A stretch of 64,000 nt of DNA, from contig CBFGKH010000009.1 of assembly GCA_965649295.1 (NCBI GenBank), positions 32,001 to 96,000 of the forward strand, read 5' to 3'. The position numbers and the translations under genes are program-made. The notes below the pieces were generated by a model that saw only the letters and a program-made list of their open reading frames with translations, ran no database searches and was not told the origin of the DNA. This stretch comes from a candidate division WOR-3 bacterium. GTDB taxonomy: Bacteria > Hydrothermota > Tepidihabitantia > Tepidihabitantales > Tepidihabitantaceae. Shown one piece after another: positions 1 through 64,000 of this stretch; position 1 is the stretch's first letter; every line of letters starts with the position of its first letter.

Positions 1-225
1 CCCAAAACCGCGACTAACCTTGCGGACGGTAAATGTTCGGTTCTGGCCGCTACCCCGTATACTAATCACCGTCCCCTGAAAGGCTTGAAGTCGTTCCTTG
101 TCGCCTTCCTTGATGCGTATCTGGACGTTGACGACATCGCCGGGACTGAGATCAGGAATTACCTGAGTCTGTTGACCTGAGGGTAATGATTTTGATTCGC
201 TAGTTTTTGCAGCTACTTTCGCCAT
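1..225 (-). CDS. rplS: 50S ribosomal protein L19, partial (runs off the window start)
   Basis: Hand translation: MAKVAAKTSE...IPDLSPGDVVNVQIRIKEGDKERLQAFQGTVISIRGSGQNRTFTVRKVSRGFG; SD AAGGAG upstream; follows trmD. Not in the ORF track. Confidence 0.95.
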   Translation of the reverse strand, partial: MAKVAAKTSESKSLPSGQQTQVIPDLSPGDVVNVQIRIKEGDKERLQAFQGTVISIRGSGQNRTFTVRKVSRGFG

Positions 226-979
226 TTTTTGGCTCCTTTGATGAAATGCATCGAAAACTCATGATTCTTTCGCAGAGGCAGTTTCTTTCAGTCTCATTCA
301 AGACTTCGTGTTGGAGAAGGTCGGGACGAAACCGTGCTGTGCTAATCAGCGACTCGCATCGTCGCCATGCTAGCACGGCGCCATGGTCACCATTGAGAAG
401 AACCTTAGGTACGGCGTGTCCATCAAAGTTGGCAGGACGAGTGTAGTAAGGCGCATCGAGTATTCCAGTCGCAAAGGAGTCGGTGGTGACCGAATCCACA
501 TTGCCAACTGCGTCAGGTAGCAGCCGAGCGGTAGATTCGACCACGGCGACTGCAGCAGCTTCACCCCCAGCAAGGACAAAATCACCTAGGGAAAGTTCTT
601 CGTCGCAGTACATGGTTACTCGTTCATCGATTCCTTTGTATCGGCCGCAGACGAGCACGAGATGCCTCAGGCCAGCGTAGCGTTCGGCGTCTTGTTGAGT
701 GAACCGCCGCCCGCGTGGTGTTAGCAGGACTGTCCGCGAATCCGGCCGACGAACTGATTGGATGGCTGCGACGATTGGGCCGGGTTTTAGCACCATACCG
801 GCGCCGCCACCGAACGGATAGTCGTCCACTGTTCGGTGGCGGTCGCCTGCAAAGTCTCGCGGATTGACGTATGTGATAGCTAACTGTCCAGTCGTTTGGG
901 CGACACGAGTTGGGCCACAGGCAAATGGGCCAGTGAAATACTCACGGAATACCGTGACCAACGTAACGGTCAATGCCAT
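200..979 (-). CDS. trmD: tRNA (guanine-N1)-methyltransferase
   Basis: Motifs VDDYPFGGGAGMVLK, CGRYKGIDER, SLGDFVLAGGE, YTRP; rpsP-trmD-rplS context. Confidence 0.97.
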   Translation of the reverse strand: MALTVTLVTVFREYFTGPFACGPTRVAQTTGQLAITYVNPRDFAGDRHRTVDDYPFGGGAGMVLKPGPIVAAIQSVRRPDSRTVLLTPRGRRFTQQDAERYAGLRHLVLVCGRYKGIDERVTMYCDEELSLGDFVLAGGEAAAVAVVESTARLLPDAVGNVDSVTTDSFATGILDAPYYTRPANFDGHAVPKVLLNGDHGAVLAWRRCESLISTARFRPDLLQHEVLNETERNCLCERIMSFRCISSKEPKNGESSCKN

Positions 980-1025
980 CCTGACTGGAGCTATCGGTAA
1001 CTTTGCTAATCAGCAGGTCGGCAGA

Positions 1026-1262
1026 CTAGCGGCCATCCAAAATCTCGAACTCCGCTCGTTTCCCGAGTTTCTTCGCGGCCGCATCGACAATGGCACGGAT
1101 GGCTTTTGCCGTGCGGCCATCTTTGCCAATGACTTTACCCTGGTCGCCTTCGGCAACGGACACTTCGTACATCACGTGTCTTTCGCCAGCAAGCTCGTTG
1201 ACCTTCACCTGATCAGGATGGTCGACGAGAGCTCGAACTATGTACTCGATCATCTCTTTCAC
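1026..1262 (-). CDS. khpA: KH-domain RNA-binding protein (KhpA/UPF0109 family)
   Basis: 78 aa; GKVIGKDGRTAKAIR GxxG loop; directly after rpsP. Confidence 0.92.
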   Translation of the reverse strand: MKEMIEYIVRALVDHPDQVKVNELAGERHVMYEVSVAEGDQGKVIGKDGRTAKAIRAIVDAAAKKLGKRAEFEILDGR

Positions 1263-1294
1263 GGTTTGCTCCTTTCCTGCCTAACCGGTAGGCG

Positions 1295-1624
1295 TCAATT
1301 CGCTGTCTCAGGCGTGACTACGGGTTCCGCGGTCGACGTCTGCGCCATCGTTGTTGTTACCGTTGCCTCTTCACCCGTGATATTGCCCGGGTGCTGGCGC
1401 TCATAGCGCTTGATCAGTCGAGCAACGGTTCCAGAAGGCTGGGCGCCGTGGCCAAGCCAGAAGTGAACGCGAGCAGTGTTGATGTTCAGCAGTTTCATTT
1501 TCGGATCGTAGCTGCCCACGGATTCGATGTACTCACCGTCCCGTGCTTTGCGTGAGTCGATCACGACGACACGGTAGGTTGGCCGGTTCCGCAAGCCCAT
1601 TCTGCGTAGTCGAATTCGTAGCAA
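1295..1624 (-). CDS. rpsP: 30S ribosomal protein S16 with Thr-rich C-terminal extension
   Basis: MLRIRLRRMG...YRVVVIDSR..RDG..IE.VG.YDP; WLGHGAQPS; TTG start with SD AAGGAG. Confidence 0.97.
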   Translation of the reverse strand: MLRIRLRRMGLRNRPTYRVVVIDSRKARDGEYIESVGSYDPKMKLLNINTARVHFWLGHGAQPSGTVARLIKRYERQHPGNITGEEATVTTTMAQTSTAEPVVTPETAN

Positions 1625-1651
1625 AGTGTGCTCCTTATATTAGAATGGTTG

Positions 1652-1679
1652 AAGATACTCAAACCGCTGCAACTGTCAA
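1652..1679 (-). promoter_or_regulatory. sigma70-type promoter for the rpsP operon
   Basis: TTGACA-N16-TATCTT on the minus strand. Confidence 0.65.
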
Positions 1680-1691
1680 CATATGCGCTCC

Positions 1692-1719
1692 TTGACCCAA
1701 GGTTCGGCGTCGCTAGCAT
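1692..1719 (+). promoter_or_regulatory. sigma70-type promoter, probably leaderless transcript
   Basis: TTGACC-N16-TAGCAT; ATG 6 nt after the -10; no SD. Confidence 0.65.
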
Positions 1720-1725
1720 CTGTCG

Positions 1726-3456
1726 ATGTTCGATGTGACCCTGTTGGTTGCCGGTCAGGCAGGCCAAGGAGTGGATACATCATCAGAACTACTGGCGCGC
1801 GCACTTTATCGGGTCGGCTACAACGTTTTTGCTTACCCTAATGTGATGTCTCGGATTCGGGGGGGCCACAACTACACATCGATTCGGGTGTCTGACCAGC
1901 CAGTTGCGTGTTGTGTCGCCCGGCATAATCTCCTGCTAGCGCTAGACGAGAGTTCATCCGATATCCATGCTACTGAGCTTGTTGATGGTGGTGTGGCGAT
2001 TCTTGATGGCGATGAAGCCAGGGAAGGTGACGAACGAAATAGAGTTTTACGGATACCCCTCACGAGAATTGCAGAGAGAGTCGGTGCCGATCTGACGATG
2101 CGCAATGTTGTTGGGCTAGGAGCTATGCTCGCTTTGGTTGGTCAGCCGCTCGATGCTATGTTTGATCTTATGCAAGAGCGATTCGGTGCGAAGGGTGAGC
2201 GAGTTGTGAGGTTGAATCGCGAGTGTTTGCGGGCAGGGGCAGATTACGCTGTCAGAAAGCTACGAGGAGGCTGTCTATGTGCAATTCCGGCTCTGAGTCG
2301 ACAACAAACAGGCAGACTGCTTACTGGTAGTCAGGCAGTTGCGTTGGGTGGGTTGGCTGCTGATGTGCGGTTCTACGCCGGCTATCCGATGTCACCGGCT
2401 ACGCCAATAATGGAGTTCCTGGCGCTGCAACAGGACCAGTTTCCGCTGGTAGTTGAGCAGGCCGAGGATGAGCTTGGCGCACTCAACATGGTTCTTGGGG
2501 CATCTTATGCTGGTGTACGAGCGATGACTGCAACCTCTGGTGGAGGTTTTTCACTGATGGTCGAAGCGCTGGGATTGTCGGGCATGACAGAGCTACCTTG
2601 CGTTGTTGTTATCGCACAACGGCCTGGGCCGGGAACGGGGTTGCCGACCAGGACCGAGCAAGGTGAACTGCTCTTTGCCATAAATGCGTCTCAGGATGAG
2701 TTTCCGCGTTTCGTGCTGGCTCCCGGCACTGCCGGTGAGGCGTTCAACCTGACACAGCGAGCTTTCGATTTGGCCTATCACTTTCATGTCCCGGCTATTA
2801 TTCTAATCGACCAGTACCTTGCTGATTCGCTTTGGACTGTTCCGTCTCTTCAATTGCACACCTCTGGCAGCATCGGCGATTTTGCAGAGAAGGACTGGGA
2901 GGGCAGAGCCCCAAACACTTTTTGCACCTATCTGGTTACCGATGATGGTATTTCACCTCGTGTGAGGCCCGGGATACTACCTCAGGCGGTTCATTGTATT
3001 GGTTCAGAACATACTGAAGAAGGGTATCCGACTGAGGATGCCAAGATTCGTATTGCGATGCAACGGAAGCGAATGGCCAAGTTGCGAGCGATGTCTACGG
3101 CGACCGGTAGTCTGGGAGGAGCGGTTGCCAGTGGGCAAGACAGTGATTTGGTCGTTGTTTGTTGGGGATCGACATTCGGGGTGGTCAACGAGGCAGTTGA
3201 CCGGTTGCGAACGGAGCATTATTCAGTCGGCTCGCTACATCTCTCGGCGCTCGCGCCCTTTCCGCGTGCGCAGGTCTTGGCTCGACTCAGTCAGGCGCGT
3301 TGCGTTGTTACGGTTGAGGTAAATTCGACGGGACAACTGGGCAGATTACTCCGTCGAGAGACGCTGATTCAACCAACCGCCGAAGTGCTAAAGTACGATG
3401 GCCGACCATTCACTGTTGATGAATTGGTAGAGGAGCTGCGTCCCTTTTGTGCTTGA
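1726..3456 (+). CDS. 2-oxoacid:ferredoxin oxidoreductase alpha subunit (copy 1)
   Basis: AGQAGQG, SRIRGGH, YPMSP, EQAEDE, ATSGGGFSLM, QRPGPGTGLPTRTEQ. Confidence 0.93.
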   Translation: MFDVTLLVAGQAGQGVDTSSELLARALYRVGYNVFAYPNVMSRIRGGHNYTSIRVSDQPVACCVARHNLLLALDESSSDIHATELVDGGVAILDGDEAREGDERNRVLRIPLTRIAERVGADLTMRNVVGLGAMLALVGQPLDAMFDLMQERFGAKGERVVRLNRECLRAGADYAVRKLRGGCLCAIPALSRQQTGRLLTGSQAVALGGLAADVRFYAGYPMSPATPIMEFLALQQDQFPLVVEQAEDELGALNMVLGASYAGVRAMTATSGGGFSLMVEALGLSGMTELPCVVVIAQRPGPGTGLPTRTEQGELLFAINASQDEFPRFVLAPGTAGEAFNLTQRAFDLAYHFHVPAIILIDQYLADSLWTVPSLQLHTSGSIGDFAEKDWEGRAPNTFCTYLVTDDGISPRVRPGILPQAVHCIGSEHTEEGYPTEDAKIRIAMQRKRMAKLRAMSTATGSLGGAVASGQDSDLVVVCWGSTFGVVNEAVDRLRTEHYSVGSLHLSALAPFPRAQVLARLSQARCVVTVEVNSTGQLGRLLRRETLIQPTAEVLKYDGRPFTVDELVEELRPFCA

Positions 3457-3465
3457 GGTCAGCTT

Positions 3466-4344
3466 GTGACCACGATTGTTGATTGGACGGGAGCCACCGA
3501 GGAGACCTGGTGTCCGGGTTGCGGTAACCGCGGGATACTACAGGCGCTGCGAGAGGCTTTGGTTGCATCAGGGCTGGAGCCAAGAGAGGTTGTGATTGTG
3601 GCTGGGATTGGACAGGCGGGAAAACTCGCCCATTACGTCGGTTGCAACTTCTTGCACGGTTTGCACGGGCGAACTCTGGTTCATGCGCTTGGTGTCAGAC
3701 TTGCTAACCATTCGCTCAAGGTTATTGCTGTGGGTGGCGACGGTGATATTTACGGTGAAGGTGGTAGTCATCTGTTGATGATGTTTCGCAGAAACGTGTC
3801 AATGGTCTGTCTCGTCCACAACAACGGAGTCTATGGCTTGACCAAGGGACAGCCATCGCCGACGAGTGGTTTCGGATTCGTGACGCGTGCCCGACCCGAA
3901 GGTACGGCTATGCCGCCGTTCAACCCGTTGGCAGCTGGTCTTGCTATGAACGGCACCTTCCTCGCCCGAGGATTTGCAGGCGATGTTGCTCATTTAGCTC
4001 GACTGATTCTGGAAGCTATTCGTCATCCGGGCTTCGGTTTTGTTGATGTATTGCAGCCTTGTATCACCTACAACAAGGTTAATACGTATCAGTGGTACCA
4101 GCGGCGAATACGCGATGTTGCCCTTGACAACCATAACCCAGCAGACCGCGAGGCGGCGCGGCGGGTCGTTTCGCAGTGGCCGCGTACCGATACGCGTGAA
4201 CCTGAACAAATACCGGTTGGTCTGATCTATCGTGCTTCGCGGCCAGTCTACGAGGAATCGTTCCCGGCATTACGCCAACAGCCACTTGTTTTCTCCCGCT
4301 ACGATGCCGCGCGGGTCCAACGGTTGATTGACAGCATGCACTGA
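3466..4344 (+). CDS. 2-oxoacid:ferredoxin oxidoreductase beta subunit, TPP-binding (copy 1)
   Basis: WCPGCGN, LHGR, GGDGD...NN..YGLTKGQ.SPT, QPCITYN. Confidence 0.93.
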   Translation: MTTIVDWTGATEETWCPGCGNRGILQALREALVASGLEPREVVIVAGIGQAGKLAHYVGCNFLHGLHGRTLVHALGVRLANHSLKVIAVGGDGDIYGEGGSHLLMMFRRNVSMVCLVHNNGVYGLTKGQPSPTSGFGFVTRARPEGTAMPPFNPLAAGLAMNGTFLARGFAGDVAHLARLILEAIRHPGFGFVDVLQPCITYNKVNTYQWYQRRIRDVALDNHNPADREAARRVVSQWPRTDTREPEQIPVGLIYRASRPVYEESFPALRQQPLVFSRYDAARVQRLIDSMH

Positions 4345-6071
4345 TGCCAGTTGATATAGCAATTTCGATTGTCGGTTCAGCCGGACAGGGTGTTCAATTC
4401 CTGGCGCGAGCGTTGGCACAGGCGTTTGTTCGTAGTGGATACTATGCCTTCTGCTCGCATGACGTAATGTCCCGCATACGCGGTGGCCAGAATTGTTCGC
4501 GGCTGCGGGTTGCCGATCGGGTCGTTGCCGCGGACGGAGACTCGTCTGATCTACTAGTGGTATTAGAGCCGCATTATCTTGCTGCGTGGTCTGGCGAGCT
4601 ACGGTCCGACGGCTGGGTAGTTATTGATGGTGGCGCGAGTCAAGGTGAGCATGTGGTGACTGTTCCGCTGCTCGATATGGCACTAAAGAGCGGTGGGAGC
4701 AAGCAGGCGATCAACATTGTTGCCGCCGGCGCCGTTTGGGCAGTTCTTGGCTGCGAGTTATCCTTGCTGGTTGGCGTCTTGAGGGATATGTTTGGGTCGC
4801 GCGGAGAGACAGCGGTTACGGCGAACACCGCGGCTGCAGTCGAAGGCTACAACCACGCGGCTCGGATTGCTGGCGCAACTTTACCGGTTCGCCTACCGCG
4901 ACTGACTGCAAGTGAACCGCGAGCGCTTATCGCTGGTTCCGAGGCTATCGCTCTTGGCGCGTTGGCTGCTGGCGTGGAACTGGTTGCTGGCTATCCGATG
5001 TCACCCGGTACGCCAATCCTTGAGTATTGTGCTCGACATGGTGGTAAAATTGGGACGATCGTTGAACAGACTGAGGATGAAGTGGCGGCTGCGAACATGG
5101 CCATCGGTGCGTTCTTTGCCGGTAAACGAGCGATGGTGGCGACTGCGGGTGGTGGTTTCGCTCTGATGAACGAGGCGCTCAGCCTAGCGGGTATTACTGA
5201 GACACCGGTAGTCTTCTGTGTCGGTATGAGGCCAGGACCGGCTACCGGTATGGCCACCCGTACTGCCCAAGCAGACCTGCTCTGGGTGATTCACGCCGGG
5301 CACGGCGAATTTCCGCGGGCGGTGCTGACGCCAGCCGACGCGCTGGGCGCTTTTCGTGGGATCCAGCAGGCTTGCTATCTGGCTGAGCGTTTTCAAATCC
5401 CGGTGATATTGCTCTATGACCAGTTTCTCGGCGATGCTCTGTGGACAGTTCCCGCTGGCGAATTGAGCTACCGAGTGCCCCGGTTGCCAGCCGACCCGGT
5501 ACCAGCCGCTCGCTACGCCTACCGTCGCTATGCCTTGACTCCGAGCGGGGTGTCACCGCGACTGCTGCCGGGTGTGGCTGGTCAGCTTGTCTATGTAGAC
5601 TCCGATGAACACACCGAGGGAGGACATATCACTGAGTCGGCAGAGGTTCGTGTCGAACAGGTTCGGAAGCGTGCGAGGAAACTTCTCGGTGTTGCTGCAC
5701 AGACGATTCCTCCGACCGAGTGGCCACCGAACAACACTGCAGAAACAATGGTGCTCTGTTTTGGTCCGACCCGTGGTATTGTTCACGAGGCAGTCAGCCG
5801 TCTTCGCGACAAAGGTCAGAACATCGGCATGCTTCATTTCGAACAGGTCTGGCCGTTTCCGGTCGAATCGGTCAAGCGAGTGGCAGGGCGCGTCAGGCGT
5901 TTGGTGACTGTTGAGGGTAATGCAACTGCTCAGCTCGGCCAACTGGTAGCGCAGGAGTGTTGTCTCGCCACCACTGGCAGCGTACTGAGATTCGACGGCC
6001 GGCAACTCCGGGTAGGGCAGGTGGAGCAAGCCTTGACCGATTTACTGGTTGGTGGTAATGAAGCCAATTGA
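4344..6071 (+). CDS. 2-oxoacid:ferredoxin oxidoreductase alpha subunit (copy 2)
   Basis: GSAGQG, SRIRGG, YPMSP, EQTEDE, RPGPATGMATRTAQ, DSDEHTEGGH. Confidence 0.93.
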   Translation: MPVDIAISIVGSAGQGVQFLARALAQAFVRSGYYAFCSHDVMSRIRGGQNCSRLRVADRVVAADGDSSDLLVVLEPHYLAAWSGELRSDGWVVIDGGASQGEHVVTVPLLDMALKSGGSKQAINIVAAGAVWAVLGCELSLLVGVLRDMFGSRGETAVTANTAAAVEGYNHAARIAGATLPVRLPRLTASEPRALIAGSEAIALGALAAGVELVAGYPMSPGTPILEYCARHGGKIGTIVEQTEDEVAAANMAIGAFFAGKRAMVATAGGGFALMNEALSLAGITETPVVFCVGMRPGPATGMATRTAQADLLWVIHAGHGEFPRAVLTPADALGAFRGIQQACYLAERFQIPVILLYDQFLGDALWTVPAGELSYRVPRLPADPVPAARYAYRRYALTPSGVSPRLLPGVAGQLVYVDSDEHTEGGHITESAEVRVEQVRKRARKLLGVAAQTIPPTEWPPNNTAETMVLCFGPTRGIVHEAVSRLRDKGQNIGMLHFEQVWPFPVESVKRVAGRVRRLVTVEGNATAQLGQLVAQECCLATTGSVLRFDGRQLRVGQVEQALTDLLVGGNEAN

Positions 6072-6906
6072 GTGGCAGAGTGACGATCCAGTGGCCTGGT
6101 GCCCGGGTTGTGGTAACTTCGGCATCCGGGAAGCGGTCAAGATGGCACTGAGTGACATGCAACTGCTGCCCGAGCAGGTTTGTTTTGTATCCGGCATCGG
6201 GCAGGCTGCCAAGGCGCCGCACTACCTACGTTGCAACCTGTTCAACGGTTTGCACGGCCGAACACTGCCGGTGGCTATCGGTGTAAAGCTCGCTAATCCT
6301 GCCCTGACTGTTATCGCTGAGGGTGGTGACGGAGATGGTTATGCTGAGGGCGGTAACCATTTTCTGCACGCTCTGCGCCGCAACATGGACATCACCTATC
6401 TTGTCCACGACAATCAGGTCTATGGCTTGACAAAGGGCCAGGCATCTCCTACGAGTGAACCAGGGATGGTGACGAAGACGACGCCTTTCGGTGTGAGTGA
6501 GCCTGCTTACAACCCTTTGGCACTGGCTGTCATGCTTGACACAGGTTTTGTGGCGCGGGGGTTCTCCGGGATGCCGGAGCATCTTGCCATGCTTATAAGA
6601 CAAGCGATTAGCTGGCCCGGGTTCGCGGTCGTGGACATACTTCAGCCTTGCGTTAGTTTCAACCATGTCAACACCAGCACGTGGTATCGTCAGCATGTCT
6701 ATGACCTGACGACCGTCGCTGACTATGACCCGACTGATCCAGAAATGGCATTTGCCAAGACTCAGGAATGGGGGGAGCGGATTCCCATCGGAGTGATCTA
6801 TCGGTCACGTCGTCCTAGTTACGACCGGCTGGTGGCCGAGCGAGGGGTGAGTCCAACTGCGACGAGAGAAGCGGCCATCAAGGCTCTCATCGAACAACTG
6901 ATGTAG
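6058..6906 (+). CDS. 2-oxoacid:ferredoxin oxidoreductase beta subunit (copy 2)
   Basis: WCPGCGNF, LHGR, GGDGDG, YGLTKGQASPT; ATG at 6058 preferred over TTG at 6049. Confidence 0.93.
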   Translation: MKPIEWQSDDPVAWCPGCGNFGIREAVKMALSDMQLLPEQVCFVSGIGQAAKAPHYLRCNLFNGLHGRTLPVAIGVKLANPALTVIAEGGDGDGYAEGGNHFLHALRRNMDITYLVHDNQVYGLTKGQASPTSEPGMVTKTTPFGVSEPAYNPLALAVMLDTGFVARGFSGMPEHLAMLIRQAISWPGFAVVDILQPCVSFNHVNTSTWYRQHVYDLTTVADYDPTDPEMAFAKTQEWGERIPIGVIYRSRRPSYDRLVAERGVSPTATREAAIKALIEQLM

Positions 6907-6917
6907 CCGGGTTCGAG

Positions 6918-7868
6918 CTACTCTCTGGAACCGGAGCGAGGATGTGCTTTGCGATAGGTGGCTCTCAGTCGCTCGAGCGTCACATGCGAGTAGATTTGAG
7001 TTGTGGCAAGCGAGGAGTGACCGAGTAGTTCTTGAACCGCTCGCAAATCAGCACCGCGTTCGAGTAGATGTGTAGCGAAAGCATGACGGAGTGCGTGAGG
7101 ATTGGTTGCAGCGGTGCCGTTGACGGCAGACAGAGCACGGCGGACTATTTGCTGAACCGACCGAGTTGACAGTCGGCCACCGTGGGCGTTCAAGAATACC
7201 GGTTGTTGACCTGATTGGCCGGTGGCGGTAAGGTAGCGTTCGAGTGCGTGGCGTTCGGCGCTACCGAGGGGGATGATTCTTGTCTTGCCGCCCTTGCCGC
7301 GTACTTTGATAACTTCGGCGGCGAAGTCGATATCGGCAACGTTGAGCCCGACAAGTTCCGCGACTCTGATCCCTGAACCGTAGAGCGTCTCAAGAATGGC
7401 GGCCTTTCGAAGCGAGCGCAGGTCATCGCCAGTCACCTTGATGGCGGAGTGGAGTTGTTGTTGCGATAACACTACCGGTAGACGTCGTTCTGGTCGTGGT
7501 CGCTTGACTGCGGTCGCCGGGTTGAACTTCAGTTGGTCAGTGCTGACAAGATAACGCAAGAACGACCGGACAGCAGAGAGCTTGCGGCCGGCCGAACGTT
7601 TGTCGTAGCCACCGCGTAGCATGCGGCCAATGAACTCGCGGATGTGCTCGTGAGTGATCGTTGATAACGGTGGGAGGTTGAGTTCATCTGCGCAATAGTC
7701 AAGGAATTGCTGGATATCGGTTCGATAGGCTCGGATTGTGTGTTGCGAGTAGCGGCGTTCCCGGGTGAGATGTGCGAGAAAATCAACTAACGCCCCAGCG
7801 TACGGCTTCGGCGGTGAGTCAATCAGTGGTTCGGCCAGGGCCCGAGTAGTCGTTCTACTACTGCCCAC
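6918..7868 (-). CDS. xerC: Tyrosine recombinase XerC
   Basis: Catalytic residues: SGIRVAEL, GKGGK, HALRHAFATH, LLGHSSLATTQIY; C-terminal AHPR; exact start uncertain. Confidence 0.88.
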   Translation of the reverse strand: MGSSRTTTRALAEPLIDSPPKPYAGALVDFLAHLTRERRYSQHTIRAYRTDIQQFLDYCADELNLPPLSTITHEHIREFIGRMLRGGYDKRSAGRKLSAVRSFLRYLVSTDQLKFNPATAVKRPRPERRLPVVLSQQQLHSAIKVTGDDLRSLRKAAILETLYGSGIRVAELVGLNVADIDFAAEVIKVRGKGGKTRIIPLGSAERHALERYLTATGQSGQQPVFLNAHGGRLSTRSVQQIVRRALSAVNGTAATNPHALRHAFATHLLERGADLRAVQELLGHSSLATTQIYSHVTLERLRATYRKAHPRSGSRE

Positions 7869-8181
7869 AAACTGGGCAACGTGACTGACAGTTAGGCGGA
7901 GGCGCTGGATGCGTGCCGTCTTCCAGTGTGTTGGAACTCACATATCGGTGATAGAGCCGGCACTGAGTAGAGTAAGTTTCTTCCGGAGTCAGACACGTCT
8001 CGTACCAGAACGACCGATAAGCGTCTGCTGCCGCACGGAGTTCTTCGCGCATGTCCTGTTCGGCCCGACAGACTTTGACGATAGGTCCGTTCGGAACCTT
8101 AGCGAGGCAATAAACTCCGCGGACGCGACAGGGAACCCTCATGTCGACCATGATTGGAGAGAGCAGATACGGTCCACGCAT
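7858..8181 (-). CDS. Small hypothetical protein, degenerate GIY-YIG-like with C-terminal CPxC
   Basis: GVYCL...VCRAEQDMREEL...CRLYH...HPAPP...CPVCGQ; ATG 8181 has SD GAGG and a TTGACA-N17-CACAAT promoter at 8202-8230. Confidence 0.6.
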   Translation of the reverse strand: MRGPYLLSPIMVDMRVPCRVRGVYCLAKVPNGPIVKVCRAEQDMREELRAAADAYRSFWYETCLTPEETYSTQCRLYHRYVSSNTLEDGTHPAPPPNCQSRCPVCGQ

Positions 8182-8925
8182 AGATGTAACCTCAGCGACT
8201 AATTGTGATACCGGCAACGGCAGCTGTCAATAGTTGTCGTCGCCGAAGACTGAACGGTGCGGCTCAGACAGACAATAGAGTCGCCGGCTATCGTGACCAA
8301 AGACAGCTTCGATTTCGACGCTCACTACTCTGCGCTGTCGGTAATTGGTCATAGGACGTAGGACTCCCGGCAGGTCCTTAGCTGAGAAACTGTAACAGGA
8401 ACGCCCGGACCCGGCACTAGACCAGTATGGAGACGAGGGGCTGAGCTTTCAGGACGACATGCTTCCTGACAGCAGTTGCAGCGCAGTCTGCGATAGCAAC
8501 AGACGGAGATGGACAGGAACATCTGGATGCGTAATGGGGGTCATTGATCGTGACTGCAACAAGGGCGCGACCCTGGACATACATCTAAGGGATTGGTGAG
8601 ACCAAGTGGGGAACTATCCCCGGGACGGTAGGGTGGATGTCAGGGAGAGTCTCGTATCAATTTGCTAGCGCACGAGTTAGGACTTCCAGACTACCTGCAC
8701 GTATCCCTGTCGCAGGACTTAATGACTAGTTGTTAGTCTGCTCAGGTATTAGTCAGAGCTAGTATAACTATGAGATGACGTACGACCGCGTGACCGGTCA
8801 GAATGGTGTTTTGCCCAGCTCTTGAGTTAGGAGATGGCGCAGACTCCGATTGCAGCGATCCTTTTTTGCGCTCTGCTCGGCGTGCAACAATTGGTCTCGG
8901 GCCGTCGAGATACGGTCGGGGATGC

Positions 8926-8954
8926 TTGTCAGTTGGCTGGTCAATCGCTAGCCT
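8926..8954 (+). promoter_or_regulatory. sigma70-type promoter, probably leaderless transcript
   Basis: TTGTCA-N17-TAGCCT; GTG start 6 nt downstream. Confidence 0.55.
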
Positions 8955-8960
8955 GTTAGC

Positions 8961-9842
8961 GTGAGAGAGATCAGAATTGGCACGAGTGGCTTCTCCTTTG
9001 CAGACTGGCTGGGTCCAGTTTATCCCCGGTCATTGCCGGCGGCGCGCATGCTCGAGTTCTATGAATCAAAGCTTGGCTTCGACTGCGTGGAGTTGAATTT
9101 CACTTTCTATACGATGCCCGTTGCCAAAACATTGGAGTCTATGGCTGAACGCACCAAGGCGAGTTTTCTCTTTGTGGTGCGCAGTCATCGGCTGATGACG
9201 CATGAAATCTGGGACGAGGGCTCGCGTTCACGGCTGCGTGACGTTACTGCTGACTTCACTCGATTTCGGCAAGGACTTGAGCCGCTGATTGAGCGGCGAC
9301 GATTGGCTTGCGTCTTGGTTCAGTTCCCAACGTTTTTTCATCGGTGCACCGCGAATACTGATTATCTCGTGCGGCTACCGTCGTTGTTGCCGGATACGGA
9401 CGTCGTTGTTGAGTTCCGCAACCGAAGCTGGCTGGTCGAAGAGACTTTCGAGTTACTGAAGAAAGAGGGGATCGGCTACTGCGTAGTTGACGAACCACAG
9501 CTTGGTCCGCTGCTGCCATTTGTGGTCAGGCGAACATCGGCAATCGCCTACTTCCGATTGCATGGTCGCAACCCGGCTTGGTTCAAGGCCGGGCGGTCCG
9601 AGCGTTACAACTACAGCTACACACCGGCAGAGCTAGGTGAGTTTGCTGCCGCGGTGCGTTCTGTCAGCGACGATGCCGATCGCACTCTTGTTTTCTTCAA
9701 CAACTGTCACGCGGGTGCTGCCGCTCGTAACGCGCTGATGATGAAACAGATGCTCGGGCTGGTATCCAGCCTGACGCCAGAACAGGCTCAAGTTGTTGCC
9801 GGAAATGACGTAGCAACCGGTCAGCAGCTTGACTTGAACTAG
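8961..9842 (+). CDS. DUF72 domain-containing protein
   Basis: IGTSGF..W.G..YP, VELNFTFY, VQFP, VEFRN, YFRLHGRN, FFNN. Confidence 0.92.
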   Translation: MREIRIGTSGFSFADWLGPVYPRSLPAARMLEFYESKLGFDCVELNFTFYTMPVAKTLESMAERTKASFLFVVRSHRLMTHEIWDEGSRSRLRDVTADFTRFRQGLEPLIERRRLACVLVQFPTFFHRCTANTDYLVRLPSLLPDTDVVVEFRNRSWLVEETFELLKKEGIGYCVVDEPQLGPLLPFVVRRTSAIAYFRLHGRNPAWFKAGRSERYNYSYTPAELGEFAAAVRSVSDDADRTLVFFNNCHAGAAARNALMMKQMLGLVSSLTPEQAQVVAGNDVATGQQLDLN

Positions 9843-9863
9843 CGGTTCAATATAGTCAGCGCG

Positions 9864-11447
9864 ATGAAAGTGACGCTGGCTGGTTTCAACATTGACAGCG
9901 AGCTGATTGATGTTTTGCGACGAAAACATCGTCTGCAACCGACGCCTGAAGTCATCTCTGCTGCGTACGCGCGGATCAGCCGGAGCAATAAGCCGATTGA
10001 GGAGCTGCGACGCGAGGCACGTCGTGAGCTGGACAAGGCGCGACGATCGAATCTGACGATTGTGTACGAGATGGGGCATCATTCGATTGCCGAACACGCA
10101 GTTTTCAATTTCGATGTCGAGGGCGTCTCGCGATTGGCGGTCGAAGCGTTGGAGCATCACCGGCTCAACGCTTACACCGAGCGTTCGCAACGGTATGTTC
10201 GGCTTGACGAACAGTTCATCGTGCCGGAGGAGATTCGCTCTAGCGACCTAGCAACAGACTTTGTGGCGGTGACGCAGGTTCAGTTGGCATTCTATCGCGA
10301 GCTGCTACCCAAACTGATAGCCTACTTCAGGACAAAGACCGATGACCCCAGCCAAGCAGAGAACTGGGCGAAAGAGGATGCGCGCTACATCACGAACCTT
10401 GCCACGGCAACGCAACTAGGGATGACGGTGAATGCCCGTAATCTCGAGCTAATGCTGCGAACGCTGGCCGCAAGCGAGCTTTGCGAGGTGTCTCAACTAG
10501 GGAGCGCCCTATATGAGCTAGCGGCGGCGGTTGCACCTTCGCTCATTCTTTTTCCGCAACCGACTCGTTATGAGAAGGCGACATACCCGCGCATCCGCGA
10601 GTTTGCCCAGAGCTTCATGGTGCCAGCATTCCCGCGTCGGCCGCGCAATTTCATCGCCCTGTCGGCTTCCGACGTGGTGCTAGTTGACTACACTCAGAAC
10701 GCCGATAACAAATTGCTGGCTGCTCTGATGCACTCTGGCTCGCATGCCTCATTCGCCGAGTGCCTTAGCCGGACTGAGCGCCAGACGCTGGCACGCAAGA
10801 AGGAAGTGTTCAAGCTGGCCTGTCAAGATATGCAGGCCTATGATGCGGCGTTGCGTGAGTTCGAGCATCTCAATCTGACCTTTGAGGTCGTCCTGTCGGC
10901 ATCGGCTTTTGCTCAGCTTAAGCGCCATCGGCTAATGTCGCTCACTGCTCAGGCCTATAGTCCAAGCCATGGCTGGACGATTCCGCAATCGGTCGCGGAA
11001 GTGAAGGAGCACAAGAACTTCAAGGACATTCTGACTCAGACCGAAGAGGTCTATGAACGAATCGCGGCGGTGAGTCCGGCTGCGGCGCAATATGTACTCA
11101 CCAACTCGCATCAGCGACGGGTGCTGGTGACTGTTGACTGCCGTGAGCTCTATCATATGTCGCGATTACGCGAGGACCACACGGCGCAATGGGATATTCG
11201 TGACATTGTGGGCAGAATGGTTGAGCAGGCCCGTCACGTTATGCCGCTTGCCCTACTGCTGGCGGGCGGTAAGGATAATTATCCGAAGGTTTACGAGGAA
11301 CTGTTTGGCAGACCGCCGGAGGTTACTAAGCTTGAGTTGCCCGGGCCGCGGCCGCTGAGCAGTGCGCACCGAACTAAGCGTCCGAAGCGGCCGCGAACAC
11401 CGTCAGCGACTGCTGGCGATTCTTCGGCTAGTGTTGAGGTGAGCTAG
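9864..11447 (+). CDS. thyX: FAD-dependent thymidylate synthase with tandem ThyX domains
   Basis: GHHSIAEH, HHR-x7-SQRYV, EDARY; second domain QLKRHR...AQWDIR; TTGACT-N16-TATAGT promoter at 9829-9856. Confidence 0.85.
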   Translation: MKVTLAGFNIDSELIDVLRRKHRLQPTPEVISAAYARISRSNKPIEELRREARRELDKARRSNLTIVYEMGHHSIAEHAVFNFDVEGVSRLAVEALEHHRLNAYTERSQRYVRLDEQFIVPEEIRSSDLATDFVAVTQVQLAFYRELLPKLIAYFRTKTDDPSQAENWAKEDARYITNLATATQLGMTVNARNLELMLRTLAASELCEVSQLGSALYELAAAVAPSLILFPQPTRYEKATYPRIREFAQSFMVPAFPRRPRNFIALSASDVVLVDYTQNADNKLLAALMHSGSHASFAECLSRTERQTLARKKEVFKLACQDMQAYDAALREFEHLNLTFEVVLSASAFAQLKRHRLMSLTAQAYSPSHGWTIPQSVAEVKEHKNFKDILTQTEEVYERIAAVSPAAAQYVLTNSHQRRVLVTVDCRELYHMSRLREDHTAQWDIRDIVGRMVEQARHVMPLALLLAGGKDNYPKVYEELFGRPPEVTKLELPGPRPLSSAHRTKRPKRPRTPSATAGDSSASVEVS

Positions 11448-11798
11448 ATGCAGGTATCGACCCAAGCCGACCTGATTGCTGCAGTCAGGAGCGGTGCAGC
11501 GGAGATAGTAGTAAGCGACCCGCGACTTTGTCGCAAGGTCAGGCTTTGGTCAGCGCTGAGAACAGTTGCCAATCTCCTGGTGGTGGTTGTGTTAGCGGTG
11601 GCGATTTTCATCTGGGCCAATCCACTGAATCTCTCCGAGTTCAAGGCTGGCTGGATGCTCAATCTGCGACGGATCATACTCGCCTTTGGTGTCCTGCTGC
11701 TCTTTGCTGACTACGTCATCCCGGTTGTTCGGCTCTACAAGATTGTTGGTCGGGATGGCAACGGGCTCAGGCTAGTTCCGAGAAAACCTACTAGTTAG
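11448..11798 (+). CDS. Hypothetical membrane protein (two predicted TM segments)
   Basis: Hydrophobic stretches LLVVVVLAVAIFIW and IILAFGVLLLFADYVIPVV; fills the gap between thyX and fusA. Confidence 0.65.
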   Translation: MQVSTQADLIAAVRSGAAEIVVSDPRLCRKVRLWSALRTVANLLVVVVLAVAIFIWANPLNLSEFKAGWMLNLRRIILAFGVLLLFADYVIPVVRLYKIVGRDGNGLRLVPRKPTS

Positions 11799-11804
11799 CT
11801 GCGG

Positions 11805-13880
11805 CTAGCGCTGTTCGGCGAAGAGGGGGTAGAGTCGCTCCCGCGTCGCCTGGTCAACTGGGCTGAAACGGCAAAACTGCATGGAGTTTGTGGCCCGGCC
11901 TTGGGTCAGGGAGCGCAGAGCAGTGGCATAGCCGAAAGTCTTGGCTAGCGGCAATTCGGCGGTGACGATCTGGTGACCCTTCACCGGCTCCAAACGGATG
12001 ACGCGGCCGTCGCGGCTGGTGATGTCGTTTAGCACAGCGCCTAAAAAGTTTTCTGGTGTCACAACTTCGAGCAGCATTATCGGTTCGAGGAAAGTTGGGG
12101 ACGCAGCCATGAAGGCGTCGCGAAAAGCAGCAGCTGCGGCAACTTTGAAGTCAACGTCCATGGAATCTACTTCGTGGTACTCAGCGTCCTGTATTCTGGT
12201 GCTCACACCAACGATCGGATAGCCGGCGAGAACACCTGCCTCGTAGGATTCCCGAACTGCCTGTTCGATTGCCGTGACAAACTGCTTAGGAATCTTCCCA
12301 GCGGGAATTGCGGTAACAACGCTGTTCTCACCAGTGCTTGGTTCGACCGCCAGCTTGACGATTGCAAAGTGTCCGTGACCGCCGCTTTGGCGGATGAACC
12401 GACCTTCAGCAGTTGCCGTTGCGGTGATTGTTTCTCGATAGGAAACCTGCGGTCGTCCAGGATGAACCTCGACTTTGTAGTCACGCTGCAGCCGATCAAG
12501 CAAGATTTCGAGATGCAGCTCACCCATGCCCGACAAGATTAGCTGACCAGTTTCCTCGTCGGTCCGTACTTTGAAAGTCGGGTCCTCGAGCGCGAGCGTT
12601 TCAAGAGCGGTGTGCAGTTTTTCTTCATCAGCCTTAGTACGTGGTTCGACAGCAAGAAAAACGACTGGCTCCGGAAAGTTGATTGGTTCAAAGGCTATTG
12701 GGTGTGACAGGCTCGCCAGAGTCTGGCCGGTGCGTGTCTCCTTCATGCCAACGACGGCGCCAATCTCGCCGGCGCTGAGCGTTGTTGTTTCTTGGGGACG
12801 GTTGGCATGCATAATCACGAGTTTTGGCACCCGTACTCGCTTCATCGTTGGCACGGCCATTACGACATCGCCTTGCTGAACGCAACCCGAATAGACTCGG
12901 ATGTAGTTCAGCATTCCGCGCATCGGGTCGGCTGCGAGCTTGAAGATTAGCGCCGCAAAGGGCGCAGCCGGGTCAGGGGGCCGCGATTCAGGGTTGCCGG
13001 TGAGTGGATTTTTGCCGGTTATCGGCGGCACGTCGAGAGGTGATGGTAGATAGTCAACGATGCCGTCGAGCAGCTTCTGGATGCCTTTGTTCTTGAAGGC
13101 AGTTCCACAGAACACAGGGACGACCTTTAGGCTGAGTGTGCCGCGACGGATGGCGGCAACGAGGTCAGAGGCAGTAACAGAATCGCCACCCAGGTAGATT
13201 TCAAGGAGTCTCTCATCGAATGTGGTAATGACGTCAATGAGATGGTGCCGCGCCGCAGCGAGTTCGGCTTGACGTTCTTCGGGTATCGGCACTTCTTCGA
13301 ACGTTGCCCCAAGGTCGTCGGTATGCCAGACAAATGCCTTTTCAGCAACCACATCGATAACTCCTCGAAACTCGTCCTCGGTTCCAATCGGCAACTGCAC
13401 CGGCAGTGGCACCTGTTCAAACTTTTCGCTCATCATCTTGACCACCCGATAGAAATCAGCGCCGACGCGGTCGAGCTTGTTAACGAAAGCGATGCGCGGG
13501 ACGCGGTAGCGATCAGCCTGTCGCCAGACAGTCTCGGACTGTGGTTCCACACCACCGACTGCACAGAAAACGATGACAGCGCCGTCCAGAACTTTGAGTG
13601 AGCGCTCGACCTCGATGGTGAAGTCGACGTGGCCCGGAGTATCAATGATATTGATGTGGTGACCACGCCACTGGACGGCTGTAGCGGCCGCGGTTATCGT
13701 AATTCCGCGCTCGCGTTCTTGAATCATCCAATCCATTTGGGTCGTGCCGGCATCGATCTCGCCCATACGGTGGATTCTGCCCGAGTAGTAAAGGATACGC
13801 TCGGTGGTTGTCGTCTTACCGGCGTCAATATGTGCAGCGATGCCGATGTTTCGAACGTAGCGCAGATCAAGTGCGGCCAT
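11805..13880 (-). CDS. fusA: Elongation factor G (stand-alone copy)
   Basis: [38 protein letters not shown]. Confidence 0.95.
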
Positions 13881-13889
13881 GGGGCTGAT

Positions 13890-13979
13890 ACTCTATTGAC
13901 CGGCAACGGATAGTCAAGAAGCCGGCAACCACCGGACGAGTGGCCATAGCCTTGACTTGGCAGGCAGTTGGACTATTCT
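13890..13979. promoter_or_regulatory. Divergent sigma70-type promoters (fusA / hydrogenase)
   Basis: Minus: TTGACT-N16-TAGAGT (13917-13890); plus: TTGACT-N16-TATTCT (13952-13979). Confidence 0.6.
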
Positions 13980-14009
13980 CTCAGCCCTTACCTACCATGG
14001 AGGCAATGA

Positions 14010-14987
14010 TTGCCTGACAAGTTCAAATTCGGGTTCTACTGGGCGGCCTCTTGTGGAGGCTGCGAGATCGCCGTGCTCGATATGAACGAGAAGATTCTTG
14101 AAGTGATCGAGCGGGCCGAGATCGTCCTTTGGCCAGTGGCGATGGATACGAAGTATGACGACGTCCGCCAGATGCCTGACCGGTGGATCGATGTCTGTTT
14201 TTTCAATGGCTCAGTGCGCAATTCCGAACAACTGGAGCTAGCCGAACTACTACGCAAAAAGAGCAAGATACTCGTCGCGTTCGGGTCGTGTGCGCATCAC
14301 GGCTGCATTCCAGGGCTTGCAAACCTCTCCAATCGCAAGCAGATTCTCGACCATGTGTATACCGAGGAGGTCTCGGTCGAGAACCCCGACAGGACGGTTC
14401 CGCGGGTTAGAACCAGTGTTCCTGAGGGAGAGCTAGCGCTGCCGGAGTTCTTCGACAGGGTGTCGCCGCTCGCTGGGGTTGTTGACGTGGACTACTATCT
14501 GCCTGGTTGTCCGCCGCCGGTGCCGCTGATCGTTGGTGCTGTCCAGGCGATATTTGACGGAAAGCTCCCGGCGAAGGGTGCGGTGTTGGCGCCGGTTAAG
14601 GCGCTTTGCGACGAGTGCGACCGTAACCTGCACGCAGCCAAGAAGATGCCAGATATTAAACGGGCCTATGAGATTCAAGCAGATTCCAAGCGGTGCTTTC
14701 TAGAGCAGGGTATCATATGCATGGGTCCGGTGACTCGGGCTGGCTGCGGTCAGCGCTGCATCAATGGCAACTGGCCGTGTACCGGTTGCATGGGGCCCAC
14801 GCCTGAAGTTAGTGACCAGGGCGGGAAGATGATTTCAGCTCTGAGTTCGATCCTGCGCGTGGATGACGAGAAAGATATCTCTCGTGCCGATACCGAGAAG
14901 CTGCTGTCTGGAGTGAAGGACCCGGTGGGCACGTTCTACATGTACAGCTTCGCTAGCGCGACCATCAATCGCCGGAGGCAGCAGTGA
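14010..14987 (+). CDS. [NiFe] hydrogenase small subunit, MvhG/VhuG type (group 3c)
   Basis: WAASCGGCE, GSCA, PGCPP, LCDEC, CFLEQGIICMGPVTRAGC..RC...PCTGC. Confidence 0.9.
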   Translation: MPDKFKFGFYWAASCGGCEIAVLDMNEKILEVIERAEIVLWPVAMDTKYDDVRQMPDRWIDVCFFNGSVRNSEQLELAELLRKKSKILVAFGSCAHHGCIPGLANLSNRKQILDHVYTEEVSVENPDRTVPRVRTSVPEGELALPEFFDRVSPLAGVVDVDYYLPGCPPPVPLIVGAVQAIFDGKLPAKGAVLAPVKALCDECDRNLHAAKKMPDIKRAYEIQADSKRCFLEQGIICMGPVTRAGCGQRCINGNWPCTGCMGPTPEVSDQGGKMISALSSILRVDDEKDISRADTEKLLSGVKDPVGTFYMYSFASATINRRRQQ

Positions 14988-16453
14988 GCAGGCGCATTAC
15001 TATTGACCCGATAACCCGACTGGAAGGCCACGGCAAGATTGAGATATTCCTGAATGATACGGGCGATGTCGAAAATGCCTATCTGCAGGTGCCAGAGTTG
15101 CGCGGATTCGAGCAGTTCTGTCGCGGGCGCAAGGCTGAGGACATGCCTCAGCTCACAAGCCGCATCTGTGGGGTTTGTCCAGTAGCTCATCATTATGCCA
15201 GCGCTAAGGCGCTCGATGACGCGTTTGGCGTTGAGCCGACCCTAACTGCCAAGAAACTTAGGGAGCTAATTTACTGCGGCTATGTCATTTACGACCACAT
15301 TTTGCATTTCTATTTCCTCGGGGGACCTGATTTCGTGGTCGGGCCGGATGCACCCAGAGCCAAGCGTAACATCATCGGTGTAATTGAGAAGGTTGGGCTA
15401 GAAACGGCGCGCGAGGTCATCAAGCATCGTGCCTACGGCCAGAAGATAACCGAGATTCTTGGCGGCAAGCCGACTCATCCGGTGTCGGGCATCCCCGGTG
15501 GCCAGACGAAGGGTCTTAGTGAGGAAGAACGCAAGCAGATAGAGGAGATGGCCCGGTCGTGCGTGGATTTTGCCGAGTTCAGCCTGAACTTGTTTGCGGA
15601 TGTGGTTCTCGCCAACAAGCAGTACATGGCACTCATTACGAACCCCAGGCTTGGACACAGTATCTACAACATGGGGTTGGTCGATGAAAAGAACCAATTG
15701 AACTTCTACGACGGCGACATCCGCGTGACCGACCAACAGGGTAAGGAGTTCCTGCGGTTCCGGGCGCAAGACTATGTGGCGCACATTGCTGAACACGTGC
15801 TTGAGTGGAGCTACATCAAGGTACCGTACCTGAGGAAAGTTGGGTTCAAGGGCCTAGTCGATGGGCCAGATTCGGGTCTCTACCGCGTCGGCCCGCTGGG
15901 CCGGTTGAATGCGGCCGATGGGATGGCAACTCCGAAGGCCGACGCTGCCTACCAGCAGTTCTTCAAGACGTTCGGCACCAAGCCGGTTAACTCGACCTTG
16001 GCGTTCCATTGGGCGCGGCTAATCGAACTACTGTATGCCTCCGAGCGCGCCCTGGAGCTAGCCACTGACCCGGGTATAACTGCCAGTGATATCCGGAACA
16101 TGAACTTCAAAATGAAGCCTGAGGGTTTTGGTGTTGTGGAGGCCGCGCGCGGCACGCTCTTCCATCACTACAAGCTGACCGATGACCGGCTTGTGGATGA
16201 TGTGAACCTGATCGTGGCGACGACCAACAACACCGGGGCTATCTGTATGTCGGTGCGCGAGGCGGCGAAAGAGTTTATCCATAGCGGTAAGGCCGATAAC
16301 GGTCTGCTTAATACTATCGAGATGTTCTTCCGGGCGTATGACCCCTGTTTCGGCTGCGCGAGCCACGTGGCTGGTAGGCCGGCAGTAACTATTGAGCTGC
16401 GCGGTCCGGACGGTGAACTCGTGCAGCGACTGGCCGACGCCGGAGGCGAATAG
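14984..16453 (+). CDS. [NiFe] hydrogenase large subunit, MvhA/VhuA type (group 3c)
   Basis: ITRLEGH, L1 RICGVCPVAH, EAARG, L2 DPCFGCASH followed by a cleavable C-terminal extension. Confidence 0.92.
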   Translation: MSRRITIDPITRLEGHGKIEIFLNDTGDVENAYLQVPELRGFEQFCRGRKAEDMPQLTSRICGVCPVAHHYASAKALDDAFGVEPTLTAKKLRELIYCGYVIYDHILHFYFLGGPDFVVGPDAPRAKRNIIGVIEKVGLETAREVIKHRAYGQKITEILGGKPTHPVSGIPGGQTKGLSEEERKQIEEMARSCVDFAEFSLNLFADVVLANKQYMALITNPRLGHSIYNMGLVDEKNQLNFYDGDIRVTDQQGKEFLRFRAQDYVAHIAEHVLEWSYIKVPYLRKVGFKGLVDGPDSGLYRVGPLGRLNAADGMATPKADAAYQQFFKTFGTKPVNSTLAFHWARLIELLYASERALELATDPGITASDIRNMNFKMKPEGFGVVEAARGTLFHHYKLTDDRLVDDVNLIVATTNNTGAICMSVREAAKEFIHSGKADNGLLNTIEMFFRAYDPCFGCASHVAGRPAVTIELRGPDGELVQRLADAGGE

Positions 16454-16472
16454 CAGCAGAGAACCGTGCTGG

Positions 16473-17351
16473 ATGGCCTGTGAACTGACCATCGTCTTCG
16501 TTAACCACAACTCGGCGCGGCTGCTCAGCCGCGCTTTGAGTTCACTGCGACGGGCCGAGCCGCAGCTGGATCTTGAGGCGCTGGTTGTTGACAATGCATC
16601 TGATGACAGACAGGAGCTGGTCACGGTCTGCCGCAAGCATAACGCCCGACTCCTGCGATTAAGCCGTAACCTCGGTTACGGTGCCGCCTTCAATCGCGGA
16701 TTTCGTCATGCTTCTGGTCGGTATGTTGCCGTCGCCAACCCTGATCTGGTTTTTGACTCACCAGCAGTCAGCGGTTTGGTGCGATTCCTCGATGTGAATC
16801 CTTCAATTGGTGCGGTATCGCCACAGCTCGTCTATGCCGATGGTGCGCCGCAGCCGACCGCTCGACGTCTGCCACGTTTGCGGTACGTATTGGCTGGTCG
16901 ACGCTCGCCGCTGCTACGGCTTCTACCTCGCTATGCACCGGCGCGTGACTTTCTCTATGCAACTGCCTATCAATCCGCGACCTGGCTTTCAGTTGAGGCT
17001 CTAATCGGTGCCTTCGTGATGTTTCGGCGTGAGGCGCTGGACACGGTGCATGGATTTGACGAGGGTTTCTTCATGTACGCTGAGGACTTGGACATCTGTC
17101 GCCGTCTGCGAGAAGCAGGCTGGGATGTAGTGTTGCATCCTGGATTGCGTGTGACCCATCACTATGGCGCGGTGCGGCGGCAGCGGCCAGAGTTCAGCGA
17201 CTTTCAGCGTCTGAAGGCGCTCTGCCGCTACTTCAGCTTGGATTCTGGCTTGTTCGGCCGATTATTTTTTCGCGTGGCCTTTGCTTGGTACTTGTTCTTG
17301 TCCGCGGCCGGTTGGTTGGTCAACTTGCGGGAGTACGAGTACTCTTGGTAG
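16473..17351 (+). CDS. Glycosyltransferase family 2
   Basis: VVDNASDD, NLGYGAAFN, ANPD, GFDEGFFMYAEDLD; ATG 16473 avoids overlap with the hydrogenase. Confidence 0.9.
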   Translation: MACELTIVFVNHNSARLLSRALSSLRRAEPQLDLEALVVDNASDDRQELVTVCRKHNARLLRLSRNLGYGAAFNRGFRHASGRYVAVANPDLVFDSPAVSGLVRFLDVNPSIGAVSPQLVYADGAPQPTARRLPRLRYVLAGRRSPLLRLLPRYAPARDFLYATAYQSATWLSVEALIGAFVMFRREALDTVHGFDEGFFMYAEDLDICRRLREAGWDVVLHPGLRVTHHYGAVRRQRPEFSDFQRLKALCRYFSLDSGLFGRLFFRVAFAWYLFLSAAGWLVNLREYEYSW

Positions 17352-17368
17352 CCACGGGGAGCGGTGCG

Positions 17369-18754
17369 ATGACACGATTGCGAAGCTTGGTGAGCGTGGC
17401 TGTGCTTGTTCTCGGTGATCTGCTTGCCGTGGCAATCAGCTACGTTCTCGGTTATCTGACTCGCAACCTCGTTTTTACTGGGATGCTGCATGTTGTCCCG
17501 TTGGCGCTCCCTTTCGAAGCAATCGGCGACAAGTTCTACGTGTTGGCTGCGTATCCGTTTGTTTTCGCCTATGAGGGTTTGTACACCAAGCGGTTGCTCG
17601 GTTGGGAGGAGACGCGACGCTATCTCCGGGGTGTGTTCGTTGCAACTGCGCTTGTGATGATACTGCTCTTTCTCTGGCGCTACTGGATCGTGTCGCGGCT
17701 CGCGGTTGTTCTAGCAATGGTCTACTGCATCATATTGGCACCGGTGATGCGCGCAGCAGTCAAGCGGTTGCTGGTTTTGTCCGGCTTGGCGACCAAACCG
17801 CTGGTGTTGTTAGGAGGGGGCAGCGCTGCTGAGCGTTTCTGCCAGGAGCTCATTCGTCACCGAGCGCTGGGTTATGTGATTGCGCAGCGAGTAGTCCGTG
17901 AACAGCCTGGTCAGTCGGTTGCGAAAATGCTGGAGCAAGTCAAGACCGACAACGTGTCGCTGGTCGTCGTGTCGGATGCGTTTACTCCTGAGGAATTGCG
18001 TGAGCTTTTTGTCATGGCTGAGCAACGTTTCGCTGAGCTCATGGTAGTACCGAATGAGGCGCTCCTCCAGACCGCGACCGGCGATGTTGAGCAAATCGGT
18101 AACGTGCTGGTGATGAAATACCATTACAACCTACTGCGACCACTGAATCGCTACCTGAAGCGGCTTTTTGAAATCGGCCTCGCCACTGTGCTTGTGGTGT
18201 TGCTAGCACCGTTGCTTGGGGTGTTGTCCCTCTTGGTGGCAATCTCGTCGCCCGGGCCCGTCTTTTTCCGGCAACGCCGCATCGGTCGCTTTGGTCGGGA
18301 GTTCGATTGCCTCAAGTTTCGGACAATGTATGTTGACGCCGAGGTCCGACTGAGCGAGCTGCTGGAGTCAGATCCGGTAGTTCGTTCCGAGTATGAGACT
18401 TATGCACGAATCACGAACGACCCGCGGGTGACTCGCGTCGGCCGATTCTTGCGTCGCTCGAGCCTGGACGAGCTGCCGCAGCTAATCAACGTGCTACGGG
18501 GAGAGATGGCGGTGGTGGGTCCGCGGCCATATCTGCCGGCTGAAGTGCCCAAGATTGGCAAGTATTACGATACGATTACCCGCGTGCGACCGGGGATTAC
18601 TGGCCTATGGCAGGTGTCAGGTCGCTCAGAGCTGCCGTTTCGGGAGCGCTGTATCCTTGATGACTACTACATTCGTAACTGGTCGCTGTGGATGGATTTT
18701 TCAATACTGCTTCGTACTGTGCGGGCGGTGCTGACTGGCCGGGGCGCCTACTGA
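17369..18754 (+). CDS. Undecaprenyl-phosphate hexose phosphotransferase (WbaP family)
   Basis: N-terminal TM helices; [49 protein letters not shown]. Confidence 0.92.
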
Positions 18755-18799
18755 TAATGTTTGACTGGCCAACGGTGAAGGTTACGCTTACATCCTACG

Positions 18800-20944
18800 G
18801 TGCTGATTAGCAACATGTCACTTCTGTTTGTCGTCTTGGTCAGTGCGAGTGTGCCGTCTCAGTGGCAGGCTTTTACTAACACCAATTTCATAAACGACAT
18901 GGTAGGGAGTGACACGATAATCTATCTGGCGACCAACGGGGGATTGGTTGAGCTTGAGCTGATACCGACCATCCGCTCGCGTCGGACTATTGTCAATAGC
19001 GATGGTTTGCCCGATAACCGGTGTCGCTGCGTGGTTCAGGATTCTTGTGGTAATCTCTGGGTAGGTACTGATGGCGGTGGACTGGTTGTGATTGACAGGG
19101 ACAGCTTTGGGGTTAGACGCTATCGCCCGGCAGAACTCGCGAGACGAATTCGTTGTCTTGCTTGGGATGGTGGGCGATTACTCGTTGGGTCTGATCAGGG
19201 GCTGTACTGCATCGATGTTAATGGGACCCTCATGGACTTTGAGGATGACGAATTGCGCTGGTTTTCGGTCGCACGCTATCCAGAGTTGTTGAGTGACCGA
19301 ATCCTGGCTCTCGCTGTCTATGACCGCTACTGGGTTGGTACAAACCTCGGTGTGTCAGCAGTCAGTCCGGAATTTCGTGACTGGCAGAGTTACCGTCGGC
19401 CGTTTGGTGACTCGGTGGCCGGTTTTGCGCAGTGGCGCGATAGTCTGCTGATTGCGACTGAGCGTGGTATTGCTATGAAACAAGGAGCTGTTTTTCGTCC
19501 GGTGTTCACTCTGGCACAGACGACAGGAGTCTATGACCTTGTTGTCTATTCTTCGACGATCTACTTTGCCACCAAGAATGGTCTCTACGTCGGTGATAGT
19601 GCCGAGCAGTCACGGTTCCAGCTGGTACTTGGTGAAGATTGCCGCTGCCTTTGGCTCGGCAACGCCATTTGGGTGGGTTGCGGTGGTAACGAACAGGCGG
19701 GTTCCGGCATTCGCTATCTGCAAAGTGGGCAAAACTGGAACTCATTCTACAACTCATGCATTGCGTCCGATGTTGTCCTTGACTGTGCGATTGGGAATGA
19801 CGGTCGGATTGCCTTTTGCCACGGTAGTGCATTGACGATGATGCCCCGGTCGGGTGAGTTCGATGTTATCTGGCCGCCGGCGCCAGTACCGGTGCAGGTT
19901 AGATTCGACAGTCAGGGCCGGATGTGGCTTGCTCACTTTGCCAGTAATGGCGGCCTCAGCGTCTTTTCATTTGGGGACAGGTCGTGGCAGACAGTCCGGT
20001 GGGGAGACTGGTCAAGCTGGAACATCATTGACGCCTTTGGCATTGACCCCAGCGACTGTAAATGGGTGTACAACGGCGGCAATGTTGTCATTGCCATCGA
20101 GCATGACGGACGGCAGACGGTTTTCGATATTCCCGGTCTTTCGCCGCCACCAGGCGGTCTTTACGAGTTCACCTTTGACTGGACTGGTCGGACCTGGCTC
20201 GGACTTACAGTCGGGCTGGTGATGATCGACCACAAGGGGTCGGTGTCAGACCGCTCAGACGATGAATATAGGGTAATCACTCAGGGGCTACCAGCTCCGG
20301 AGGTGAGGACCGTTGCGGCCGACAATCGCGGGCGTATATGGGTGGGCACCGCTCAGGGAGTGGCCTGCTGGGAGGGGGGGCAATTCCGTGTTTTCACCAG
20401 GGAGAATACCGGCGGCGGTTTGCTTTCAAATAATATCTACCGCATTCGAGTCGATGCTTCTAGTCGCATTTGGGTTCTTTGTGATCAGGGACTGGCGGTC
20501 TATGACCCGGTGACAACGCGCTGGGAGAACTTCGGCGATGGCGGGCTTGTTCCGAATCCGCTTGGCATTGACCGATTCTATTCTGCACTTGATGTAAACA
20601 GCACTGCGGGAAGAGTAGTCGTGGGCACGCAGCGCGGCGCTTCGGTGCGGGATTTTGGCATCGAGCCGGCGCCGACTGCTGAACGGGTGCTCGTGTATCC
20701 GAACCCCTGCATACTTGATAGACTCAATCCCGAGAAGTCTGTTGTTATCGACAGCCTTTCTGCCGATATCACCAGTGTGATGGTTTATACAACCGACGGG
20801 CGACCCGTTGCCAGGCTGGGAGTCGATCCAGCACTGCGGCGTGCCGTTTGGAACCCGCGGTCGGTGGCAAGCGGTCTCTACCTGTTGATGGTGACTAGCA
20901 GCTTTGGAACGCGCGTAGAGCGCGTAGCGGTGGTCAGGCCCTGA
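18800..20944 (+). CDS. Secreted beta-propeller protein with T9SS-type C-terminal domain (PorZ-like)
   Basis: Signal peptide (probable ATG 18815); repeated D..G.LWVGT.GG blades; C-terminal VYPNP...YTTDGRPV...W...ASGLYL...RVAVVRP. Confidence 0.7.
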   Translation: MLISNMSLLFVVLVSASVPSQWQAFTNTNFINDMVGSDTIIYLATNGGLVELELIPTIRSRRTIVNSDGLPDNRCRCVVQDSCGNLWVGTDGGGLVVIDRDSFGVRRYRPAELARRIRCLAWDGGRLLVGSDQGLYCIDVNGTLMDFEDDELRWFSVARYPELLSDRILALAVYDRYWVGTNLGVSAVSPEFRDWQSYRRPFGDSVAGFAQWRDSLLIATERGIAMKQGAVFRPVFTLAQTTGVYDLVVYSSTIYFATKNGLYVGDSAEQSRFQLVLGEDCRCLWLGNAIWVGCGGNEQAGSGIRYLQSGQNWNSFYNSCIASDVVLDCAIGNDGRIAFCHGSALTMMPRSGEFDVIWPPAPVPVQVRFDSQGRMWLAHFASNGGLSVFSFGDRSWQTVRWGDWSSWNIIDAFGIDPSDCKWVYNGGNVVIAIEHDGRQTVFDIPGLSPPPGGLYEFTFDWTGRTWLGLTVGLVMIDHKGSVSDRSDDEYRVITQGLPAPEVRTVAADNRGRIWVGTAQGVACWEGGQFRVFTRENTGGGLLSNNIYRIRVDASSRIWVLCDQGLAVYDPVTTRWENFGDGGLVPNPLGIDRFYSALDVNSTAGRVVVGTQRGASVRDFGIEPAPTAERVLVYPNPCILDRLNPEKSVVIDSLSADITSVMVYTTDGRPVARLGVDPALRRAVWNPRSVASGLYLLMVTSSFGTRVERVAVVRP

Positions 20945-20956
20945 TGGCTGCGTAGG

Positions 20957-21121
20957 TCAGCGCTTGATTGGACGTCGGCGAGACGAACTGTTGCCTCTGT
21001 CCTGCTCCTCGGCCGACTCCTCCATGCACGAGTCGAAGTAACGGCACTGCGGGCAACAATCGTCTGATAATTTGCCTTTGGCCCGACAAAGTTCGTAGCC
21101 AGAGCACGCACGACAGCACAT
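20957..21121 (-). CDS. Small cysteine-rich protein, 54 aa (not in the ORF track)
   Basis: AAGGAGG SD, then MCCRACSGYELCRAKGKLSDDCCPQCRYFDSCMEESAEEQDRGNSSSRRRPIKR; duplicated CCxxCxx[YF]xxC. Confidence 0.75.
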   Translation of the reverse strand: MCCRACSGYELCRAKGKLSDDCCPQCRYFDSCMEESAEEQDRGNSSSRRRPIKR

Positions 21122-21183
21122 TGCCTACAGCCTCCTTGGGTGAAAGGAGTAAGTGTGGCGACCGACGGAGACCAGGGTTCTGT

Positions 21184-22017
21184 TCAAGACCGACCACCAA
21201 CCAGTAATACTAGTTCTCGTACCAGTTCAGCGGCAACAACCGCACCGGTCGATGGTTGAACAGTTCTTGGGCACACTTCGACTAGGTCAGCACCGACGAC
21301 ATTAAGGTCGGCAAGGAGCGCCAGCGAGTGTACCAGTTCGCGAAACTGACATCCGCCTGGTTCAGGAGTCTGCACATCAGGCATCGTACCCGGGTCGAGA
21401 ACATCGACATCAAGCGTTACATAGACTGGACGGCTGCCGATCGCGCCGACAATGCTGCGGGTTGGTTCTGCTACATCAAAAGGAAACAGGTTCTGTTCCG
21501 ACATTTCCTCGGGACGTGAGAAAGACCTGACGCCGAGTTGGAAAAGTGCCGAGCGAGGGATGACGTCGAGGACGCGCCGCATAGCCGTGGCGTGGCAGGT
21601 TACCTCTCCGAGAAACTCGTCACGTAAATCAGAGTGGGCGTCGTACTGAATCACGCAAAGATCGGGATAGCGTCGAGCCAGTTCGGTAACGATTGGCACG
21701 GTGATAGTGTGTTCACCGCCAATAGCAACCTGTCGGCGATGAGCGTCGTAATGGGACTTGGTCACGGTGGTGATCAGTTCGAGCGGGGCGAGTGGTGTAG
21801 CGAAGCTGAACTGGATGTTACCGGCGTCGTAGATGCGGAGCCGAGCGGTATCACGTCGAAGATAGGGACTAAACGTTTCGACATTGTCGGCGCCAAGACG
21901 AGCGATGTCAGGCCCAAAGCGTGAGCCGGATGCAAAAGAACTGGTTCGGTCCAGTGGCATGCCGATAACGATTACATCAGCGTCGCTGACATCGGACTGA
22001 GCGTAGTAGAATGTCAT
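21184..22017 (-). CDS. speB: Agmatinase (ureohydrolase family)
   Basis: GSRFGP, GGEH, DAHSD, DVDVLDP, TPEPGG, DLVE; ATG 22017 fits the upstream promoter. Confidence 0.88.
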   Translation of the reverse strand: MTFYYAQSDVSDADVIVIGMPLDRTSSFASGSRFGPDIARLGADNVETFSPYLRRDTARLRIYDAGNIQFSFATPLAPLELITTVTKSHYDAHRRQVAIGGEHTITVPIVTELARRYPDLCVIQYDAHSDLRDEFLGEVTCHATAMRRVLDVIPRSALFQLGVRSFSRPEEMSEQNLFPFDVAEPTRSIVGAIGSRPVYVTLDVDVLDPGTMPDVQTPEPGGCQFRELVHSLALLADLNVVGADLVEVCPRTVQPSTGAVVAAELVRELVLLVGGRS

Positions 22018-22027
22018 TCTTGCATCG

Positions 22028-22097
22028 AGCATAGCTGCACCGAAGTTTGAGTCAAGCAACTGCCTAGCGTTGACAGACCCTGAGCTTGTGGTAGCCT
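22028..22097. promoter_or_regulatory. Back-to-back divergent promoters (speB / lpxB)
   Basis: Minus: TTGACT-N16-TATGCT (22055-22028); plus: TTGACA-N16-TAGCCT (22070-22097); each -10 is 10 nt from its ATG. Confidence 0.65.
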
Positions 22098-22107
22098 GTC
22101 GCTGCTG

Positions 22108-23142
22108 ATGCGAGTTGTGGTTTCCGCTGCCGAACCATCGGCCGAAGTACTGGCCGCTGAACTATCTCGTGAGATTGGCGTGTTCGACAGGGACTGCGAG
22201 GTCCTGCGTCTTCAAAGTTGGGTGTCCACCGCACCGGTTTTGGGGTTTGTGCACGGTGTAGCACTCGCGGCAAGTCTAAGTCAAGCCATAGGACGGGCAG
22301 TGCAAGTTGTCGATGCGCTCAAACCGGGGATTGTTGTGCTGATTTCCTATTCAAGCTGGCACCTTCCGTTTGGTCTCGCTTTGCGTCGGCGTGGTTATAG
22401 GGTTGTAGTACTGGCACCTCCGCAATTCTGGGCCTGGGCAGGTTGGCGGGTTCGGCTGCTTGCCCGGGCAGCCGATGTAGTTGTCTGTCTTTTTGGGTTT
22501 GAAGAACAGCTGCTGCGGCGTAGCGGAGTCAACGCGTGTTATTTCGGCTACCCTCTATTTGATAGTATCGTGAGACAGGCGCAATGCACGCCAACGCCGA
22601 ACAATGGGAGACGTTTAGTCCTTCTACCAGGGTCCAGGGCTAATGAGCTGAAATTGCATCATCGATTGTTTGTCGCCACTGCACGGATGCTCAAAGATTG
22701 GTTTCCTGACTGTTCGTGGAGATTCCTCAGTCCAACCGATGCGATGCGCTACGCCGAGATGGCCCAGGCGACTGCTGCGATCGCGGCATCAGGCACAGCA
22801 ACGCTGGAGCTGGCAATTATCGGAGTACCGATGGTGGTCTGCTACCGCCTTCCGTTGGCGGAACTGGTTCTTGCCCGGCTCTTGGTGCGTACGAGGTATT
22901 TCGCACTGCCGAACATTATCGCCCGAACAAGAATTGTGCCCGAGCTACTGAATCCAAAAGTGGATGAAATAGCTGCTGCTGTGGCTACCATCTTGCAGAG
23001 CGAGGAGCGGCGTCAGGAGATGAGGGCCGCGCTAAAGGGTTTGGTCGATGTCATTGGTCCAACTGGCGCAATGTCCAAAATCGCCCGACTCATTCTTGAT
23101 CTCGGTAGTAGTCATTCGCATCGAGTGATTCGGTCGGCTTGA
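22108..23142 (+). CDS. lpxB: Lipid-A-disaccharide synthase, divergent
   Basis: SAAEPSA, PPQFWAW, GYPL.D, LLPGSR..E, SGTATLELA, PMVVCY, LPNII. Confidence 0.85.
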   Translation: MRVVVSAAEPSAEVLAAELSREIGVFDRDCEVLRLQSWVSTAPVLGFVHGVALAASLSQAIGRAVQVVDALKPGIVVLISYSSWHLPFGLALRRRGYRVVVLAPPQFWAWAGWRVRLLARAADVVVCLFGFEEQLLRRSGVNACYFGYPLFDSIVRQAQCTPTPNNGRRLVLLPGSRANELKLHHRLFVATARMLKDWFPDCSWRFLSPTDAMRYAEMAQATAAIAASGTATLELAIIGVPMVVCYRLPLAELVLARLLVRTRYFALPNIIARTRIVPELLNPKVDEIAAAVATILQSEERRQEMRAALKGLVDVIGPTGAMSKIARLILDLGSSHSHRVIRSA

Positions 23143-23176
23143 CTTCGATACGGCTTTCAATATCCTAAGCGCACCT

Positions 23177-24298
23177 ATGGCACACGCATATACTCCCGGC
23201 TTGAAAGTCACTGCCCGGACTTTGGTTCGTAAGCAGCGTCGTCTTCCGTTGCCGGGTGAGACTCTTGTGGTTCAGGGTGAACAGGTGACGGGTGACACGA
23301 TTGTTGCACGGACGGAATTGCCGGGTAACGTTCAGACAGTGAACGTCGGCGGTTTGCTGGGTGTTCCACCGGAAGATGTTCCGAGTCTGATGACCAAGCG
23401 GGTCGGCGACACTGTCAAGAAAGACGAAGTCATTGCTCTTTCGAAGGGTTTTCTCGGTCTTTTTAAGTCGGAGGTCAGAGCGCCAGTTGCTGGGACAATT
23501 GAGAATGTGTCGCCGGTCACAGGTCAGGTCATTCTGCGGGAGCCGCCGGAGCCAGTTCAAATTGATGCCTATGTCGCAGGCATCGTCAGTGAGGTGATTC
23601 CCCGTGAAGGGGTGATTATTGAGACTGAGGCGAGCCTCGTTCAGGGCATCTTCGGGGTCGGCGGCGAGGTTCGTGGCGCAATCAGGTTGATTGCCAAGTC
23701 ACCTGATGATGTAGTTACTGCCGAGCAAATTGGTGCCGACTGCCAGGGTAAGGTCCTGATTGGTGGGTCACTGATTACTTATGAGGCGATTGCCGCAGCT
23801 CTTGAGGTTGGAGCCAAAGCTATCATCGCTGGTGGCATTGAGGATGGGACTCTGCGGAAATTCCTTGGTTACGACATTGGCGTGGCAATCACCGGCTCTG
23901 AGAAGAAGGGGCTCACATTGGTTGCGACTGAAGGTTTTGGTCGTATGCGAATGGCTGGACGGACGTTCGAACTGTTGCGGTCGCTCGAGGGAAGAATGGC
24001 ATCAGTGAATGGTGCTACTCAGATTCGCGCCGGCGTTATTAGGCCGGAAGTTATTGTCCCGGCTGCCGAGAAAGGAATCGAGACGAGCAGGAGTCAGATT
24101 GAACAGGGGTTGGCCCTCGGCTTGCCAGTGCGCATCATTCGTCAGCCGCACTTCGGTGAAATCGGCCGCGTGATTGATCTGCCGGTTGAGCTTCAGGAGA
24201 TTGAGACCGAGGCACGCTGTCGGGTGCTGACGGTTGAACTTGAAACTGGCGAACGCGTGACTCTGCCACGTGCCAACGTTGAGATAATCGAAGGCTAG
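23177..24298 (+). CDS. Conserved hypothetical protein (hybrid-motif hairpins, C-terminal KOW/SH3-like segment)
   Basis: 373 aa ORF; VRAPVAGTIENV hairpin, TEGFG, ATQIRAGVIRPE, VRIIRQPHFG; own promoter TTGACT-N16-TATCCT at 23139-23166. Confidence 0.75.
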   Translation: MAHAYTPGLKVTARTLVRKQRRLPLPGETLVVQGEQVTGDTIVARTELPGNVQTVNVGGLLGVPPEDVPSLMTKRVGDTVKKDEVIALSKGFLGLFKSEVRAPVAGTIENVSPVTGQVILREPPEPVQIDAYVAGIVSEVIPREGVIIETEASLVQGIFGVGGEVRGAIRLIAKSPDDVVTAEQIGADCQGKVLIGGSLITYEAIAAALEVGAKAIIAGGIEDGTLRKFLGYDIGVAITGSEKKGLTLVATEGFGRMRMAGRTFELLRSLEGRMASVNGATQIRAGVIRPEVIVPAAEKGIETSRSQIEQGLALGLPVRIIRQPHFGEIGRVIDLPVELQEIETEARCRVLTVELETGERVTLPRANVEIIEG

Positions 24299-24301
24299 GT
24301 C

Positions 24302-25192
24302 TTGCTGCGGTCGTTGCTGCTGCTGCTACTGCCTTTGACTCTAACAAATGGCACAGGAAGGAAAGAAGGGTTCTCGTCGCTCAAGATACTGCCGGGTGCA
24401 CGCGAAGCAGGGATGGGGGGGAGTGGTGTCGCCGTCGCTTTCGGCCCGCAGGCTATTGCTCTTAACCCGGCAGCGGTGGCCGAGTTCAGAACATTTGGCG
24501 TTGCTGTCGGTTACACCGATTGGTTGTTGGATACCCGTCTTCAATCGGTATTCGCCGGTCGCAAGTTAAGCTGGCTGGCAGTTGCGGTTGGTGTAGTGAG
24601 CTTTACCGGTGGCCAGTTCGAGTACCGGCTCAAACCGAGTGACGAGCCGTTGGGAACATTTGAGCCAACGGACCTGTCGGTCTATACATCGCTTGGTCGG
24701 ATGCTTGGACGCAAGGTCAGCTTTGGCCTGACCGGTCGTTTTTTTACTGCTCGACTGCTTGAACACAGTGCTAGCGGGTTTGGTATTGATGTCGGTCTGC
24801 GGTTGCGACCTATTGCCGGGGTCGCACTAGGCGCATCGCTCGTTGATTTTGGACGAACCCCCTACTACGAACGTGAGGTTTTCTGGTTACCGACTCGTGT
24901 CCGGCTTGGAGCTGGTTATGATTGGCGTTTAGCTGCGCAGTTGCGTCTAGCGCTGGCGCTCGACGGCAGTTACTATCTCTACCAGAAAGGATTAGGCGGT
25001 CACTTCGGACTCGAGCTCGTTTGGAATGACATGTTAGCAATTCGGGGCGGTTACGAGGCGACTGCTGGTGTTGGTCGTATGAGCGGCGGTCTCGGACTGC
25101 GATCAGGTCTATTCGGCGTTGATTACGCGTTGGCGTCGCTCGCAGCTGGTTTCGGTGTTGTTCAACGTTTTGGAGTTTCATTAGGGCGTTAG
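24302..25192 (+). CDS. PorV/PorQ-family outer-membrane beta-barrel
   Basis: Signal peptide; LKILPGAREAGMG, NPA, alternating beta-strand pattern, IRGGY, GVDYA. Confidence 0.8.
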   Translation: MLRSLLLLLLPLTLTNGTGRKEGFSSLKILPGAREAGMGGSGVAVAFGPQAIALNPAAVAEFRTFGVAVGYTDWLLDTRLQSVFAGRKLSWLAVAVGVVSFTGGQFEYRLKPSDEPLGTFEPTDLSVYTSLGRMLGRKVSFGLTGRFFTARLLEHSASGFGIDVGLRLRPIAGVALGASLVDFGRTPYYEREVFWLPTRVRLGAGYDWRLAAQLRLALALDGSYYLYQKGLGGHFGLELVWNDMLAIRGGYEATAGVGRMSGGLGLRSGLFGVDYALASLAAGFGVVQRFGVSLGR

Positions 25193-25200
25193 GGGGCACA

Positions 25201-26145
25201 ATGGCTGAGGGCTGGCTGGATTTCGAGGAACCACTAGCTCAACTTGTCTCACGACTAGAAGAACTGACGGCTATCGGTGCAAGAGATGAAGCGGCTCGGG
25301 TTAGCGAACAGATTCAAAAGCTCAAGACCAAGCTATATTCGGATCTTACGCCCTGGCAGCGGGTGCTACTTGCTCGTCATCCACGTCGGCCGTACATTCT
25401 TGATTACATTCCGCGGATTACGAGTGAGTTCGTAGAATTGCATGGCGACCGCCGTTTCGCCGACGATCCGGCGCTGGTGGCTGGTTTTGGTTTGATTGAC
25501 GGAATCCCTTTTGCCATCGTTGGTCAACAGAAAGGACGCGACACCAAGGAGAAGCTTGCCCGTAACTTCGGAATGCCTCACCCAGAGGGCTACCGTAAGG
25601 CATTGCGGGTGATGGAGCTTGCCGCCAGGTTTGGTCGGCCGATTCTGTCGCTGGTGGATGTTGCTGGCGCCTATCCTGGTGTTGGGGCGGAGGAGCGTGG
25701 TCAGGCAGAGGCGATTGCGACCTGCCTGCGGGAAATGGCAATGCTGCCGGTGCCATTTGTTTCAATCATCACTGGTGAGGGTGGTTCGGGTGGGGCTCTG
25801 GCGATTGCTGTCGGTAATCGTGTACTAATGCAGGAGAACGCGGTCTATTCGGTCATTACGCCAGAAGGATGTGCTTCGATTCTCTGGCGTGATGGTTCTC
25901 GGGCAGAAGAAGCGGCCAAGGTGATGCGAATGACCGCTCGGGAGCTGGCGGATTTTGGTATTATTGATGGCATCGTGCCTGAGCCCTTGGGCGGTGCCCA
26001 CCAGGATTGGGACGAAGCAGCTCAACTACTCAAGGCAGCAGTCCTGGCTAACTACCGGGAGCTTGTAGGCTTGGCCCCGCAGGAGCTCGTCGAGCGACGT
26101 ATCGAGCGGCTACGTGGCATTGGCGCATATGCCAACAGCGCCTGA
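25201..26145 (+). CDS. accA: Acetyl-CoA carboxylase carboxyltransferase alpha subunit
   Basis: LDFEEP, ARHPRRP, ELHGDR, NFGMPHPEGYRKA, GEGGSGGALA. Confidence 0.96.
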   Translation: MAEGWLDFEEPLAQLVSRLEELTAIGARDEAARVSEQIQKLKTKLYSDLTPWQRVLLARHPRRPYILDYIPRITSEFVELHGDRRFADDPALVAGFGLIDGIPFAIVGQQKGRDTKEKLARNFGMPHPEGYRKALRVMELAARFGRPILSLVDVAGAYPGVGAEERGQAEAIATCLREMAMLPVPFVSIITGEGGSGGALAIAVGNRVLMQENAVYSVITPEGCASILWRDGSRAEEAAKVMRMTARELADFGIIDGIVPEPLGGAHQDWDEAAQLLKAAVLANYRELVGLAPQELVERRIERLRGIGAYANSA

Positions 26146-27031
26146 GTCGGCGTCGGTCTTTCGCTCCGGCTACGTTGCACTTATTGGCATGCCCAATGCT
26201 GGCAAGTCCACACTAGTTAATGCTCTTTTGCAGTTGCACATTGTGGCGGTCGCGCCACGCCCGCAGACGACTAGACATCGAATTCTCGGCATACTGAACG
26301 GCCCGGACCATCAGATTCTCCTTATCGATACGCCAGGGCTGCTTCAGCCGAAGTATGCTTTGCAGAAACTGATGAAGCTTGAGATCGAACGGGCGCTAGG
26401 CGATGCCGACCTGGTGCTCGCAGTTGTGGATGCAACCGTCGGGTTGGAGCAGCTCGATCGCCTACTGCCAATTGTCGCTGGTCGGCGAGCATTGTTTGCT
26501 GTGAACAAGGTAGATGCGATCAAAGACAAGACATTGTTGCTGCCAATCGCCGAGAGATTGGCAGCGGCTGGGCAGAATGATGTGCTGATGGTTTCGGCAT
26601 TACGAGGAGATGGAATTGTTGAACTCCGGCAGGCAATTGTTCGTCTGTTACCGCCGGGTCCTGCATTCTATCCGCAAGACCAAGTGACAGCACTGAACGA
26701 GCGCTTCTTTGTTGCCGAGTTCATTCGCGAGGCAATCTTCAATCTCTACGGAGCGGAGATACCATACTCGACGACCGTGGAGATAGAGGAATTTGTTGAG
26801 CGCGAGGGACGCAAGGACTACATCAAGGCAGTAATCTATGTTGAACGTGAGTCGCAAAAGGCGATTCTTATCGGTAAAGACGGTAAGGCGCTCAAGCGCG
26901 TCGGAGCTGCCGCCCGTCGCAATATCGAGGCGTTTCTGGAACGACCAGTCTATCTGGAGCTTTGGGTCAAGGTGGCAGAGGCCTGGCGTGAGAATGAGCG
27001 TTTCATCAGACAGCACATCTACGGCCACTGA
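26129..27031 (+). CDS. era: GTPase Era
   Basis: GMPNAGKSTL, PQTTR, DTPG, NKVD, EIPY, KH domain ILIGKDG, LELWVKV. Confidence 0.96.
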   Translation: MPTAPESASVFRSGYVALIGMPNAGKSTLVNALLQLHIVAVAPRPQTTRHRILGILNGPDHQILLIDTPGLLQPKYALQKLMKLEIERALGDADLVLAVVDATVGLEQLDRLLPIVAGRRALFAVNKVDAIKDKTLLLPIAERLAAAGQNDVLMVSALRGDGIVELRQAIVRLLPPGPAFYPQDQVTALNERFFVAEFIREAIFNLYGAEIPYSTTVEIEEFVEREGRKDYIKAVIYVERESQKAILIGKDGKALKRVGAAARRNIEAFLERPVYLELWVKVAEAWRENERFIRQHIYGH

Positions 27032-27449
27032 GGTCCGGGAGCAGTTTTCAGATCGTACGTAACACCTTCGGGTACAGTACTTATACGCAGGGCCCGGGAC
27101 GTCTTGGGACAGTTGATGCGAAATCGCGCCCGTTCTAGATGAGCCGAGTGTGCTGGCTGAAATGGGGTACTTGTCCGTCTCCCGTTGGTGCTTTCTATCT
27201 CCTTGTGGGTTCGCATGATTTATCTGTGCTTTTTGTCTATGCTATAGCTGCTGATCAGGCTGGGGAGAAACCGGCGACCGATGTTGATATGATGTGTTCT
27301 TGTTGTTGCCGACGAGAGAGGTCAACGCTTACTCCCTTTCTTGATGAATATCGTCCTTGCGGTTTTGACGTGCGCACGATGCTATTGAGCCTTACGCCTG
27401 GCGGGTTGAATGCTTGACTTGCTTGGGCTTGAGTTTATGATAGCGGCCA

Positions 27450-27953
27450 GTGCGTATTGCCAGCAGACCACGCAGGTACAGTCGGAGCTGTAGGTTTGGC
27501 CCCGGTGGTGTCCGAGTCTGCTTCGATTCAGGTCGTGTCGCCGGTGTTGATTTCGTTACCAGGCTCACGGCGCACGACACTGACCTTGTCCGTTTGCTTG
27601 AGCGTGCGCTGGACGGTCGGCCGCTTCACGGTGGCCAGAAGCTCGTGTCATTCTGTCAGTCGAGCTTCACCCGCCGTGTCCTTGCGGTCTGCGCCAAGAT
27701 TAGGCCGGGAAGCGTCATGACCTACGCTGAGCTAGCGAGAGCTGCTGGCCGACCCAATGCCGCACGGGCTGTGGGCCAGGTGATGCGGCACAATCGGTTC
27801 CCGCTGTTCATTCCCTGCCACCGTGTTGTCTGTTCTGATTTTCGGCTTGGCGGATTCAGTGGCGGCTTGAAGATGAAAGAGTTTTTGCTTGAGCGTGAGG
27901 GCTGGCAGTTTGCCGGTGCTGGCCGTAGTCGGCGGTTGGTAGCTATAGGATGA
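27450..27953 (+). CDS. ogt: Methylated-DNA--protein-cysteine methyltransferase
   Basis: TYAELA, AARAVG, IPCHRVV; promoter TTGACT-N16-TATGAT at 27414-27441. Confidence 0.9.
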   Translation: MRIASRPRRYSRSCRFGPGGVRVCFDSGRVAGVDFVTRLTAHDTDLVRLLERALDGRPLHGGQKLVSFCQSSFTRRVLAVCAKIRPGSVMTYAELARAAGRPNAARAVGQVMRHNRFPLFIPCHRVVCSDFRLGGFSGGLKMKEFLLEREGWQFAGAGRSRRLVAIG

Positions 27954-28570
27954 GTCTGCGGGTTGAGAGAATCGTCGTAGGCCCACTGGCAACGAATTGC
28001 TACGTTGTTGAGTCGGCAAACGAGCTGGCGGTGATCGATCCCGGTGCAGAGGCGGATTCGATCCTTGCCAGGGTTACCGAATTGGGCGGGGTGGTTCGTT
28101 TTGTGATTGACACGCACGGTCACATTGACCACATTGGTGCGAATCGGCCACTGATCGAAGCTACTGGCGCCCCATTGTTGATTGGTGAATTGGATGCTGC
28201 AATGCTGATGCAGCCTGACCAGAGCTTGGCTTTCATGCTTGGTGCAAAGGTTGACGCGCTGACGCCAACGCGATTGTTACGCGACGGCGATCGACTCCAA
28301 GTTGGTCAGCATGAGCTCTCGGTCATGCATACGCCTGGGCACACGCCGGGCGGAATCTGTCTAATTGGTGACGGCCTAGCATTCACTGGGGACACGCTTT
28401 TTTTGGATTCGATCGGCCGAGTTGACTTTCCGGGCGGGTCGGAGGAGCAAATGATGGCTTCACTGCAGCGGTTGCAGATGGTGTTGCGACGTGATATGAT
28501 GCTGTACCCCGGCCATGGCGAACCAGGCAGTTTTTGCCGGGCGTTACTTATCAACCCTTTTCTGCATTGA
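27950..28570 (+). CDS. MBL-fold metallohydrolase (glyoxalase II-like)
   Basis: THGHIDH, HTPGHTPG, GDTLF, PGHG. Confidence 0.92.
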   Translation: MSLRVERIVVGPLATNCYVVESANELAVIDPGAEADSILARVTELGGVVRFVIDTHGHIDHIGANRPLIEATGAPLLIGELDAAMLMQPDQSLAFMLGAKVDALTPTRLLRDGDRLQVGQHELSVMHTPGHTPGGICLIGDGLAFTGDTLFLDSIGRVDFPGGSEEQMMASLQRLQMVLRRDMMLYPGHGEPGSFCRALLINPFLH

Positions 28571-28615
28571 CTGTGGGTGGCGATGAACATTAGTGAATAG
28601 ATGAGAGGAGGCAAT

Positions 28616-29719
28616 GTGCCCAAGATTAGAGTTGGCTTGATTGGTGTCGGTAACTGCGCGAGTAGCCTTGTGCAAGGCGTACATTACTACCGCAACGCCA
28701 AAGACGGCGAATCAATACCCGGAATAATGCATCCCAGCCTTGGTGGTTATCACATCGGTGACATTGAGTTCACGGTGGCGATTGACATTGACAAGCGTAA
28801 GGTCGGCAAAGACTTATCGCAGGCAATCTATACCTATCCTAACAATACTTGGAAGTTCGCTGACGTTCCGAAGACCGGCGTAAAGGTACTGCGGGGAATG
28901 ACCCACGATGGTCTGGGTTACTATCTTTCACAGGTGATTGAGAAAGCACCAGGCCCGACAGCTGACATCGTTCGGGCATTGAAGGAGAGCAAGACCGACG
29001 TGGTTGTTAACTTCTTGCCAGTGGGCAGCGAGGAGGCCACGAAATGGTACGTTGAGCAAGTACTCAAAGCCGGCTGTGCGTTTGTCAACGGCATCCCGGT
29101 GTTTATCGCGTCGCAGAAGTATTGGCACCGGCGGTTCAAGGCAGCCGGGCTGCCGGTGCTCGGTGATGACATCAAATCGCAGGTTGGAGCGACGATTGTT
29201 CACCGGACACTAGTCTCGCTCTTCAATGATCGTGGGGTCAAGCTGCTGAAGACCATGCAGTTAAATGTCGGCGGCAACACCGATTTTCTCAATATGCTCG
29301 AACGGGAACGGTTGCACTCGAAGAAGATCTCCAAAACCGGTGCGGTGACGTCGTTGCTTAAGTATGATATTGGTGCCGAGAACGTTCATGTTGGCCCGTC
29401 AGACTACGTTGCCTGGCTCAAAGATCGCAAATGGTGCTACCTGCGTATGGAAGGGCAGACTTTTGGCGACGTACCGCTCAATATTGAGCTGAAGCTGGAA
29501 GTCTGGGATTCACCAAATTCAGCGGGCGTGATGATTGATGCTATCCGTTGTGCCAAGCTTGCTCTCGACCACAAGCTGTCCGGCAGTATCATTGAACCAT
29601 CGAGCTACTTCTTCAAGACGCCGCCGGTCCAGTTTCCAGACGACGTCTGTCGCGATAAGACCGAGGCTTTTGCCCGGCGTTATGGGCTCAAGTCCAGCGT
29701 GAAGTCAAAGACTCGATAG
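28616..29719 (+). CDS. ino1: myo-inositol-1-phosphate synthase
   Basis: [49 protein letters not shown] start after SD GGAGG. Confidence 0.93.
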
Positions 29720-29732
29720 AAGCGCGGCCGAA

Positions 29733-30368
29733 TTGAAGCGCGGCGTCCTCATTACTTTCGAGGGTGTCGAGGGTTCGGGCAAGTCAACCCAGGCACAACG
29801 ACTGCATGGTTGGTTACGGAGCCAGGGATTAGACTGTGTGCTCTCGCGTGAACCTGGTGGAACGCGGATTGGTGACAGAATTCGTGATATTCTGCTCGAT
29901 CCTGCCAATGCAGCAATGGACAGCCGGACGGAGTTACTGCTCTACTTGGCAAGTCGAAATCAGCATGTCCGCGAATTGGTGCTGCCAGCAATCCAAGTGG
30001 GCAGAATCGTCATCCTTGATCGCTATGCCGATTCCTCGGTTGCCTATCAGGGTTTCGGCCGCGGCCTCGGCGAGCGGCTCGTATCTCGGCTAAACAAGTT
30101 CGCCACTGCTGGGATCAGGCCGCAGCTTACCTTATTGGTGGACATCCCTGTTTCGTTGGGGCAGCATCGTAAGGCAGCAACTCGGCTTGACAGACTTGAA
30201 CAGGAGCGGGTAGAATTTCACGAGCGCGTAAGAGCCGGGTATCTACGACTGGCACGGCGGGCCGCTGGCCGCTGGCGGGTCCTCGATGGCCGGCGACCGG
30301 CTGATGAAATTGAGAAAGAGATTCGCGGACTGGTGACTGAGCTACTAACTCGAAAGGGATTACTCTAG
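29733..30368 (+). CDS. tmk: Thymidylate kinase
   Basis: FEGVEGSGKSTQ, REPGGT, DRYADSSVAYQG. Confidence 0.96.
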   Translation: MKRGVLITFEGVEGSGKSTQAQRLHGWLRSQGLDCVLSREPGGTRIGDRIRDILLDPANAAMDSRTELLLYLASRNQHVRELVLPAIQVGRIVILDRYADSSVAYQGFGRGLGERLVSRLNKFATAGIRPQLTLLVDIPVSLGQHRKAATRLDRLEQERVEFHERVRAGYLRLARRAAGRWRVLDGRRPADEIEKEIRGLVTELLTRKGLL

Positions 30369-31912
30369 TGCGCAGACAGCGTATTGCAGTTCTTGTGGCC
30401 GCTATCGTTCTGGCGCTGGCAGTTGGCGGATTCTTTGGCCGGCTCTGGGCTCAGCGCGGTGCGAACCTAATGCAGAGTCTGCAGCTGTTTGAGCGGGTTG
30501 TGAGCATCGTACTGACCAATTACGTCGAACGAGTTGATCCCGCCAAGCTCATCACCGACGGTATCAAGGGTATGCTCAATGCGCTTGATCCTTACACCGA
30601 GTATCTCGACGAGAAGGGTTTTAAGGAACTACGGGTTCGTACTGAAGGTCAGTTTGGCGGCATCGGTATTCATATCGGTGTTGTTGATGAACGGCTGACC
30701 GTTATTTCGCCCATTGAAGGCACCCCTGCCGACCGCGCTGGAATTCGGGGCGGCGACCGTATTGCCAAAATCGAAGGGAAGAGCACTGTCGGTTTCACCA
30801 CTGATGATGCCGTCAAGTTGATACGCGGCGAGCCTGGAACCAAGGTGAAGCTCGAAATCGCCAGACCCGGGGTTGAGGGATTGCTGTCCTTCGAACTGAC
30901 CCGGGAGGTGATTAACATCAAGGCGGTTCCCTACGCCGGCATTGTGGCGCCGGAAATTGGGTATGTTCGGCTGGCCGATTTCTCGCGGGCGGCGACCCGC
31001 GACCTAAGCCGGGCTCTGGATTCACTTTTTGCTGTCGGCGCCAAGAAGATCATCCTCGACCTGCGGGCCAACGGAGGAGGACTACTGGCCGAAGGGCAGG
31101 ATGTTTCTGATCTCTTTCTCCCGCCAGGTCGGTTGATTGTTAAGACTCGTGGCCGCGTACCGGAGAGCGAGCGGGAATACCGTAGCGAAGAGGAGGATAA
31201 GCACGGCGACTACCCGATGATTGTACTGGTTGACCGTGGCAGCGCGTCGGCTTCAGAGATTGTTGCTGGGGCGCTCCAAGACTGGGAAAGGGCGCTCGTT
31301 CTTGGCGACACGACATTTGGGAAAGGTTCTGTTCAAACTATCCATCAACTCGGCCCCGACGTCGCGGTAAAGATCACTACCGCTTACTGGTACACCCCGA
31401 GTGGCCGCTGCATCAACCGACGCCACGATCGCGAGGGTGCCGTCATTGTTGACAGCACTGCTCGTGATACGACTCAGTACCGGACGCTTGGGCGTTTGCG
31501 GCTGCCGGTTTCTGGTGGCGGAGCAATTGTTCCGGACTACTATCTTGGTTACGAGCGGTTGTCGTCATTTGAGCTGCGGATCACCCGTGACGCATTCTTT
31601 GACTTCGCGGTCGACTATAACAACAGTCACGCTGGCTTGAACGCGAGTTTTGTGGCCGACTCAGTCGTGCTCGGTCAGTTCCGTAACTATCTAAGGACGG
31701 TGAAGAATCTCGAGTTCACCGATGCCGAGTTCGATTCCAGCCGCGATTACATCGCCGGCGAGATTGAACGCGAGGTGGTCGGTAAGTTGCTGGGGATGCG
31801 CGGAGAGTATCAGGTCAGACTGCGCCGCGACCCGCACGTGAAGAAGGCAGTCGAGCTACTCGGGCCGGCGCGGACAAGTGAAGCACTGATCCGCAGCGCC
31901 CGGCAGTCCTGA
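30368..31912 (+). CDS. S41 carboxyl-terminal processing protease (CtpA/Prc) with PDZ domain
   Basis: LDPY, FGGIGI, DLRANGGG, SASASEIVAG, TFGKGSVQ. Confidence 0.93.
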   Translation: MRRQRIAVLVAAIVLALAVGGFFGRLWAQRGANLMQSLQLFERVVSIVLTNYVERVDPAKLITDGIKGMLNALDPYTEYLDEKGFKELRVRTEGQFGGIGIHIGVVDERLTVISPIEGTPADRAGIRGGDRIAKIEGKSTVGFTTDDAVKLIRGEPGTKVKLEIARPGVEGLLSFELTREVINIKAVPYAGIVAPEIGYVRLADFSRAATRDLSRALDSLFAVGAKKIILDLRANGGGLLAEGQDVSDLFLPPGRLIVKTRGRVPESEREYRSEEEDKHGDYPMIVLVDRGSASASEIVAGALQDWERALVLGDTTFGKGSVQTIHQLGPDVAVKITTAYWYTPSGRCINRRHDREGAVIVDSTARDTTQYRTLGRLRLPVSGGGAIVPDYYLGYERLSSFELRITRDAFFDFAVDYNNSHAGLNASFVADSVVLGQFRNYLRTVKNLEFTDAEFDSSRDYIAGEIEREVVGKLLGMRGEYQVRLRRDPHVKKAVELLGPARTSEALIRSARQS

Positions 31913-31945
31913 GGCCCTTTGGTCGGCCACAGCAGCTAGACAAAG

Positions 31946-32779
31946 GTGCCGGAACTGCCAGAAGTCGAGACCATCCGACGCCGACTCTCTTCAGCAGTTG
32001 TTGGTCGGAAGATAACGGCGGTACGTGTCCAGCGGGCTGACATCGTCGGTTTCCCGGCTAGTACTCGGGCCTTTGCCAACCGTGTCCGTCGCAGGACTAT
32101 CATCGCTGTTCTGCGGCGGGGGAAATACCTGATACTTCAGTTAGACAACGGCGGGCAACTGGTTATTCATCTGCGACTTAGCGGTCATCTGGCTGTCACT
32201 AGGTCACGTCACAGACTCCCATTTGAGAGAGCTCGTTTCGAGCTGGGTGATGGTCTGGTCCTGGTTTTTGTTGAGCCGCGGGCCTTGGGACGCATCTATG
32301 CTCTCGAAGCAGCTGGTCAATATCCAACGGTTCTAGCTGGACTAGCAAAGATGGGACCGGAGCCGATTACCGCTTCTTTCACGGCTGAGTTTCTGGCGGC
32401 CAAACTTCGGGGCAGAAGGTCCGTAATCAAGACTCTGCTGCTCGATCAGCGGGTCTGTTGTGGCGTCGGTAATATCTATTCCGATGAGGCGCTGTTTCGG
32501 GCTGGTGTGCGTCCGGATCGGCAGGCCGGTTCACTCAGTAGAACTGAGGTTATTCGACTCTGGCGCTCGCTGCGGCAGGTACTGCGGGATGGCATCCGTT
32601 GGTGCGGTACGACGATGCTCGACTCGCGCTATGTTCTGCCCGATGGCGCAACCGGTGGGTTTCAGCACCGGTTGCGAGTCTTTGGCCGCGCCGGCGAACC
32701 CTGTTGCTGTGGTAGTACAATTCAGCGGCGACGGATCGGCGGCCGCAGCACCCATTTCTGTCCAAGTTGTCAGGCATAG
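31946..32779 (+). CDS. mutM: Formamidopyrimidine-DNA glycosylase
   Basis: PELPEVE, RRGKY, HLRLSG, GVGNIYSDE, C-terminal zinc finger FCPSCQ. Confidence 0.95.
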   Translation: MPELPEVETIRRRLSSAVVGRKITAVRVQRADIVGFPASTRAFANRVRRRTIIAVLRRGKYLILQLDNGGQLVIHLRLSGHLAVTRSRHRLPFERARFELGDGLVLVFVEPRALGRIYALEAAGQYPTVLAGLAKMGPEPITASFTAEFLAAKLRGRRSVIKTLLLDQRVCCGVGNIYSDEALFRAGVRPDRQAGSLSRTEVIRLWRSLRQVLRDGIRWCGTTMLDSRYVLPDGATGGFQHRLRVFGRAGEPCCCGSTIQRRRIGGRSTHFCPSCQA

Positions 32780-32785
32780 GAGGGC

Positions 32786-33718
32786 ATGTTGCAGAGTCGT
32801 ACACTGGGGATTATTGTTCACGGTGGAGTGGGAACAATTGCCGACAAATCGGCCTGCGCCGATGGCCTTGTTCCGGCCATCGAGGAGGGTTATCGGTTGT
32901 TGCGTCAAAGCGCTAGTGCCCAGGAAGCAGTGGTGACTGCAGTGCGAATTCTCGAAGAGAGCGGGTTGTACAATGCTGGCAGCGGAGCTGAGTTGAACGC
33001 TGACGGGCAGCAGGAGATGGACGCGGCGTTGATGACGCAGGATGGCCGATTTGGTGGGGTCTGCTGCATCAGTGGGGTGAGGAATCCGATTCTTGTTGCC
33101 GAGAAGGTGATGCTTGATACCGACTATCTGCTGCTTGCGGGCGAAGGAGCTCGGCAGTTCGCGCGTCGGTGCGGATTTGCCGAAAGTGATGAAGTCAGTG
33201 AAAGCGCACGCCAGCGGCTGCAGCAATTCACCGCGGCCAGTACAGCAGCAGCCGGCGGCGTTGAACAGACGGTAAGTCAAACGGGCGCCGACGCGGTCCT
33301 TGGCAAAGATACCTATATCGGCACTGTTGGAGCAGTGGCAGTTGACAAGCATGGTGCGCTTGCTGTAGCCAGTTCAGCTGGTGGGCCTGTTGGTCGTTTG
33401 CGCGGTAGGGTCAGCGACACGGCTATCATTGGCGCTGGTATCTATGCCGGTCCAAGCGGTGCGGTCGCTTGCGCCGGTCAGGCTGAGGAGATAATGCGAG
33501 GACTGCTGGCGCGAGAGATTGTCGCCAAGATGGCTACAATGCCGGGTTCGGTGGCGGTCACGCTGGCCATGGCTGAAGCGCGGCGGCGAAAGATTCGTTG
33601 TGGCGTTATCGGTTTCGACGCTCATGGCGCGGTCTGCTACGGTCACACGACGCCTGAGCTTGCTTACGGCTACAAAGTGGCGGAGCGGCTTTTTCTCTTT
33701 GTTGCTGCGAGAAAGTAA
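32786..33718 (+). CDS. Isoaspartyl peptidase/L-asparaginase family (Ntn hydrolase), degenerate motifs
   Basis: VHGG, YNAG.G, EMDA, NPI, GTVGAVA, GRVSD. Confidence 0.82.
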   Translation: MLQSRTLGIIVHGGVGTIADKSACADGLVPAIEEGYRLLRQSASAQEAVVTAVRILEESGLYNAGSGAELNADGQQEMDAALMTQDGRFGGVCCISGVRNPILVAEKVMLDTDYLLLAGEGARQFARRCGFAESDEVSESARQRLQQFTAASTAAAGGVEQTVSQTGADAVLGKDTYIGTVGAVAVDKHGALAVASSAGGPVGRLRGRVSDTAIIGAGIYAGPSGAVACAGQAEEIMRGLLAREIVAKMATMPGSVAVTLAMAEARRRKIRCGVIGFDAHGAVCYGHTTPELAYGYKVAERLFLFVAARK

Positions 33719-33772
33719 CTCCACCATCTTGATTGACCGCACACTTCACTCGGCTAGACTGGTAACACTCTG

Positions 33773-36574
33773 ATGTTACGTCTGTTCAGTGCCTTGCTCA
33801 TTGTTGCCCAAGCCGGTGCCCAGGTTTCCTACTTTGGCAAGAACAAGCTTCAAACCAGAGCCTACGATTTCAAGAGCTACGAGACCGAGCACTTTCAGAT
33901 ACTGTTCTATTCCGGTGGTGAGGCTTTGGCCGAGTTTGCCGCGCGTTCGGCGGAGATGTACTACGCGACGATCAGTCGCGACTTAGGAGTTGAGCTAGAA
34001 GGTAAGACACCGCTACTGCTGTATCTTTCGCCCGGCCAGTTTGGCGAGACGAACGTCATCCTTGATATCCTTGAGGAGGGGGTCGGCGGCTTTTCGGAAC
34101 TAATCCGAAACCGAATCGTCATTCCGTTCGACGGTTCCTACAGCAATCTGCATCACGTCATTGGTCACGAGCTTGTCCACATCTTTCAGTTTCAGCTATT
34201 CTACCGCAATCGGCTGTCGGCGCTGTTGGGGGCGGTGAGTGAGTTTCGGATTCCGCTTTGGGTCATTGAGGGTCTGGCCGAGTTTATGTCGGGTTGGGTG
34301 AACCAGACCTCGGAGGCGTTCATGCGCGACTTGGTGCTAAACAACCGGCTCGTGCCCTTGCAAAACCTGCACGACGGGATGGGGTACTTGGTCTATCGCG
34401 AGGGCGAGTCGTTCTATCACTTCGTTGCCGAACGCTATGGCCGAAATCGTGTTTTCGAGTTCATCCATCTACTGCGGAGTAAACGTAGTCTCGATGCCGC
34501 CTTTGCGGCCGCGTTCGGGATGACGATCGAGCGATTCAATGCCGAGTGGTCGCGATGGTTGCAGCTGAAGTATTGGCCGCAGATCGGTCGGTCGGTAGCG
34601 TTTGATACGCTCGCGCGAAAGCTCACTGACCATGTCCGCGACGGGTCGGTCTATAACACTGCTCCGGCAATCAGCCCAAGCGGTAACTCGGTTGCAATCG
34701 TGTCGGACCGCAATGAATACGCCGATGTCTATGTTATTTCGACTGTTGATGGCCGAGTGCTTGACCGTGTGGTGCGCGGTGGGCGGTCGGGCGGCTTTGA
34801 GGGTATGCACATACTCAGACCGGGCGTTGCTTGGTCACCGGATGAGCGGCTGATTGCTTTGTCCACGACAACTGCCGGCCGGGACAACATTACCATAGTT
34901 ACCTATCCTGGCGGCAGGGTGCAGCGGCGCATCTATGGGGCGCTTGATGCAGCATACTCGCCGCGTTTCAGCGCCGATGGAAGGCGACTGCTGTTTGTCG
35001 GGTTGAAGAACGGTTACAGTGATATCTATGAGACTGAGGTCGTTGGTGGGGAACCGAGACGACTGACCTATGATATTTACGATGACCGCGACCCGGCAGT
35101 TGCGAGTGATGGCCAGTTGCTCGCTTTCGTTTCGGATCGGCCTGACCCGAACGATGAATGGCGGCCCGGCGCCTATGCGGTGTGGCTGCGTGACAGAGAC
35201 GGTACCCTGCGAAGGATCAGTGAACGTTATGCGACGGTCACGTCACCATGCTTTGCGTCTGGTGATAGCTTACTGCTCTATGCTGTGTTCGATTCAGTCG
35301 GCTCGATTGTTGTTCACTCACTACCCGAGAACAGGCCAGTCCGCCGGGCCGAGCTGCTCGGTGAAGTCAGCTATCTGACGCTTTCGCGGGACGAGAAGAA
35401 GCTTACTTTTGCCTATTACGACAATGTCGGTTGGGACGTCTGTCTTGTGACTGACCCGTTGACTAGGCTGGCCGAGGATACCACGGCAAGTCGTTCTGTA
35501 CTTAGCGATACGATGCGGCGTACGAGCACAGGCCTTGACTTCAGTCGGGTGCGACCACTCGGGTTTCGGTTAGCGCTCGACTACGCGCTCGGTGCAGCAT
35601 CCTGGTCATCTGGTTCCCGAAGTGGGGTGACCGGAACTGTTTACTTGGCGGCCAGCGACATCCTCGGTAATCATCGCTTCATGTTTGCGACTGATATCAC
35701 CGGTGACATTGTCAATTCCGATTTCTATTTTGCCTACTGGTTGCTGCCTTATCGGGTTGACTACGGTTTCGGTTTGTTTCAGCAGCGCGGCTACGCCTAC
35801 TATCTGAACAACCTGACGGTGGTTGACCCGATTGCTAGAGGGGTGACGACGATAGCTGCCTATCCCTTTGATCGGTTTCTGCGGGCCGAGCTGGGCTTGA
35901 CCGGCTATGTCGTTCACGAGGATACTTGGGTGTTGCGCCGGGACGAGGGCTATGAGCTTCTCGGTGCCGGCAATGTACTGACTAGCTACGCGAGTCCTGG
36001 TCTTGTTTTCGATAACACCCTCTGGACAGTTGAGGGGCCGGCCCGGGGTGTGCGGGCGCGGCTGGCTGGCGACCTGAGTCTATTTGGTGCCAAGCGGTTT
36101 TGGGAACCCTATGCTGATTTGCGGTCTTATTTGCGGCTAGGACGGCGCTATACTTTGGCCAGTCGGCTTGCCGCTGCTGCTGGGCTGGGGCCTGATGGCA
36201 GTCGCTACACGATGGGCGGCGAGTATGTCCGCGGTTACAACTGGTATGAGTTCGTTGACAACCCTGGTCCGTTGCTCTCTATCGCCAGCCTGGAGCTGCG
36301 GTATCCGTTTATTGAGCGGCTGAAGCTCGGTTTTCCGCTGCCAATTGAAATCGGTGGTATCCGTGGCGTTGCCTTTGCCGATGCCGGACTGGTAGTGAAT
36401 GACTCAGTGCACGTCTGGCAGGGGGGTAGGCTCAAAGACCTGAAGGTCGGGCTTGGCTTCGGGCTTCGGGTTCAGATATCCTATTTCGCTCTCAAGTTGG
36501 ACTGGGCAAAGCCAGTCTCCAGCACCGCCGATCCCGGATGGAAAGTCGCCCTTGGTCTTGGCAGTGACTTTTAG
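33773..36574 (+). CDS. Omp85-family outer-membrane protein with N-terminal HExxH domain and PD40/TolB-like propeller
   Basis: HELVHIFQ...PLWVIEGLAE; SP.G/WSPD repeats; VRGY motif; GLGFGLR; terminal Phe. Confidence 0.82.
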   Translation: MLRLFSALLIVAQAGAQVSYFGKNKLQTRAYDFKSYETEHFQILFYSGGEALAEFAARSAEMYYATISRDLGVELEGKTPLLLYLSPGQFGETNVILDILEEGVGGFSELIRNRIVIPFDGSYSNLHHVIGHELVHIFQFQLFYRNRLSALLGAVSEFRIPLWVIEGLAEFMSGWVNQTSEAFMRDLVLNNRLVPLQNLHDGMGYLVYREGESFYHFVAERYGRNRVFEFIHLLRSKRSLDAAFAAAFGMTIERFNAEWSRWLQLKYWPQIGRSVAFDTLARKLTDHVRDGSVYNTAPAISPSGNSVAIVSDRNEYADVYVISTVDGRVLDRVVRGGRSGGFEGMHILRPGVAWSPDERLIALSTTTAGRDNITIVTYPGGRVQRRIYGALDAAYSPRFSADGRRLLFVGLKNGYSDIYETEVVGGEPRRLTYDIYDDRDPAVASDGQLLAFVSDRPDPNDEWRPGAYAVWLRDRDGTLRRISERYATVTSPCFASGDSLLLYAVFDSVGSIVVHSLPENRPVRRAELLGEVSYLTLSRDEKKLTFAYYDNVGWDVCLVTDPLTRLAEDTTASRSVLSDTMRRTSTGLDFSRVRPLGFRLALDYALGAASWSSGSRSGVTGTVYLAASDILGNHRFMFATDITGDIVNSDFYFAYWLLPYRVDYGFGLFQQRGYAYYLNNLTVVDPIARGVTTIAAYPFDRFLRAELGLTGYVVHEDTWVLRRDEGYELLGAGNVLTSYASPGLVFDNTLWTVEGPARGVRARLAGDLSLFGAKRFWEPYADLRSYLRLGRRYTLASRLAAAAGLGPDGSRYTMGGEYVRGYNWYEFVDNPGPLLSIASLELRYPFIERLKLGFPLPIEIGGIRGVAFADAGLVVNDSVHVWQGGRLKDLKVGLGFGLRVQISYFALKLDWAKPVSSTADPGWKVALGLGSDF

Positions 36575-37709
36575 GTGGTGCTATCTTGTCACCGGGCTAC
36601 TTCTCTGCTGGTATTGTTCTTTGGCAGTCGGGTTGGCCGAGCCAATTGACCTGCGGCAGTCGCTGGCCAAACTCGACAGCGCGAGCTCGTTCCGGTTCAG
36701 TCTCTCCTATCACGCCGGTGCGGGTTGGGGGATAGCGGCCAGTTTTCAGGGCTGGCGTCGTCGGCCCGACACCGAATTATGGGCCGGGACGTGGACCAAC
36801 CAAGGGGTCAGTTCGCAGGTGGCGATGGTCGCTAGCGGCAGCAAGCAGTACACAAAGGGCGATGATGGCCAGTGGCTGCTGACCCAACGCGGGGTGGAGA
36901 CCAGAATACTTGACCAGGTGCAAGCAGTCCTGCTCGATACGATGGCATCCTTGCTGCGTCCCGGTGTTTATGGCTTTGCGGCGCGGATGCCCCTGTTCGA
37001 TGCCGCCGCAGCTGGACGGTATCAGGGCGAGATTAGAATCGGCCGTAACGGAATGCCGGTTGCCATAGCCGTGCGTGAGACTGGCGGGAAGAGTGGCTGG
37101 GAGTGCCGGTTCAGCCGGTTCGGTTGGCCGGTGCGCATCCGGCTGCCGTTTGTCCCGGCCCAGACGATTCGTATCCAGCCCGAGACGAGGCACTGCTGCT
37201 GTGTTGTGCAGCAGGCGCGACGGCGGCTGATTGCCAGGTTTCGGTCAATCGGAGTTGATGTTCGGCTGGCGGCTGGTGGCCGAGTCATGGTTGACCAGGC
37301 GCTACCGGTTTCGCTCCTCGGAATGCTGGTTGGACAGGGCAAGGTCGAGCTCTGGTCTGCTGTTCGCACTGAAGACACGGCTGGCCAGCCAGTGGCTGGC
37401 GATGTCGCGCGCCGGGTTCGACTTGAACATTGGCTGCTTGCTAACCGCTCGCTGCTTGCTCGGCCTGATACCTTGCTACCGCTTTCGCCAACTCTGACTT
37501 GTGCGATTCTACCCGATTCAGTCGCTCGACTGGTAGCCCTAGTGGTTGATGGGCAAGTCCTTGATGTCCGTGAGGTGGAGCCTTACCAGGACAAGGTGCA
37601 GTTCTCTGAACTGGGTTCATCACCGTTTGTCGCGGCAATCGCGGCGATGGCGCAAGCCGCGCCATTGCCATTCGGTTTTAGGGTAGTCGAGGTCGGTAAT
37701 GGCCGCTAG
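36564..37709 (+). CDS. Secreted hypothetical protein (LolA/LppX-like N-domain plus SecD periplasmic-domain-like C-domain)
   Basis: GTG 36564 gives a signal peptide; overlaps both neighbours; domain calls are by eye. Confidence 0.6.
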   Translation: MTFRWCYLVTGLLLCWYCSLAVGLAEPIDLRQSLAKLDSASSFRFSLSYHAGAGWGIAASFQGWRRRPDTELWAGTWTNQGVSSQVAMVASGSKQYTKGDDGQWLLTQRGVETRILDQVQAVLLDTMASLLRPGVYGFAARMPLFDAAAAGRYQGEIRIGRNGMPVAIAVRETGGKSGWECRFSRFGWPVRIRLPFVPAQTIRIQPETRHCCCVVQQARRRLIARFRSIGVDVRLAAGGRVMVDQALPVSLLGMLVGQGKVELWSAVRTEDTAGQPVAGDVARRVRLEHWLLANRSLLARPDTLLPLSPTLTCAILPDSVARLVALVVDGQVLDVREVEPYQDKVQFSELGSSPFVAAIAAMAQAAPLPFGFRVVEVGNGR

Positions 37710-40700
37710 GTCTTGGCTTTGTCTCCTAATTGGCCTGGCAGTGGCGACTGCGGCAAGTGGAGAACCGAAAGTGCAGGTTCTCGGTTCAGACCGGACCGGC
37801 TTCAGCTGTCGCGTCGAGTTTGGGGAGCCGGTCTTGGTGGCCCGGGGTCAGGCTAGCAGGGTGGAGCTGGACGGCTGCGACAACGTGGCAGAGCCAGGCT
37901 GCTTCGACCTGCCGAGCAAGACGATTTGCGTTGGTCTGCCGCAAAGCGGTGGCTACCGTCTCGAAGTAGTAGCGCGTGATACTTACTCGCTGTCAGCAGT
38001 AGTGGCGCGGGTTCCGCGCTGCTCTTGGGAAGATGAATGGGACGGGCAAGGCCCAGCAGCGAGCGCGAGGGAAGGAGGAGCGGCAGAGTCTAGTGGCGCT
38101 GCTACTGAGAAGTGTGGGCAGTCAGGCTGGGTAGTCGCTGGTGCGATCAGTTGTCGGCGTGGGATTCGTTTCGTGCCGCTAACCCTCCGGCCTGTTCAAT
38201 ACGATGCCGGGCAGAGAACTGTCCAGGTTGCTCGGTCCCTTGAGCTGCGCGTTTGCTTCGAGCAACAGCCGGTTGAACTGAGTGTCACTGACCCGTTGAC
38301 CGCGGTGGTCGGAAATTGGCTTCTCAACGGCACGGTTGCCGCAGCCTGGAGAGTAGTGGAGATGGGCGCCAATCCTAATCCTTTTGCCCGGTCGGCAAAT
38401 TGGCTGCGGATTAGAATTGATTCGACCGGCCTCTACGGGATTACCGGTCGCGACCTGGCGGCGGCCGGGTTGTCACTGTCTGGTTTGGCTGTATCAACCC
38501 TGGCTTTGTACCGTCCGCAAGGAGCAGACCACGGGGCTAGCTTTGATTCGTTGGTGCCGGTTCCGATCCATGTTGACGATGGCGGTGATGGCAGGTTTGA
38601 TGCCGATGATGTTATCGTATTCTGGGGGATTGGTGCGAGCCACTGGACTGCGCTGCAAGCCGAGTATGTGACCAATCTCTACTCGAACCAGAGCGCATAC
38701 TGGCTGACATGGAATGGTGCGGCTGGTGCGCGGATGCCGGCTGGGCTTGGTCCTGATTCGATCGGGGCCAGGCGCGTCACGACCGGTCTTGGCCGGGCTC
38801 GCATCGAGAAGGACTTGATATGTCCGGCACGTTCGGGTCTGCTCTGGCTTTGGCAGCAACTCTACAAGCCGCGGGAGCAGTTGGAGGCTTTGTTCCAGAC
38901 CGACATTCGGCTAGTAGCGCCGTCTCGGCTCCTCGGTATTGCTGGCCGACTGCTTGCTGATTCTTCAGGTAATACTGTCAGCGTGAAATTGAATGGTCGG
39001 CAGGTCGGAACATTAGTTTTCAACGAGGCAACACCGGGCCGGCCGTTTCTTTTCAGCCTGGCTGCTGACTTGCCACTTGATTTCAGCAGCAACAGTATCG
39101 AGCTCAGCCTGCGTGGCAACGGTGGCAAGCGGCTCTGGGTTGACTATTTCGAGTTCGAGTACGAGAAGCGACTGACACTCGAATGCGGCCAACTTTTCTT
39201 TGTGACAACCGACACCGGTCTCTGTCGCTATGTGCTGCGTGGTGTCAGTGCCTTGCCCTATGTGGTCAATACGACCGTGCCGGAACGGCCGTTGCTGATT
39301 ACCGAGCCGCTCTGGCAAGGCGACAGTCTTGCTTTCTGCCATCGTGCTGGCCAAGCCAATGAGTTTGCAGTCGCGACCCGGAGTCAGTTGCGCCGGCCAA
39401 GCGAGATTCGGCGCTGCCAGCCGGGTCGGCTGCGTGACCGACTGGTGGCGGCTGACTACTGGATAATCGCACCGTCAGCCCAGTTTGCAGCGGCAGAGCG
39501 GTTAGCTCGCTATCGAACCGGCAACGTTCCCGGCATCAGCAATGCTCGGGTTGCGGTCGCAGTTCTCGAGGAGGTCTATGACGACTATGGCGGCGGCAAT
39601 GAATCTCCTTGGGCAGTGAAAAACTTCATTGCCGACAAGCAGCCAAGTTATGTCCTGCTCGTTGGCGACGCGACTTGTGACTATCGCGGGCTATTGGGCC
39701 CCAGACCGGCTGGCGTGCCGGCCTGGGAGTATGGCTATGGTCTCAATCCGGATGCCTATGACCGAACCGTCATGGCCTTTGATGCCTGGTATGCCGACTT
39801 CGAGGGTGATGGCGGGTCGCCGGACGCTATCCTTGGACGAGTGACCACCCGGGACGGAACTGAACTATCGCAATACGTCAGTCGAATCATTGAGTATGAG
39901 TCACGACCAACTGGCTACTGGCAGCGACGTTTTCTGTTGCTGGCTGACGACGAGTTCGAAGGGTCGGTGAGCCGGCCGGACCCGATTGGCTTTGGCCACA
40001 TCGCCTATTGCGAGGCGATGGCCGCACTCGCCGACAATACCCTAGAACCGGTCAAGGTGTATCTTACCGAGTATCCGTATGTCGGGGTGAAGAACAAGCC
40101 TGGCGCCCATGCTGCTTTGATGCGGGAGCTAGGTCGTGGCGGTCTGGTCTTGGTCTTCTTTGGTCATGGCGCAGGTCACGACCTGACGCACGAGAGCGTA
40201 TTGAACATCACTCACACCAGCAGCATCCGTAACGAAGGCCGGTCACCAGTGTGTTTCTTCGGCAGTTGCTCGGTGGGAAGATTCGACGACTGGCTCTTTG
40301 AGTGCATTGCCGAGGATATTGTCCGGCAGGGTGGGGCGATTGCAGCAGTGGCAGCAACCAAGGCGACCACTTCTGGTTCAAATCAGGTATTCTGTCGTCA
40401 GTTCTTGACCCCACTCTTCTCGTGGCCGGATTCGACAGTCGGACTCAGCTTCTTTCTTGCCTGGCCAACCGACCGCATCTATCACTTCTTCGGCGACCCA
40501 GCGCTGCGGCTACGTCTGCCGACCGTTGCGACCGCTCCGGTGACGGTTCGGCCCAGTGTTGCCCAACCGTTGCTTGAACTCTCCTGCCGAGCAGTGCTCG
40601 ACACTTCGGCCGGCGAATACGAGTGGCGGTTCTTTGGGCCGCGCCGCAGCCGGCTCTATCGGTCAACTCAGGGCCAGGTAATCTACCTGCTGGCGGGAAC

Positions 40701-41553
40701 AGAGGCAGGCCGGGGCCGAGGCCGTATCGAACACGGGATGGTCGCTTTTCGGACCATGCTGCCCTTGGGGATTCCGCTCGACACCGTCTTTGTGGCGGAC
40801 GGCTACTATGCGCCGGTTGTTCGGTCATGCCGAGTTGGGATCGTCACTGCTGAGCGGATATGGCGCAACGACACAATTGAATTCGCGTTGGACACTGCCC
40901 CGAGTGAGGACACGGCTGGTCCAACGGTCGAACTGCGTTGTAACGGTACCCGGCTGACCGACGGTGCAACCGTGCCCCGGGACTTCACCCTTGAGGTCGT
41001 ACTGACCGACACGAGTGGCGTGCTCGGCGCGGCGACACCGTTTGGTGCGGTGACGCTGACCATCGGTGCTGCTGCGCCGATTGATGTGACGGATCGGCTC
41101 GCGTTCGGTGACTCGTACCGGCATGCGACCTTGACGGTACCGGTCAGTCTAGCCCAGGACTCGACCCGAATCACGCTCGTAGCCTGTGACAATGCCTTGA
41201 ACAGAACCACGACTAGCGTTGTGGTGAGAAGCAGCAGTGTTGCCGAGTTGAAGCTCGACTCGCTACTGCTCTTTCCCAATCCGGCCCGCTATTCGACGAG
41301 TCTCTTCTTCTGGTCCAGCCGACCAGCGGTAGCCCGTTTCCGCGTCCATACCCTTTCCGGCCGGCTCGTCTTTGACTCTGGTACTCGGGCGGTGCGTGCC
41401 GGGCACAACCAACTGGACTGGCACGGCCGTGACCAGCAGGGCAATATCGTACCGGCTGGTGTTTACCTTGTTTCCTTGCGGCTGACCAGTTCAGCTCCAG
41501 ACCGACAGTCGCGCACGACGACCGCTTGCGAGCGACTAATAGTCCGTCGCTAG
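37699..41553 (+). CDS. PorU-like C25 (gingipain family) sortase with FlgD/T9SS C-terminal domain
   Basis: Signal peptide; W.RI.I...GLY.IT..DL; YVLLVGDA; GRV; LADD; catalytic FGHG and GSC; FFGDPA; FPNP...SGRLV...W.GRD..G...PAGVY; PorV homologue downstream. Confidence 0.8.
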   Translation: MAARSWLCLLIGLAVATAASGEPKVQVLGSDRTGFSCRVEFGEPVLVARGQASRVELDGCDNVAEPGCFDLPSKTICVGLPQSGGYRLEVVARDTYSLSAVVARVPRCSWEDEWDGQGPAASAREGGAAESSGAATEKCGQSGWVVAGAISCRRGIRFVPLTLRPVQYDAGQRTVQVARSLELRVCFEQQPVELSVTDPLTAVVGNWLLNGTVAAAWRVVEMGANPNPFARSANWLRIRIDSTGLYGITGRDLAAAGLSLSGLAVSTLALYRPQGADHGASFDSLVPVPIHVDDGGDGRFDADDVIVFWGIGASHWTALQAEYVTNLYSNQSAYWLTWNGAAGARMPAGLGPDSIGARRVTTGLGRARIEKDLICPARSGLLWLWQQLYKPREQLEALFQTDIRLVAPSRLLGIAGRLLADSSGNTVSVKLNGRQVGTLVFNEATPGRPFLFSLAADLPLDFSSNSIELSLRGNGGKRLWVDYFEFEYEKRLTLECGQLFFVTTDTGLCRYVLRGVSALPYVVNTTVPERPLLITEPLWQGDSLAFCHRAGQANEFAVATRSQLRRPSEIRRCQPGRLRDRLVAADYWIIAPSAQFAAAERLARYRTGNVPGISNARVAVAVLEEVYDDYGGGNESPWAVKNFIADKQPSYVLLVGDATCDYRGLLGPRPAGVPAWEYGYGLNPDAYDRTVMAFDAWYADFEGDGGSPDAILGRVTTRDGTELSQYVSRIIEYESRPTGYWQRRFLLLADDEFEGSVSRPDPIGFGHIAYCEAMAALADNTLEPVKVYLTEYPYVGVKNKPGAHAALMRELGRGGLVLVFFGHGAGHDLTHESVLNITHTSSIRNEGRSPVCFFGSCSVGRFDDWLFECIAEDIVRQGGAIAAVAATKATTSGSNQVFCRQFLTPLFSWPDSTVGLSFFLAWPTDRIYHFFGDPALRLRLPTVATAPVTVRPSVAQPLLELSCRAVLDTSAGEYEWRFFGPRRSRLYRSTQGQVIYLLAGTEAGRGRGRIEHGMVAFRTMLPLGIPLDTVFVADGYYAPVVRSCRVGIVTAERIWRNDTIEFALDTAPSEDTAGPTVELRCNGTRLTDGATVPRDFTLEVVLTDTSGVLGAATPFGAVTLTIGAAAPIDVTDRLAFGDSYRHATLTVPVSLAQDSTRITLVACDNALNRTTTSVVVRSSSVAELKLDSLLLFPNPARYSTSLFFWSSRPAVARFRVHTLSGRLVFDSGTRAVRAGHNQLDWHGRDQQGNIVPAGVYLVSLRLTSSAPDRQSRTTTACERLIVRR

Positions 41554-42156
41554 TGAGCGCCGGAGTGCAGTTGGGTAGCTCCGGCCGCTCCTTCCCAGGA
41601 CAGCCAGATAACATCGCCGGGAAGACCAGGCAAGGGGTGGGTAGCGGTGCTGGCAAAGGCTCTGCTCAAGCCCGGTCCCAGTAATCACGATAACAGATTG
41701 TTAGACAGAGGGTTAGATGCTGGAGTTTAGGCACTGCCAAAGAACAGAGCAGAGGCAGGTCGAAACAGTAGGGCAGAGGGACAAGAAGAGAAATCGGCCA
41801 AGGCTAGAAGATAGGCCGGGTAAGAGTTCTTGCTGCTGGCTTTGGTCAAGTCTGCGGGTTAGGCTGCGGAGAACGGTGGAGGTAAGGGCTAGGGGGACGG
41901 CCACTGGGTGGCCCAGGGGACGGGAATTGCCGGGTTGGTGGCTTGCGAGCGTATGTATAGCCGGAGCAAGGATGGGTAGTGGAAGTCGCCGGCCGCCAGC
42001 CAGGCAAGAGAACAGGCCAGCGAGTTGGCCAGGACAAGGGAGATTCGCGGTGCAGGCCGAGCAGTTGGCAGGAAGAGGTGCAGAGCTGGCAGAGGCGACG
42101 CTGGTCAGGAGTGCGGCCGCTGACCGGTCTGTCTGCCGCGCTTGGGCTCGGCTAGC

Positions 42157-42185
42157 TTGACGCTTGTGATACTGAGTTCTATAAT
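42157..42185 (+). promoter_or_regulatory. Near-consensus sigma70 promoter for the porV-like/purA unit
   Basis: TTGACG-N17-TATAAT. Confidence 0.75.
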
Positions 42186-42190
42186 CAACC

Positions 42191-43366
42191 ATGCCCCAAA
42201 GTCAGAATAGTCCTTTTGGCAAGAGCCCGATGCCACTCCTTTCGCGGAGCGGCTTGATTGTGAGAGTCCTTGGCTTGGTTATGGTCGTTGTTGCCATTGC
42301 TGGTGCCGGCCAGAACCCGGGGGCAGTGTTTCTCATGATCTGGCCGGCGGCCCGGCCCACATCGCTTGGCGGTGCTTTTACCGCTATCGCCGACGACGCG
42401 AGCACGGTTTTCTATAATCCCGGCGGCATGGCTTTCCTGCCCCGGACAAATGCAACGTTGATGCACTGCAACTGGCTGCCCGGGCTTTATCCCGGGATGT
42501 ACTACGAATACGCTGGTGTGACGCATAGTCTCGGCAGTCGCGGCAGCGTCGGTGGCAACGTCGTCTATCTGACGACTGGCGAAACCGATGTGATAAACGA
42601 GCGCAACGAATTCCTCGGCCGTTACACGACTTTCGATGTGGCGGTTACCGGCTCCTATGGCTACCCAGTGCTGCCCAATCTCGGCTTGGGCGTTGGCGCT
42701 AAGTTTGTCTATTCCTTCTTGGTTCCGGATTGGGTCTGGAGCGTGATGCCGGAGCTTGGCATTGAGGCTGGCGGCACCGGTATCACCTGGGCGCTCGACG
42801 CCGGCGCGCTCTATCGGCCTTTCGACTTTCTCAAAGTCGGAATGTCGCTGGCCAATCTCGGGCCGAACATCTCCTATACCTCGTCAGGGGAATCAGACCC
42901 ACTGCCGCGGATGCTGCGGCTGGGCGTCGCCTACACGCCAGTGGACAATCGGATAGTGAAACTCACGGTCTCTCCCGAGTTTACCAAGATACTGGTCGGC
43001 ATGTTCTACAACCCTGATGGCGACAAGACCCTTGGCCGGATGTTGCAGGAGGAATGGCGCAGCACCTGGCGCAGTTTCGGGGTTGAGGCCTCATTTGTCA
43101 ATCTGATTCATGCTCGGGTTGGCTACTTTGAGGACATTGAAGGTCAGCGCGGCGGCATCGTGCTCGAACGGCCGGGCGAGAATCAGGTTCATTACGGCCT
43201 TGACGAAGTGCTGGTGCGTAAGAATCTGGGGCGGTTCAAGTCCCTTGGCCTCTGTTTCGGGGCTGGCATCGAGTATGCCAAGTTCAAGTTCGACCTGAGC
43301 ATTGACAAGTTGATCTACGACTTTCCGACCGACAACTACAAGTTCTCGCTTTCATACCAATTCTGA
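42191..43366 (+). CDS. PorV-like outer-membrane beta-barrel
   Basis: FLMIWPAARPTSLG, ADDAS.FYNPG, WLP, NLGPNISY, DPLP..LRLG, terminal YQF; true start may be a downstream GTG. Confidence 0.82.
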   Translation: MPQSQNSPFGKSPMPLLSRSGLIVRVLGLVMVVVAIAGAGQNPGAVFLMIWPAARPTSLGGAFTAIADDASTVFYNPGGMAFLPRTNATLMHCNWLPGLYPGMYYEYAGVTHSLGSRGSVGGNVVYLTTGETDVINERNEFLGRYTTFDVAVTGSYGYPVLPNLGLGVGAKFVYSFLVPDWVWSVMPELGIEAGGTGITWALDAGALYRPFDFLKVGMSLANLGPNISYTSSGESDPLPRMLRLGVAYTPVDNRIVKLTVSPEFTKILVGMFYNPDGDKTLGRMLQEEWRSTWRSFGVEASFVNLIHARVGYFEDIEGQRGGIVLERPGENQVHYGLDEVLVRKNLGRFKSLGLCFGAGIEYAKFKFDLSIDKLIYDFPTDNYKFSLSYQF

Positions 43367-43378
43367 GGCCGACTGGCA

Positions 43379-44698
43379 ATGGCTAGTCTGGTTGTTGTCG
43401 GCGCTCAGTGGGGTGACGAGGGCAAGGGCAAGGTGGCCGACTTTCTGGCCACTACCGCCGACATGGTGGTGCGCTTCCAGGGTGGCCCCAATGCCGGGCA
43501 TACCGTGGCGGTGGGTGATTATGAAGTCACATTCCACCAGATTCCTTCGGGAGTGCTCAACCCGGCGGCGAGGTGTCTGATTGGCTGCGGCTGTGTCATA
43601 GACCCCTTGGCCTTCAATCGGGAGCTGGCAGCGCTAGTGCGGCGCGGGCTGCGGCCGAAAGGGAGACTGGCGGTTGACTTCCGCACCCATCTTATTCTTC
43701 CCTACCACGTTCAACTCGATGGCTGTCGCGAAGCCCAGGCGGGTACGTTGCGGATTGGCACAACCGGTCGTGGCATCGGTCCGGCCTACGTTGACAAGTT
43801 CGCCCGCGTCGGCATCAGAGTCGCTGACTTGCTTACCGAGGAGACGTTTCGGGAAAAGCTGCGCGTCAACATCGCGGCTGCGAACTTCTTGCTGATGGAG
43901 CGCTACAAGGCCGAACCTTTGTCGTACAAGCAGACCGTGGCCAGCTACTGGCGCTTGACGCGGCCGCTCGCCAGAATGGCGACCGATGTAAGCCAAGAGG
44001 TTGAAGCGGCCCTGGTCAAAGACCGGCGGGTCCTCTTCGAAGGAGCCCAAGGTATGCACCTCGACATTGACCTTGGCACCTATCCTTATGTCACGGCATC
44101 GTCGTGCTGGGCAGGTGGGGTGGCGCCGGGGGTCGGGATTAGTCCGGTCTGGATTCGGGACGTGCTCGGCGTTGCCAAGGCCTACACGACACGGGTCGGA
44201 CTCGGTCCTTTCCCGACCGAGATGACTGACGAGGAGTCGGCAAGAATCCGGGATATTGGCCACGAGTATGGTGCGACTACTGGCAGGCCGCGACGTTGCG
44301 GCTGGTTTGATGCTCCGGTTGTTCGGGCCGCGGTCCGCTACAACCGACTGATGGGTCTCGTGATAACGAAGCTGGACGTCCTCGACAGTTATCCCGAGAT
44401 TCGGCTATGCCACTCCTATCGAGTCCAGGGTCGTTTGCTAGGCGAGTTCGAGCCCTATCATGCCGGTGTCTATGAGCCGGTCTATAGTGTCATGCCGGGC
44501 TGGCGGGAGCCAACCAGTCAATGTCGTACCTGGCGTTCGCTGCCCCTTGCCTGCCGACGCTATCTGCGGAAGATTGAAGAACTGACCGGCTGCCCGATCA
44601 TTTCGGTTTCGGTTGGTCGGGCGCGCGAACAGACAGTTCTGGTCCAACCCAAGCGACTGAAGTGGTTAGGCGATGGTGCTAGCCAATGCCGCGGTTAG
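43379..44698 (+). CDS. purA: Adenylosuccinate synthetase
   Basis: GAQWGDEGKGK, GGPNAGHT, EGAQG, GATTGRPRRCGW, TKLDVL. Confidence 0.97.
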   Translation: MASLVVVGAQWGDEGKGKVADFLATTADMVVRFQGGPNAGHTVAVGDYEVTFHQIPSGVLNPAARCLIGCGCVIDPLAFNRELAALVRRGLRPKGRLAVDFRTHLILPYHVQLDGCREAQAGTLRIGTTGRGIGPAYVDKFARVGIRVADLLTEETFREKLRVNIAAANFLLMERYKAEPLSYKQTVASYWRLTRPLARMATDVSQEVEAALVKDRRVLFEGAQGMHLDIDLGTYPYVTASSCWAGGVAPGVGISPVWIRDVLGVAKAYTTRVGLGPFPTEMTDEESARIRDIGHEYGATTGRPRRCGWFDAPVVRAAVRYNRLMGLVITKLDVLDSYPEIRLCHSYRVQGRLLGEFEPYHAGVYEPVYSVMPGWREPTSQCRTWRSLPLACRRYLRKIEELTGCPIISVSVGRAREQTVLVQPKRLKWLGDGASQCRG

Positions 44699-44731
44699 AT
44701 GAACGTAAGGTCGAGGACTTAGGAGACTAGC

Positions 44732-45400
44732 TTGGCAGAGATAGCGGTCCTGAAAAGAGTATTGGCGTCCAATGATGCTGTCGCGGCACGGCAGCTTGAG
44801 CTGCTGCAACGGAACGGCATTCTGAGCGTGAACCTGATGTCAGGCCCGGGCGCGGGCAAGACCGCGCTCATTGAGAAGACCCTGGAGAAATTGGCTTCAC
44901 AATTGCGGATTCACGTAATCGAGGGCGACCTCTGCGGCGATATTGACGCGCGGCGGATTGCGGCAAGGGGTGTGCCTTGTACGCAAATCAACACTGAGGG
45001 CGGATGTCACCTCGATGCTGTCAGCTTGGAACCGGTTATTGCCGAACTGCCATTGGACAGGCTCGACCTGCTGCTGATTGAGAATGTCGGGAATCTTGTC
45101 TGTCCGGCTGAGTTTGCCATGCCGGCTCAGCGGAACGTTACATTGCTATCGGTAGCCGAAGGTTCGGACAAACCGATCAAGTATCCGTACATGTTTGCCA
45201 AGTCTGACCTTGTGGTTGTGACCAAGACCGACCTGTTGCCCTACGTGGACTTTGACCTCGCTGCCCTCCGGGATGCGATTGGGAAGCTCAAACCCGGACT
45301 GCGGGTATTGGCTTTGTCGGTGCGGACTGGCGATGGACTGGCAGATTGGCTGGATTGGGTGGTGAAAGAGCGAGCCCTGTTTGCGCGTACGTCGGTCTAG
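44732..45400 (+). CDS. hypB: Hydrogenase nickel incorporation GTPase
   Basis: SGPGAGKT, GCHLD, ENVGNLVCPA, EG.DKP.KYP, TKTDL. Confidence 0.95.
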   Translation: MAEIAVLKRVLASNDAVAARQLELLQRNGILSVNLMSGPGAGKTALIEKTLEKLASQLRIHVIEGDLCGDIDARRIAARGVPCTQINTEGGCHLDAVSLEPVIAELPLDRLDLLLIENVGNLVCPAEFAMPAQRNVTLLSVAEGSDKPIKYPYMFAKSDLVVVTKTDLLPYVDFDLAALRDAIGKLKPGLRVLALSVRTGDGLADWLDWVVKERALFARTSV

Positions 45401-46199
45401 GTTAGCCCTTGCCTGGCGGTTTCTGCTGGGCGGGCTGGCAGCCATTGCTGGTTGCAGTGTTCCGGTCCTGCAGCCATCCCAGCCAGTCTCGGTACTGGCC
45501 GAAACCTACTTGTCTTCGCCGGTAGTTGACATCTGCGTTGATGGCAAGTCAGTGTTGGCACTTGATGTCGGCGGCGGCAGGTTGCTGCGCTTTACTCCTG
45601 AACTACTGCCGGTTGATACGGTTGTTCTGCCCCAACGGGTTGTGAACGCACGCGGGTGTGCTAGCGACCGGGCTTACTTCTATCTCTGGAACGACCACAA
45701 CCTCTACCGGCTGCAGCGAGCAGCCGACAGCCTTGCCCTCTGGCTGGGGAATGTTCGGCTGGCCGGAATCGCTTCCTATGGGGTCGGCGAAGCCCTGGTT
45801 GCCGATGCCCAGCAGGGAGCAGTATTTCTCAAGACAGTTTTCGGAGCGAGCCGTCGCTTCCTCCCGGCCGCCGACCTGCCCCGGCCCGGTCCAATGGCGG
45901 CACTATCGTCCGATGAGTTCTGTGCCCTAAGCGGAACGACACGCCTAGTCTTTTTCAATCGAACCGGCGCTGTCCTGCGCGAAATGAAGCTGCCCACTAG
46001 CTGCAATCTGCTCGCAACCGCCAACGGCAACATCTATGTCGCAAGGAGCGGGGCTGGCGAAGTCTTCCGGCTGGCTGGGGGCAAGTTTCTGAGAATCCTC
46101 TTGCCCGAGGGTGTGAGACCGGAACGGATTGTTGCAATCGAGGATCGGCTCATCGTCCTGACTGCGGGCTGGCGACTGGTTGCGCTGTCGGCCCGCTAG
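45381..46199 (+). CDS. Putative lipoprotein, probable beta-propeller
   Basis: Arg-rich N-terminus, hydrophobic core, lipobox IAGC; repeated short beta-strand blades. Confidence 0.6.
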   Translation: MRVRRSRLALAWRFLLGGLAAIAGCSVPVLQPSQPVSVLAETYLSSPVVDICVDGKSVLALDVGGGRLLRFTPELLPVDTVVLPQRVVNARGCASDRAYFYLWNDHNLYRLQRAADSLALWLGNVRLAGIASYGVGEALVADAQQGAVFLKTVFGASRRFLPAADLPRPGPMAALSSDEFCALSGTTRLVFFNRTGAVLREMKLPTSCNLLATANGNIYVARSGAGEVFRLAGGKFLRILLPEGVRPERIVAIEDRLIVLTAGWRLVALSAR

Positions 46200-46210
46200 T
46201 TCGCGGCGCG

Positions 46211-49200
46211 TTGGTGAACATTTCGGTGCTACTTGTTTTGCTAGCGACTGCCGCTCGTGTTCAACCCGGCGTTCTATGCTCGGTAGTGACGCTAGGTGAT
46301 GGCGTCACTCGTGTCTTTGAGTTCCAGCACTCGCTGGTTGTCGAGGGTTCAGAATCGATCTATCTCGGAGACCGGGTTCTTGACAGTACTGAATACCTCG
46401 TTGACTATCATCGCGGGCTAGTTGTATTGACCAGCGCTCCGCCATTGTGGTCCCTTTTGGTTCTCACCTATCGTAGCCTGCAGCCGCTGCTGGGTAGCAG
46501 CGACAGGGTCTATCAATCGCGGCCGATGGTGGTGGGGATCGCGGCGGCGACCCCTGAGAGCAGTGTCGCAACTGGTTCTGAGGTCACGGTGGTGAGTGAG
46601 GAATCGGCCGAGCCAGGGCTCGTTGTCAGCGGGACCAAGTCACTGGGCGTTTCGTTGGGTTCGGCTGGCGGCATTGAGCAGTCCACGCGGCTGACGGTCA
46701 GCGGCAGAGTCGAGGGCGTTGATGTGGCAGCAGAGCTTAGTGACGCGGCAGTCGGGATCCCAGCGGAAGGAATGTCGCAGCGTGTTGATGAGTTTGACCG
46801 ACTGCTGCTCCAGCTTCGGGGACGGCATTGGCGAGCGACAATGGGCGACATAGACATGATGCTGCCGGCTGGAGGATTTGGTAGTATCAGACGGCGCGTC
46901 GTTGGTGCCCGGGCCGGCGTGGACCTGTTGCGGACAGAGATGACAGCACACTACGCCATGCCCAAAGGCAGGTCAGGCTATCTGGCGATTAGTGGTGAAG
47001 ATGGGGTTCAGGGGCCCTATGTCCTCGCTGTTGAGGGGAGGGAGGCAACGATCGTTGCTGGCAGCGAGCAGGTCTGGCTTGACGGCGAGAAACTCGAGCG
47101 CGGTTGGGACGCCGATTACACCATTGATTACTCAACCGGTGAGGTTTTCTTCACAAGCCGTCGGCAGATTAGTCGGTCTTCACGCATCGAAATCAGCTAC
47201 CAAACTGCCACAACCGATTACGTTCGCTCAAGTGTCGCTGGCACAGCAACTGCCACGTCTGGACCGTTTCGGCTTGGTGTCTTGCTCTTTCGCGAGGAAG
47301 ATGACACCAGGCGGCCGACATTCGGAGAGCTAACCGAATCAGAAAAAAGGCGGCTGGCTTCAGTTACAGCCGATTCCGGTTTTGCCTGGTTTGACGGAGG
47401 AGTCTATGTCGGTCCTGGCAAGGGCGAGTATCAGCGAGACAGCAGCAGTTATCGGTATGTCGGTGCGGGTGCGGGTGAATACCGAGTTACATTCACGGCG
47501 GTCGCTGACTCTGCCGGTGACTATGTCTATGATGACTCGCTGCTGGCCTGGCGCTACGTCGGGGCGGGCCAGGGTAACTATGTTGCCCGCAAGCGCGTCG
47601 CTCTGCCCGAGCGGCGTGAACTGGGTGTGGCAACGGTTGCGCTTAGCCAGGGACTCTGGTCAACGGCAATTGACTTTGGGATAACCGGGGCCCGTCATAA
47701 CCTCTTTTCGACCACGGCTGCGGCGGTTGTGGCCGGGGCGCTCAATGTTGACGTGGTCTGGGGCGACTCGACCCGCAGCATCAGTTATTCGCGCCGAATG
47801 GCTGGCAGAGGATTCAGGTTTCCGGGCGAGACCCCAGAAATTGACTTCCCTTGGCGTTGGGGTGGAATTGGGGCCTCGGCGCGCCAGGCCGGCGATGAGG
47901 TCAAGCTGTTCGTCAGACCGGCTCCCGGGGTTCGGATTCTGGCTGAGGCAGGTAGGCTGCAATGCAGTGATGCGAGTTCGGTTCTGCGTTACTCAGGGAA
48001 TCTCGAACTGGGTGTTGTCAGGTTGTCAGGGACAAGCGTTGGCGCAACGAGTCGAGCCGAGGCGAGCATTGCACCCCGATTGGGTAGCCTTCTGCCGTCA
48101 TTGGGTTGGCGAATTGTTGCCAGTGATACTGGGCGTGAGGATCATCTGCTGACCGGTATCGCTACGAGACAGGCCGGCTTCAACACGGCATTTGATATTG
48201 ACTATTCTTTCGAGAGGTTCAATGCTGACACATCACTGCGTAACGCCGCTACTCTGGCACGCGGTCGGGTTGAGTGGCAGCCAAGTGACGCGTATCGGAC
48301 GACGCTGGCGGCTACGTACAACAGTCGGTCGGCAGTAACCGCGAGCAGCGCCGAGGGAAACCGAGTCGGCATCAGCCTTAGTATCTTCGCGGCACCGCGA
48401 CCGGGTGTCCGGTTTACTTTCGACGGCGAGCAGGCTGGACGCCGCGTGCAGCTACGCGATGAGACTTTCAGTTACGTCGGGACTGGCCGGGGAGCTTACC
48501 GCCGCGATTCAGCTACAGGCCGTTTCTTCCCCGATTCCCTGGGTGGCTACGAACGCGTGCTGGTTCCTTCCGGGCGAACGACACTGGCCCGTGAGTTGAC
48601 GGCCAACGGTTCAATCGAGCTGAGTCAAGTTTGGCCTGTGACCGTGCAAGGTTCGTTCAGTCATCTGGCAACGGTAACCGACACCGGTGTGCTTCGCCGG
48701 TTGCTGGCGATAGATCTAAGAATGGCGCTTGCTGATGCCGATTGGCCCCTGACACCGGCACTTGGCACTGCTTATGACATGACTGAGGATCAGTTGGTAG
48801 CGGCTACAGGGACGTGTTCCCGGCGAGCGCGGGCTTGGGTTGAGGTCTACGGAGAAGAGTTCGGTCCGTTTAGTAGCCGGGTTCGAATTGAAGGCGCGCA
48901 TGAACGAGTTGGAGGAACGATTGCCGAGCGTAATGATGACATCGGTAGAGTCGAGATCAGCCCGGTGCTCCGATTGTTACGTCTAGAACTACCAGTCGGG
49001 ATAGAATGGCGCAGGGTGGAGCTGCCGAGAAGGCATCCGGAGCTAGGTACATTTGGTGTTTGGGCTGTTCGTGCGGGACTGGCTCGGAGTTTATTCATTC
49101 AGGAGCGCGGGCGTGTACGGGGTTCGTTGGAACTGTTGCGAAGGCTGGCGACTATTCCTGTTATGCCATATGAGGTTGCGATGAGCGAACCTACCGGTTG

Positions 49201-49336
49201 GCTGCCCAGCGCCACGATTGAGGCTTCATACGCAATATCGAAGGTCCTATCGGCTTCGGCCCGTTACTCATATCGGAAGCGACCCGACCGGCCGTCTGAG
49301 CACGGATTGGGGGCCGAGCTGCGAGCCGATTTCTAG
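46211..49336 (+). CDS. Large putative outer-membrane beta-barrel protein with SprA-like GSE..DY.IDY..G repeats
   Basis: Signal peptide; two GSE.(I/V).L.G....Y.(V/I)DY..G segments; YVGxGxGxY repeats; long amphipathic strands; terminal Phe. Confidence 0.65.
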   Translation: MVNISVLLVLLATAARVQPGVLCSVVTLGDGVTRVFEFQHSLVVEGSESIYLGDRVLDSTEYLVDYHRGLVVLTSAPPLWSLLVLTYRSLQPLLGSSDRVYQSRPMVVGIAAATPESSVATGSEVTVVSEESAEPGLVVSGTKSLGVSLGSAGGIEQSTRLTVSGRVEGVDVAAELSDAAVGIPAEGMSQRVDEFDRLLLQLRGRHWRATMGDIDMMLPAGGFGSIRRRVVGARAGVDLLRTEMTAHYAMPKGRSGYLAISGEDGVQGPYVLAVEGREATIVAGSEQVWLDGEKLERGWDADYTIDYSTGEVFFTSRRQISRSSRIEISYQTATTDYVRSSVAGTATATSGPFRLGVLLFREEDDTRRPTFGELTESEKRRLASVTADSGFAWFDGGVYVGPGKGEYQRDSSSYRYVGAGAGEYRVTFTAVADSAGDYVYDDSLLAWRYVGAGQGNYVARKRVALPERRELGVATVALSQGLWSTAIDFGITGARHNLFSTTAAAVVAGALNVDVVWGDSTRSISYSRRMAGRGFRFPGETPEIDFPWRWGGIGASARQAGDEVKLFVRPAPGVRILAEAGRLQCSDASSVLRYSGNLELGVVRLSGTSVGATSRAEASIAPRLGSLLPSLGWRIVASDTGREDHLLTGIATRQAGFNTAFDIDYSFERFNADTSLRNAATLARGRVEWQPSDAYRTTLAATYNSRSAVTASSAEGNRVGISLSIFAAPRPGVRFTFDGEQAGRRVQLRDETFSYVGTGRGAYRRDSATGRFFPDSLGGYERVLVPSGRTTLARELTANGSIELSQVWPVTVQGSFSHLATVTDTGVLRRLLAIDLRMALADADWPLTPALGTAYDMTEDQLVAATGTCSRRARAWVEVYGEEFGPFSSRVRIEGAHERVGGTIAERNDDIGRVEISPVLRLLRLELPVGIEWRRVELPRRHPELGTFGVWAVRAGLARSLFIQERGRVRGSLELLRRLATIPVMPYEVAMSEPTGWLPSATIEASYAISKVLSASARYSYRKRPDRPSEHGLGAELRADF

Positions 49337-49429
49337 GATCGCGATTCGGCTTGACAGTATCGGATGCGATTGGGTATCTTCTACTTGTGACAGGTAGTTC
49401 GTCGGTCCAGCCACAGCCAAGAGGAGACG

Positions 49430-50011
49430 GTGATGATGGCAACAAGACATGACTCGGGGCCGCGACCGCTGCGGCGCGGCAAAAAGACTAACCCCATGCA
49501 GCAGTACCTCTTGATCGCCGGAATCTTCGTGGCGCTAATTGTGGTTATGGTGTTGCTGATGACGAGTCGAAAGCCGGCGGCTGCGCCGAGGGTGGCGACG
49601 CGGGTGAAGAGCGAAGAGGGAACAGAGGAGAGCCGCTCGTCGCGGCGTAAGGAAGCGTCTCCCCGCGCTAGTCGAGCACTTCGACGTGAGCGCAAGGATA
49701 AGGAAGAAGTGCGCGAGCAGCGACGTCGTGAGCGCGAGGAGCGGACAATGGTGCGTCGCAACGAGGAACGGTCGAGCAGACGAACCGGTTCCGCTGACTT
49801 GAACTCGCGGGTCCGGACGAGCAGTCCGTATCAGTTGCGGGCGATAATGACCGACGAGAGTGGAGTCCGTTATGCGCTGGTTGGTGACCGTCGATTTCGA
49901 GCTGGCGACGATATCGGTGGGCGCAAGCTCGTTGAGATTGGTGTTGACGAGGTGAAGGTAGATAACGGCATCAGCACATACCCGGTAAAAGTCGGTCAGA
50001 CAATCTACTAG
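49430..50011 (+). CDS. Single-pass membrane protein with Arg/Glu-rich linker and GspB/MshK-like C-terminal domain
   Basis: SD GAGGAG; TM YLLIAGIFVALIVVMVLLM; C-terminal LRAIM......YALVGDRRFRAGDDIGGRKLVEI. Confidence 0.6.
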   Translation: MMMATRHDSGPRPLRRGKKTNPMQQYLLIAGIFVALIVVMVLLMTSRKPAAAPRVATRVKSEEGTEESRSSRRKEASPRASRALRRERKDKEEVREQRRREREERTMVRRNEERSSRRTGSADLNSRVRTSSPYQLRAIMTDESGVRYALVGDRRFRAGDDIGGRKLVEIGVDEVKVDNGISTYPVKVGQTIY

Positions 50012-50029
50012 CGCAGCGGGTCAGACGCG

Positions 50030-51958
50030 GTGAATCGATTAGCCCTGTTGCTGCTGTCATATTCTCTGCTCCTAGGCAACAATCTAGTAATCAATGGTGA
50101 CTTCGAGCTAGACCCAATCGCCAATGGCTGGGTCTTTGAGCGCTGGGGCAATTACCCGGACACTGGCAACTGTCGGTTGCGCTGGCTTCATAGTCTGAAT
50201 CCGGACCGCGACTTTGAGGTGATGGTTCAGAAGACGCTCCACCGTGAGGCGCGACTCTCCCAAGTCGTACGGGTGCCAAGCCTAGAACTCGAGTTCGCTG
50301 TCTCCTGTCAGATGTACTGCTCGACACGCAGCGAATCAACATGGACTGCGGCCTGCGTCAATCTTGACTACCTTGACGTTCAGGATTCAGTCCTTGGTAC
50401 CACCAGAATCTACAAACCTACCTCTGGCTGTACCTGGGTTAGCGATACGAAGCTTTACTTGATTCGGGTGAATGATACGCTATGGCATGACTATCGGATT
50501 GATGTCGCTGTCGAGCTGGCGCAACATCTGCTCGGTGTCAATGTTGCTGACATCCGCTCGATCCGAGTAGGGATTGTCGGCTATGTTGTAGACGACTGCT
50601 GAATGGGGCGACCAGAGGCGAAGGTCTTCGCCGACAATATTTCGCTCCATACCCGCACCACTCCAAGTTTGGAGTATCGAACGTTCGAGATTGACGATGC
50701 TGGTGGAATAGTCAATGGTAAGCTTGACCCGGGAGAGGAGGCGATACTGCGGTTGGTACTGCAGGCAGGTGGTGGCAGCGTTCCGGCGACTACTGGCCGA
50801 CTTTCGAGCCGGTCGAGTTCGCTTGCTGTATTGGATGCGGACGCCGAATTTGGGCCGGTCCTAGCCGGTGAGACGACGGCTTGTGTGGTCAATCCCTTCC
50901 GGGTTAGAGCTTCTCCTACTGCTCCGGTTGAAGAGGCAGCCTGGTGCGACCTAATACTTGCCGGAGATCACTACGATGACACTGTCTCGGTGCCCGTCAT
51001 AATTGGCGACTCAATGAATCTGCCGCTTGGGCCAGATAGGTATGGCCATCGTATGTTTGACTACAGCGACTCGGCATACGAGCAATGTCCTGACTATGAC
51101 TGGATAGAACTACGGGGAATCGGAACCCGTCTGCCCCTAGGCAACGACGAGACGAGGACGGTGCCGTTACCAGTGCAGTTTGGCCGATGGTGCTGGTATG
51201 GTGTGGCGTACGATTCGATCTCAATTTGCTCTAACGGTTGGATAGCAGCGGGAGTAACGGAACGCCCAGATTTTGTCAATATCATTCTGCCCTACAGCGG
51301 TTCACCGGCCAACATCCTCGCTTTCCTCTGGTGTGACCTTGACCCGAGTCGCTATGGTGCCATCTGGTATTGGTACGACACAGCAGGTCATCGGTTCATT
51401 GTCGAGTTTGACTCAGTTCCTTACTTTGCTTTGCCGAACAATTGGGAGAAGGTCCAAGTACACATTTACGATGAACATGTTTTAAGCTCAGGCTGCGACA
51501 ACCTTGTAACTATTCACTACCAAACCGCAAATGCCTGCAGTCTGATCACAGTTGCTTTTCAGAACAGTGACGGAACCGATGGTTTGACTCATGTCTGGAA
51601 TAGCTGGCATCCGCGGGTCAGTGCGCCAATCAGAGCAGGCAGTGCGTTCGGCATTGTAGCAGGGCCATCGGTTGGTGTTGGCAAACGTCAATCGGCTGAG
51701 CCAGCCAGCGGGGGACGGGTGGTTGTTTCTCCAAGCCCGTGTCGGCGCGGCCGACCGGTGTTGTTTAGTCTCTCCGGAGGTAATGTACAGACCTTGGAGA
51801 TTACCGATGGATTGGGGCATCGTGTTGCCCAGCTTCTTTTGAACAAGGGACAGACGACGGTCAGGTGGTGGCCGGTGTCGCTACCCAATGGTGTTTATTT
51901 TGTTATGTCCAGGACGCCGGGCGCCGTGGAGTGTGAGAAGCTTGTCCTGCTTGAGTGA
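50030..51958 (+). CDS. Candidate secreted selenoprotein (642 aa, Cys-Sec at TGA 50600-50602) with T9SS-type C-terminal domain; otherwise two abutting ORFs
   Basis: ORFs 50030-50602 and 50603-51958 are in frame, separated by one TGA; signal peptide only in the first, CTD only in the second; SECIS-like hairpin follows the TGA. Confidence 0.72.
50603..50650 (+). promoter_or_regulatory. Putative bacterial SECIS element
   Basis: Lower stem ATGGGGCGA (50603-11) / TCGCTCCAT (50642-50); upper stem GGCGA (50617-21) / TCGCC (50628-32); apical loop AGGTCT starts 19 nt after the TGA. Confidence 0.7.
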
Positions 51959-52031
51959 AGGCCGCAAAAAGTGCTTCGGGGCCGCTGAGCGAAGTGTGCT
52001 CCCAGTTGCGCCGGGTAATCGGTCGCTACGT

Positions 52032-53675
52032 TCACTTCAGTTTGACGACGCGGGCAGTCGTTAGGGGGATGGTTCGGTCGTGCGTTTCAAGCATACAGAC
52101 ATAGGCTCCTGCCGGTGCTTGATTGCCGGATTCGGTCCGGCCATCCCAGATTACCTCGTTCGGTCGGGTAGGCAAGAGCGTACGCACGACATTGCCCGTA
52201 GCGTCGCAGACTCTAACAGTCGGGCCAGGTTCGAGGACCGAGTTCCAGCGTAGTGTTACAGTTTGCCCGAATATCGTCGGATTAGCCATCAAACAGCCGA
52301 GCTTGATCGCTAGCGGTTGGGCCGGTGTGTTTACGGCGGTAGCAGTTATCGGTAGTGTGGTATCGTACGGACAGAGATTGGGGCCGGTAACGACCAACCG
52401 AACCCGACCCGTATCCGGTAGTGTAACTTGGAGCTTGATTACACCCAGCGAGTCAGTGTAGCCGTAGCTATAGACGGTTGTATCGCTGGCCATTGAGAGA
52501 CAAGCAAGTGCGCTCTCTCTTGCGACACCGGCAGCGATGACTACGATATCGACACGCTGCAAGCCAGGGAGCAGTGTTGGCGGATGGCTTACACTCGGAC
52601 GCTCCGGTGTCTTCGTCCAGACGCGCAGGGACGGATCGCCGAGCAGATTGAAACCACGGTAGTCGTTAGTGCGTGAGGGGAACTCAGTGTATAGCTGCTG
52701 CTTGGCTCGCAAGAGCAACTTGCCTAGTGGCAGAATTCCTTCGCTGAAGAGTCCGGTAAAGAAGCCACGAGCTATGGCGCCTCGAACGCGGGCAACGTTA
52801 TTGTCACTATGGGTGTTACCGATGAAGGCAACTGCGCCTTTGAGCGCTGAGACCGTCCCGGTCTTTAGCCAAGCCTCGCCAACCATTGATTCATTCGGTG
52901 TCAAGGTCATCGTGGCACAGGTAGCGGAGAGAATCACAGGCAGTTTGGTGCCGTTGCTAGTCGCGGCGGGATTGACAGCAAATGGGTCATACCAGTTGCC
53001 GACTGCGCTGCCGCGATAGAGCACAATGCCTCGGCCAGCGTTAATCGCTGACACGACATGGCTAGCTGAATGGCCACGGTAGTTTGAAAAAGAATCACAG
53101 CTTACCCAGCCAGCGGTACGAGCAAGGCTGGCCGCATAGCGGGCGTCATTCCAATAGACTGTGTCGTCGCTATCACCGCCTTCTCGAACAATCGTCACAA
53201 GGCGACGCATCCAGAGCGTGTCAGTCAGGTCCGGATAGCGTTCGTAGGCCAACGTCTTGGCGACCATAACGTCAAGCTGAGCTGCTGTGCGGGCGGGAAA
53301 ACGACCAACCGGTAGCTCGGCTCGGAAATCGCCAGTGACATCACCGTAGTTGTTATCGGTAGCGTAGTCGTAGGGCATTGTCCGATAGTAGACTGCCGGC
53401 AGCGAGCTTTGTGAACCGACTAGCAAAACGTACTCGGGCCGCACCGGCCAGTTGTTGTAGGCGTTGCGAATGTAGCTGTGAATCGACCCTGTGTCGCTAC
53501 CAATCGTCGAGAGTTTGACAACCCGCGTCGAGAGCCCAGTAGCATGTTTCCACTGGGCAAGCGGCAGAATTGAGTTGTACAGTGCGTCAGTGGTTATTAT
53601 CAGCAGCCGTGCGCCGTCATCGGCAAGAACGGTCGTTGTCAAAATAGCCACCAGGAGAAATGCCAGTCGTTTCAC
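52032..53675 (-). CDS. C25 (gingipain) family protein with FlgD/T9SS C-terminal domain
   Basis: Signal peptide; LAQWK, PEYVLLVG, PVGRFP, SATC, FNLLGDPSL; ANP..F...DATGNVVRTL...WDGR...G...PAGAY. Confidence 0.85.
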   Translation of the reverse strand: MKRLAFLLVAILTTTVLADDGARLLIITTDALYNSILPLAQWKHATGLSTRVVKLSTIGSDTGSIHSYIRNAYNNWPVRPEYVLLVGSQSSLPAVYYRTMPYDYATDNNYGDVTGDFRAELPVGRFPARTAAQLDVMVAKTLAYERYPDLTDTLWMRRLVTIVREGGDSDDTVYWNDARYAASLARTAGWVSCDSFSNYRGHSASHVVSAINAGRGIVLYRGSAVGNWYDPFAVNPAATSNGTKLPVILSATCATMTLTPNESMVGEAWLKTGTVSALKGAVAFIGNTHSDNNVARVRGAIARGFFTGLFSEGILPLGKLLLRAKQQLYTEFPSRTNDYRGFNLLGDPSLRVWTKTPERPSVSHPPTLLPGLQRVDIVVIAAGVARESALACLSMASDTTVYSYGYTDSLGVIKLQVTLPDTGRVRLVVTGPNLCPYDTTLPITATAVNTPAQPLAIKLGCLMANPTIFGQTVTLRWNSVLEPGPTVRVCDATGNVVRTLLPTRPNEVIWDGRTESGNQAPAGAYVCMLETHDRTIPLTTARVVKLK

Positions 53676-53802
53676 AAAAGCCTCCGAATCTCTTGCTTTT
53701 CATGCAAAGTCGAGAGGCTGACATCCGGTACCGGTTCGACCGGTAGTATCCCATACGTCAGCCTTCGGGGTTATTCTATCACAATCAAGCAAGCGAAGTC
53801 AA
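53676..53802 (-). promoter_or_regulatory. Promoter plus structured 5' leader of the C25 gene
   Basis: TTGACT-N18-TAGAAT (53802-53773); nested inverted repeats AGGCTGAC/GTCAGCCT and TACCGGT/ACCGGTA; SD GGAGG. Confidence 0.55.
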
Positions 53803-54500
53803 TAGATGTTGGTAGCCGCACCCTTGATAACGACGAAGGCATCAAGGGTTGCAGCAATCGCGAAGTGAAGAATAGCACAAGGTACGAAGCTCTTACCGCG
53901 AACGGCAAGAATGCCAAGAACAACGCCAGCGACCACGGAACCAGCGGTTTCTGGCAGGGGTTTGCCGAAGTGGAGAATGGTGAAGGGAATCAATTGGACG
54001 GCGAGAGCAGCGGATACGCCAACCCGGCGGGCGAATCCGAACAGTAGGTAGCCACGAGTAATGAACTCCCATGCGAACATCCCGACTAACCGGACAAGCT
54101 GTGCTAGGAGAAAACCCGTAGGCAGCACGCGGGCAAAACTAAAGTAGGGATACACCCGCGAGAACTGCGGCTGCTTGGCTGCCCAGAGTAGAATCGGCAG
54201 CATCAGTATGTAGAGGAGGAGGACGTCAGCTAGCCACTTGCGCCAGGTGCCTACGCGTAAGCCCACAGCACGAGGGGTGAGTCGCAACAATGGCAGACTA
54301 AGCACCGGGATGATCAAGAAAATTGCGCTGCGGATTAACATCCTTATTGCAGGTCGCGCAGCCGGGTCAGTTTTCAACGGTATGCGAAAGTAGTGTTCGG
54401 TTATGAGAGTAATAGACACGACGGCGGCGATTACCAACAGGTCGGGATACTCGGCAATGGTCTGTCGGATGTCAGCCCAGAAGCTTCTAAAGTAGTGCAT
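53799..54500 (-). CDS. CPBP (CAAX/Abi) family intramembrane glutamic protease
   Basis: Multiple TM segments; WEFITRG, FTILHFGKP..E, AILH. Confidence 0.82.
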   Translation of the reverse strand: MHYFRSFWADIRQTIAEYPDLLVIAAVVSITLITEHYFRIPLKTDPAARPAIRMLIRSAIFLIIPVLSLPLLRLTPRAVGLRVGTWRKWLADVLLLYILMLPILLWAAKQPQFSRVYPYFSFARVLPTGFLLAQLVRLVGMFAWEFITRGYLLFGFARRVGVSAALAVQLIPFTILHFGKPLPETAGSVVAGVVLGILAVRGKSFVPCAILHFAIAATLDAFVVIKGAATNIY

Positions 54501-54620
54501 AGGTTTCAGGTTCGCAGATGGCCGAGCTGCAGCGAATTAGTTGCACGCGACGTCTATTGTCAAGGTATGCGTCAAACGAAAGAACGGAGCTAGCGATGAC
54601 TGGCGGGGTTGGCGTTGAAT

Positions 54621-56168
54621 TCAGGCTATTTGGTAGACGCTGTCGAGAACTGTGCCGTCAATCCATTTCACTACGGCCACAACTTTGTCGGTGAGTTTCG
54701 GTCGGCTCGGTTTGCCGCAGATTCGTTCAACTTCTGCCTTGATGTCTTCGATTGGCCGAATCGGCAGGCCCTTGCCCTTGGTTGATTCGATGAGATCGGG
54801 GCGAAGGGGGTTGATGGCAATGCCTAGTTCAGTGACAACAACGTCAACGAGCTCGCCTGGTGAACACAGGGTTGTGACTTCGTCAACAATGATTGGCATA
54901 CGGTCGCGCATCGCCGGTACGGATAGTATTGTGCAGCGGGCGTTCATGCAGTTTTGCCAGCCGCCAATACCGTGACGCAATCGACCATCAGAGTGCGTTA
55001 CGACGTTCGCATTGAAGCTGGTATCAACCTCGGTAGCGCCGAGAACGGCCACATCAAGTAGGTTGATGTAGTTGCCCTTGGCGTGATAGTTGTAGCTGAT
55101 GAGTGGTGTCGTTGAGACATGGCCACGGTTGACGGCGATCGAGTGAACCGCGTCGAGATCAAAAGCCTGACCGTCAATCAACGCAGAGGTCAGGCCCTGT
55201 TCGAGCATCTCAACAAGATAGCGAGTTGTGCCGCCGTGAATCCAGCTTGCCTTGACGCCGGCATCGCGCATCATTTCAGCGAGGAAGATTGCGAAAGCAA
55301 GGGAGACGCCGCCGGCTCCGCCCTGGAAACTAAATCCGTCACGCATGATTCCGGCATCGCGGATAAACCTTGCTGTTAGCTCGGCAATATAGAGCCGATC
55401 CGGGCTGCGAGTGATCTGGGTCGTGCCGGAAACAATTCTTTTGGGGTCACCGATTGAATCGGTCTGGACAACATAGTCGATGTATGAACCATGGAGTTGT
55501 ATCGGTATGCAGGGGAAAGGTACAAGATTGTTGGTGACGATGATACTGCGATCGGCGTACATCGTGTCCGGAACGGCGTAGCCAAGAACGCCACAAGCAG
55601 CCTCGCCCTGAATCCCATTTGCGTTGCCAAAACAGTCGGCTGCCGGCGCCGCAAGCACAGCGATATCGATGTGGACTTCGCCATCCTGAATCGCTTGTGC
55701 CCGGCCGCCGTGGGAGCGAAGTACACCAAGGCCGCGCATCCTGCCTTGTGTGCAGTAGTCACCGAGCGGGCCGTTGAGACTGCCTTCAACGTGATGTATG
55801 ACACCGGAATCAAGGTGTTTCGTGATCGGTGCGTGGCACGGGAACGCGGCCGACGGGTACCAGACGAGGTCTCTTAGGCCCATCTCAGCGCAGATGTCGA
55901 AAAGCTGCAACGCGAGAGTGTCGCCGTCTCGAAAGTGATGATGGGTCGAAATGGTCATTCCGTCCCGAATTCCACACTTCTCCAACGCCGTGCGCAGGTC
56001 AGGTAGGACTTTGTTGCCGTCTTCTGGATAGTCAATGCAGGTCGGAATTGGTGGGCAGGCCTTGCGACCGGCTGGGCGGTACTTGCCTACTCCGGCGAAG
56101 GGAACTGCCGGCTTACCATTGACTTCAGTGGGTACAGGCCGCCCCAAAGCGTTCCTGACGATAGTCAT
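54621..56168 (-). CDS. citF: Citrate lyase alpha subunit-like CoA/ACP transferase
   Basis: GIRDGMTISTHHHFRDGD, RSHGGR, FSFQGGAGG, LGATEVD..FNANVVT, DGTVLD; start 56168 overlaps the upstream stop. Confidence 0.88.
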   Translation of the reverse strand: MTIVRNALGRPVPTEVNGKPAVPFAGVGKYRPAGRKACPPIPTCIDYPEDGNKVLPDLRTALEKCGIRDGMTISTHHHFRDGDTLALQLFDICAEMGLRDLVWYPSAAFPCHAPITKHLDSGVIHHVEGSLNGPLGDYCTQGRMRGLGVLRSHGGRAQAIQDGEVHIDIAVLAAPAADCFGNANGIQGEAACGVLGYAVPDTMYADRSIIVTNNLVPFPCIPIQLHGSYIDYVVQTDSIGDPKRIVSGTTQITRSPDRLYIAELTARFIRDAGIMRDGFSFQGGAGGVSLAFAIFLAEMMRDAGVKASWIHGGTTRYLVEMLEQGLTSALIDGQAFDLDAVHSIAVNRGHVSTTPLISYNYHAKGNYINLLDVAVLGATEVDTSFNANVVTHSDGRLRHGIGGWQNCMNARCTILSVPAMRDRMPIIVDEVTTLCSPGELVDVVVTELGIAINPLRPDLIESTKGKGLPIRPIEDIKAEVERICGKPSRPKLTDKVVAVVKWIDGTVLDSVYQIA

Positions 56169-57385
56169 TGCGTCTCCTTGAGCCAGTCTGCGTCCAGGCA
56201 ACCGCAGCTGATTGCTAGTTCGATTGTGCGTATCGCCCGTCTGACTACCGGTGTATCGATCATTTTCGAACCGACACTTACAGCCCCGAGGCCGCGCGTT
56301 TGAGCTTTGTTGTAGGCGCGTACAATTTCCTGGGCCTTTTCGATCTCGAATCGAGTAGGGGTGAACGCTCTGTGGACCACGGCAATCTGACGCGGGTGTA
56401 TGCAACCTTTGCCTTCAAAACCCATCTCTTTGGCAGTGATACAGCTGAGTTCAAGCGTCTTCATGTCATCAACGTCGGCAAAGACAGTGTCAATAGCCTG
56501 AACTCCCGCGGCTCTGGCAGCATTGACAATTTGTGATCTGGCCCAGAGGCTTTCCAGCCCGGCTGCAGTTTTTGTTCCTCCGAGATCAGCAATGTAGTCC
56601 TCGAGTCCGTAAGTCAATGCGCAGATGCGCTTGGAAGCGCTGGCTATTTCACGGGCACGAAACATTCCCTCGCAACTCTCGATAATCGGCATTAAGAAGA
56701 CATCTGAGTGTGACCGGCGTGCTACCGTTTGAGCGGTTGCGACGTGTTCATCGACAGCGATAACCTGTTCCGGGGTCTCGCACTTAGGAATGAGGATGAC
56801 ATTGGCACCAGCCTGGACAATCGTGTCGATTTCATCGAGTCCGCGCGGCAGCTGATTGATTCTCACCATCCGTTCGCATGAACCGAAATCAACTGCCCGC
56901 AGTGCGTTACGGACAAGAACCAGGGCTGCGTCTTTCTCAGCTGGCGGTACCGAGTCCTCGAGGTCGAGAATAATAGCGTCAGGCTGGTGGATGCGGGCAT
57001 TGAGCATGAATTTGGGCTCATTGCCCGGCAGATACAGTCTTGTGCGGCGCCAGCGCTCCTTGTTTGTCGGCCTGCCCATTGTCGGCCCGGGCTCAGGTAG
57101 GTACTCGGGAACCTTACACCCAGGAAATGCTCGCCGGACGGCCGTTTCAAGTCGAGCCATAATGACAAATGGCAAAGCACCGGTGTCCTCAGCCGCAACA
57201 CGACAGTGGTTGACACCTAGCGCGCTCAGTTCGGTCATGATAAGCTCGCGATTGGGCTGGCCGTACATGAAGTCAACTTTGCTCTTCAGTTCCAGTTCGA
57301 TGCCGCCGCTGTCACGGGGTTCGACCTCGATCCAGATATCGCTGCGTACGTCCGGTCCGCGTCGGCCCGCCGATGCTATAGCCAT
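56165..57385 (-). CDS. Fused citrate lyase acyl-carrier (CitD-like) and beta (CitE-like) subunit
   Basis: N-terminal AG.....RSD...IELELKSKV...YG...EDTGA......ARLETAV.RA; then RTRLYLPGN, DLEDSV, VRIN, GFEGKGCIHPRQ, MID.P. Confidence 0.85.
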   Translation of the reverse strand: MAIASAGRRGPDVRSDIWIEVEPRDSGGIELELKSKVDFMYGQPNRELIMTELSALGVNHCRVAAEDTGALPFVIMARLETAVRRAFPGCKVPEYLPEPGPTMGRPTNKERWRRTRLYLPGNEPKFMLNARIHQPDAIILDLEDSVPPAEKDAALVLVRNALRAVDFGSCERMVRINQLPRGLDEIDTIVQAGANVILIPKCETPEQVIAVDEHVATAQTVARRSHSDVFLMPIIESCEGMFRAREIASASKRICALTYGLEDYIADLGGTKTAAGLESLWARSQIVNAARAAGVQAIDTVFADVDDMKTLELSCITAKEMGFEGKGCIHPRQIAVVHRAFTPTRFEIEKAQEIVRAYNKAQTRGLGAVSVGSKMIDTPVVRRAIRTIELAISCGCLDADWLKETQ

Positions 57386-57877
57386 CTATGCGCCCTTCCG
57401 CGTCCTGAGTTTGGCGCGAGTGAATTCGAGCAGGCCGCCTGCACGAGTGATTGCCAATATCTCTTCGGGTAGCCTGGGAAAAGAGTAGATGTCATTGCCG
57501 ATCTTGATGGTGCCAGCGGCGGCATCAAGCTGAACAGGCAGGCCTGGATGATAAGCCTCGACTGCTGCCGGGGCTTCGACCAGCAGCAAGCCTTGATTAA
57601 TGGCAGCCCGGTAAAAGATGCGGGCGAAACTCTTCGCAACAATCGCTTGGATGCCCACTGCCTTCAGCCCAACAACCGGTTGTTCGCGTGAGGAACCACA
57701 ACCGAAGTTTCTGCCGGCGATGATGATATCACCAGCCTGAACTTCTTTAGCAAATGTCGGATCAAGGTCTTCGAGAAGGCGCGGCTTGATTTCCTCGGGC
57801 TTGGCACAGGTGTAGGTGTATTTGCCCGGAAACAGCATGTCGGTGTTGATATCGTCACCGTAATGCCAGACTTTCAT
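57386..57877 (-). CDS. Homoaconitase/3-isopropylmalate dehydratase small subunit
   Basis: GDDINTD..FPGKYTY, NFGCGSSREQ, SFARIFYR, AGGLL. Confidence 0.9.
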   Translation of the reverse strand: MKVWHYGDDINTDMLFPGKYTYTCAKPEEIKPRLLEDLDPTFAKEVQAGDIIIAGRNFGCGSSREQPVVGLKAVGIQAIVAKSFARIFYRAAINQGLLLVEAPAAVEAYHPGLPVQLDAAAGTIKIGNDIYSFPRLPEEILAITRAGGLLEFTRAKLRTRKGA

Positions 57878-57878
57878 C

Positions 57879-59141
57879 TTAGGCCACCTTTCGCGGGTCA
57901 GTCAGTTTACCGGTGATGGCAGTCGCCGCGACCGTGGCTGGGCTTGCAAGGTAAACCTCCGCGTCCTTGCAACCCATGCGGCCCTTGAAGTTGCGGTTCG
58001 ACGTCGAAAGGCAACGCTCGCCAGGCGCGAGGACACCTTGGTGGGCCCCCAGACAAGGACCGCAGCCCGGCGGCAGCAGGACTGCACCGGCAGCAACCAG
58101 CGTCTGTATGTCACCAGCGTCGAGAGCTTTGTTTAGTTCGCTACGTGAGGCCGGCAGAATTAACAGACGAGTATTGGGAGAAACTTGTTTGCCTTGGAGA
58201 ATGCGAGCAGCAACCGCGATGTCACTCGCGCGGCCATTGGTACACGTACCAATGAGGCACTGGTGAATCTCAAGACCTTCAAGGTCGGTAACCGGTCGGT
58301 AGTTGTCAACCTTATGAGGCGCTGCTACCGCTGGAACAATTCTGTTCAGTTCGAATTCGAGCTCCTGGCGGTAGCTCGCTCCCGGATCGGCCCATTCTGC
58401 GTTCCAGGAGATCCGGGTGATGCCGCTTCCGGCGAGATAGCCCTTAGTGACTTCGTCAACAGGAAAGACCGCATTCTTCGCGCCCATCTCCACGCCCATG
58501 TTGGCAATTACGAACCGGTCGTCCATCGTCAAGTTTCCGATTTCGCCCCAGTACTCGACTGAACAATAATCAGCGCCGTCAGCGCCGAGTTGGCCGATGA
58601 TCGTCAAAACAAGGTCCTTGGCCGAGACCATTTCTGGTAGTCGGCCCCTAAGCGTTATGCGAATTGTCTCGGGTACCTTGAACCATGTCTCGCCAGTCAA
58701 CAGTAGAGCCGCAGCTTCGGTTCGGTCAATCCCCGTCGCAAAGGCATTCACCGCACCGTATGAGCAGGTGTGTGAATCAGAACCAACCGCAAGCATACCG
58801 GGTAAAACCAGACCTTTTTCGACCATAACCTGGTGACAGACACCGGTACCGATATCGAAGAAGTTCTTGATTCCGTATTGCTTGACGAATTCACGAATTC
58901 GCTGATGACTCATAGCTGTCTTTTCGTCGGACGCAGGAACGACGTGATCGAGGACGATGACCGGCTGATTAGGATCAGCGACTCCAAACTCAGTGAGGTC
59001 ATTAGCAATCTTGCCAACGATAGCGGCAGCATTGTCATGCATCAGCAACCGATCCGGCTTACATGTTACAAGCTCACCGGCGTGTGTTTCCTTTCTGCCG
59101 GCCTTACGCGCCAGCACCTTTTCGGCAAATGTCATTGGCAT
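57879..59141 (-). CDS. Homoaconitase/3-isopropylmalate dehydratase large subunit
   Basis: MHDN, LDH, GVCHQV, GSDSHTC, IGTCTNGR, PGCGPCLG, STSNRNFKGRMG, LASPA. Confidence 0.92.
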   Translation of the reverse strand: MPMTFAEKVLARKAGRKETHAGELVTCKPDRLLMHDNAAAIVGKIANDLTEFGVADPNQPVIVLDHVVPASDEKTAMSHQRIREFVKQYGIKNFFDIGTGVCHQVMVEKGLVLPGMLAVGSDSHTCSYGAVNAFATGIDRTEAAALLLTGETWFKVPETIRITLRGRLPEMVSAKDLVLTIIGQLGADGADYCSVEYWGEIGNLTMDDRFVIANMGVEMGAKNAVFPVDEVTKGYLAGSGITRISWNAEWADPGASYRQELEFELNRIVPAVAAPHKVDNYRPVTDLEGLEIHQCLIGTCTNGRASDIAVAARILQGKQVSPNTRLLILPASRSELNKALDAGDIQTLVAAGAVLLPPGCGPCLGAHQGVLAPGERCLSTSNRNFKGRMGCKDAEVYLASPATVAATAITGKLTDPRKVA

Positions 59142-59185
59142 CGGGTTCCTCTTTTCTTGAACTACTGGTCAGCCCGGATGAGCAG

Positions 59186-59213
59186 ATTATAGGGCCTAGC
59201 CAGCGACTGGCAA
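59186..59213 (-). promoter_or_regulatory. Internal sigma70 promoter upstream of the dehydratase/lyase genes
   Basis: TTGCCA-N16-TATAAT. Confidence 0.65.
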
Positions 59214-59249
59214 GGCCTGGAGGGTTGCCCCGGGGTTGTGTATTCTTGT

Positions 59250-61049
59250 TCAGCCGAGTAGGCCTCCACGCCGATAGATGTCAAGCTGAGCCTTAGCGAA
59301 CGGCCGTCCCTGAACTCGCTGCCCCGTACGTTTGATGACAATCTCACCGGTTTCAAGATTCGCACTGACCTCGTCGCCATTCCTTACGCCCGCATTCACC
59401 AGGTCAGCTATCATCACTGGCAGGGCGACATTGACCGCATTGCGAAAGTAGATGGCGCCGTACGACTTCGCGATAATTAAGCTGATACCGAGGCTGAGGA
59501 GGCAGTCCACTGCCTGCTGGCGCGATGACCCGGCACCGAAGTTTGCGCCAGTGACGATAATGTCGCCCGGCCTAGCCTTTTTGGCGAAGTCCTCCCAGCC
59601 CGGCAGGTTGTCGAATGTGTACTTACCCATTTCTCTGCGGTCAGTGATGGCTAAATAGCGGTTGTGAAATATCATATCGGTGTCGATATTGTCACGATCG
59701 ATTACCCAGACCCGGCCAGTGATAACGGTTGGGCGAGGACCGGACGCCGGTCGGCCTGATTCTGATGCCCTGGTTGAGCCGGCGTCAACAGTGAAAACCG
59801 CTGGTGTGGCCGGTATGGTATCGGCAGTCGTGATGATGCCGGCAACAGCCGACGCGGCCGCGGTAGCGGGTGAACAAAGCCAGACTTCGCCCTTGCCCTG
59901 CTTGCCAGTGAAATTGCGATTGCCAGTTGAGACAGTAATTTCCCCAGGCCCGTTCTGGCCAATTTGACCGGCAGCGCATCCAGCGCAGCCGGCGTTGCCG
60001 ATGAGTGCACCGGCCTTCTTGAATACTTCGAGTAGGCCGTTATGCATGCACCTCTGCCAAATAGCATCAGTCGCAGGTACGACTTTTAGGACGACACCGG
60101 GCGCGACCTGGCGTCCGGTGAGAATCTGGGCGGCGGCCATGAGGTCAGAGAGACGTCCATTAGTACATGAGCCGATGAAGGCTGAGTCAATCTTGCGGCC
60201 GGCGACAGTGCCGACCTCGACCACATCTTCAGGATGACCTGGACGAGAAATGAGTGGCTTGAGACCGGCTAGGTCAAGCCGTTCGACCCGGGCATACTTT
60301 GCATCACCATCAGCATTGACAGGCATTGCCTTGCGGCCGGTTCGTTCCGTGCAGTAGTCAATGATTTCATCGTTGGGAGGAAAGAGAATGATTATCGCTC
60401 CCATTTCGGTGCCGAGCGAGGAGATTGTTATGCGGCCGTCAAGGTTGAGACGGTCAGCATAGTTGCCGTAGACCTCAGCAGCATAGCCGAGCAGACCGTC
60501 GGCGCCGAAGTGCCGGAGCAAAGCAAGTCCGACATCCTTCGGGGTGATTGCGGGGTTGGGCTCACCGATAAGTTCGATTCGGATCGTCGGTGGAACCTCG
60601 AACCAGACTTTGCCGTAGGCCCAAGCGTGAGCAATATCCTGATCGCCCATGCCTTGACCAAAGGCGCCAATGGCGCCGAGGATGTTAGCGTGTGAGTCGG
60701 TTGAGACCAGTGTTTCGCCTGGACCAACTAGGCCTTCATCAATTGCTAAGTGCGTGCCAATGCCGGCGTTAATATCATAAATGCGGATTCCATGCCTGCG
60801 GGCGAATAGGCGACAGAGTTGCTGATTAGCCGCATACTTCTGGTCTGATCCGGTAGGATTGCAATCAAAGGTGAAGAATGTCCTTTTCGGGTCAGCAATG
60901 CCCAGATTGTGTTCTTCAAGCGCCTGGACGACATTGGCACCCCCAAAATCGCGTGCCACGCGTGCATCAATTTCCAGCTCGACGATGTCACCGGGCGCAA
61001 CCGACTTACCACAATGGGCGGCGATAATCTTTTCGACAATCGTGGCCAT
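59250..61049 (-). CDS. Fused LeuC-LeuD aconitase-family protein, divergent
   Basis: TIVEKI, TDSH, IGSCTNGR, GCAGC, STGNRNF; linker; then DNIDTD, NFGAGSSRQ, GGLL. Confidence 0.88.
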   Translation of the reverse strand: MATIVEKIIAAHCGKSVAPGDIVELEIDARVARDFGGANVVQALEEHNLGIADPKRTFFTFDCNPTGSDQKYAANQQLCRLFARRHGIRIYDINAGIGTHLAIDEGLVGPGETLVSTDSHANILGAIGAFGQGMGDQDIAHAWAYGKVWFEVPPTIRIELIGEPNPAITPKDVGLALLRHFGADGLLGYAAEVYGNYADRLNLDGRITISSLGTEMGAIIILFPPNDEIIDYCTERTGRKAMPVNADGDAKYARVERLDLAGLKPLISRPGHPEDVVEVGTVAGRKIDSAFIGSCTNGRLSDLMAAAQILTGRQVAPGVVLKVVPATDAIWQRCMHNGLLEVFKKAGALIGNAGCAGCAAGQIGQNGPGEITVSTGNRNFTGKQGKGEVWLCSPATAAASAVAGIITTADTIPATPAVFTVDAGSTRASESGRPASGPRPTVITGRVWVIDRDNIDTDMIFHNRYLAITDRREMGKYTFDNLPGWEDFAKKARPGDIIVTGANFGAGSSRQQAVDCLLSLGISLIIAKSYGAIYFRNAVNVALPVMIADLVNAGVRNGDEVSANLETGEIVIKRTGQRVQGRPFAKAQLDIYRRGGLLG

Positions 61050-61051
61050 GG

Positions 61052-61627
61052 CTACTGTAGTAGTTGACCCTTGTCGAGCATGACTAACGGATCGAATGTT
61101 GCGAAGTCGGCCTGGTGAATAAGCACTGTTTCCACGACCTTGGGCGCGCCTTCACCCTCTTTAGCATGGCAGGCGATGGTGTTGACGATATCATCAGGCA
61201 GACCTACCTGAGCAGCCAGAATCGCTCCGGAAATGGGGTGTCGTGCATACATCCCGCGAGAGCTCTTGCGATAGCCGCCTTTACCGTCCTTTTCCGTTTC
61301 AATAAGTTTCCCCACGTCATGGAGCAGGCCGCCGGCAATGAGCCGGTCCATGTTGATCTTGTACGGCATTTGCCTGTAGGCATTCTCCTGCGCGTCAGCT
61401 AGAGCACAGGCTCCTTCGGTCACAGCAATGGTATGTTCTATCAGGCTGATGCCGTAGGTCTTGGTGAGCAAGGTGAAGGGAAGCTTGTGCAGTTCCTCAA
61501 TTGAAGTCCAGTTACCCTGTCGGCAGCCCTCAAGCCAGGTTTGAACCACCTTCTGGCGAATTTCCTTGTCCCCAATCTCGTTCAACTGATCCAGGAAGAC
61601 TTCCTCGATTTGACTAGCGGTGATCAT
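61052..61627 (-). CDS. HD-domain phosphohydrolase
   Basis: IEHT, LLHDVGK, RHP, ACH, HQAD. Confidence 0.88.
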   Translation of the reverse strand: MITASQIEEVFLDQLNEIGDKEIRQKVVQTWLEGCRQGNWTSIEELHKLPFTLLTKTYGISLIEHTIAVTEGACALADAQENAYRQMPYKINMDRLIAGGLLHDVGKLIETEKDGKGGYRKSSRGMYARHPISGAILAAQVGLPDDIVNTIACHAKEGEGAPKVVETVLIHQADFATFDPLVMLDKGQLLQ

Positions 61628-61636
61628 CTCTCTTCC

Positions 61637-62818
61637 TCAAAGTGCAGCAATTATAGCGTCTGTCATCTGTTGAGTCGTGGCCGCACCGCGAGCAGTTACA
61701 TCTGGGCCACCGGGCAGACGTAGCATATCGTAAGTACGCACTTTGCCTTCCTTGATGACGCGTGCAACTGCCCGTCGTATGCGTTGCGCTCTATCGGTCT
61801 CACCGATGTGGTCAAGCATCATGCAGGCAGCAAGAATCATGGCAATCGGATTGACAATTGATGGCGACAGCTTCTCATACTTCGGAGCTGAACCGTGAGT
61901 TGGTTCGAACACGGCGACATCGCGTCCGATATTGGCAGAGCAGGCAAAGCCGAGTCCCCCGACGAGACCGGCAAAGCCGTCAGATACTATGTCACCGAAC
62001 ATGTTGCCGGCGACGATAACACCGTAGCTCTCCGGATTCTTTGTCAACCACATCATCACCGCATCGATGTTATCAGAACGGAGAGCGATGCCGGGATAGT
62101 CCCTGGCGACTTTCTTGGCTTCAGCTTCCATCATTCCTGAAGTTTCGCGGATGACGTTGGGCTTTTCGCAGACGGTCACCGAACTGTAGCCGAACTGGCG
62201 AGCGTATTCGAACGCGGCCCGACAGATGCGTTCGCAGGCCTGCCGGGTGAAGATGCGCAGCGATATTGCCATGTCGGCCGATGGCACGTGCTTGAAGGCC
62301 TGCATCTTCTTGTGGGTTTCCAGTGCGCGTCTTACTTCATCGGGCGGATTGGTCCACTCGACACCGACGTATAGACACTCGGTGTTCTGGCGGAAGATTA
62401 CGGCGTCAACCTTAGGTTCCTCAAAGCCTCCGTCGTGGCGACGGATGAAGTTGAGGGGATTACCTTCGAATGAGCGGCAGGGGCGGATACAGATGTCGAG
62501 GTCGAAATGCTGGCGCATCGTGACGATGGGCGAGAAGTATTGCAATCCTTTGCCCTGGAGCGACGGATCGAGTTCGGCCTGAGCCTTGTCCTTGGGCTTT
62601 GACGTAATGGCGCCAAAGAGACCAAGTCGGTGGGTCTCGAGCAACTTGACAGTTCGTTCTGGAAAAGCGTTGCCCTCCTTGCACCAGAACTCCCAGCCGA
62701 TATCGCCGTGGACATAATCCGCCGCGAAACCAGCGGCCTCAAGCACGCGAATTGCCTCAGGGAGGACGATCTTGCCGATACCGTCACCAGGCATGGCTAC
62801 GATTGTTCGCTTGGCCAC
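61637..62818 (-). CDS. Isocitrate/isopropylmalate dehydrogenase family (homoisocitrate dehydrogenase-like)
   Basis: PGDGIG, SPIVTMRQ, RQNTECLY, KPNV, NMFGDIVSD, FEPTHGSAP, NP.A; SD GGAGG; promoter TTGACC-N16-TAGAAT at 62895-62868. Confidence 0.9.
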   Translation of the reverse strand: MAKRTIVAMPGDGIGKIVLPEAIRVLEAAGFAADYVHGDIGWEFWCKEGNAFPERTVKLLETHRLGLFGAITSKPKDKAQAELDPSLQGKGLQYFSPIVTMRQHFDLDICIRPCRSFEGNPLNFIRRHDGGFEEPKVDAVIFRQNTECLYVGVEWTNPPDEVRRALETHKKMQAFKHVPSADMAISLRIFTRQACERICRAAFEYARQFGYSSVTVCEKPNVIRETSGMMEAEAKKVARDYPGIALRSDNIDAVMMWLTKNPESYGVIVAGNMFGDIVSDGFAGLVGGLGFACSANIGRDVAVFEPTHGSAPKYEKLSPSIVNPIAMILAACMMLDHIGETDRAQRIRRAVARVIKEGKVRTYDMLRLPGGPDVTARGAATTQQMTDAIIAAL

Positions 62819-62912
62819 ATTACCTCCGAAGGTTGTAGTTTCTGTGTAGGCTGACTAACGGTGGGCTATTCTAGCCGAGACACTTGAGAGGTCAAGCCGG
62901 AGAGAACAGCGG

Positions 62913-63971
62913 TTAGCCGGAAACGAGATAGGCCAGGATGAGCCGAATGGTGGCGTCGAGTGACCGACGATGAGTGCGCTCGAGATTGTGAGAGGCATTG
63001 ATGCCGGGGCCGATGAGTCCAGTTACAACGTCGGCGCCGGCGCGGACAGCAGCAGCAGCGTCGGAGCCATAGTGGGGATAGACATCAACCCTGTATGGTA
63101 TGGCAAATTGCTGACAAAGGTCAACAAGGTGCTGGCGCAGACGATAGTCGAATGGGCCGGTTGAGTCCTTGGCGCAGATTGCAACCGAGAACTCATCTGA
63201 CTCTTGTCCCTTGCCGACTGCGCCCATGTCAATGGCGAGGAGCTGGTAGGTACCAGTTGGGATACCAGACGACGCACCTGACCCGACTTCTTCGGATGTG
63301 CTGAAAAGGAAGTGACTGGCGTGGCGCGGTTGCAGCCGATTATCTCGCAAGCACTTGATGGCCGTGACCATGCAGGCAACTCCGGCCTTGTCATCGAGGT
63401 GGCGTGATTTCACAAAGCCGGTGTCAGTCAATTCAAAGCGTGGATCGAAATGGATGTAGTCGCCGGTAGCGATGCCTAGTTGCTGTAGCTCTTCCTTGGT
63501 ACTGGCCTCGGCGTCAACGCGGACAACCAGGTTCTCGATCTCACGCGCTGCGTTGACCACGTCCTTGCTGACATGGGCTGACGGTTTTTCGTAAAGCACG
63601 GTGCCACGATAAGACTTTCCGGCTGAGGTTTCGATTGTGCAGTATTCGCCCTCGATCGAACCTGGCGCATAGCCGCCGACTGGTGTCAGTCGAACCTGAC
63701 CATCTTTGTCCAGCTCTTTAACCATTGCAGCAAGTGTATCGACGTGAGCAGTCAGGGTGCGATGGGGCCCGGCATCGCGGCCAGGCATCGAGGCGACGAG
63801 AGCACCGCGACTCGTACGGACGTGGCTGATGCCCAACTGGTCAAGTTCGGCCTCCAGTAAGCGGATTGCCGCTTCAGTGTGACCGGCCGGGCTGGGAGTG
63901 CGGCAGAGTCTCTCGAGTAACTCAACCGTATAGTTGGTGATATCACTGGGAACAGTGAGAGCTGTATCCAA
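62913..63971 (-). CDS. M42 family aminopeptidase
   Basis: PSPAG, AHVD, SRHLDDK, EEVG, IDMG, YGSDA, SH..ER. Confidence 0.92.
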   Translation of the reverse strand: MDTALTVPSDITNYTVELLERLCRTPSPAGHTEAAIRLLEAELDQLGISHVRTSRGALVASMPGRDAGPHRTLTAHVDTLAAMVKELDKDGQVRLTPVGGYAPGSIEGEYCTIETSAGKSYRGTVLYEKPSAHVSKDVVNAAREIENLVVRVDAEASTKEELQQLGIATGDYIHFDPRFELTDTGFVKSRHLDDKAGVACMVTAIKCLRDNRLQPRHASHFLFSTSEEVGSGASSGIPTGTYQLLAIDMGAVGKGQESDEFSVAICAKDSTGPFDYRLRQHLVDLCQQFAIPYRVDVYPHYGSDAAAAVRAGADVVTGLIGPGINASHNLERTHRRSLDATIRLILAYLVSG

Positions 63972-64000
63972 GTGGAATCCCTACCAATCTACCAGCGCCG

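Follow-up and report, generated by a model that had tools for sequence, protein, structure and literature searches.

A predicted exported, lectin-like selenoprotein spanning two open reading frames in a candidate division WOR-3 bacterium

We analyzed a 64-kb stretch of DNA from a candidate division WOR-3 bacterium (here called the window), in which the open reading frames at positions 50030 to 50602 and 50603 to 51958 share one frame that is interrupted only by the TGA at 50600 to 50602. The upstream part runs from a GTG at 50030 to this TGA (190 codons), and the downstream part runs from an ATG at 50603 to a second TGA at 51956 to 51958 (451 codons). Translation confirmed the single continuous frame claimed by a previous sequence-only reading of this DNA: if the internal TGA is read, it yields a 642-residue product with the sequence ...GYVVDDC-U-MGRPEAKVFADNISL... 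across the junction. The features of the locus are collected in Table 1. The two parts could also be taken for separate genes with TGA-ATG stop-start coupling, with a secreted product of 190 aa and a second product of 451 aa, as the ATG directly follows the TGA in the window and databases list both pieces as separate proteins.

Table 1. Features at and around the locus (positions are counted from the first base of the window)
Feature	Position	Strand	Basis
PorV/PorQ-family T9SS outer-membrane protein	42191..43366	+	NCBIfam PorV_fam 172.3 bits (cut-off 90); Pfam PorV 35.9 bits
Three conserved upstream genes	45381..50011	+	272 aa (45381-46199), 1041 aa (46211-49336), 193 aa (49430-50011)
Whole candidate selenoprotein gene	50030..51958	+	642 codons plus terminal TGA (51956-51958); single open frame if TGA 50600 is read
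Signal-peptide-like N-terminus, residues 1-17, MNRLALLLLSYSLLLGN	50030..50080	+	Read from sequence
CBM/lectin-like beta-sandwich, residues 18-213, carrying the predicted Sec	50081..50668	+	AlphaFold model, pLDDT 94.7
Cys190 codon TGC, immediately 5' of the Sec codon	50597..50599	+	Cys before TGA in 26/49 aligned genes
In-frame UGA, probably read as Sec, residue 191	50600..50602	+	TGA conserved in 49/49 aligned genes and 38 more loci; Sec machinery in genome
Lower 9-bp stem (50603-50611 with 50642-50650), enclosing the core	50603..50650	+	MFE fold of the window; not conserved in register
Conserved putative SECIS core, 6-bp stem and GGUC loop (loop 50623-50626)	50617..50632	+	Paired in 49/49, covarying
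Predicted Ig-like beta-sandwich, residues 214-325	50669..51004	+	AlphaFold strands; no Pfam hit
NIDO-like domain, about residues 334-545	51029..51664	+	Common to many larger T9SS cargo proteins; no direct Pfam hit
C-terminal beta-sandwich, residues 564-640, T9SS-type sorting domain	51719..51949	+	Weak Por_Secre_tail match

The read-through product is predicted to consist of a signal peptide, a CBM/lectin-like beta-sandwich, an Ig-like domain, a NIDO-like domain, and a C-terminal domain of the T9SS type. Judged by eye, the N-terminus (MNRLALLLLSYSLLLG) resembles a signal peptide; AlphaFold models residues 2 to 13 as a helix with low pLDDT. In the AlphaFold models, residue 191 sits in a loop (residues 187 to 195) between the last two strands of the beta-sandwich. 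The sandwich begins with LVINGDFE, and its last strand (residues 196 to 208) is VFADNISL, which bears out the earlier claim that this segment closes a jelly roll and that a true stop would cut the domain. As this strand is encoded 3' of the UGA, the modeled sandwich is complete only if the UGA is read through; a 190-aa protein made from a separate gene would be missing it.

Structural comparison of the N-terminal domain with VIA-align gave a Z score of 15.0 to a phage tailspike C-terminal domain (5w6h_A), 13.5 to a porphyran-binding CBM (8xmz_B), 12.3 to 2zew_A, and 11.0 to 11.7 to CBM4 structures (11 to 12 for CBM16 and CBM4 together), and Foldseek agrees with the CBM/lectin-like assignment. 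Pfam and NCBIfam searches with the joined protein and with both halves found nothing above cut-off; no Pfam CBM model reached its threshold, and the CBM26 model scored 12.9 bits (cut-off, 28.1) elsewhere in the protein. For the predicted Ig-like domain, Foldseek matches included 2c9a_A and 8a1f, which are MAM-Ig modules. Residues 343 to 481 align to a protein (P0040; E = 8e-15) whose aligned region matches Pfam NIDO (PF06119) with 40.7 bits (cut-off, 25), which makes the link of this domain to the 642-residue protein a transitive one. The NIDO-like domain also occurs in C25, M14, and M28 peptidases that lack any TGA, and larger proteins that match residues ∼200 to 640 alone have no TGA.

At the C-terminus, the NCBIfam Por_Secre_tail model matches residues 567 to 637 with an E value of 0.0086 and 16 bits, below its cut-off of 23, and Pfam gave no match to this domain at an E value of ≤0.001. 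The C-terminal domains of 38 family members gave FlgD_ig (28), Por_Secre_tail (16), and CHU_C (4) matches, where the Por_Secre_tail models are TIGR04183 and PF18962 (T9SS type A cargo). Besides the PorV/PorQ-family protein, the window encodes two C25 peptidases whose C-terminal domains are of this type. Because a signal-peptide-like N-terminus is combined with a T9SS-type C-terminal domain, we infer that the product would cross the inner membrane via the Sec translocon and then reach the cell surface or be released via the type IX system. The 451-aa piece has this C-terminal secretion domain yet lacks a signal peptide of its own, which is difficult to reconcile with two separate genes.

To evaluate the conservation of the TGA, we aligned 49 family genes, consisting of the window copy and 48 loci with 27 to 57% identity. 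At the DNA level, the homologous codon is TGA in the window copy and in 28 of 28 other site-spanning loci, as well as in all 20 of a set of more distant loci and in two additional paralogues from the source genome. The site is also TGA in 38 further loci, which were retrieved with an exact 21-base pattern scan (80 loci, the remaining 42 being chance hits in high-GC genomes). Tblastn and genome searches showed that residues 1 to 642 align to homologues that each have exactly one internal TGA. Across 272 genomes of the phylum, where the identity of matches falls to 29%, 57 of the 59 listed matches that start ahead of residue 191 have exactly one TGA; the exceptions are one match with two (G184:C127) and one in the source genome with none (G000:C3:200402).

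A single in-frame stop is also the expected appearance of a pseudogene or of an assembly error. The same codon, however, occupies the same site in the 48 other aligned genes and the 38 further loci, from many genomes, and coding conservation runs on both sides of it with no other stop or frameshift. We therefore consider a pseudogene or assembly error the least credible of the alternatives, with a negligible probability. The homologues also bear on the two-gene alternative: the codon after the TGA is ATG in only 4 of the 49 genes and GTG or TTG in none, the other 45 having Gly, Ser, or Thr codons. An N-terminal half on its own was found only as fragments that stop at the TGA codon.

The aligned genes have no TAA, TAG, or frameshift at the site, as expected by the sequence-only reading, but some homologues carry neither Sec nor Cys there. 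Of 18 database homologues whose sequence continues past the site, 4 have Cys at the aligned place and 14 have other residues or a gap. Sec is dispensable for the fold, as one paralogue in the source genome (C3:200267-202177) lacks both Sec and Cys in the loop. The residue preceding Sec is Cys in 26 of the 49 aligned genes and Gly or Ser in 23, and 70 of the 103 truncated representatives from databases have Cys just before the site. The vicinal Cys-Sec pair emphasized earlier is thus frequent but not universal, as Gly-Sec and Ser-Sec forms occur. A conserved Cys partner for Sec was sought and rejected: Cys134 is present in 63% of the CU and 50% of the GU forms, and a Cys at residue 104 is found in 55% of the GU forms only. 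A tetrad of the glutathione peroxidase (GPx) type (Sec/Gln/Trp/Asn, with invariant N22, Q78, and W34/W152) was likewise discarded; these residues are retained in the Sec-less paralogue and so look structural.

We then considered the RNA immediately downstream of the TGA. Folding of positions 50585 to 50665 yields a 6-bp upper stem, in which 50617 to 50622 pair with 50627 to 50632, capped by the tetraloop GGUC at 50623 to 50626. With the closing A-U pair counted as unpaired, the same element becomes a 5-bp stem with an AGGUCU loop, matching the earlier description. On its own, the window fold is unremarkable (minimum free energy [MFE], −24.5 kcal/mol; z = −1.59; 11 of 200 shuffles were as stable), and that the hairpin is more than chance follows only from the comparison among homologues. 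All six pairs of the upper helix form in 49 of 49 sequences, and three of the six show compensatory changes (G-C to A-U in 4 sequences, G-C to A-U in 2, and A-U to G-C in 7); the C3 paralogue of the source genome shows covariation at a fourth pair. None of 500 shuffles reached the observed covariation score, a count that is not a probability because the sequences are related. The GGUC loop is invariant in all 49 sequences and presumably resembles that of the Escherichia coli fdhF element. Synonymous sites are frozen within the hairpin (Val is GTC in 49 of 49 and Ala is GCG in 47 of 49), and there is synonymous freedom just 3' of it, where the next Asp codon is GAT in 25 genes and GAC in 24. 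Two separate genes would leave a covarying hairpin with frozen synonymous sites without a role, and together with the codons that follow the TGA, the missing strand, and the missing signal peptide, this makes the two-gene alternative extremely improbable in our judgment.

Of the two stems described in the sequence-only reading, the upper one is conserved with compensatory changes, whereas the 9-bp lower stem is not kept in register. The core hairpin is part of the MFE fold in 39 of 49 sequences; only 39% of cells at the lower-stem positions are paired across the alignment, which rules out the lower stem as a conserved element, and many homologues form a separate lower stem that uses different bases. 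The distance from the UGA to the loop is 20 nucleotides (nt) in the window and 17, 20, or 23 nt among the 49 genes, within the range of 16 to 37 nt that one article gives for bacterial selenocysteine insertion sequence (SECIS) elements (PMC10778597). An Rfam search of positions 50400 to 50800 at an E value of ≤10 gave no SECIS match and two chance matches only. The six conserved pairs contain no bulged base; in the E. coli fdhF element, a bulged base is important.

The source genome is 100% complete; for reads or RNA, no sequencing run is listed for it. It contains the full set of Sec machinery that the earlier reading had called for, all above curated cut-offs: tRNA-Sec (72.9 bits; cut-off, 47), selB (345 bits; cut-off, 242), selA (576 bits; cut-off, 268), and two selD genes, both of which contain Sec with one in-frame TGA each. 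The tRNA-Sec gene is located on a contig other than that of the window, where ARAGORN found no tRNA in the 64 kb. In three families of the phylum that hold members of the selenoprotein family, selA is present in 41 of 43, 16 of 16, and 29 of 31 genomes (f1, f13, and f14, respectively), and it is absent from a family without members (f6; 0 of 11). Two fragmented metagenome-assembled genomes with true members (G128 and G160) showed no selA or selB above cut-off.

An open frame alone does not identify the inserted residue chemically, and the UGA may be read by a non-Sec route, such as near-cognate insertion of Trp or Cys or codon reassignment. Because TGA also terminates the 642-codon gene, it is not reassigned genome-wide. 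Moreover, the genome holds the complete Sec machinery with TGA-carrying selD genes, a SECIS-like hairpin lies at the canonical distance, and true members were not found in lineages lacking selA. We regard non-Sec read-through as very unlikely.

Taken together, these results indicate that positions 50030 to 51958 very probably encode one secreted selenoprotein of 642 residues in which the UGA at 50600 to 50602 specifies Sec. The previous proposal of a hidden selenoprotein that joins two open reading frames is thus supported by the machinery, the conserved TGA, and the covarying hairpin. During translation of the mRNA, the hairpin at 50617 to 50632 would act as a bacterial SECIS and would recruit SelB with Sec-tRNA(Sec), such that the UGA is decoded as selenocysteine rather than as a stop. 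In the absence of selenium, the ribosome would stop after residue 190, at the cost of the last strand of the sandwich and the entire Ig-like, NIDO-like, and sorting part; the output of the surface protein would consequently depend on selenium.

To estimate the spread of the family, we searched 1.84 billion representatives with a profile and obtained 359 clusters (50% identity) at an E value of ≤0.001. Of the best 150 of these clusters, 103 are 165 to 260 aa long and nearly all of those end at the site, most of the 150 being ∼190-aa fragments that stop exactly at the Sec site. Public gene calls split members of the family in two at the Sec codon. The family is also represented in records titled Stahlbacteria, Eisenbacteria, Thermoanaerobaculia, Cloacimonadota, and Desulfuromonadaceae, and the same ∼16 nt of the putative SECIS persist across phyla. 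A degenerate motif, GCRRRGGTCYYYGCYGA, gave 217 matches in 105 of the 272 genomes of the phylum (one to seven per genome), compared with 4 matches for a reversed control pattern. Nine motif matches checked in one genome (G022) and eight genomes from families without selA were due to chance and had no TGA. We lean toward a large multiphylum family of surface or secreted lectin-like selenoproteins that are exported by the T9SS and have a carbohydrate-binding-type domain with a single, mostly Cys-preceded Sec in an exposed loop.

The neighborhood of the gene is conserved as well. All three upstream genes (Table 1) precede the orthologue in the same order in seven of eight extended loci, and the 193-aa gene adjoins the orthologue in 20 of 29 other loci searched. 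Atlas matches, which serve as leads only, point to a beta-propeller for the 272-aa protein and to a nameless family for the 1,041-aa protein; the latter also has a weak SprA-like stretch (24.5 bits; cut-off, 200). Orthologues of the selenoprotein gene would thus belong to a conserved module of four genes, the other products being a beta-propeller-like protein, a large protein from a family without a name, and a small membrane protein; this module may be a dedicated surface machine. HypB (44732 to 45400), which lies beside the cluster and was considered a hint at nickel, is not conserved in the eight extended loci.

As for the chemistry of Sec, our best guess is that a reactive selenol or a selenenylsulfide of the Cys-Sec pair would bind or react with a ligand or a soft metal at the lectin-like domain. 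Mammalian thioredoxin reductase has a vicinal Cys-Sec motif at the C-terminal end of a flavoenzyme, and the adjacent pair could similarly form a selenenylsulfide here. Unlike in that enzyme, however, the pair is internal, in a beta-sandwich loop, and Gly-Sec and Ser-Sec forms exist. A redox center of the thioredoxin reductase type was rejected, as no FAD/NADPH (flavoenzyme) domain was found and the Cys-Sec is not C-terminal.

The great majority of known bacterial selenoproteins are redox enzymes of the cytoplasm or periplasm, and they have usually been detected via Cys-containing homologues. The lectin-like family differs from them in its predicted export, in its lectin-type fold, and in having few Cys forms, and this scarcity of Cys forms would explain why homology-based pipelines miss it. 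The deep-Sep authors state that the method may miss selenoproteins without Cys homologues (PMC12013277). Our searches of the literature and NCBIfam found no paper or model for the family, and literature searches found no paper joining selenoproteins and WOR-3 and no T9SS cargo described as a selenoprotein. A WOR-3 isolate has been reported (PMC12285271). The main text of a 2026 review (PMC13188914) contains no mention of secretion, T9SS, lectin, surface, or candidate division, and that of the BSepDB article (PMC13326102) contains none of secretion, T9SS, lectin, or WOR-3. If our interpretation is correct, no earlier selenoprotein family would have had a lectin fold as its scaffold, and anaerobes would have selenium chemistry at their cell surface, perhaps for covalent or soft-metal ligand capture. 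Hundreds of public gene pairs would then be misannotated as two hypothetical proteins, and WOR-3-type bacteria, like several other uncultured phyla, would have a larger selenoproteome than is listed. A role of selenium outside the cell would also become testable with a small, well-folding domain of 200 residues.

Known systems resemble the family in part. The N-terminal domain shares its fold with CBM4, CBM16, porphyran-binding CBM, and tailspike C-terminal domains (Z scores of 10 to 15), but sequence identity to the matched structures is 6 to 20% and no Pfam or NCBIfam model matched; we know of no described CBM with selenocysteine. As in T9SS cargo, the Ig-like, NIDO-like, and C-terminal part is common to peptidase cargo, although the C-terminal domain of the 642-aa protein scores below the cut-offs. 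According to the Haft preprint (10.1101/2022.07.06.499078), SaoB and SaoC of the SAO system are Cys-Sec (CU) selenoproteins with signal peptides that are exposed extracellularly, and their CU motif is argued to interact with a heavy metal. Truncation in public databases at the CU dipeptide, a signal peptide, and exposure outside the cell are parallels to our family, for which the last two are predicted; however, we saw no sequence or fold relation between the two, CU is not universal here, and a predicted T9SS cargo in didermic uncultured phyla stands against an ABC-transport neighborhood. The decoding itself is most similar to the SelB/SECIS system of E. coli fdhF, with an in-frame UGA followed by a hairpin within the coding region and with selA, selB, selD, and tRNA-Sec present. 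It differs from fdhF in that conservation covers a simple, bulge-free 6-bp stem above a variable lower stem, in that the product does not belong among the cytoplasmic redox enzymes, and in that the same 14 to 16 nt are nearly invariant across genes that are 27% identical and across several phyla.

The sequence-only reading had joined two open reading frames through a TGA that is followed by a hairpin, and both parts of that proposal were confirmed, as the frames adjoin in phase and RNA folding of positions 50585 to 50665 yields a hairpin after the TGA. Translation across the TGA (50600-50602) gives a product of 642 residues, ...GYVVDDC-U-MGRPEAKVFADNISL..., with selenocysteine (Sec) as residue 191. 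The terminal stop of the selenoprotein gene (50030-51958) is also TGA; as TGA thus serves as an ordinary terminator, it is not reassigned. Taken alone, the fold is unremarkable (z-score, −1.59; 11 of 200 shuffles were equally stable), and the weight of the observation must therefore rest on comparison.

Features of the selenoprotein gene, its predicted product and their surroundings (window positions unless residues or a contig are named)
Feature	Location	Strand	Remarks
Two C25 (gingipain-type) peptidases	37699-41553, 52032-53675		flank the region; FlgD_ig tails
HypB nickel-insertion GTPase	44732-45400		upstream of the cluster; 231 bits
272-aa gene	45381-46199		upstream; Atlas lead: beta-propeller or NHL proteins
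1041-aa gene	46211-49336		upstream; nameless family; weak SprA-like stretch (24.5 bits); C-terminus ...ADF
193-aa gene	49430-50011		upstream; adjoins the orthologue in 20 of 29 other loci (L024-L052)
Upstream ORF	50030-50602	+	GTG start, 190 codons, stop TGA 50600-50602
Downstream ORF	50603-51958	+	451 codons; same frame, begins at the base right after the TGA
Lower stem, 9 bp	50603-50611 with 50642-50650	+	fold of 50585-50665
Upper stem, 6 bp	50617-50622 with 50627-50632	+	fold of 50585-50665; GGUC loop 50623-50626
Signal-peptide-like N-terminus	residues 1-17		judged by eye
CBM/lectin-like beta-sandwich (N-domain)	residues 18-213		predicted model; Sec191 in loop 187-195, before last strand 196-208
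Ig-like sandwich	residues 214-325		whole-model matches to MAM-Ig modules
NIDO-like domain	residues ~334-545		transitive: E 8e-15 to database protein P0040, which matches Pfam NIDO above cut-off over the aligned region
Small sandwich, T9SS-type sorting domain	residues 564-640		assigned at family level
selD copy 1	G000 C1 318451-319377		outside the window; one in-frame TGA
selD copy 2	G000 C1 355394-356299		outside the window; one in-frame TGA; adjoins selB (356367-358244)

Using the joined 642-residue protein as the query, we searched 272 genomes of the phylum in all six frames. Exactly one TGA was present in 57 of the 59 listed matches that start before residue 191, the exceptions being G184:C127 with two and G000:C3:200402, in the window's own genome (G000), with none. 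Identity among the matches was as low as 29%, and those covering residues ~200 to 640 alone, in larger proteins, had no TGA. At the DNA level, all loci spanning the site kept TGA at the homologous codon: the window copy (L023), each of the 28 other loci retrieved (L050, which does not span the site, was left out), 20 of 20 more distant loci (27 to 34% identity) and two further G000 paralogues. UGA is retained in at least 87 genes. At L072 (G184:C127), the second in-frame TGA lies ~117 codons after the Sec codon (...PAET-U-VHCILL...), with no hairpin of the conserved type seen past that point. This TGA may mark a second Sec or reflect a break or an error.

The codons around the TGA bear on other explanations. 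In an alignment of 49 DNA sequences (the window gene and 48 loci), the residue before the TGA is Cys in 26, Gly in 18 and Ser in 5, and the following codon encodes Gly, Ser or Thr in 45. If the frames were two coupled genes, the conserved TGA would simply end the first, but a start codon after it is rare (ATG in 4 of 49; GTG and TTG never). A pseudogene or an assembly error would account for an interrupted frame at one locus, but the TGA is conserved across loci. The conserved TGA and the codons found on either side of it thus cannot be explained by two coupled genes, a pseudogene or an assembly error.

In the same alignment, the upper helix is paired in 49 of 49 sequences, with compensatory double changes at three of its six pairs (G-C to A-U in four sequences, G-C to A-U in two and A-U to G-C in seven); the G000 paralogue on contig 3 shows covariation at a fourth pair. 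Part of this variation is synonymous (e.g., GCA...TTT for GCG...TTC) and so leaves both protein and pairing intact. Synonymous sites are frozen within the hairpin (Val GTC, 49/49; Ala GCG, 47/49; Ala GCC, 44/49) and free just past it (Asp GAT 25, GAC 24; Ser TCA 14, TCC 12, TCG 11). The lower stem, which the sequence-only reading had included, did not hold up as a conserved element: it is not kept in register (39% of cells paired), and in many homologues a different lower stem forms, often between UGAGGG and a CCCUCA downstream of it. The gap from UGA to loop is 17, 20 or 23 nt in the 49 genes, and no SECIS match was found in Rfam for the region around the TGA. Judged from the alignment, the hairpin represents an RNA element conserved in the family.

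The window's genome (2.28 Mb in 19 contigs, rated 100% complete; the window is from contig 9) encodes all four components of the Sec machinery above their cut-offs: tRNA-Sec (72.9 bits; cut-off, 47), selB (345 bits; cut-off, 242), selA (576 bits; cut-off, 268) and two selD genes. A GGUC hairpin of the family type was absent from folds downstream of both selD genes. By its gene content, the organism can make selenoproteins.

A degenerate motif, GCRRRGGTCYYYGCYGA, matched 217 times in 105 of the 272 phylum genomes (1 to 7 matches per listed genome), and the reversed pattern, a control, matched 4 times. selA was above cut-off in 120 of the 272. Among families holding members, i.e., homologues of the selenoprotein gene, it was present in 41/43 genomes of f1, 16/16 of f13 and 29/31 of f14; family f6 had selA in 0/11 genomes and no match to the joined protein. 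Twelve motif-positive genomes had no selA match better than an E value of 1e-4. Eight of these (f6, f26, f28, f31 and f32) carry chance matches with no TGA and unrelated protein context, as does G022, where selA is present; among the twelve, G223 encodes selB (351 bits) together with tRNA-Sec (77.6 bits), and in G145 a tRNA-Sec was detected (75.1 bits). G128 and G160 (MAGs of 300 and 220 contigs) hold true members, but the Sec machinery was not confirmed there. Of the comparative findings, this is the chief one to speak against the Sec reading, and it is weak.

An exact 21-base pattern, scanned in one genome per GTDB species, occurred at no fewer than 80 loci; among the 80 listed, 38 belong to the family and carry an in-frame TGA 4 to 6 codons upstream, and 42 are chance matches in high-GC genomes. 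Member record titles name Candidatus Stahlbacteria, Candidatus Eisenbacteria, Thermoanaerobaculales, Thermoanaerobaculia, Candidatus Cloacimonadota, Desulfuromonadaceae and "bacterium," so the family spans more than one phylum if these labels are right. Motif matches often lie ~2 to 3 kb apart on the same strand (G149:C1:1487472 and 1489607; G146:C5:76806, 80017 and 82301; G160:C202:593 and 2547), suggesting tandem arrays of members; the second G160 copy has a stop soon past the hairpin. In the one-contig genome G133, selA is matched only by a C-terminal fragment of 114 residues (G133:C1:1645576-1645917), which lies ~2 kb from a family member (1641705-1643633).

All close relatives of the joined protein in the databases are "hypothetical proteins" of 399 to 456 aa comprising the downstream part only. 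When an N-domain profile was run on 1.84 billion representatives, 359 clusters scored E ≤ 0.001, 205 of them E ≤ 1e-10. Among the best 150, 103 are 165 to 260 aa long and nearly all stop at the TGA site, their final residue being Cys (70), Gly (22) or another (11); 18 continue through the site, with Cys aligned in 4 and another residue or a gap in 14. No NCBIfam model (June 2026 release) covers the N-domain. In G000, three members carry the TGA (contigs 9, 2 and 3), and the loop of one further paralogue lacks both Sec and Cys. This paralogue and the non-Cys homologues indicate that Sec, a feature of a large subfamily, is dispensable for the fold. Database protein P0086 (636 aa) also continues through the site; it has Gly at the aligned position but retains ...ARVLADNISL, which one hairpin variant encodes, and may reflect a TGA-to-GGA loss of Sec.

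AlphaFold gave a mean pLDDT of 87.2 for the whole protein (38-sequence alignment) and 94.7 for the N-domain alone. The N-domain model matched 5w6h_A (Z = 15.0), 8xmz_B (13.5), 4d0q_A (13.0) and CBM16 and CBM4 folds (11-12), with concordant Foldseek results; in this model, the domain is whole only if the UGA is decoded. The NIDO-like domain is common to C25, M14 and M28 peptidase cargo. C-terminal matches across the family were to FlgD_ig (28/38), Por_Secre_tail (16/38) and CHU_C (4/38), the window member falling below cut-offs. A PorV/PorQ-family gene is also present in the window, as are two C25 peptidases carrying the same type of C-terminal tail. The 272-aa, 1041-aa and 193-aa genes, whose proteins (45381-50011) have no Pfam family, form a cluster that lies, in the same order, directly upstream of orthologues in 7 of 8 extended loci; HypB and purA, farther upstream, are not conserved at these loci.

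Most likely, SelB on the hairpin would deliver Sec-tRNA(Sec) to the UGA, and the 642-residue product would be exported and passed to the T9SS. In cells lacking selenium, translation would yield just a truncated piece of 190 residues, probably unstable. Our favored guess, which follows the argument for extracellular Cys-Sec proteins in the Haft preprint (10.1101/2022.07.06.499078), is that Sec, on a loop facing the ligand, might act as a reactive selenol or within a Cys-Sec selenenylsulfide, conceivably in soft-metal binding or in covalent or redox capture. The truncated representatives among the best 150 profile clusters have no invariant Cys partner for Sec.

The GGUC loop of the family presumably resembles that of the E. 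coli fdhF element. The latter has a bulged base, unlike the conserved 6-bp stem described here. The UGA-to-loop gap of 17 to 23 nt falls inside the 16- to 37-nt spacing given for bacterial SECIS elements in PMC10778597. The family is not described in the available portions of the literature searched, including a 2026 review (PMC13188914), deep-Sep (PMC12013277), BSepDB (PMC13326102; its family table apart) and the Haft preprint. The mechanism, Sec decoding, is already known; what is new is the family, its fold, its predicted export route and its near-invariant SECIS.

Follow-up and report, generated by a model that had tools for sequence, protein, structure and literature searches.

The upper α-aminoadipate pathway of fungi and Thermus uses homocitrate synthase, an aconitase together with the Lys4/HacAB homoaconitase, and the homoisocitrate dehydrogenase Lys12/HICDH. 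According to the abstract of Fazius et al. 2012 (PMC3556520), isomerization of homocitrate is split over two dehydratases. A different enzyme, the CitDEF citrate lyase of Klebsiella and E. coli (EC 4.1.3.6), is built, like the ACP-dependent citramalate lyase, from the CitF, CitE, and CitD families. All known CitDEF-type lyases work in the cleavage direction. In Ignavibacterium album, a CitF and a CitE::CitD fusion (IALB_1146/IALB_1147) were called an ATP-independent citrate lyase, with fermentation of citrate or a reverse TCA cycle as its possible role (Liu et al. 2012, PMC3362086); the passages of that paper that treat the pair mention no linked dehydrogenase, HD, PrpD, or homoaconitase-like genes. 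Finally, the methylcitrate cycle also has two distinct half-step dehydratases, PrpD and aconitase, followed by the PrpB lyase.

The window, by which we mean the whole stretch of 64,000 nucleotides analyzed here, from a candidate division WOR-3 bacterium, contains a predicted operon of seven genes (54621 to 62818, minus strand) with the same three enzyme families as the α-aminoadipate pathway past the C-C step, but with a CitDEF-type lyase where homocitrate synthase would be. It looks like an undescribed route in which homocitrate and homoisocitrate stand between 2-oxoadipate, at one end, and 2-oxoglutarate plus acetate, at the other; beyond the "citrate lyase" annotation in I. album, we found no published description of such a module. 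Our best reading, although roughly an even call, is that the seven genes would form one metabolic module without a synthase, acting on homocitrate-type (seven-carbon) tricarboxylates. The genes are as follows, in their order on the minus strand, with two promoter-like sites.

62868..62895, minus strand, promoter-like site upstream of the dehydrogenase gene (TTGACC-16-TAGAAT, 10/12 matches; weak evidence)
61637..62818, minus strand, β-decarboxylating dehydrogenase, homoisocitrate-dehydrogenase-like (IDHl, 393 aa; Pfam Iso_dh, 249 bits)
61052..61627, minus strand, HD-domain protein (191 aa; Pfam HD, 44.7 bits; HDIG)
59250..61049, minus strand, fused LeuC-LeuD-type Fe-S hydro-lyase (AcnF, 599 aa; Pfam Aconitase and Aconitase_C)
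59186..59213, minus strand, promoter-like site within the 108 bp between AcnF and LeuC (TTGCCA-16-TATAAT, 11/12; weak evidence)
57879..59141, minus strand, LeuC-type large subunit (420 aa; hacA_fam subfamily, 520 bits, above cutoff)
57386..57877, minus strand, LeuD-type small subunit (163 aa; Pfam Aconitase_C; LEUD_arch, 166 bits)
56165..57385, minus strand, CitD(ACP)-CitE fusion (406 aa; Pfam ACP, 58.9 bits, and HpcH_HpaI, 176 bits)
54621..56168, minus strand, CitF-type acyl-ACP:acid transferase (515 aa; Pfam CitF, 453 bits)

An earlier note on this DNA had described a same-strand run of abutting or overlapping genes, and this is what we find: the intergenic spacings, in gene order, are 9, 2, 108, 1, and 0 bp, followed by a 4-base overlap. 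The longest CitF frame opens at 56405; the likely start is the ATG at 56168, which shares an ATGA with the CitDE stop and follows an AAGGAG. The region upstream of the dehydrogenase gene has 8 promoter-like sites, compared to 4.7 ± 2.2 in shuffles, and the site before LeuC fits an operon composed of two sub-modules. None of IDHl, LeuC, LeuD, AcnF, CitE, CitD, and CitF reaches any NCBIfam equivalog cutoff, which sets them apart from the enzymes of the α-aminoadipate pathway and weighs against our reading. The earlier note had also seen no citrate, homocitrate, or isopropylmalate synthase, and this holds for the whole genome, which is complete (100% by marker genes). There are 0 Citrate_synt matches, no LeuA or homocitrate synthase was found, and the single HMGL-like match is an OadA/PycB-type protein with PYC_OADA and biotinyl domains. 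LysW and LysX were not found in the genome either, and it has no aconitase or Iso_dh gene outside the operon.

The dehydrogenase resembles enzymes acting on homoisocitrate. The best NCBIfam matches of IDHl are the homoisocitrate dehydrogenases AksF2 (275 bits) and AksF (257 bits), both below cutoff, and the four top PDB matches of its N-terminal 160 residues are all HICDHs. The substrate helix, S96-P97-I98-V99, is invariant in 20/20 orthologs, as are the catalytic residues R102, R112, R143, Y150, K219, D252, D276, and D280. This helix is part of the SPIVTMR that had been likened to the fungal enzyme; the motif is present in the translation, and solved Schizosaccharomyces pombe HICDH (3ty3) has SPIVaLR at the aligned place. 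E. coli isocitrate dehydrogenase (IDH) has S113-L-N115-V there, and Ile in IDHl takes the place of Asn115, the residue that binds the isocitrate γ-carboxylate. By its residues, then, the helix is that of fungal homoisocitrate dehydrogenase, unlike the S-x-N of isocitrate dehydrogenase.

The hydratases point to two dehydratases, one per half-step, as had been proposed from the fungal precedent. A PrpD-family protein stands in for AcnF in the clusters of Ignavibacteriota, Acidobacteriaceae, and Chloroflexota, and across clusters either AcnF or PrpD is present, in every case with the LeuCD type; it is this replacement that suggests separate enzymes for the half-steps. The set would parallel the way fungi and Thermus divide homocitrate isomerization, except that the role of first dehydratase would fall to PrpD or a dedicated fused enzyme of the LeuCD type and not to the housekeeping aconitase. 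AcnF forms a separate clade (support, 100), falls below every equivalog cutoff (295 versus 612 for the PRK07229 aconitase and 256 versus 530 for TIGR00139), and has the specificity loop HN[RQK][HY]L[AST][IV]T. The PrpD proteins of the variant clusters recall the methylcitrate cycle, but they score only 68 to 89 bits on PrpD equivalogs, and the 2-methylisocitrate of that cycle is a tertiary alcohol that is cleaved, not oxidized, whereas the module's dehydrogenase is obligatory.

For the split LeuC/LeuD enzyme, the relationship is with homoaconitases as defined by TIGR00139, the NCBI homoaconitase equivalog (cutoff, 529.9). The LeuC scores themselves are below cutoff (LEU2, 451 versus 611; HacA_Meth, 436 versus 550; TIGR00139, 298 versus 530). 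However, in a quick tree, the LeuC clade (13 rows) lies outside both leu-operon LeuC and true aconitases and is sister, with moderate support (SH-aLRT, 90), to a TIGR00139-positive clade (8 rows); the fused LeuCD enzymes of PrpD-type clusters score 748 to 881 bits on that model. The LeuD loop FPGKYTYT is identical in 12/12 split orthologs covering it. The PGKYTY within it, pointed out previously as homoaconitase-like, is indeed common to LeuD and the bacterial fused proteins that pass TIGR00139. The loop is unlike those of Methanocaldococcus jannaschii HACN (YLRTT) and IPMI (YL-VYT). Counting against a homoaconitase reading, LeuD lacks the Arg that the methanogen enzyme has in its loop.

The lyase genes are related to those for citrate lyase without matching them. 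The CitD-CitE fusion is below the citE (278 versus 443) and citD (50.9 versus 63.5) cutoffs, with the carrier Ser15 (R-S-D) kept in 69/71 orthologs, and CitF scores 496.4 on the citF equivalog TIGR01584, compared to a cutoff of 501.45. The closest solved structures are human CLYBL for the CitE domain (E, 2e-40) and 2hj0 for CitF (E, 4e-120). As for citrate lyase, one would expect an acyl exchange and then cleavage into acetate and a 2-oxoacid. Unlike citrate lyase, CitD and CitE are fused here, as they are in I. album, and surveyed Ignavibacteriota loci have the same CitF/CitE::CitD pair (60 to 67% CitF identity). The genes sit with hydratases and a dehydrogenase, not with a citrate carrier and oxaloacetate decarboxylase. 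Neither CitC, CitG, nor CitX was found in the genome of the window, and CitG and CitX are missing from 15/16 other carrier genomes searched for those two. Since CitC is absent, no energy input is encoded, and this, like the behavior of the known lyases, favors cleavage.

The synteny survey called for by the earlier note found the gene set to be co-conserved, in an arrangement that is more than chance. Among 41 relatives, which as kin genomes are not independent, 13 have both CitF and the dehydrogenase, 26 have neither, and 1 each has CitF alone or the dehydrogenase alone. LeuD-CitDE-CitF is contiguous in 9/9 same-family loci; in some relatives, the IDHl-HD-AcnF and LeuC-LeuD-CitDE-CitF halves are unlinked, and IDHl-HD-AcnF is then kept as a block. 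In other lineages we examined 79 CitF loci, and 27 contain at least one partner (dehydrogenase, HD, or aconitase family), with varying gene order; these 27 come from Gemmatimonadota, Acidobacteriota, Ignavibacteriota, Bacteroidota, Chloroflexota, and unclassified lineages (six or more phyla). A census of 89 loci gave no further recurrent partner gene.

We imagine that the module works in breakdown, the reverse of the α-aminoadipate pathway. The dehydrogenase would reductively carboxylate 2-oxoadipate to homoisocitrate, the homoaconitase-like LeuC/LeuD enzyme would dehydrate this to cis-homoaconitate, and AcnF (PrpD in other lineages) would rehydrate it to homocitrate. The complex of CitF and CitD-CitE could then replace acetate by homocitrate on the carrier thiol, and the carrier-bound homocitrate would be cleaved to 2-oxoglutarate and an acetyl thioester. 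The net reaction would be 2-oxoadipate + CO2 + NAD(P)H to 2-oxoglutarate + acetate, and we give this route, in this direction, about an even chance of being right. The 2-oxoadipate would likely come from 2-aminoadipate or lysine breakdown. In a Draconibacterium metagenome-assembled genome, genes for a P6C/aminoadipate-semialdehyde dehydrogenase (P6CDH; 798 bits, cutoff 730) and saccharopine dehydrogenase directly follow the cluster. Within the order of Draconibacterium (Bacteroidales), 65 of 151 genomes have IDHl and 38 have P6CDH (both, 26; IDHl alone, 39; P6CDH alone, 12; neither, 74; odds ratio, 4.1), but a single one of the 88 further loci has P6CDH next to the cluster. The full-length LKR and SDH homologs of the window genome, detailed below, would also fit lysine breakdown, but LKR occurs in 23/24 family genomes with or without the cluster. 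The best P6CDH-model match in the window genome reaches 385 bits, compared to the cutoff of 730, and is more like ketoglutarate-semialdehyde dehydrogenase. The link of the module to lysine breakdown is only moderate, and in the window genome it is weak.

The same enzymes might instead interconvert 2-oxoglutarate, isocitrate, and citrate and cleave citrate to oxaloacetate and acetate. Such a module could support the reductive fermentation of glutamate, the use of citrate, or an unconventional branch of a reverse TCA cycle. The near-cutoff CitF score and the naming of the I. album pair fit this, as does the fact that in the window genome and in three other carriers (G047, G048, and G054) the cluster supplies the only aconitase- and IDH-like genes, with no citrate synthase in the window genome; in another (G056), IDHl is the sole Iso_dh gene and there is no monomeric IDH, despite the presence of citrate synthase and aconitase. 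Nevertheless, we consider it unlikely. The position of IDH Asn115 is an invariant Ile in a helix shared with fungal HICDH, the LeuCD partner is homoaconitase-like, and CitC, CitG, and CitX, which true citrate lyases have, are absent. Two dehydratases are retained where elsewhere one aconitase is enough for citrate, and 13/16 carrier genomes from other phyla already have citrate synthase, most of them with a long canonical aconitase and another Iso_dh or monomeric IDH. Together, these features favor homocitrate-type acids rather than citrate as the substrate. It seems quite improbable that the module acts in a different 2-alkylmalate series (that of citramalate, that of isopropylmalate, or one of longer homologs like (homo)2-citrate) and shortens, for instance, 2-oxobutyrate, 2-oxoisocaproate, or 2-oxopimelate by one carbon: the known isopropylmalate and citramalate pathways need a single LeuCD, and the SPIV helix, the TIGR00139 relatives, and the P6CDH association all point to C7 homo-acids. 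Such a series would agree with the Ile and Val that IDHl has where IDH has Asn115 and Thermus HICDH has Arg85, with the chain-length tolerance of the methanogen AksF enzymes that IDHl matches best, with the likeness of the CitE domain to the citramalyl-CoA lyase CLYBL, and with LeuD, which among solved proteins best matches the small subunit of the M. jannaschii isopropylmalate/citramalate isomerase (129 bits, versus 110 for HACN).

Every step is reversible in principle, and a homocitrate module could also run from acetate (as acetyl-carrier) and 2-oxoglutarate through homocitrate to 2-oxoadipate, feeding 2-aminoadipate or lysine without homocitrate synthase. The window genome encodes full-length Lys1-like (LKR) and Lys9-like (SDH) homologs (E against human AASS, 3e-83; against yeast Lys9, 1e-102) and has no DapF, no DapL above cutoff, and no decarboxylase above the lysA cutoff, as might be expected if lysine were made this way. 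But LKR is present in 23/24 family genomes irrespective of the cluster, which only 13 of those 24 have, and LysW and LysX are missing. Condensation of acetate with a 2-oxoacid is unfavorable at millimolar levels without thioester hydrolysis or ATP, and a CitC-type ligase is absent. The P6C dehydrogenase neighboring the Draconibacterium cluster, moreover, works catabolically. We find this direction very doubtful and prefer breakdown of 2-oxoadipate.

The earlier note had seen an M42 aminopeptidase upstream of the operon as fitting the catabolic reading. The gene is present in the window, but no M42 peptidase lies beside the module in any of the 88 other loci examined, and a promoter-like site separates it from the operon. 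The overall proposal of a lyase-based (homo)citrate pathway is supported in its gene content, absent synthase, and co-conservation; a place for the M42 peptidase in the system is not supported.

The HD protein, which the α-aminoadipate pathway does not include, adjoins IDHl in 18/89 loci and remains with it where the module splits. H65, D104, H130, H154, H171, and D174 are invariant, and one subgroup has A, I, or C in place of the HD-dyad His. Its AF2 model (pLDDT, 94.8) has YhaM as the top PDB fold match (E, 7.5e-5; TM, 0.66) and otherwise matches generic HD hydrolases.

Seven genes on the minus strand of the window, spanning 54621 to 62818, make up the cluster considered here.

Genes of the cluster at 54621-62818
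minus strand; Iso_dh-family dehydrogenase, called IDHl; 393 aa
minus strand; HD-domain protein; 191 aa
minus strand; AcnF, a fused Aconitase/Aconitase_C protein; 599 aa
minus strand; LeuC-type large subunit; 420 aa
minus strand; LeuD-type small subunit; 163 aa
minus strand; CitD(ACP)-CitE fusion, called CitDE; 406 aa
minus strand; CitF; start most likely the ATG at 56168

The intergenic gaps are 9, 2, 108, 1 and 0 bp, and the start of CitF was chosen because that ATG overlaps the CitDE stop codon and is preceded by AAGGAG. On weak evidence, promoter-like sites lie ahead of IDHl and within the 108-bp gap before LeuC; 8 such sites were counted, against 4.7 +/- 2.2 expected from shuffles. At Rfam gathering thresholds, no riboswitch or other known RNA was detected in the window or in L105, a locus elsewhere in the same genome.

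That no synthase is encoded with these enzymes, as the earlier note had pointed out, holds for the whole genome. The assembly comprises 19 contigs totaling 2.28 Mb, with a marker-gene completeness of 100%. It gave no match to citrate synthase, and its single match to the HMGL-like family, that of LeuA and homocitrate synthase, is of the OadA/PycB type, carries PYC_OADA and biotinyl domains and adjoins acetyl-CoA synthetase. LysW, which the note had listed together with the synthases, had no match in the genome, and LysX had none above its cut-off. The cluster genes are the only members of the Iso_dh and aconitase families in this genome.

Homologs of CitF and of IDHl each occur in 14 of 41 related genomes, which are kin rather than independent samples; both are found in 13, CitF alone in one (G013), IDHl alone in one (G004), and neither in 26. 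Within the family, LeuD, CitDE and CitF are contiguous in all nine loci, joined by LeuC in eight (the contig ends in the ninth), and IDHl, the HD gene and AcnF are adjacent in five of the nine. In three of the remaining cases (G018, G009 and G011), the IDHl-HD-AcnF block is elsewhere in the genome, and thus the cluster consists of two sub-modules that are inherited together. A scan for CitF with one genome per species returned 79 loci, and in most of them a CitD-CitE fusion lies ahead of CitF. At least one of IDHl, the HD gene and an aconitase-family gene was within the locus in 27 of the 79, in varying order, with many of these loci being short contig pieces in which the absence of a gene says little. 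The lineages with such partners are Gemmatimonadota, Holophagae, Acidobacteriaceae, Ignavibacteriota, Bacteroidota, Chloroflexota and unclassified ones. The synteny survey suggested in the earlier note has come out in favor of an association of these genes.

In a census of all ORFs at 89 loci, one of them the window, CitF was seen at 84 loci, and the CitDE fusion at 74 besides the window. The sole recurrent partners were the aconitase family (30 loci), IDHl (21), HD (18), split LeuD (14) and PrpD/MmgE (8); all other neighbors were lineage specific, and no transporter, regulator or CitC, CitG or CitX was seen across the 89 loci. The upstream M42 aminopeptidase, once taken to fit a catabolic role, drops out as part of the module, since none of the 88 other loci has a homolog beside it; one M42 homolog in the relative G009 is 7 kb from the module and on the opposite strand. 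Genes for a sodium pump of the methylmalonyl-CoA/glutaconyl-CoA-decarboxylase type and for methylmalonyl-CoA epimerase adjoin CitDE-CitF or the cluster at L032:4087-8541 and L016:4115-7838. The epimerase is found at 7 loci and the carboxyltransferase at 6; the subunits gamma, biotin and beta are each found at 4. These loci include Labilibaculum filiforme and one same-family genome.

The presence of two kinds of hydratase had been explained by one enzyme for each half-step of an isomerization, as in fungi. Variant clusters in Melioribacteraceae, Ignavibacteriales, Acidobacteriaceae and one Chloroflexota MAG are informative here, combining IDHl, HD, CitDE and CitF with one fused or split LeuCD-type enzyme and a PrpD-family protein. 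In two quick trees with SH-aLRT support (43 rows, and 42 rows with outgroups), AcnF forms a single clade with support of 100 and the remaining cluster hydratases form a second group; the PrpD-bearing clusters keep this second type and lack AcnF. This pattern suggests that PrpD and AcnF may be interchangeable for one step, with the LeuCD type presumably taking the other. The same two-dehydratase logic is seen in the methylcitrate cycle, with PrpD and aconitase, and in the aminoadipate pathway of fungi and Thermus, with aconitase and homoaconitase. Fazius et al. 2012 (PMC3556520) describe homoaconitase as interconverting only homoaconitate and homoisocitrate, and this, together with the replacement of AcnF by PrpD, supports the assignment of two enzymes to two half-steps.

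Three lines point to seven-carbon "homo" acids, rather than citrate, as the substrates: the module is an extra one, IDHl resembles homoisocitrate dehydrogenase (HICDH), and the LeuCD-type enzyme is related to homoaconitase. In carrier genomes from other phyla, the module comes in addition to the citric acid cycle set: citrate synthase is present in 13 of the 16, and most also encode a canonical aconitase of the long type along with a monomeric IDH or a further Iso_dh. A Draconibacterium MAG, for instance, contains a leu operon and a gene group of aconitase, IDH and citrate synthase besides the module. AcnF is below the aconitase equivalogs (PRK07229, 295 bits against a cut-off of 612; acon_putative, 257 against 719), and the true PRK07229 aconitases that other carrier genomes encode fall in a clade apart from the cluster hydratases.

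The kinship with Lys4 that the earlier note had raised is a tentative one. In the 42-row quick tree, the window LeuC clade is sister (SH-aLRT 90) to a clade of proteins positive for TIGR00139, the model for fungal Lys4-type homoaconitase, and both lie outside leu-operon LeuC, bacterial LeuC and true aconitases; however, the window proteins themselves remain under the TIGR00139 cut-off of 529.9 (LeuC 298, LeuD 88, AcnF 256). The fused LeuCD enzymes of PrpD-type clusters exceed it, with 748, 881 and 875 bits. The LeuD loop PGKYTY, likened before to that of homoaconitase, is indeed common to TIGR00139-positive proteins, and all 12 of 12 split LeuD have it unchanged.

IDHl has the Iso_dh fold (Pfam, 249 bits), and its catalytic set R102, R112, R143, Y150, K219, D252, D276 and D280 is invariant in 20 of 20 orthologs, as is S-P-I-V. 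When aligned with E. coli IDH, which reads S-L-N-V at this helix, Ser113 is kept and Asn115 is replaced by Ile. The motif SPIVtMR falls on the same helix as SPIVaLR of the solved S. pombe HICDH 3ty3 (SPIV-x-L-R), so that the resemblance noticed in the sequence has a structural counterpart; the Thermus HICDH reads G-A-I-R at this position. Arg85 of the Thermus enzyme was studied by Miyazaki et al. in 2003; R85V reportedly loses activity on isocitrate and keeps that on homoisocitrate, to which we give no weight here. The N-terminal 160 residues of IDHl have only HICDHs among their four best PDB matches. Over its full length, IDHl matches the NAD-IDH 6lky best (193 bits), with Thermus HICDH close behind (185 bits). 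Equivalog cut-offs, in an NCBIfam set that has no fungal Lys12 model, were not reached (AksF2, 275 against 540; AksF, 257 against 500; iso_homocit_dh, 125 against 680).

Some observations run contrary to the homo-acid series. None of the cluster proteins in the window reaches an equivalog cut-off, and LeuD has as its best solved match the M. jannaschii isopropylmalate/citramalate isomerase subunit and is missing the Arg of the methanogen homoaconitase loop. Another alkylmalate series is nevertheless a quite improbable substrate in our estimate. The leucine-synthesis equivalogs are not reached (LEU2, 451 against 611; leud, 143 against 246; leuB, 155 against 353). That the module works on citrate and isocitrate would fit those genomes whose only aconitase- and IDH-like genes are in the cluster, and it is the role given to the Ignavibacterium album CitF/CitDE pair in the published annotation (PMC3362086). 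We consider it unlikely, given the genomes in which the module is extra.

For the homo-acid series, we favor the breakdown direction, from 2-oxoadipate toward acetate and 2-oxoglutarate, because the cluster has no synthase, ligase or other energy input and the known lyases of the CitDEF type act in cleavage. IDHl would carboxylate 2-oxoadipate with CO2 and NAD(P)H to homoisocitrate, the two dedicated dehydratases would convert this through cis-homoaconitate to homocitrate, and the lyase would split homocitrate into acetate and 2-oxoglutarate. The same chemistry run for biosynthesis seems quite improbable. One can envision, as a tentative proposal that we put forward with some doubt, a widespread oxygen-independent reversal of the aminoadipate route, from lysine through saccharopine, 2-aminoadipate and 2-oxoadipate to 2-oxoglutarate and acetate, which would be redox neutral when the saccharopine steps are included and would have an unassigned HD component.

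Lysine as the source of 2-oxoadipate has moderate support. In the Draconibacterium MAG, the genes directly after the cluster are those of a P6C/aminoadipate-semialdehyde dehydrogenase (P6CDH; 798 bits against a cut-off of 730) and of a saccharopine dehydrogenase, and a second saccharopine dehydrogenase is upstream; G052 has the same dehydrogenase pair 21 kb from its cluster. Of 17 carrier genomes, 9 encode a P6CDH that exceeds the cut-off. Among 151 genomes of Draconibacterium's order, IDHl and P6CDH occur together in 26, IDHl without P6CDH in 39 and P6CDH without IDHl in 12, and 74 lack both (odds ratio 4.1, Fisher p 3e-4, uncorrected for kinship or genome size). Against a lysine origin, lysine-ketoglutarate reductase (LKR) is found in 23 of 24 family genomes irrespective of the cluster, and LKR and saccharopine dehydrogenase (SDH) were therefore set aside as pathway markers in the family. 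Nor are saccharopine and P6C dehydrogenases regular neighbors, being found at one of 88 other loci (L037) besides the more distant pair in G052.

The genome itself has full-length LKR and SDH homologs and no convincing P6CDH. Its aldehyde dehydrogenase was rejected for that role (385 bits against 730), with a ketoglutarate-semialdehyde dehydrogenase model scoring best and uninformative neighbors. The two homologs are in L105 (contig C5, L105:5829-10183), where dapA, dapB, the LKR homolog (454 aa, matching the LKR domain of human AASS at E 3e-83) and the SDH homolog (440 aa, matching yeast Lys9 at E 1e-102) are arranged head to tail; LKR is also present in both genomes of a second family. No DapF, no LysW and no DapL above its cut-off were found in this genome, and two decarboxylases are below the lysA cut-off (222 and 272 against 298). 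DapAB and the saccharopine enzymes may together form an unusual lysine route.

That leaves the lyase and its carrier. CitF is well matched by Pfam (453 bits) and is just below the TIGR01584 cut-off (496.4 against 501.45). The CitE and CitD domains are present in CitDE, although they score below the NCBI citrate-lyase cut-offs (citE, 278 against 443; citD, 50.9 against 63.5; PRK13253, 60.3 against 65), and no CitD structure matched CitDE in the comparison with solved structures. A carrier serine, Ser15 in R-S-D, is kept in 69 of 71 CitDE fusions; we take it, from the Pfam ACP register, to correspond to Ser14 of E. coli CitD. CitG, CitX and the CitC ligase domain each gave 0 matches in our 100%-complete genome, and CitG and CitX are absent from 15 of the 16 other carrier genomes. 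With the serine kept and these enzymes missing, it is conceivable, within the same tentative proposal, that the carrier domain is primed without CitG and CitX. The exception is Labilibaculum filiforme (G042), with a fused CitX-CitG in one 476-aa frame (G042:C19:23941-25296) on a different contig from its CitDE-CitF pair; this frame may therefore serve a second, canonical lyase or a malonate decarboxylase.

The HD protein is the most faithful neighbor of IDHl. Six putative metal ligands are invariant, and the dyad His is replaced in one subgroup, made up of Bacteroidota, Ignavibacteriota, Acidobacteriota and Chloroflexota. A structure model (pLDDT 94.8) retrieved only generic HD hydrolases by fold, with YhaM the best. 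It might be a new component of the route, a suggestion as provisional as the lysine scheme to which it belongs.

We found no description of the module in the literature, including under "homocitrate lyase" and combined enzyme names, and that phrase was not found in any paper searched. Among the 151 species sampled from one Bacteroidota order, 65 have IDHl, and at least six phyla contain carriers of the set. If the proposal is right, homocitrate lyase would be a new lyase activity, with a citrate-lyase-type carrier protein working without the known prosthetic-group enzymes. Many anaerobic or facultative bacteria would then hold an undescribed means of disposing of 2-oxoadipate from lysine or 2-aminoadipate, one that needs neither 2-oxoadipate dehydrogenase nor glutaryl-CoA chemistry, fixes one CO2 and returns 2-oxoglutarate. 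Annotations as "citrate lyase," "isocitrate dehydrogenase" and "LeuCD" in metagenome-based metabolic models would need rereading, for example in the proposed reverse TCA cycle of Ignavibacterium.

The rest of the window shows a peptide-degrading anaerobe: its peptidases belong to families C25, M14, S41 and M42, and it also encodes a NiFe hydrogenase and several 2-oxoacid:ferredoxin oxidoreductases. Two tandem oxidoreductase gene pairs (fused gamma-alpha plus beta subunit) are at 1726-6906 on the plus strand. Gingipain-like C25 peptidases, an M14 carboxypeptidase and two PorV-like genes are found at 37699-41553, 52032-53675, 24302-25192 and 42191-43366 and, outside the window, at L107:5425-8499. 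FlgD-Ig-like ends are present on the M14 enzyme and on the C25 peptidase of 547 aa, and the peptidases and the PorV-like genes suggest a type-IX-like secretion of proteases. At an E-value threshold of 1e-5, Pfam matched none of five consecutive plus-strand ORFs at 45381-51958 (272, 1041, 193, 190 and 451 aa). At 9864-11447 (plus strand), a 527-aa ThyX-type thymidylate synthase contains two Thy1 stretches, a duplicated or fused form.
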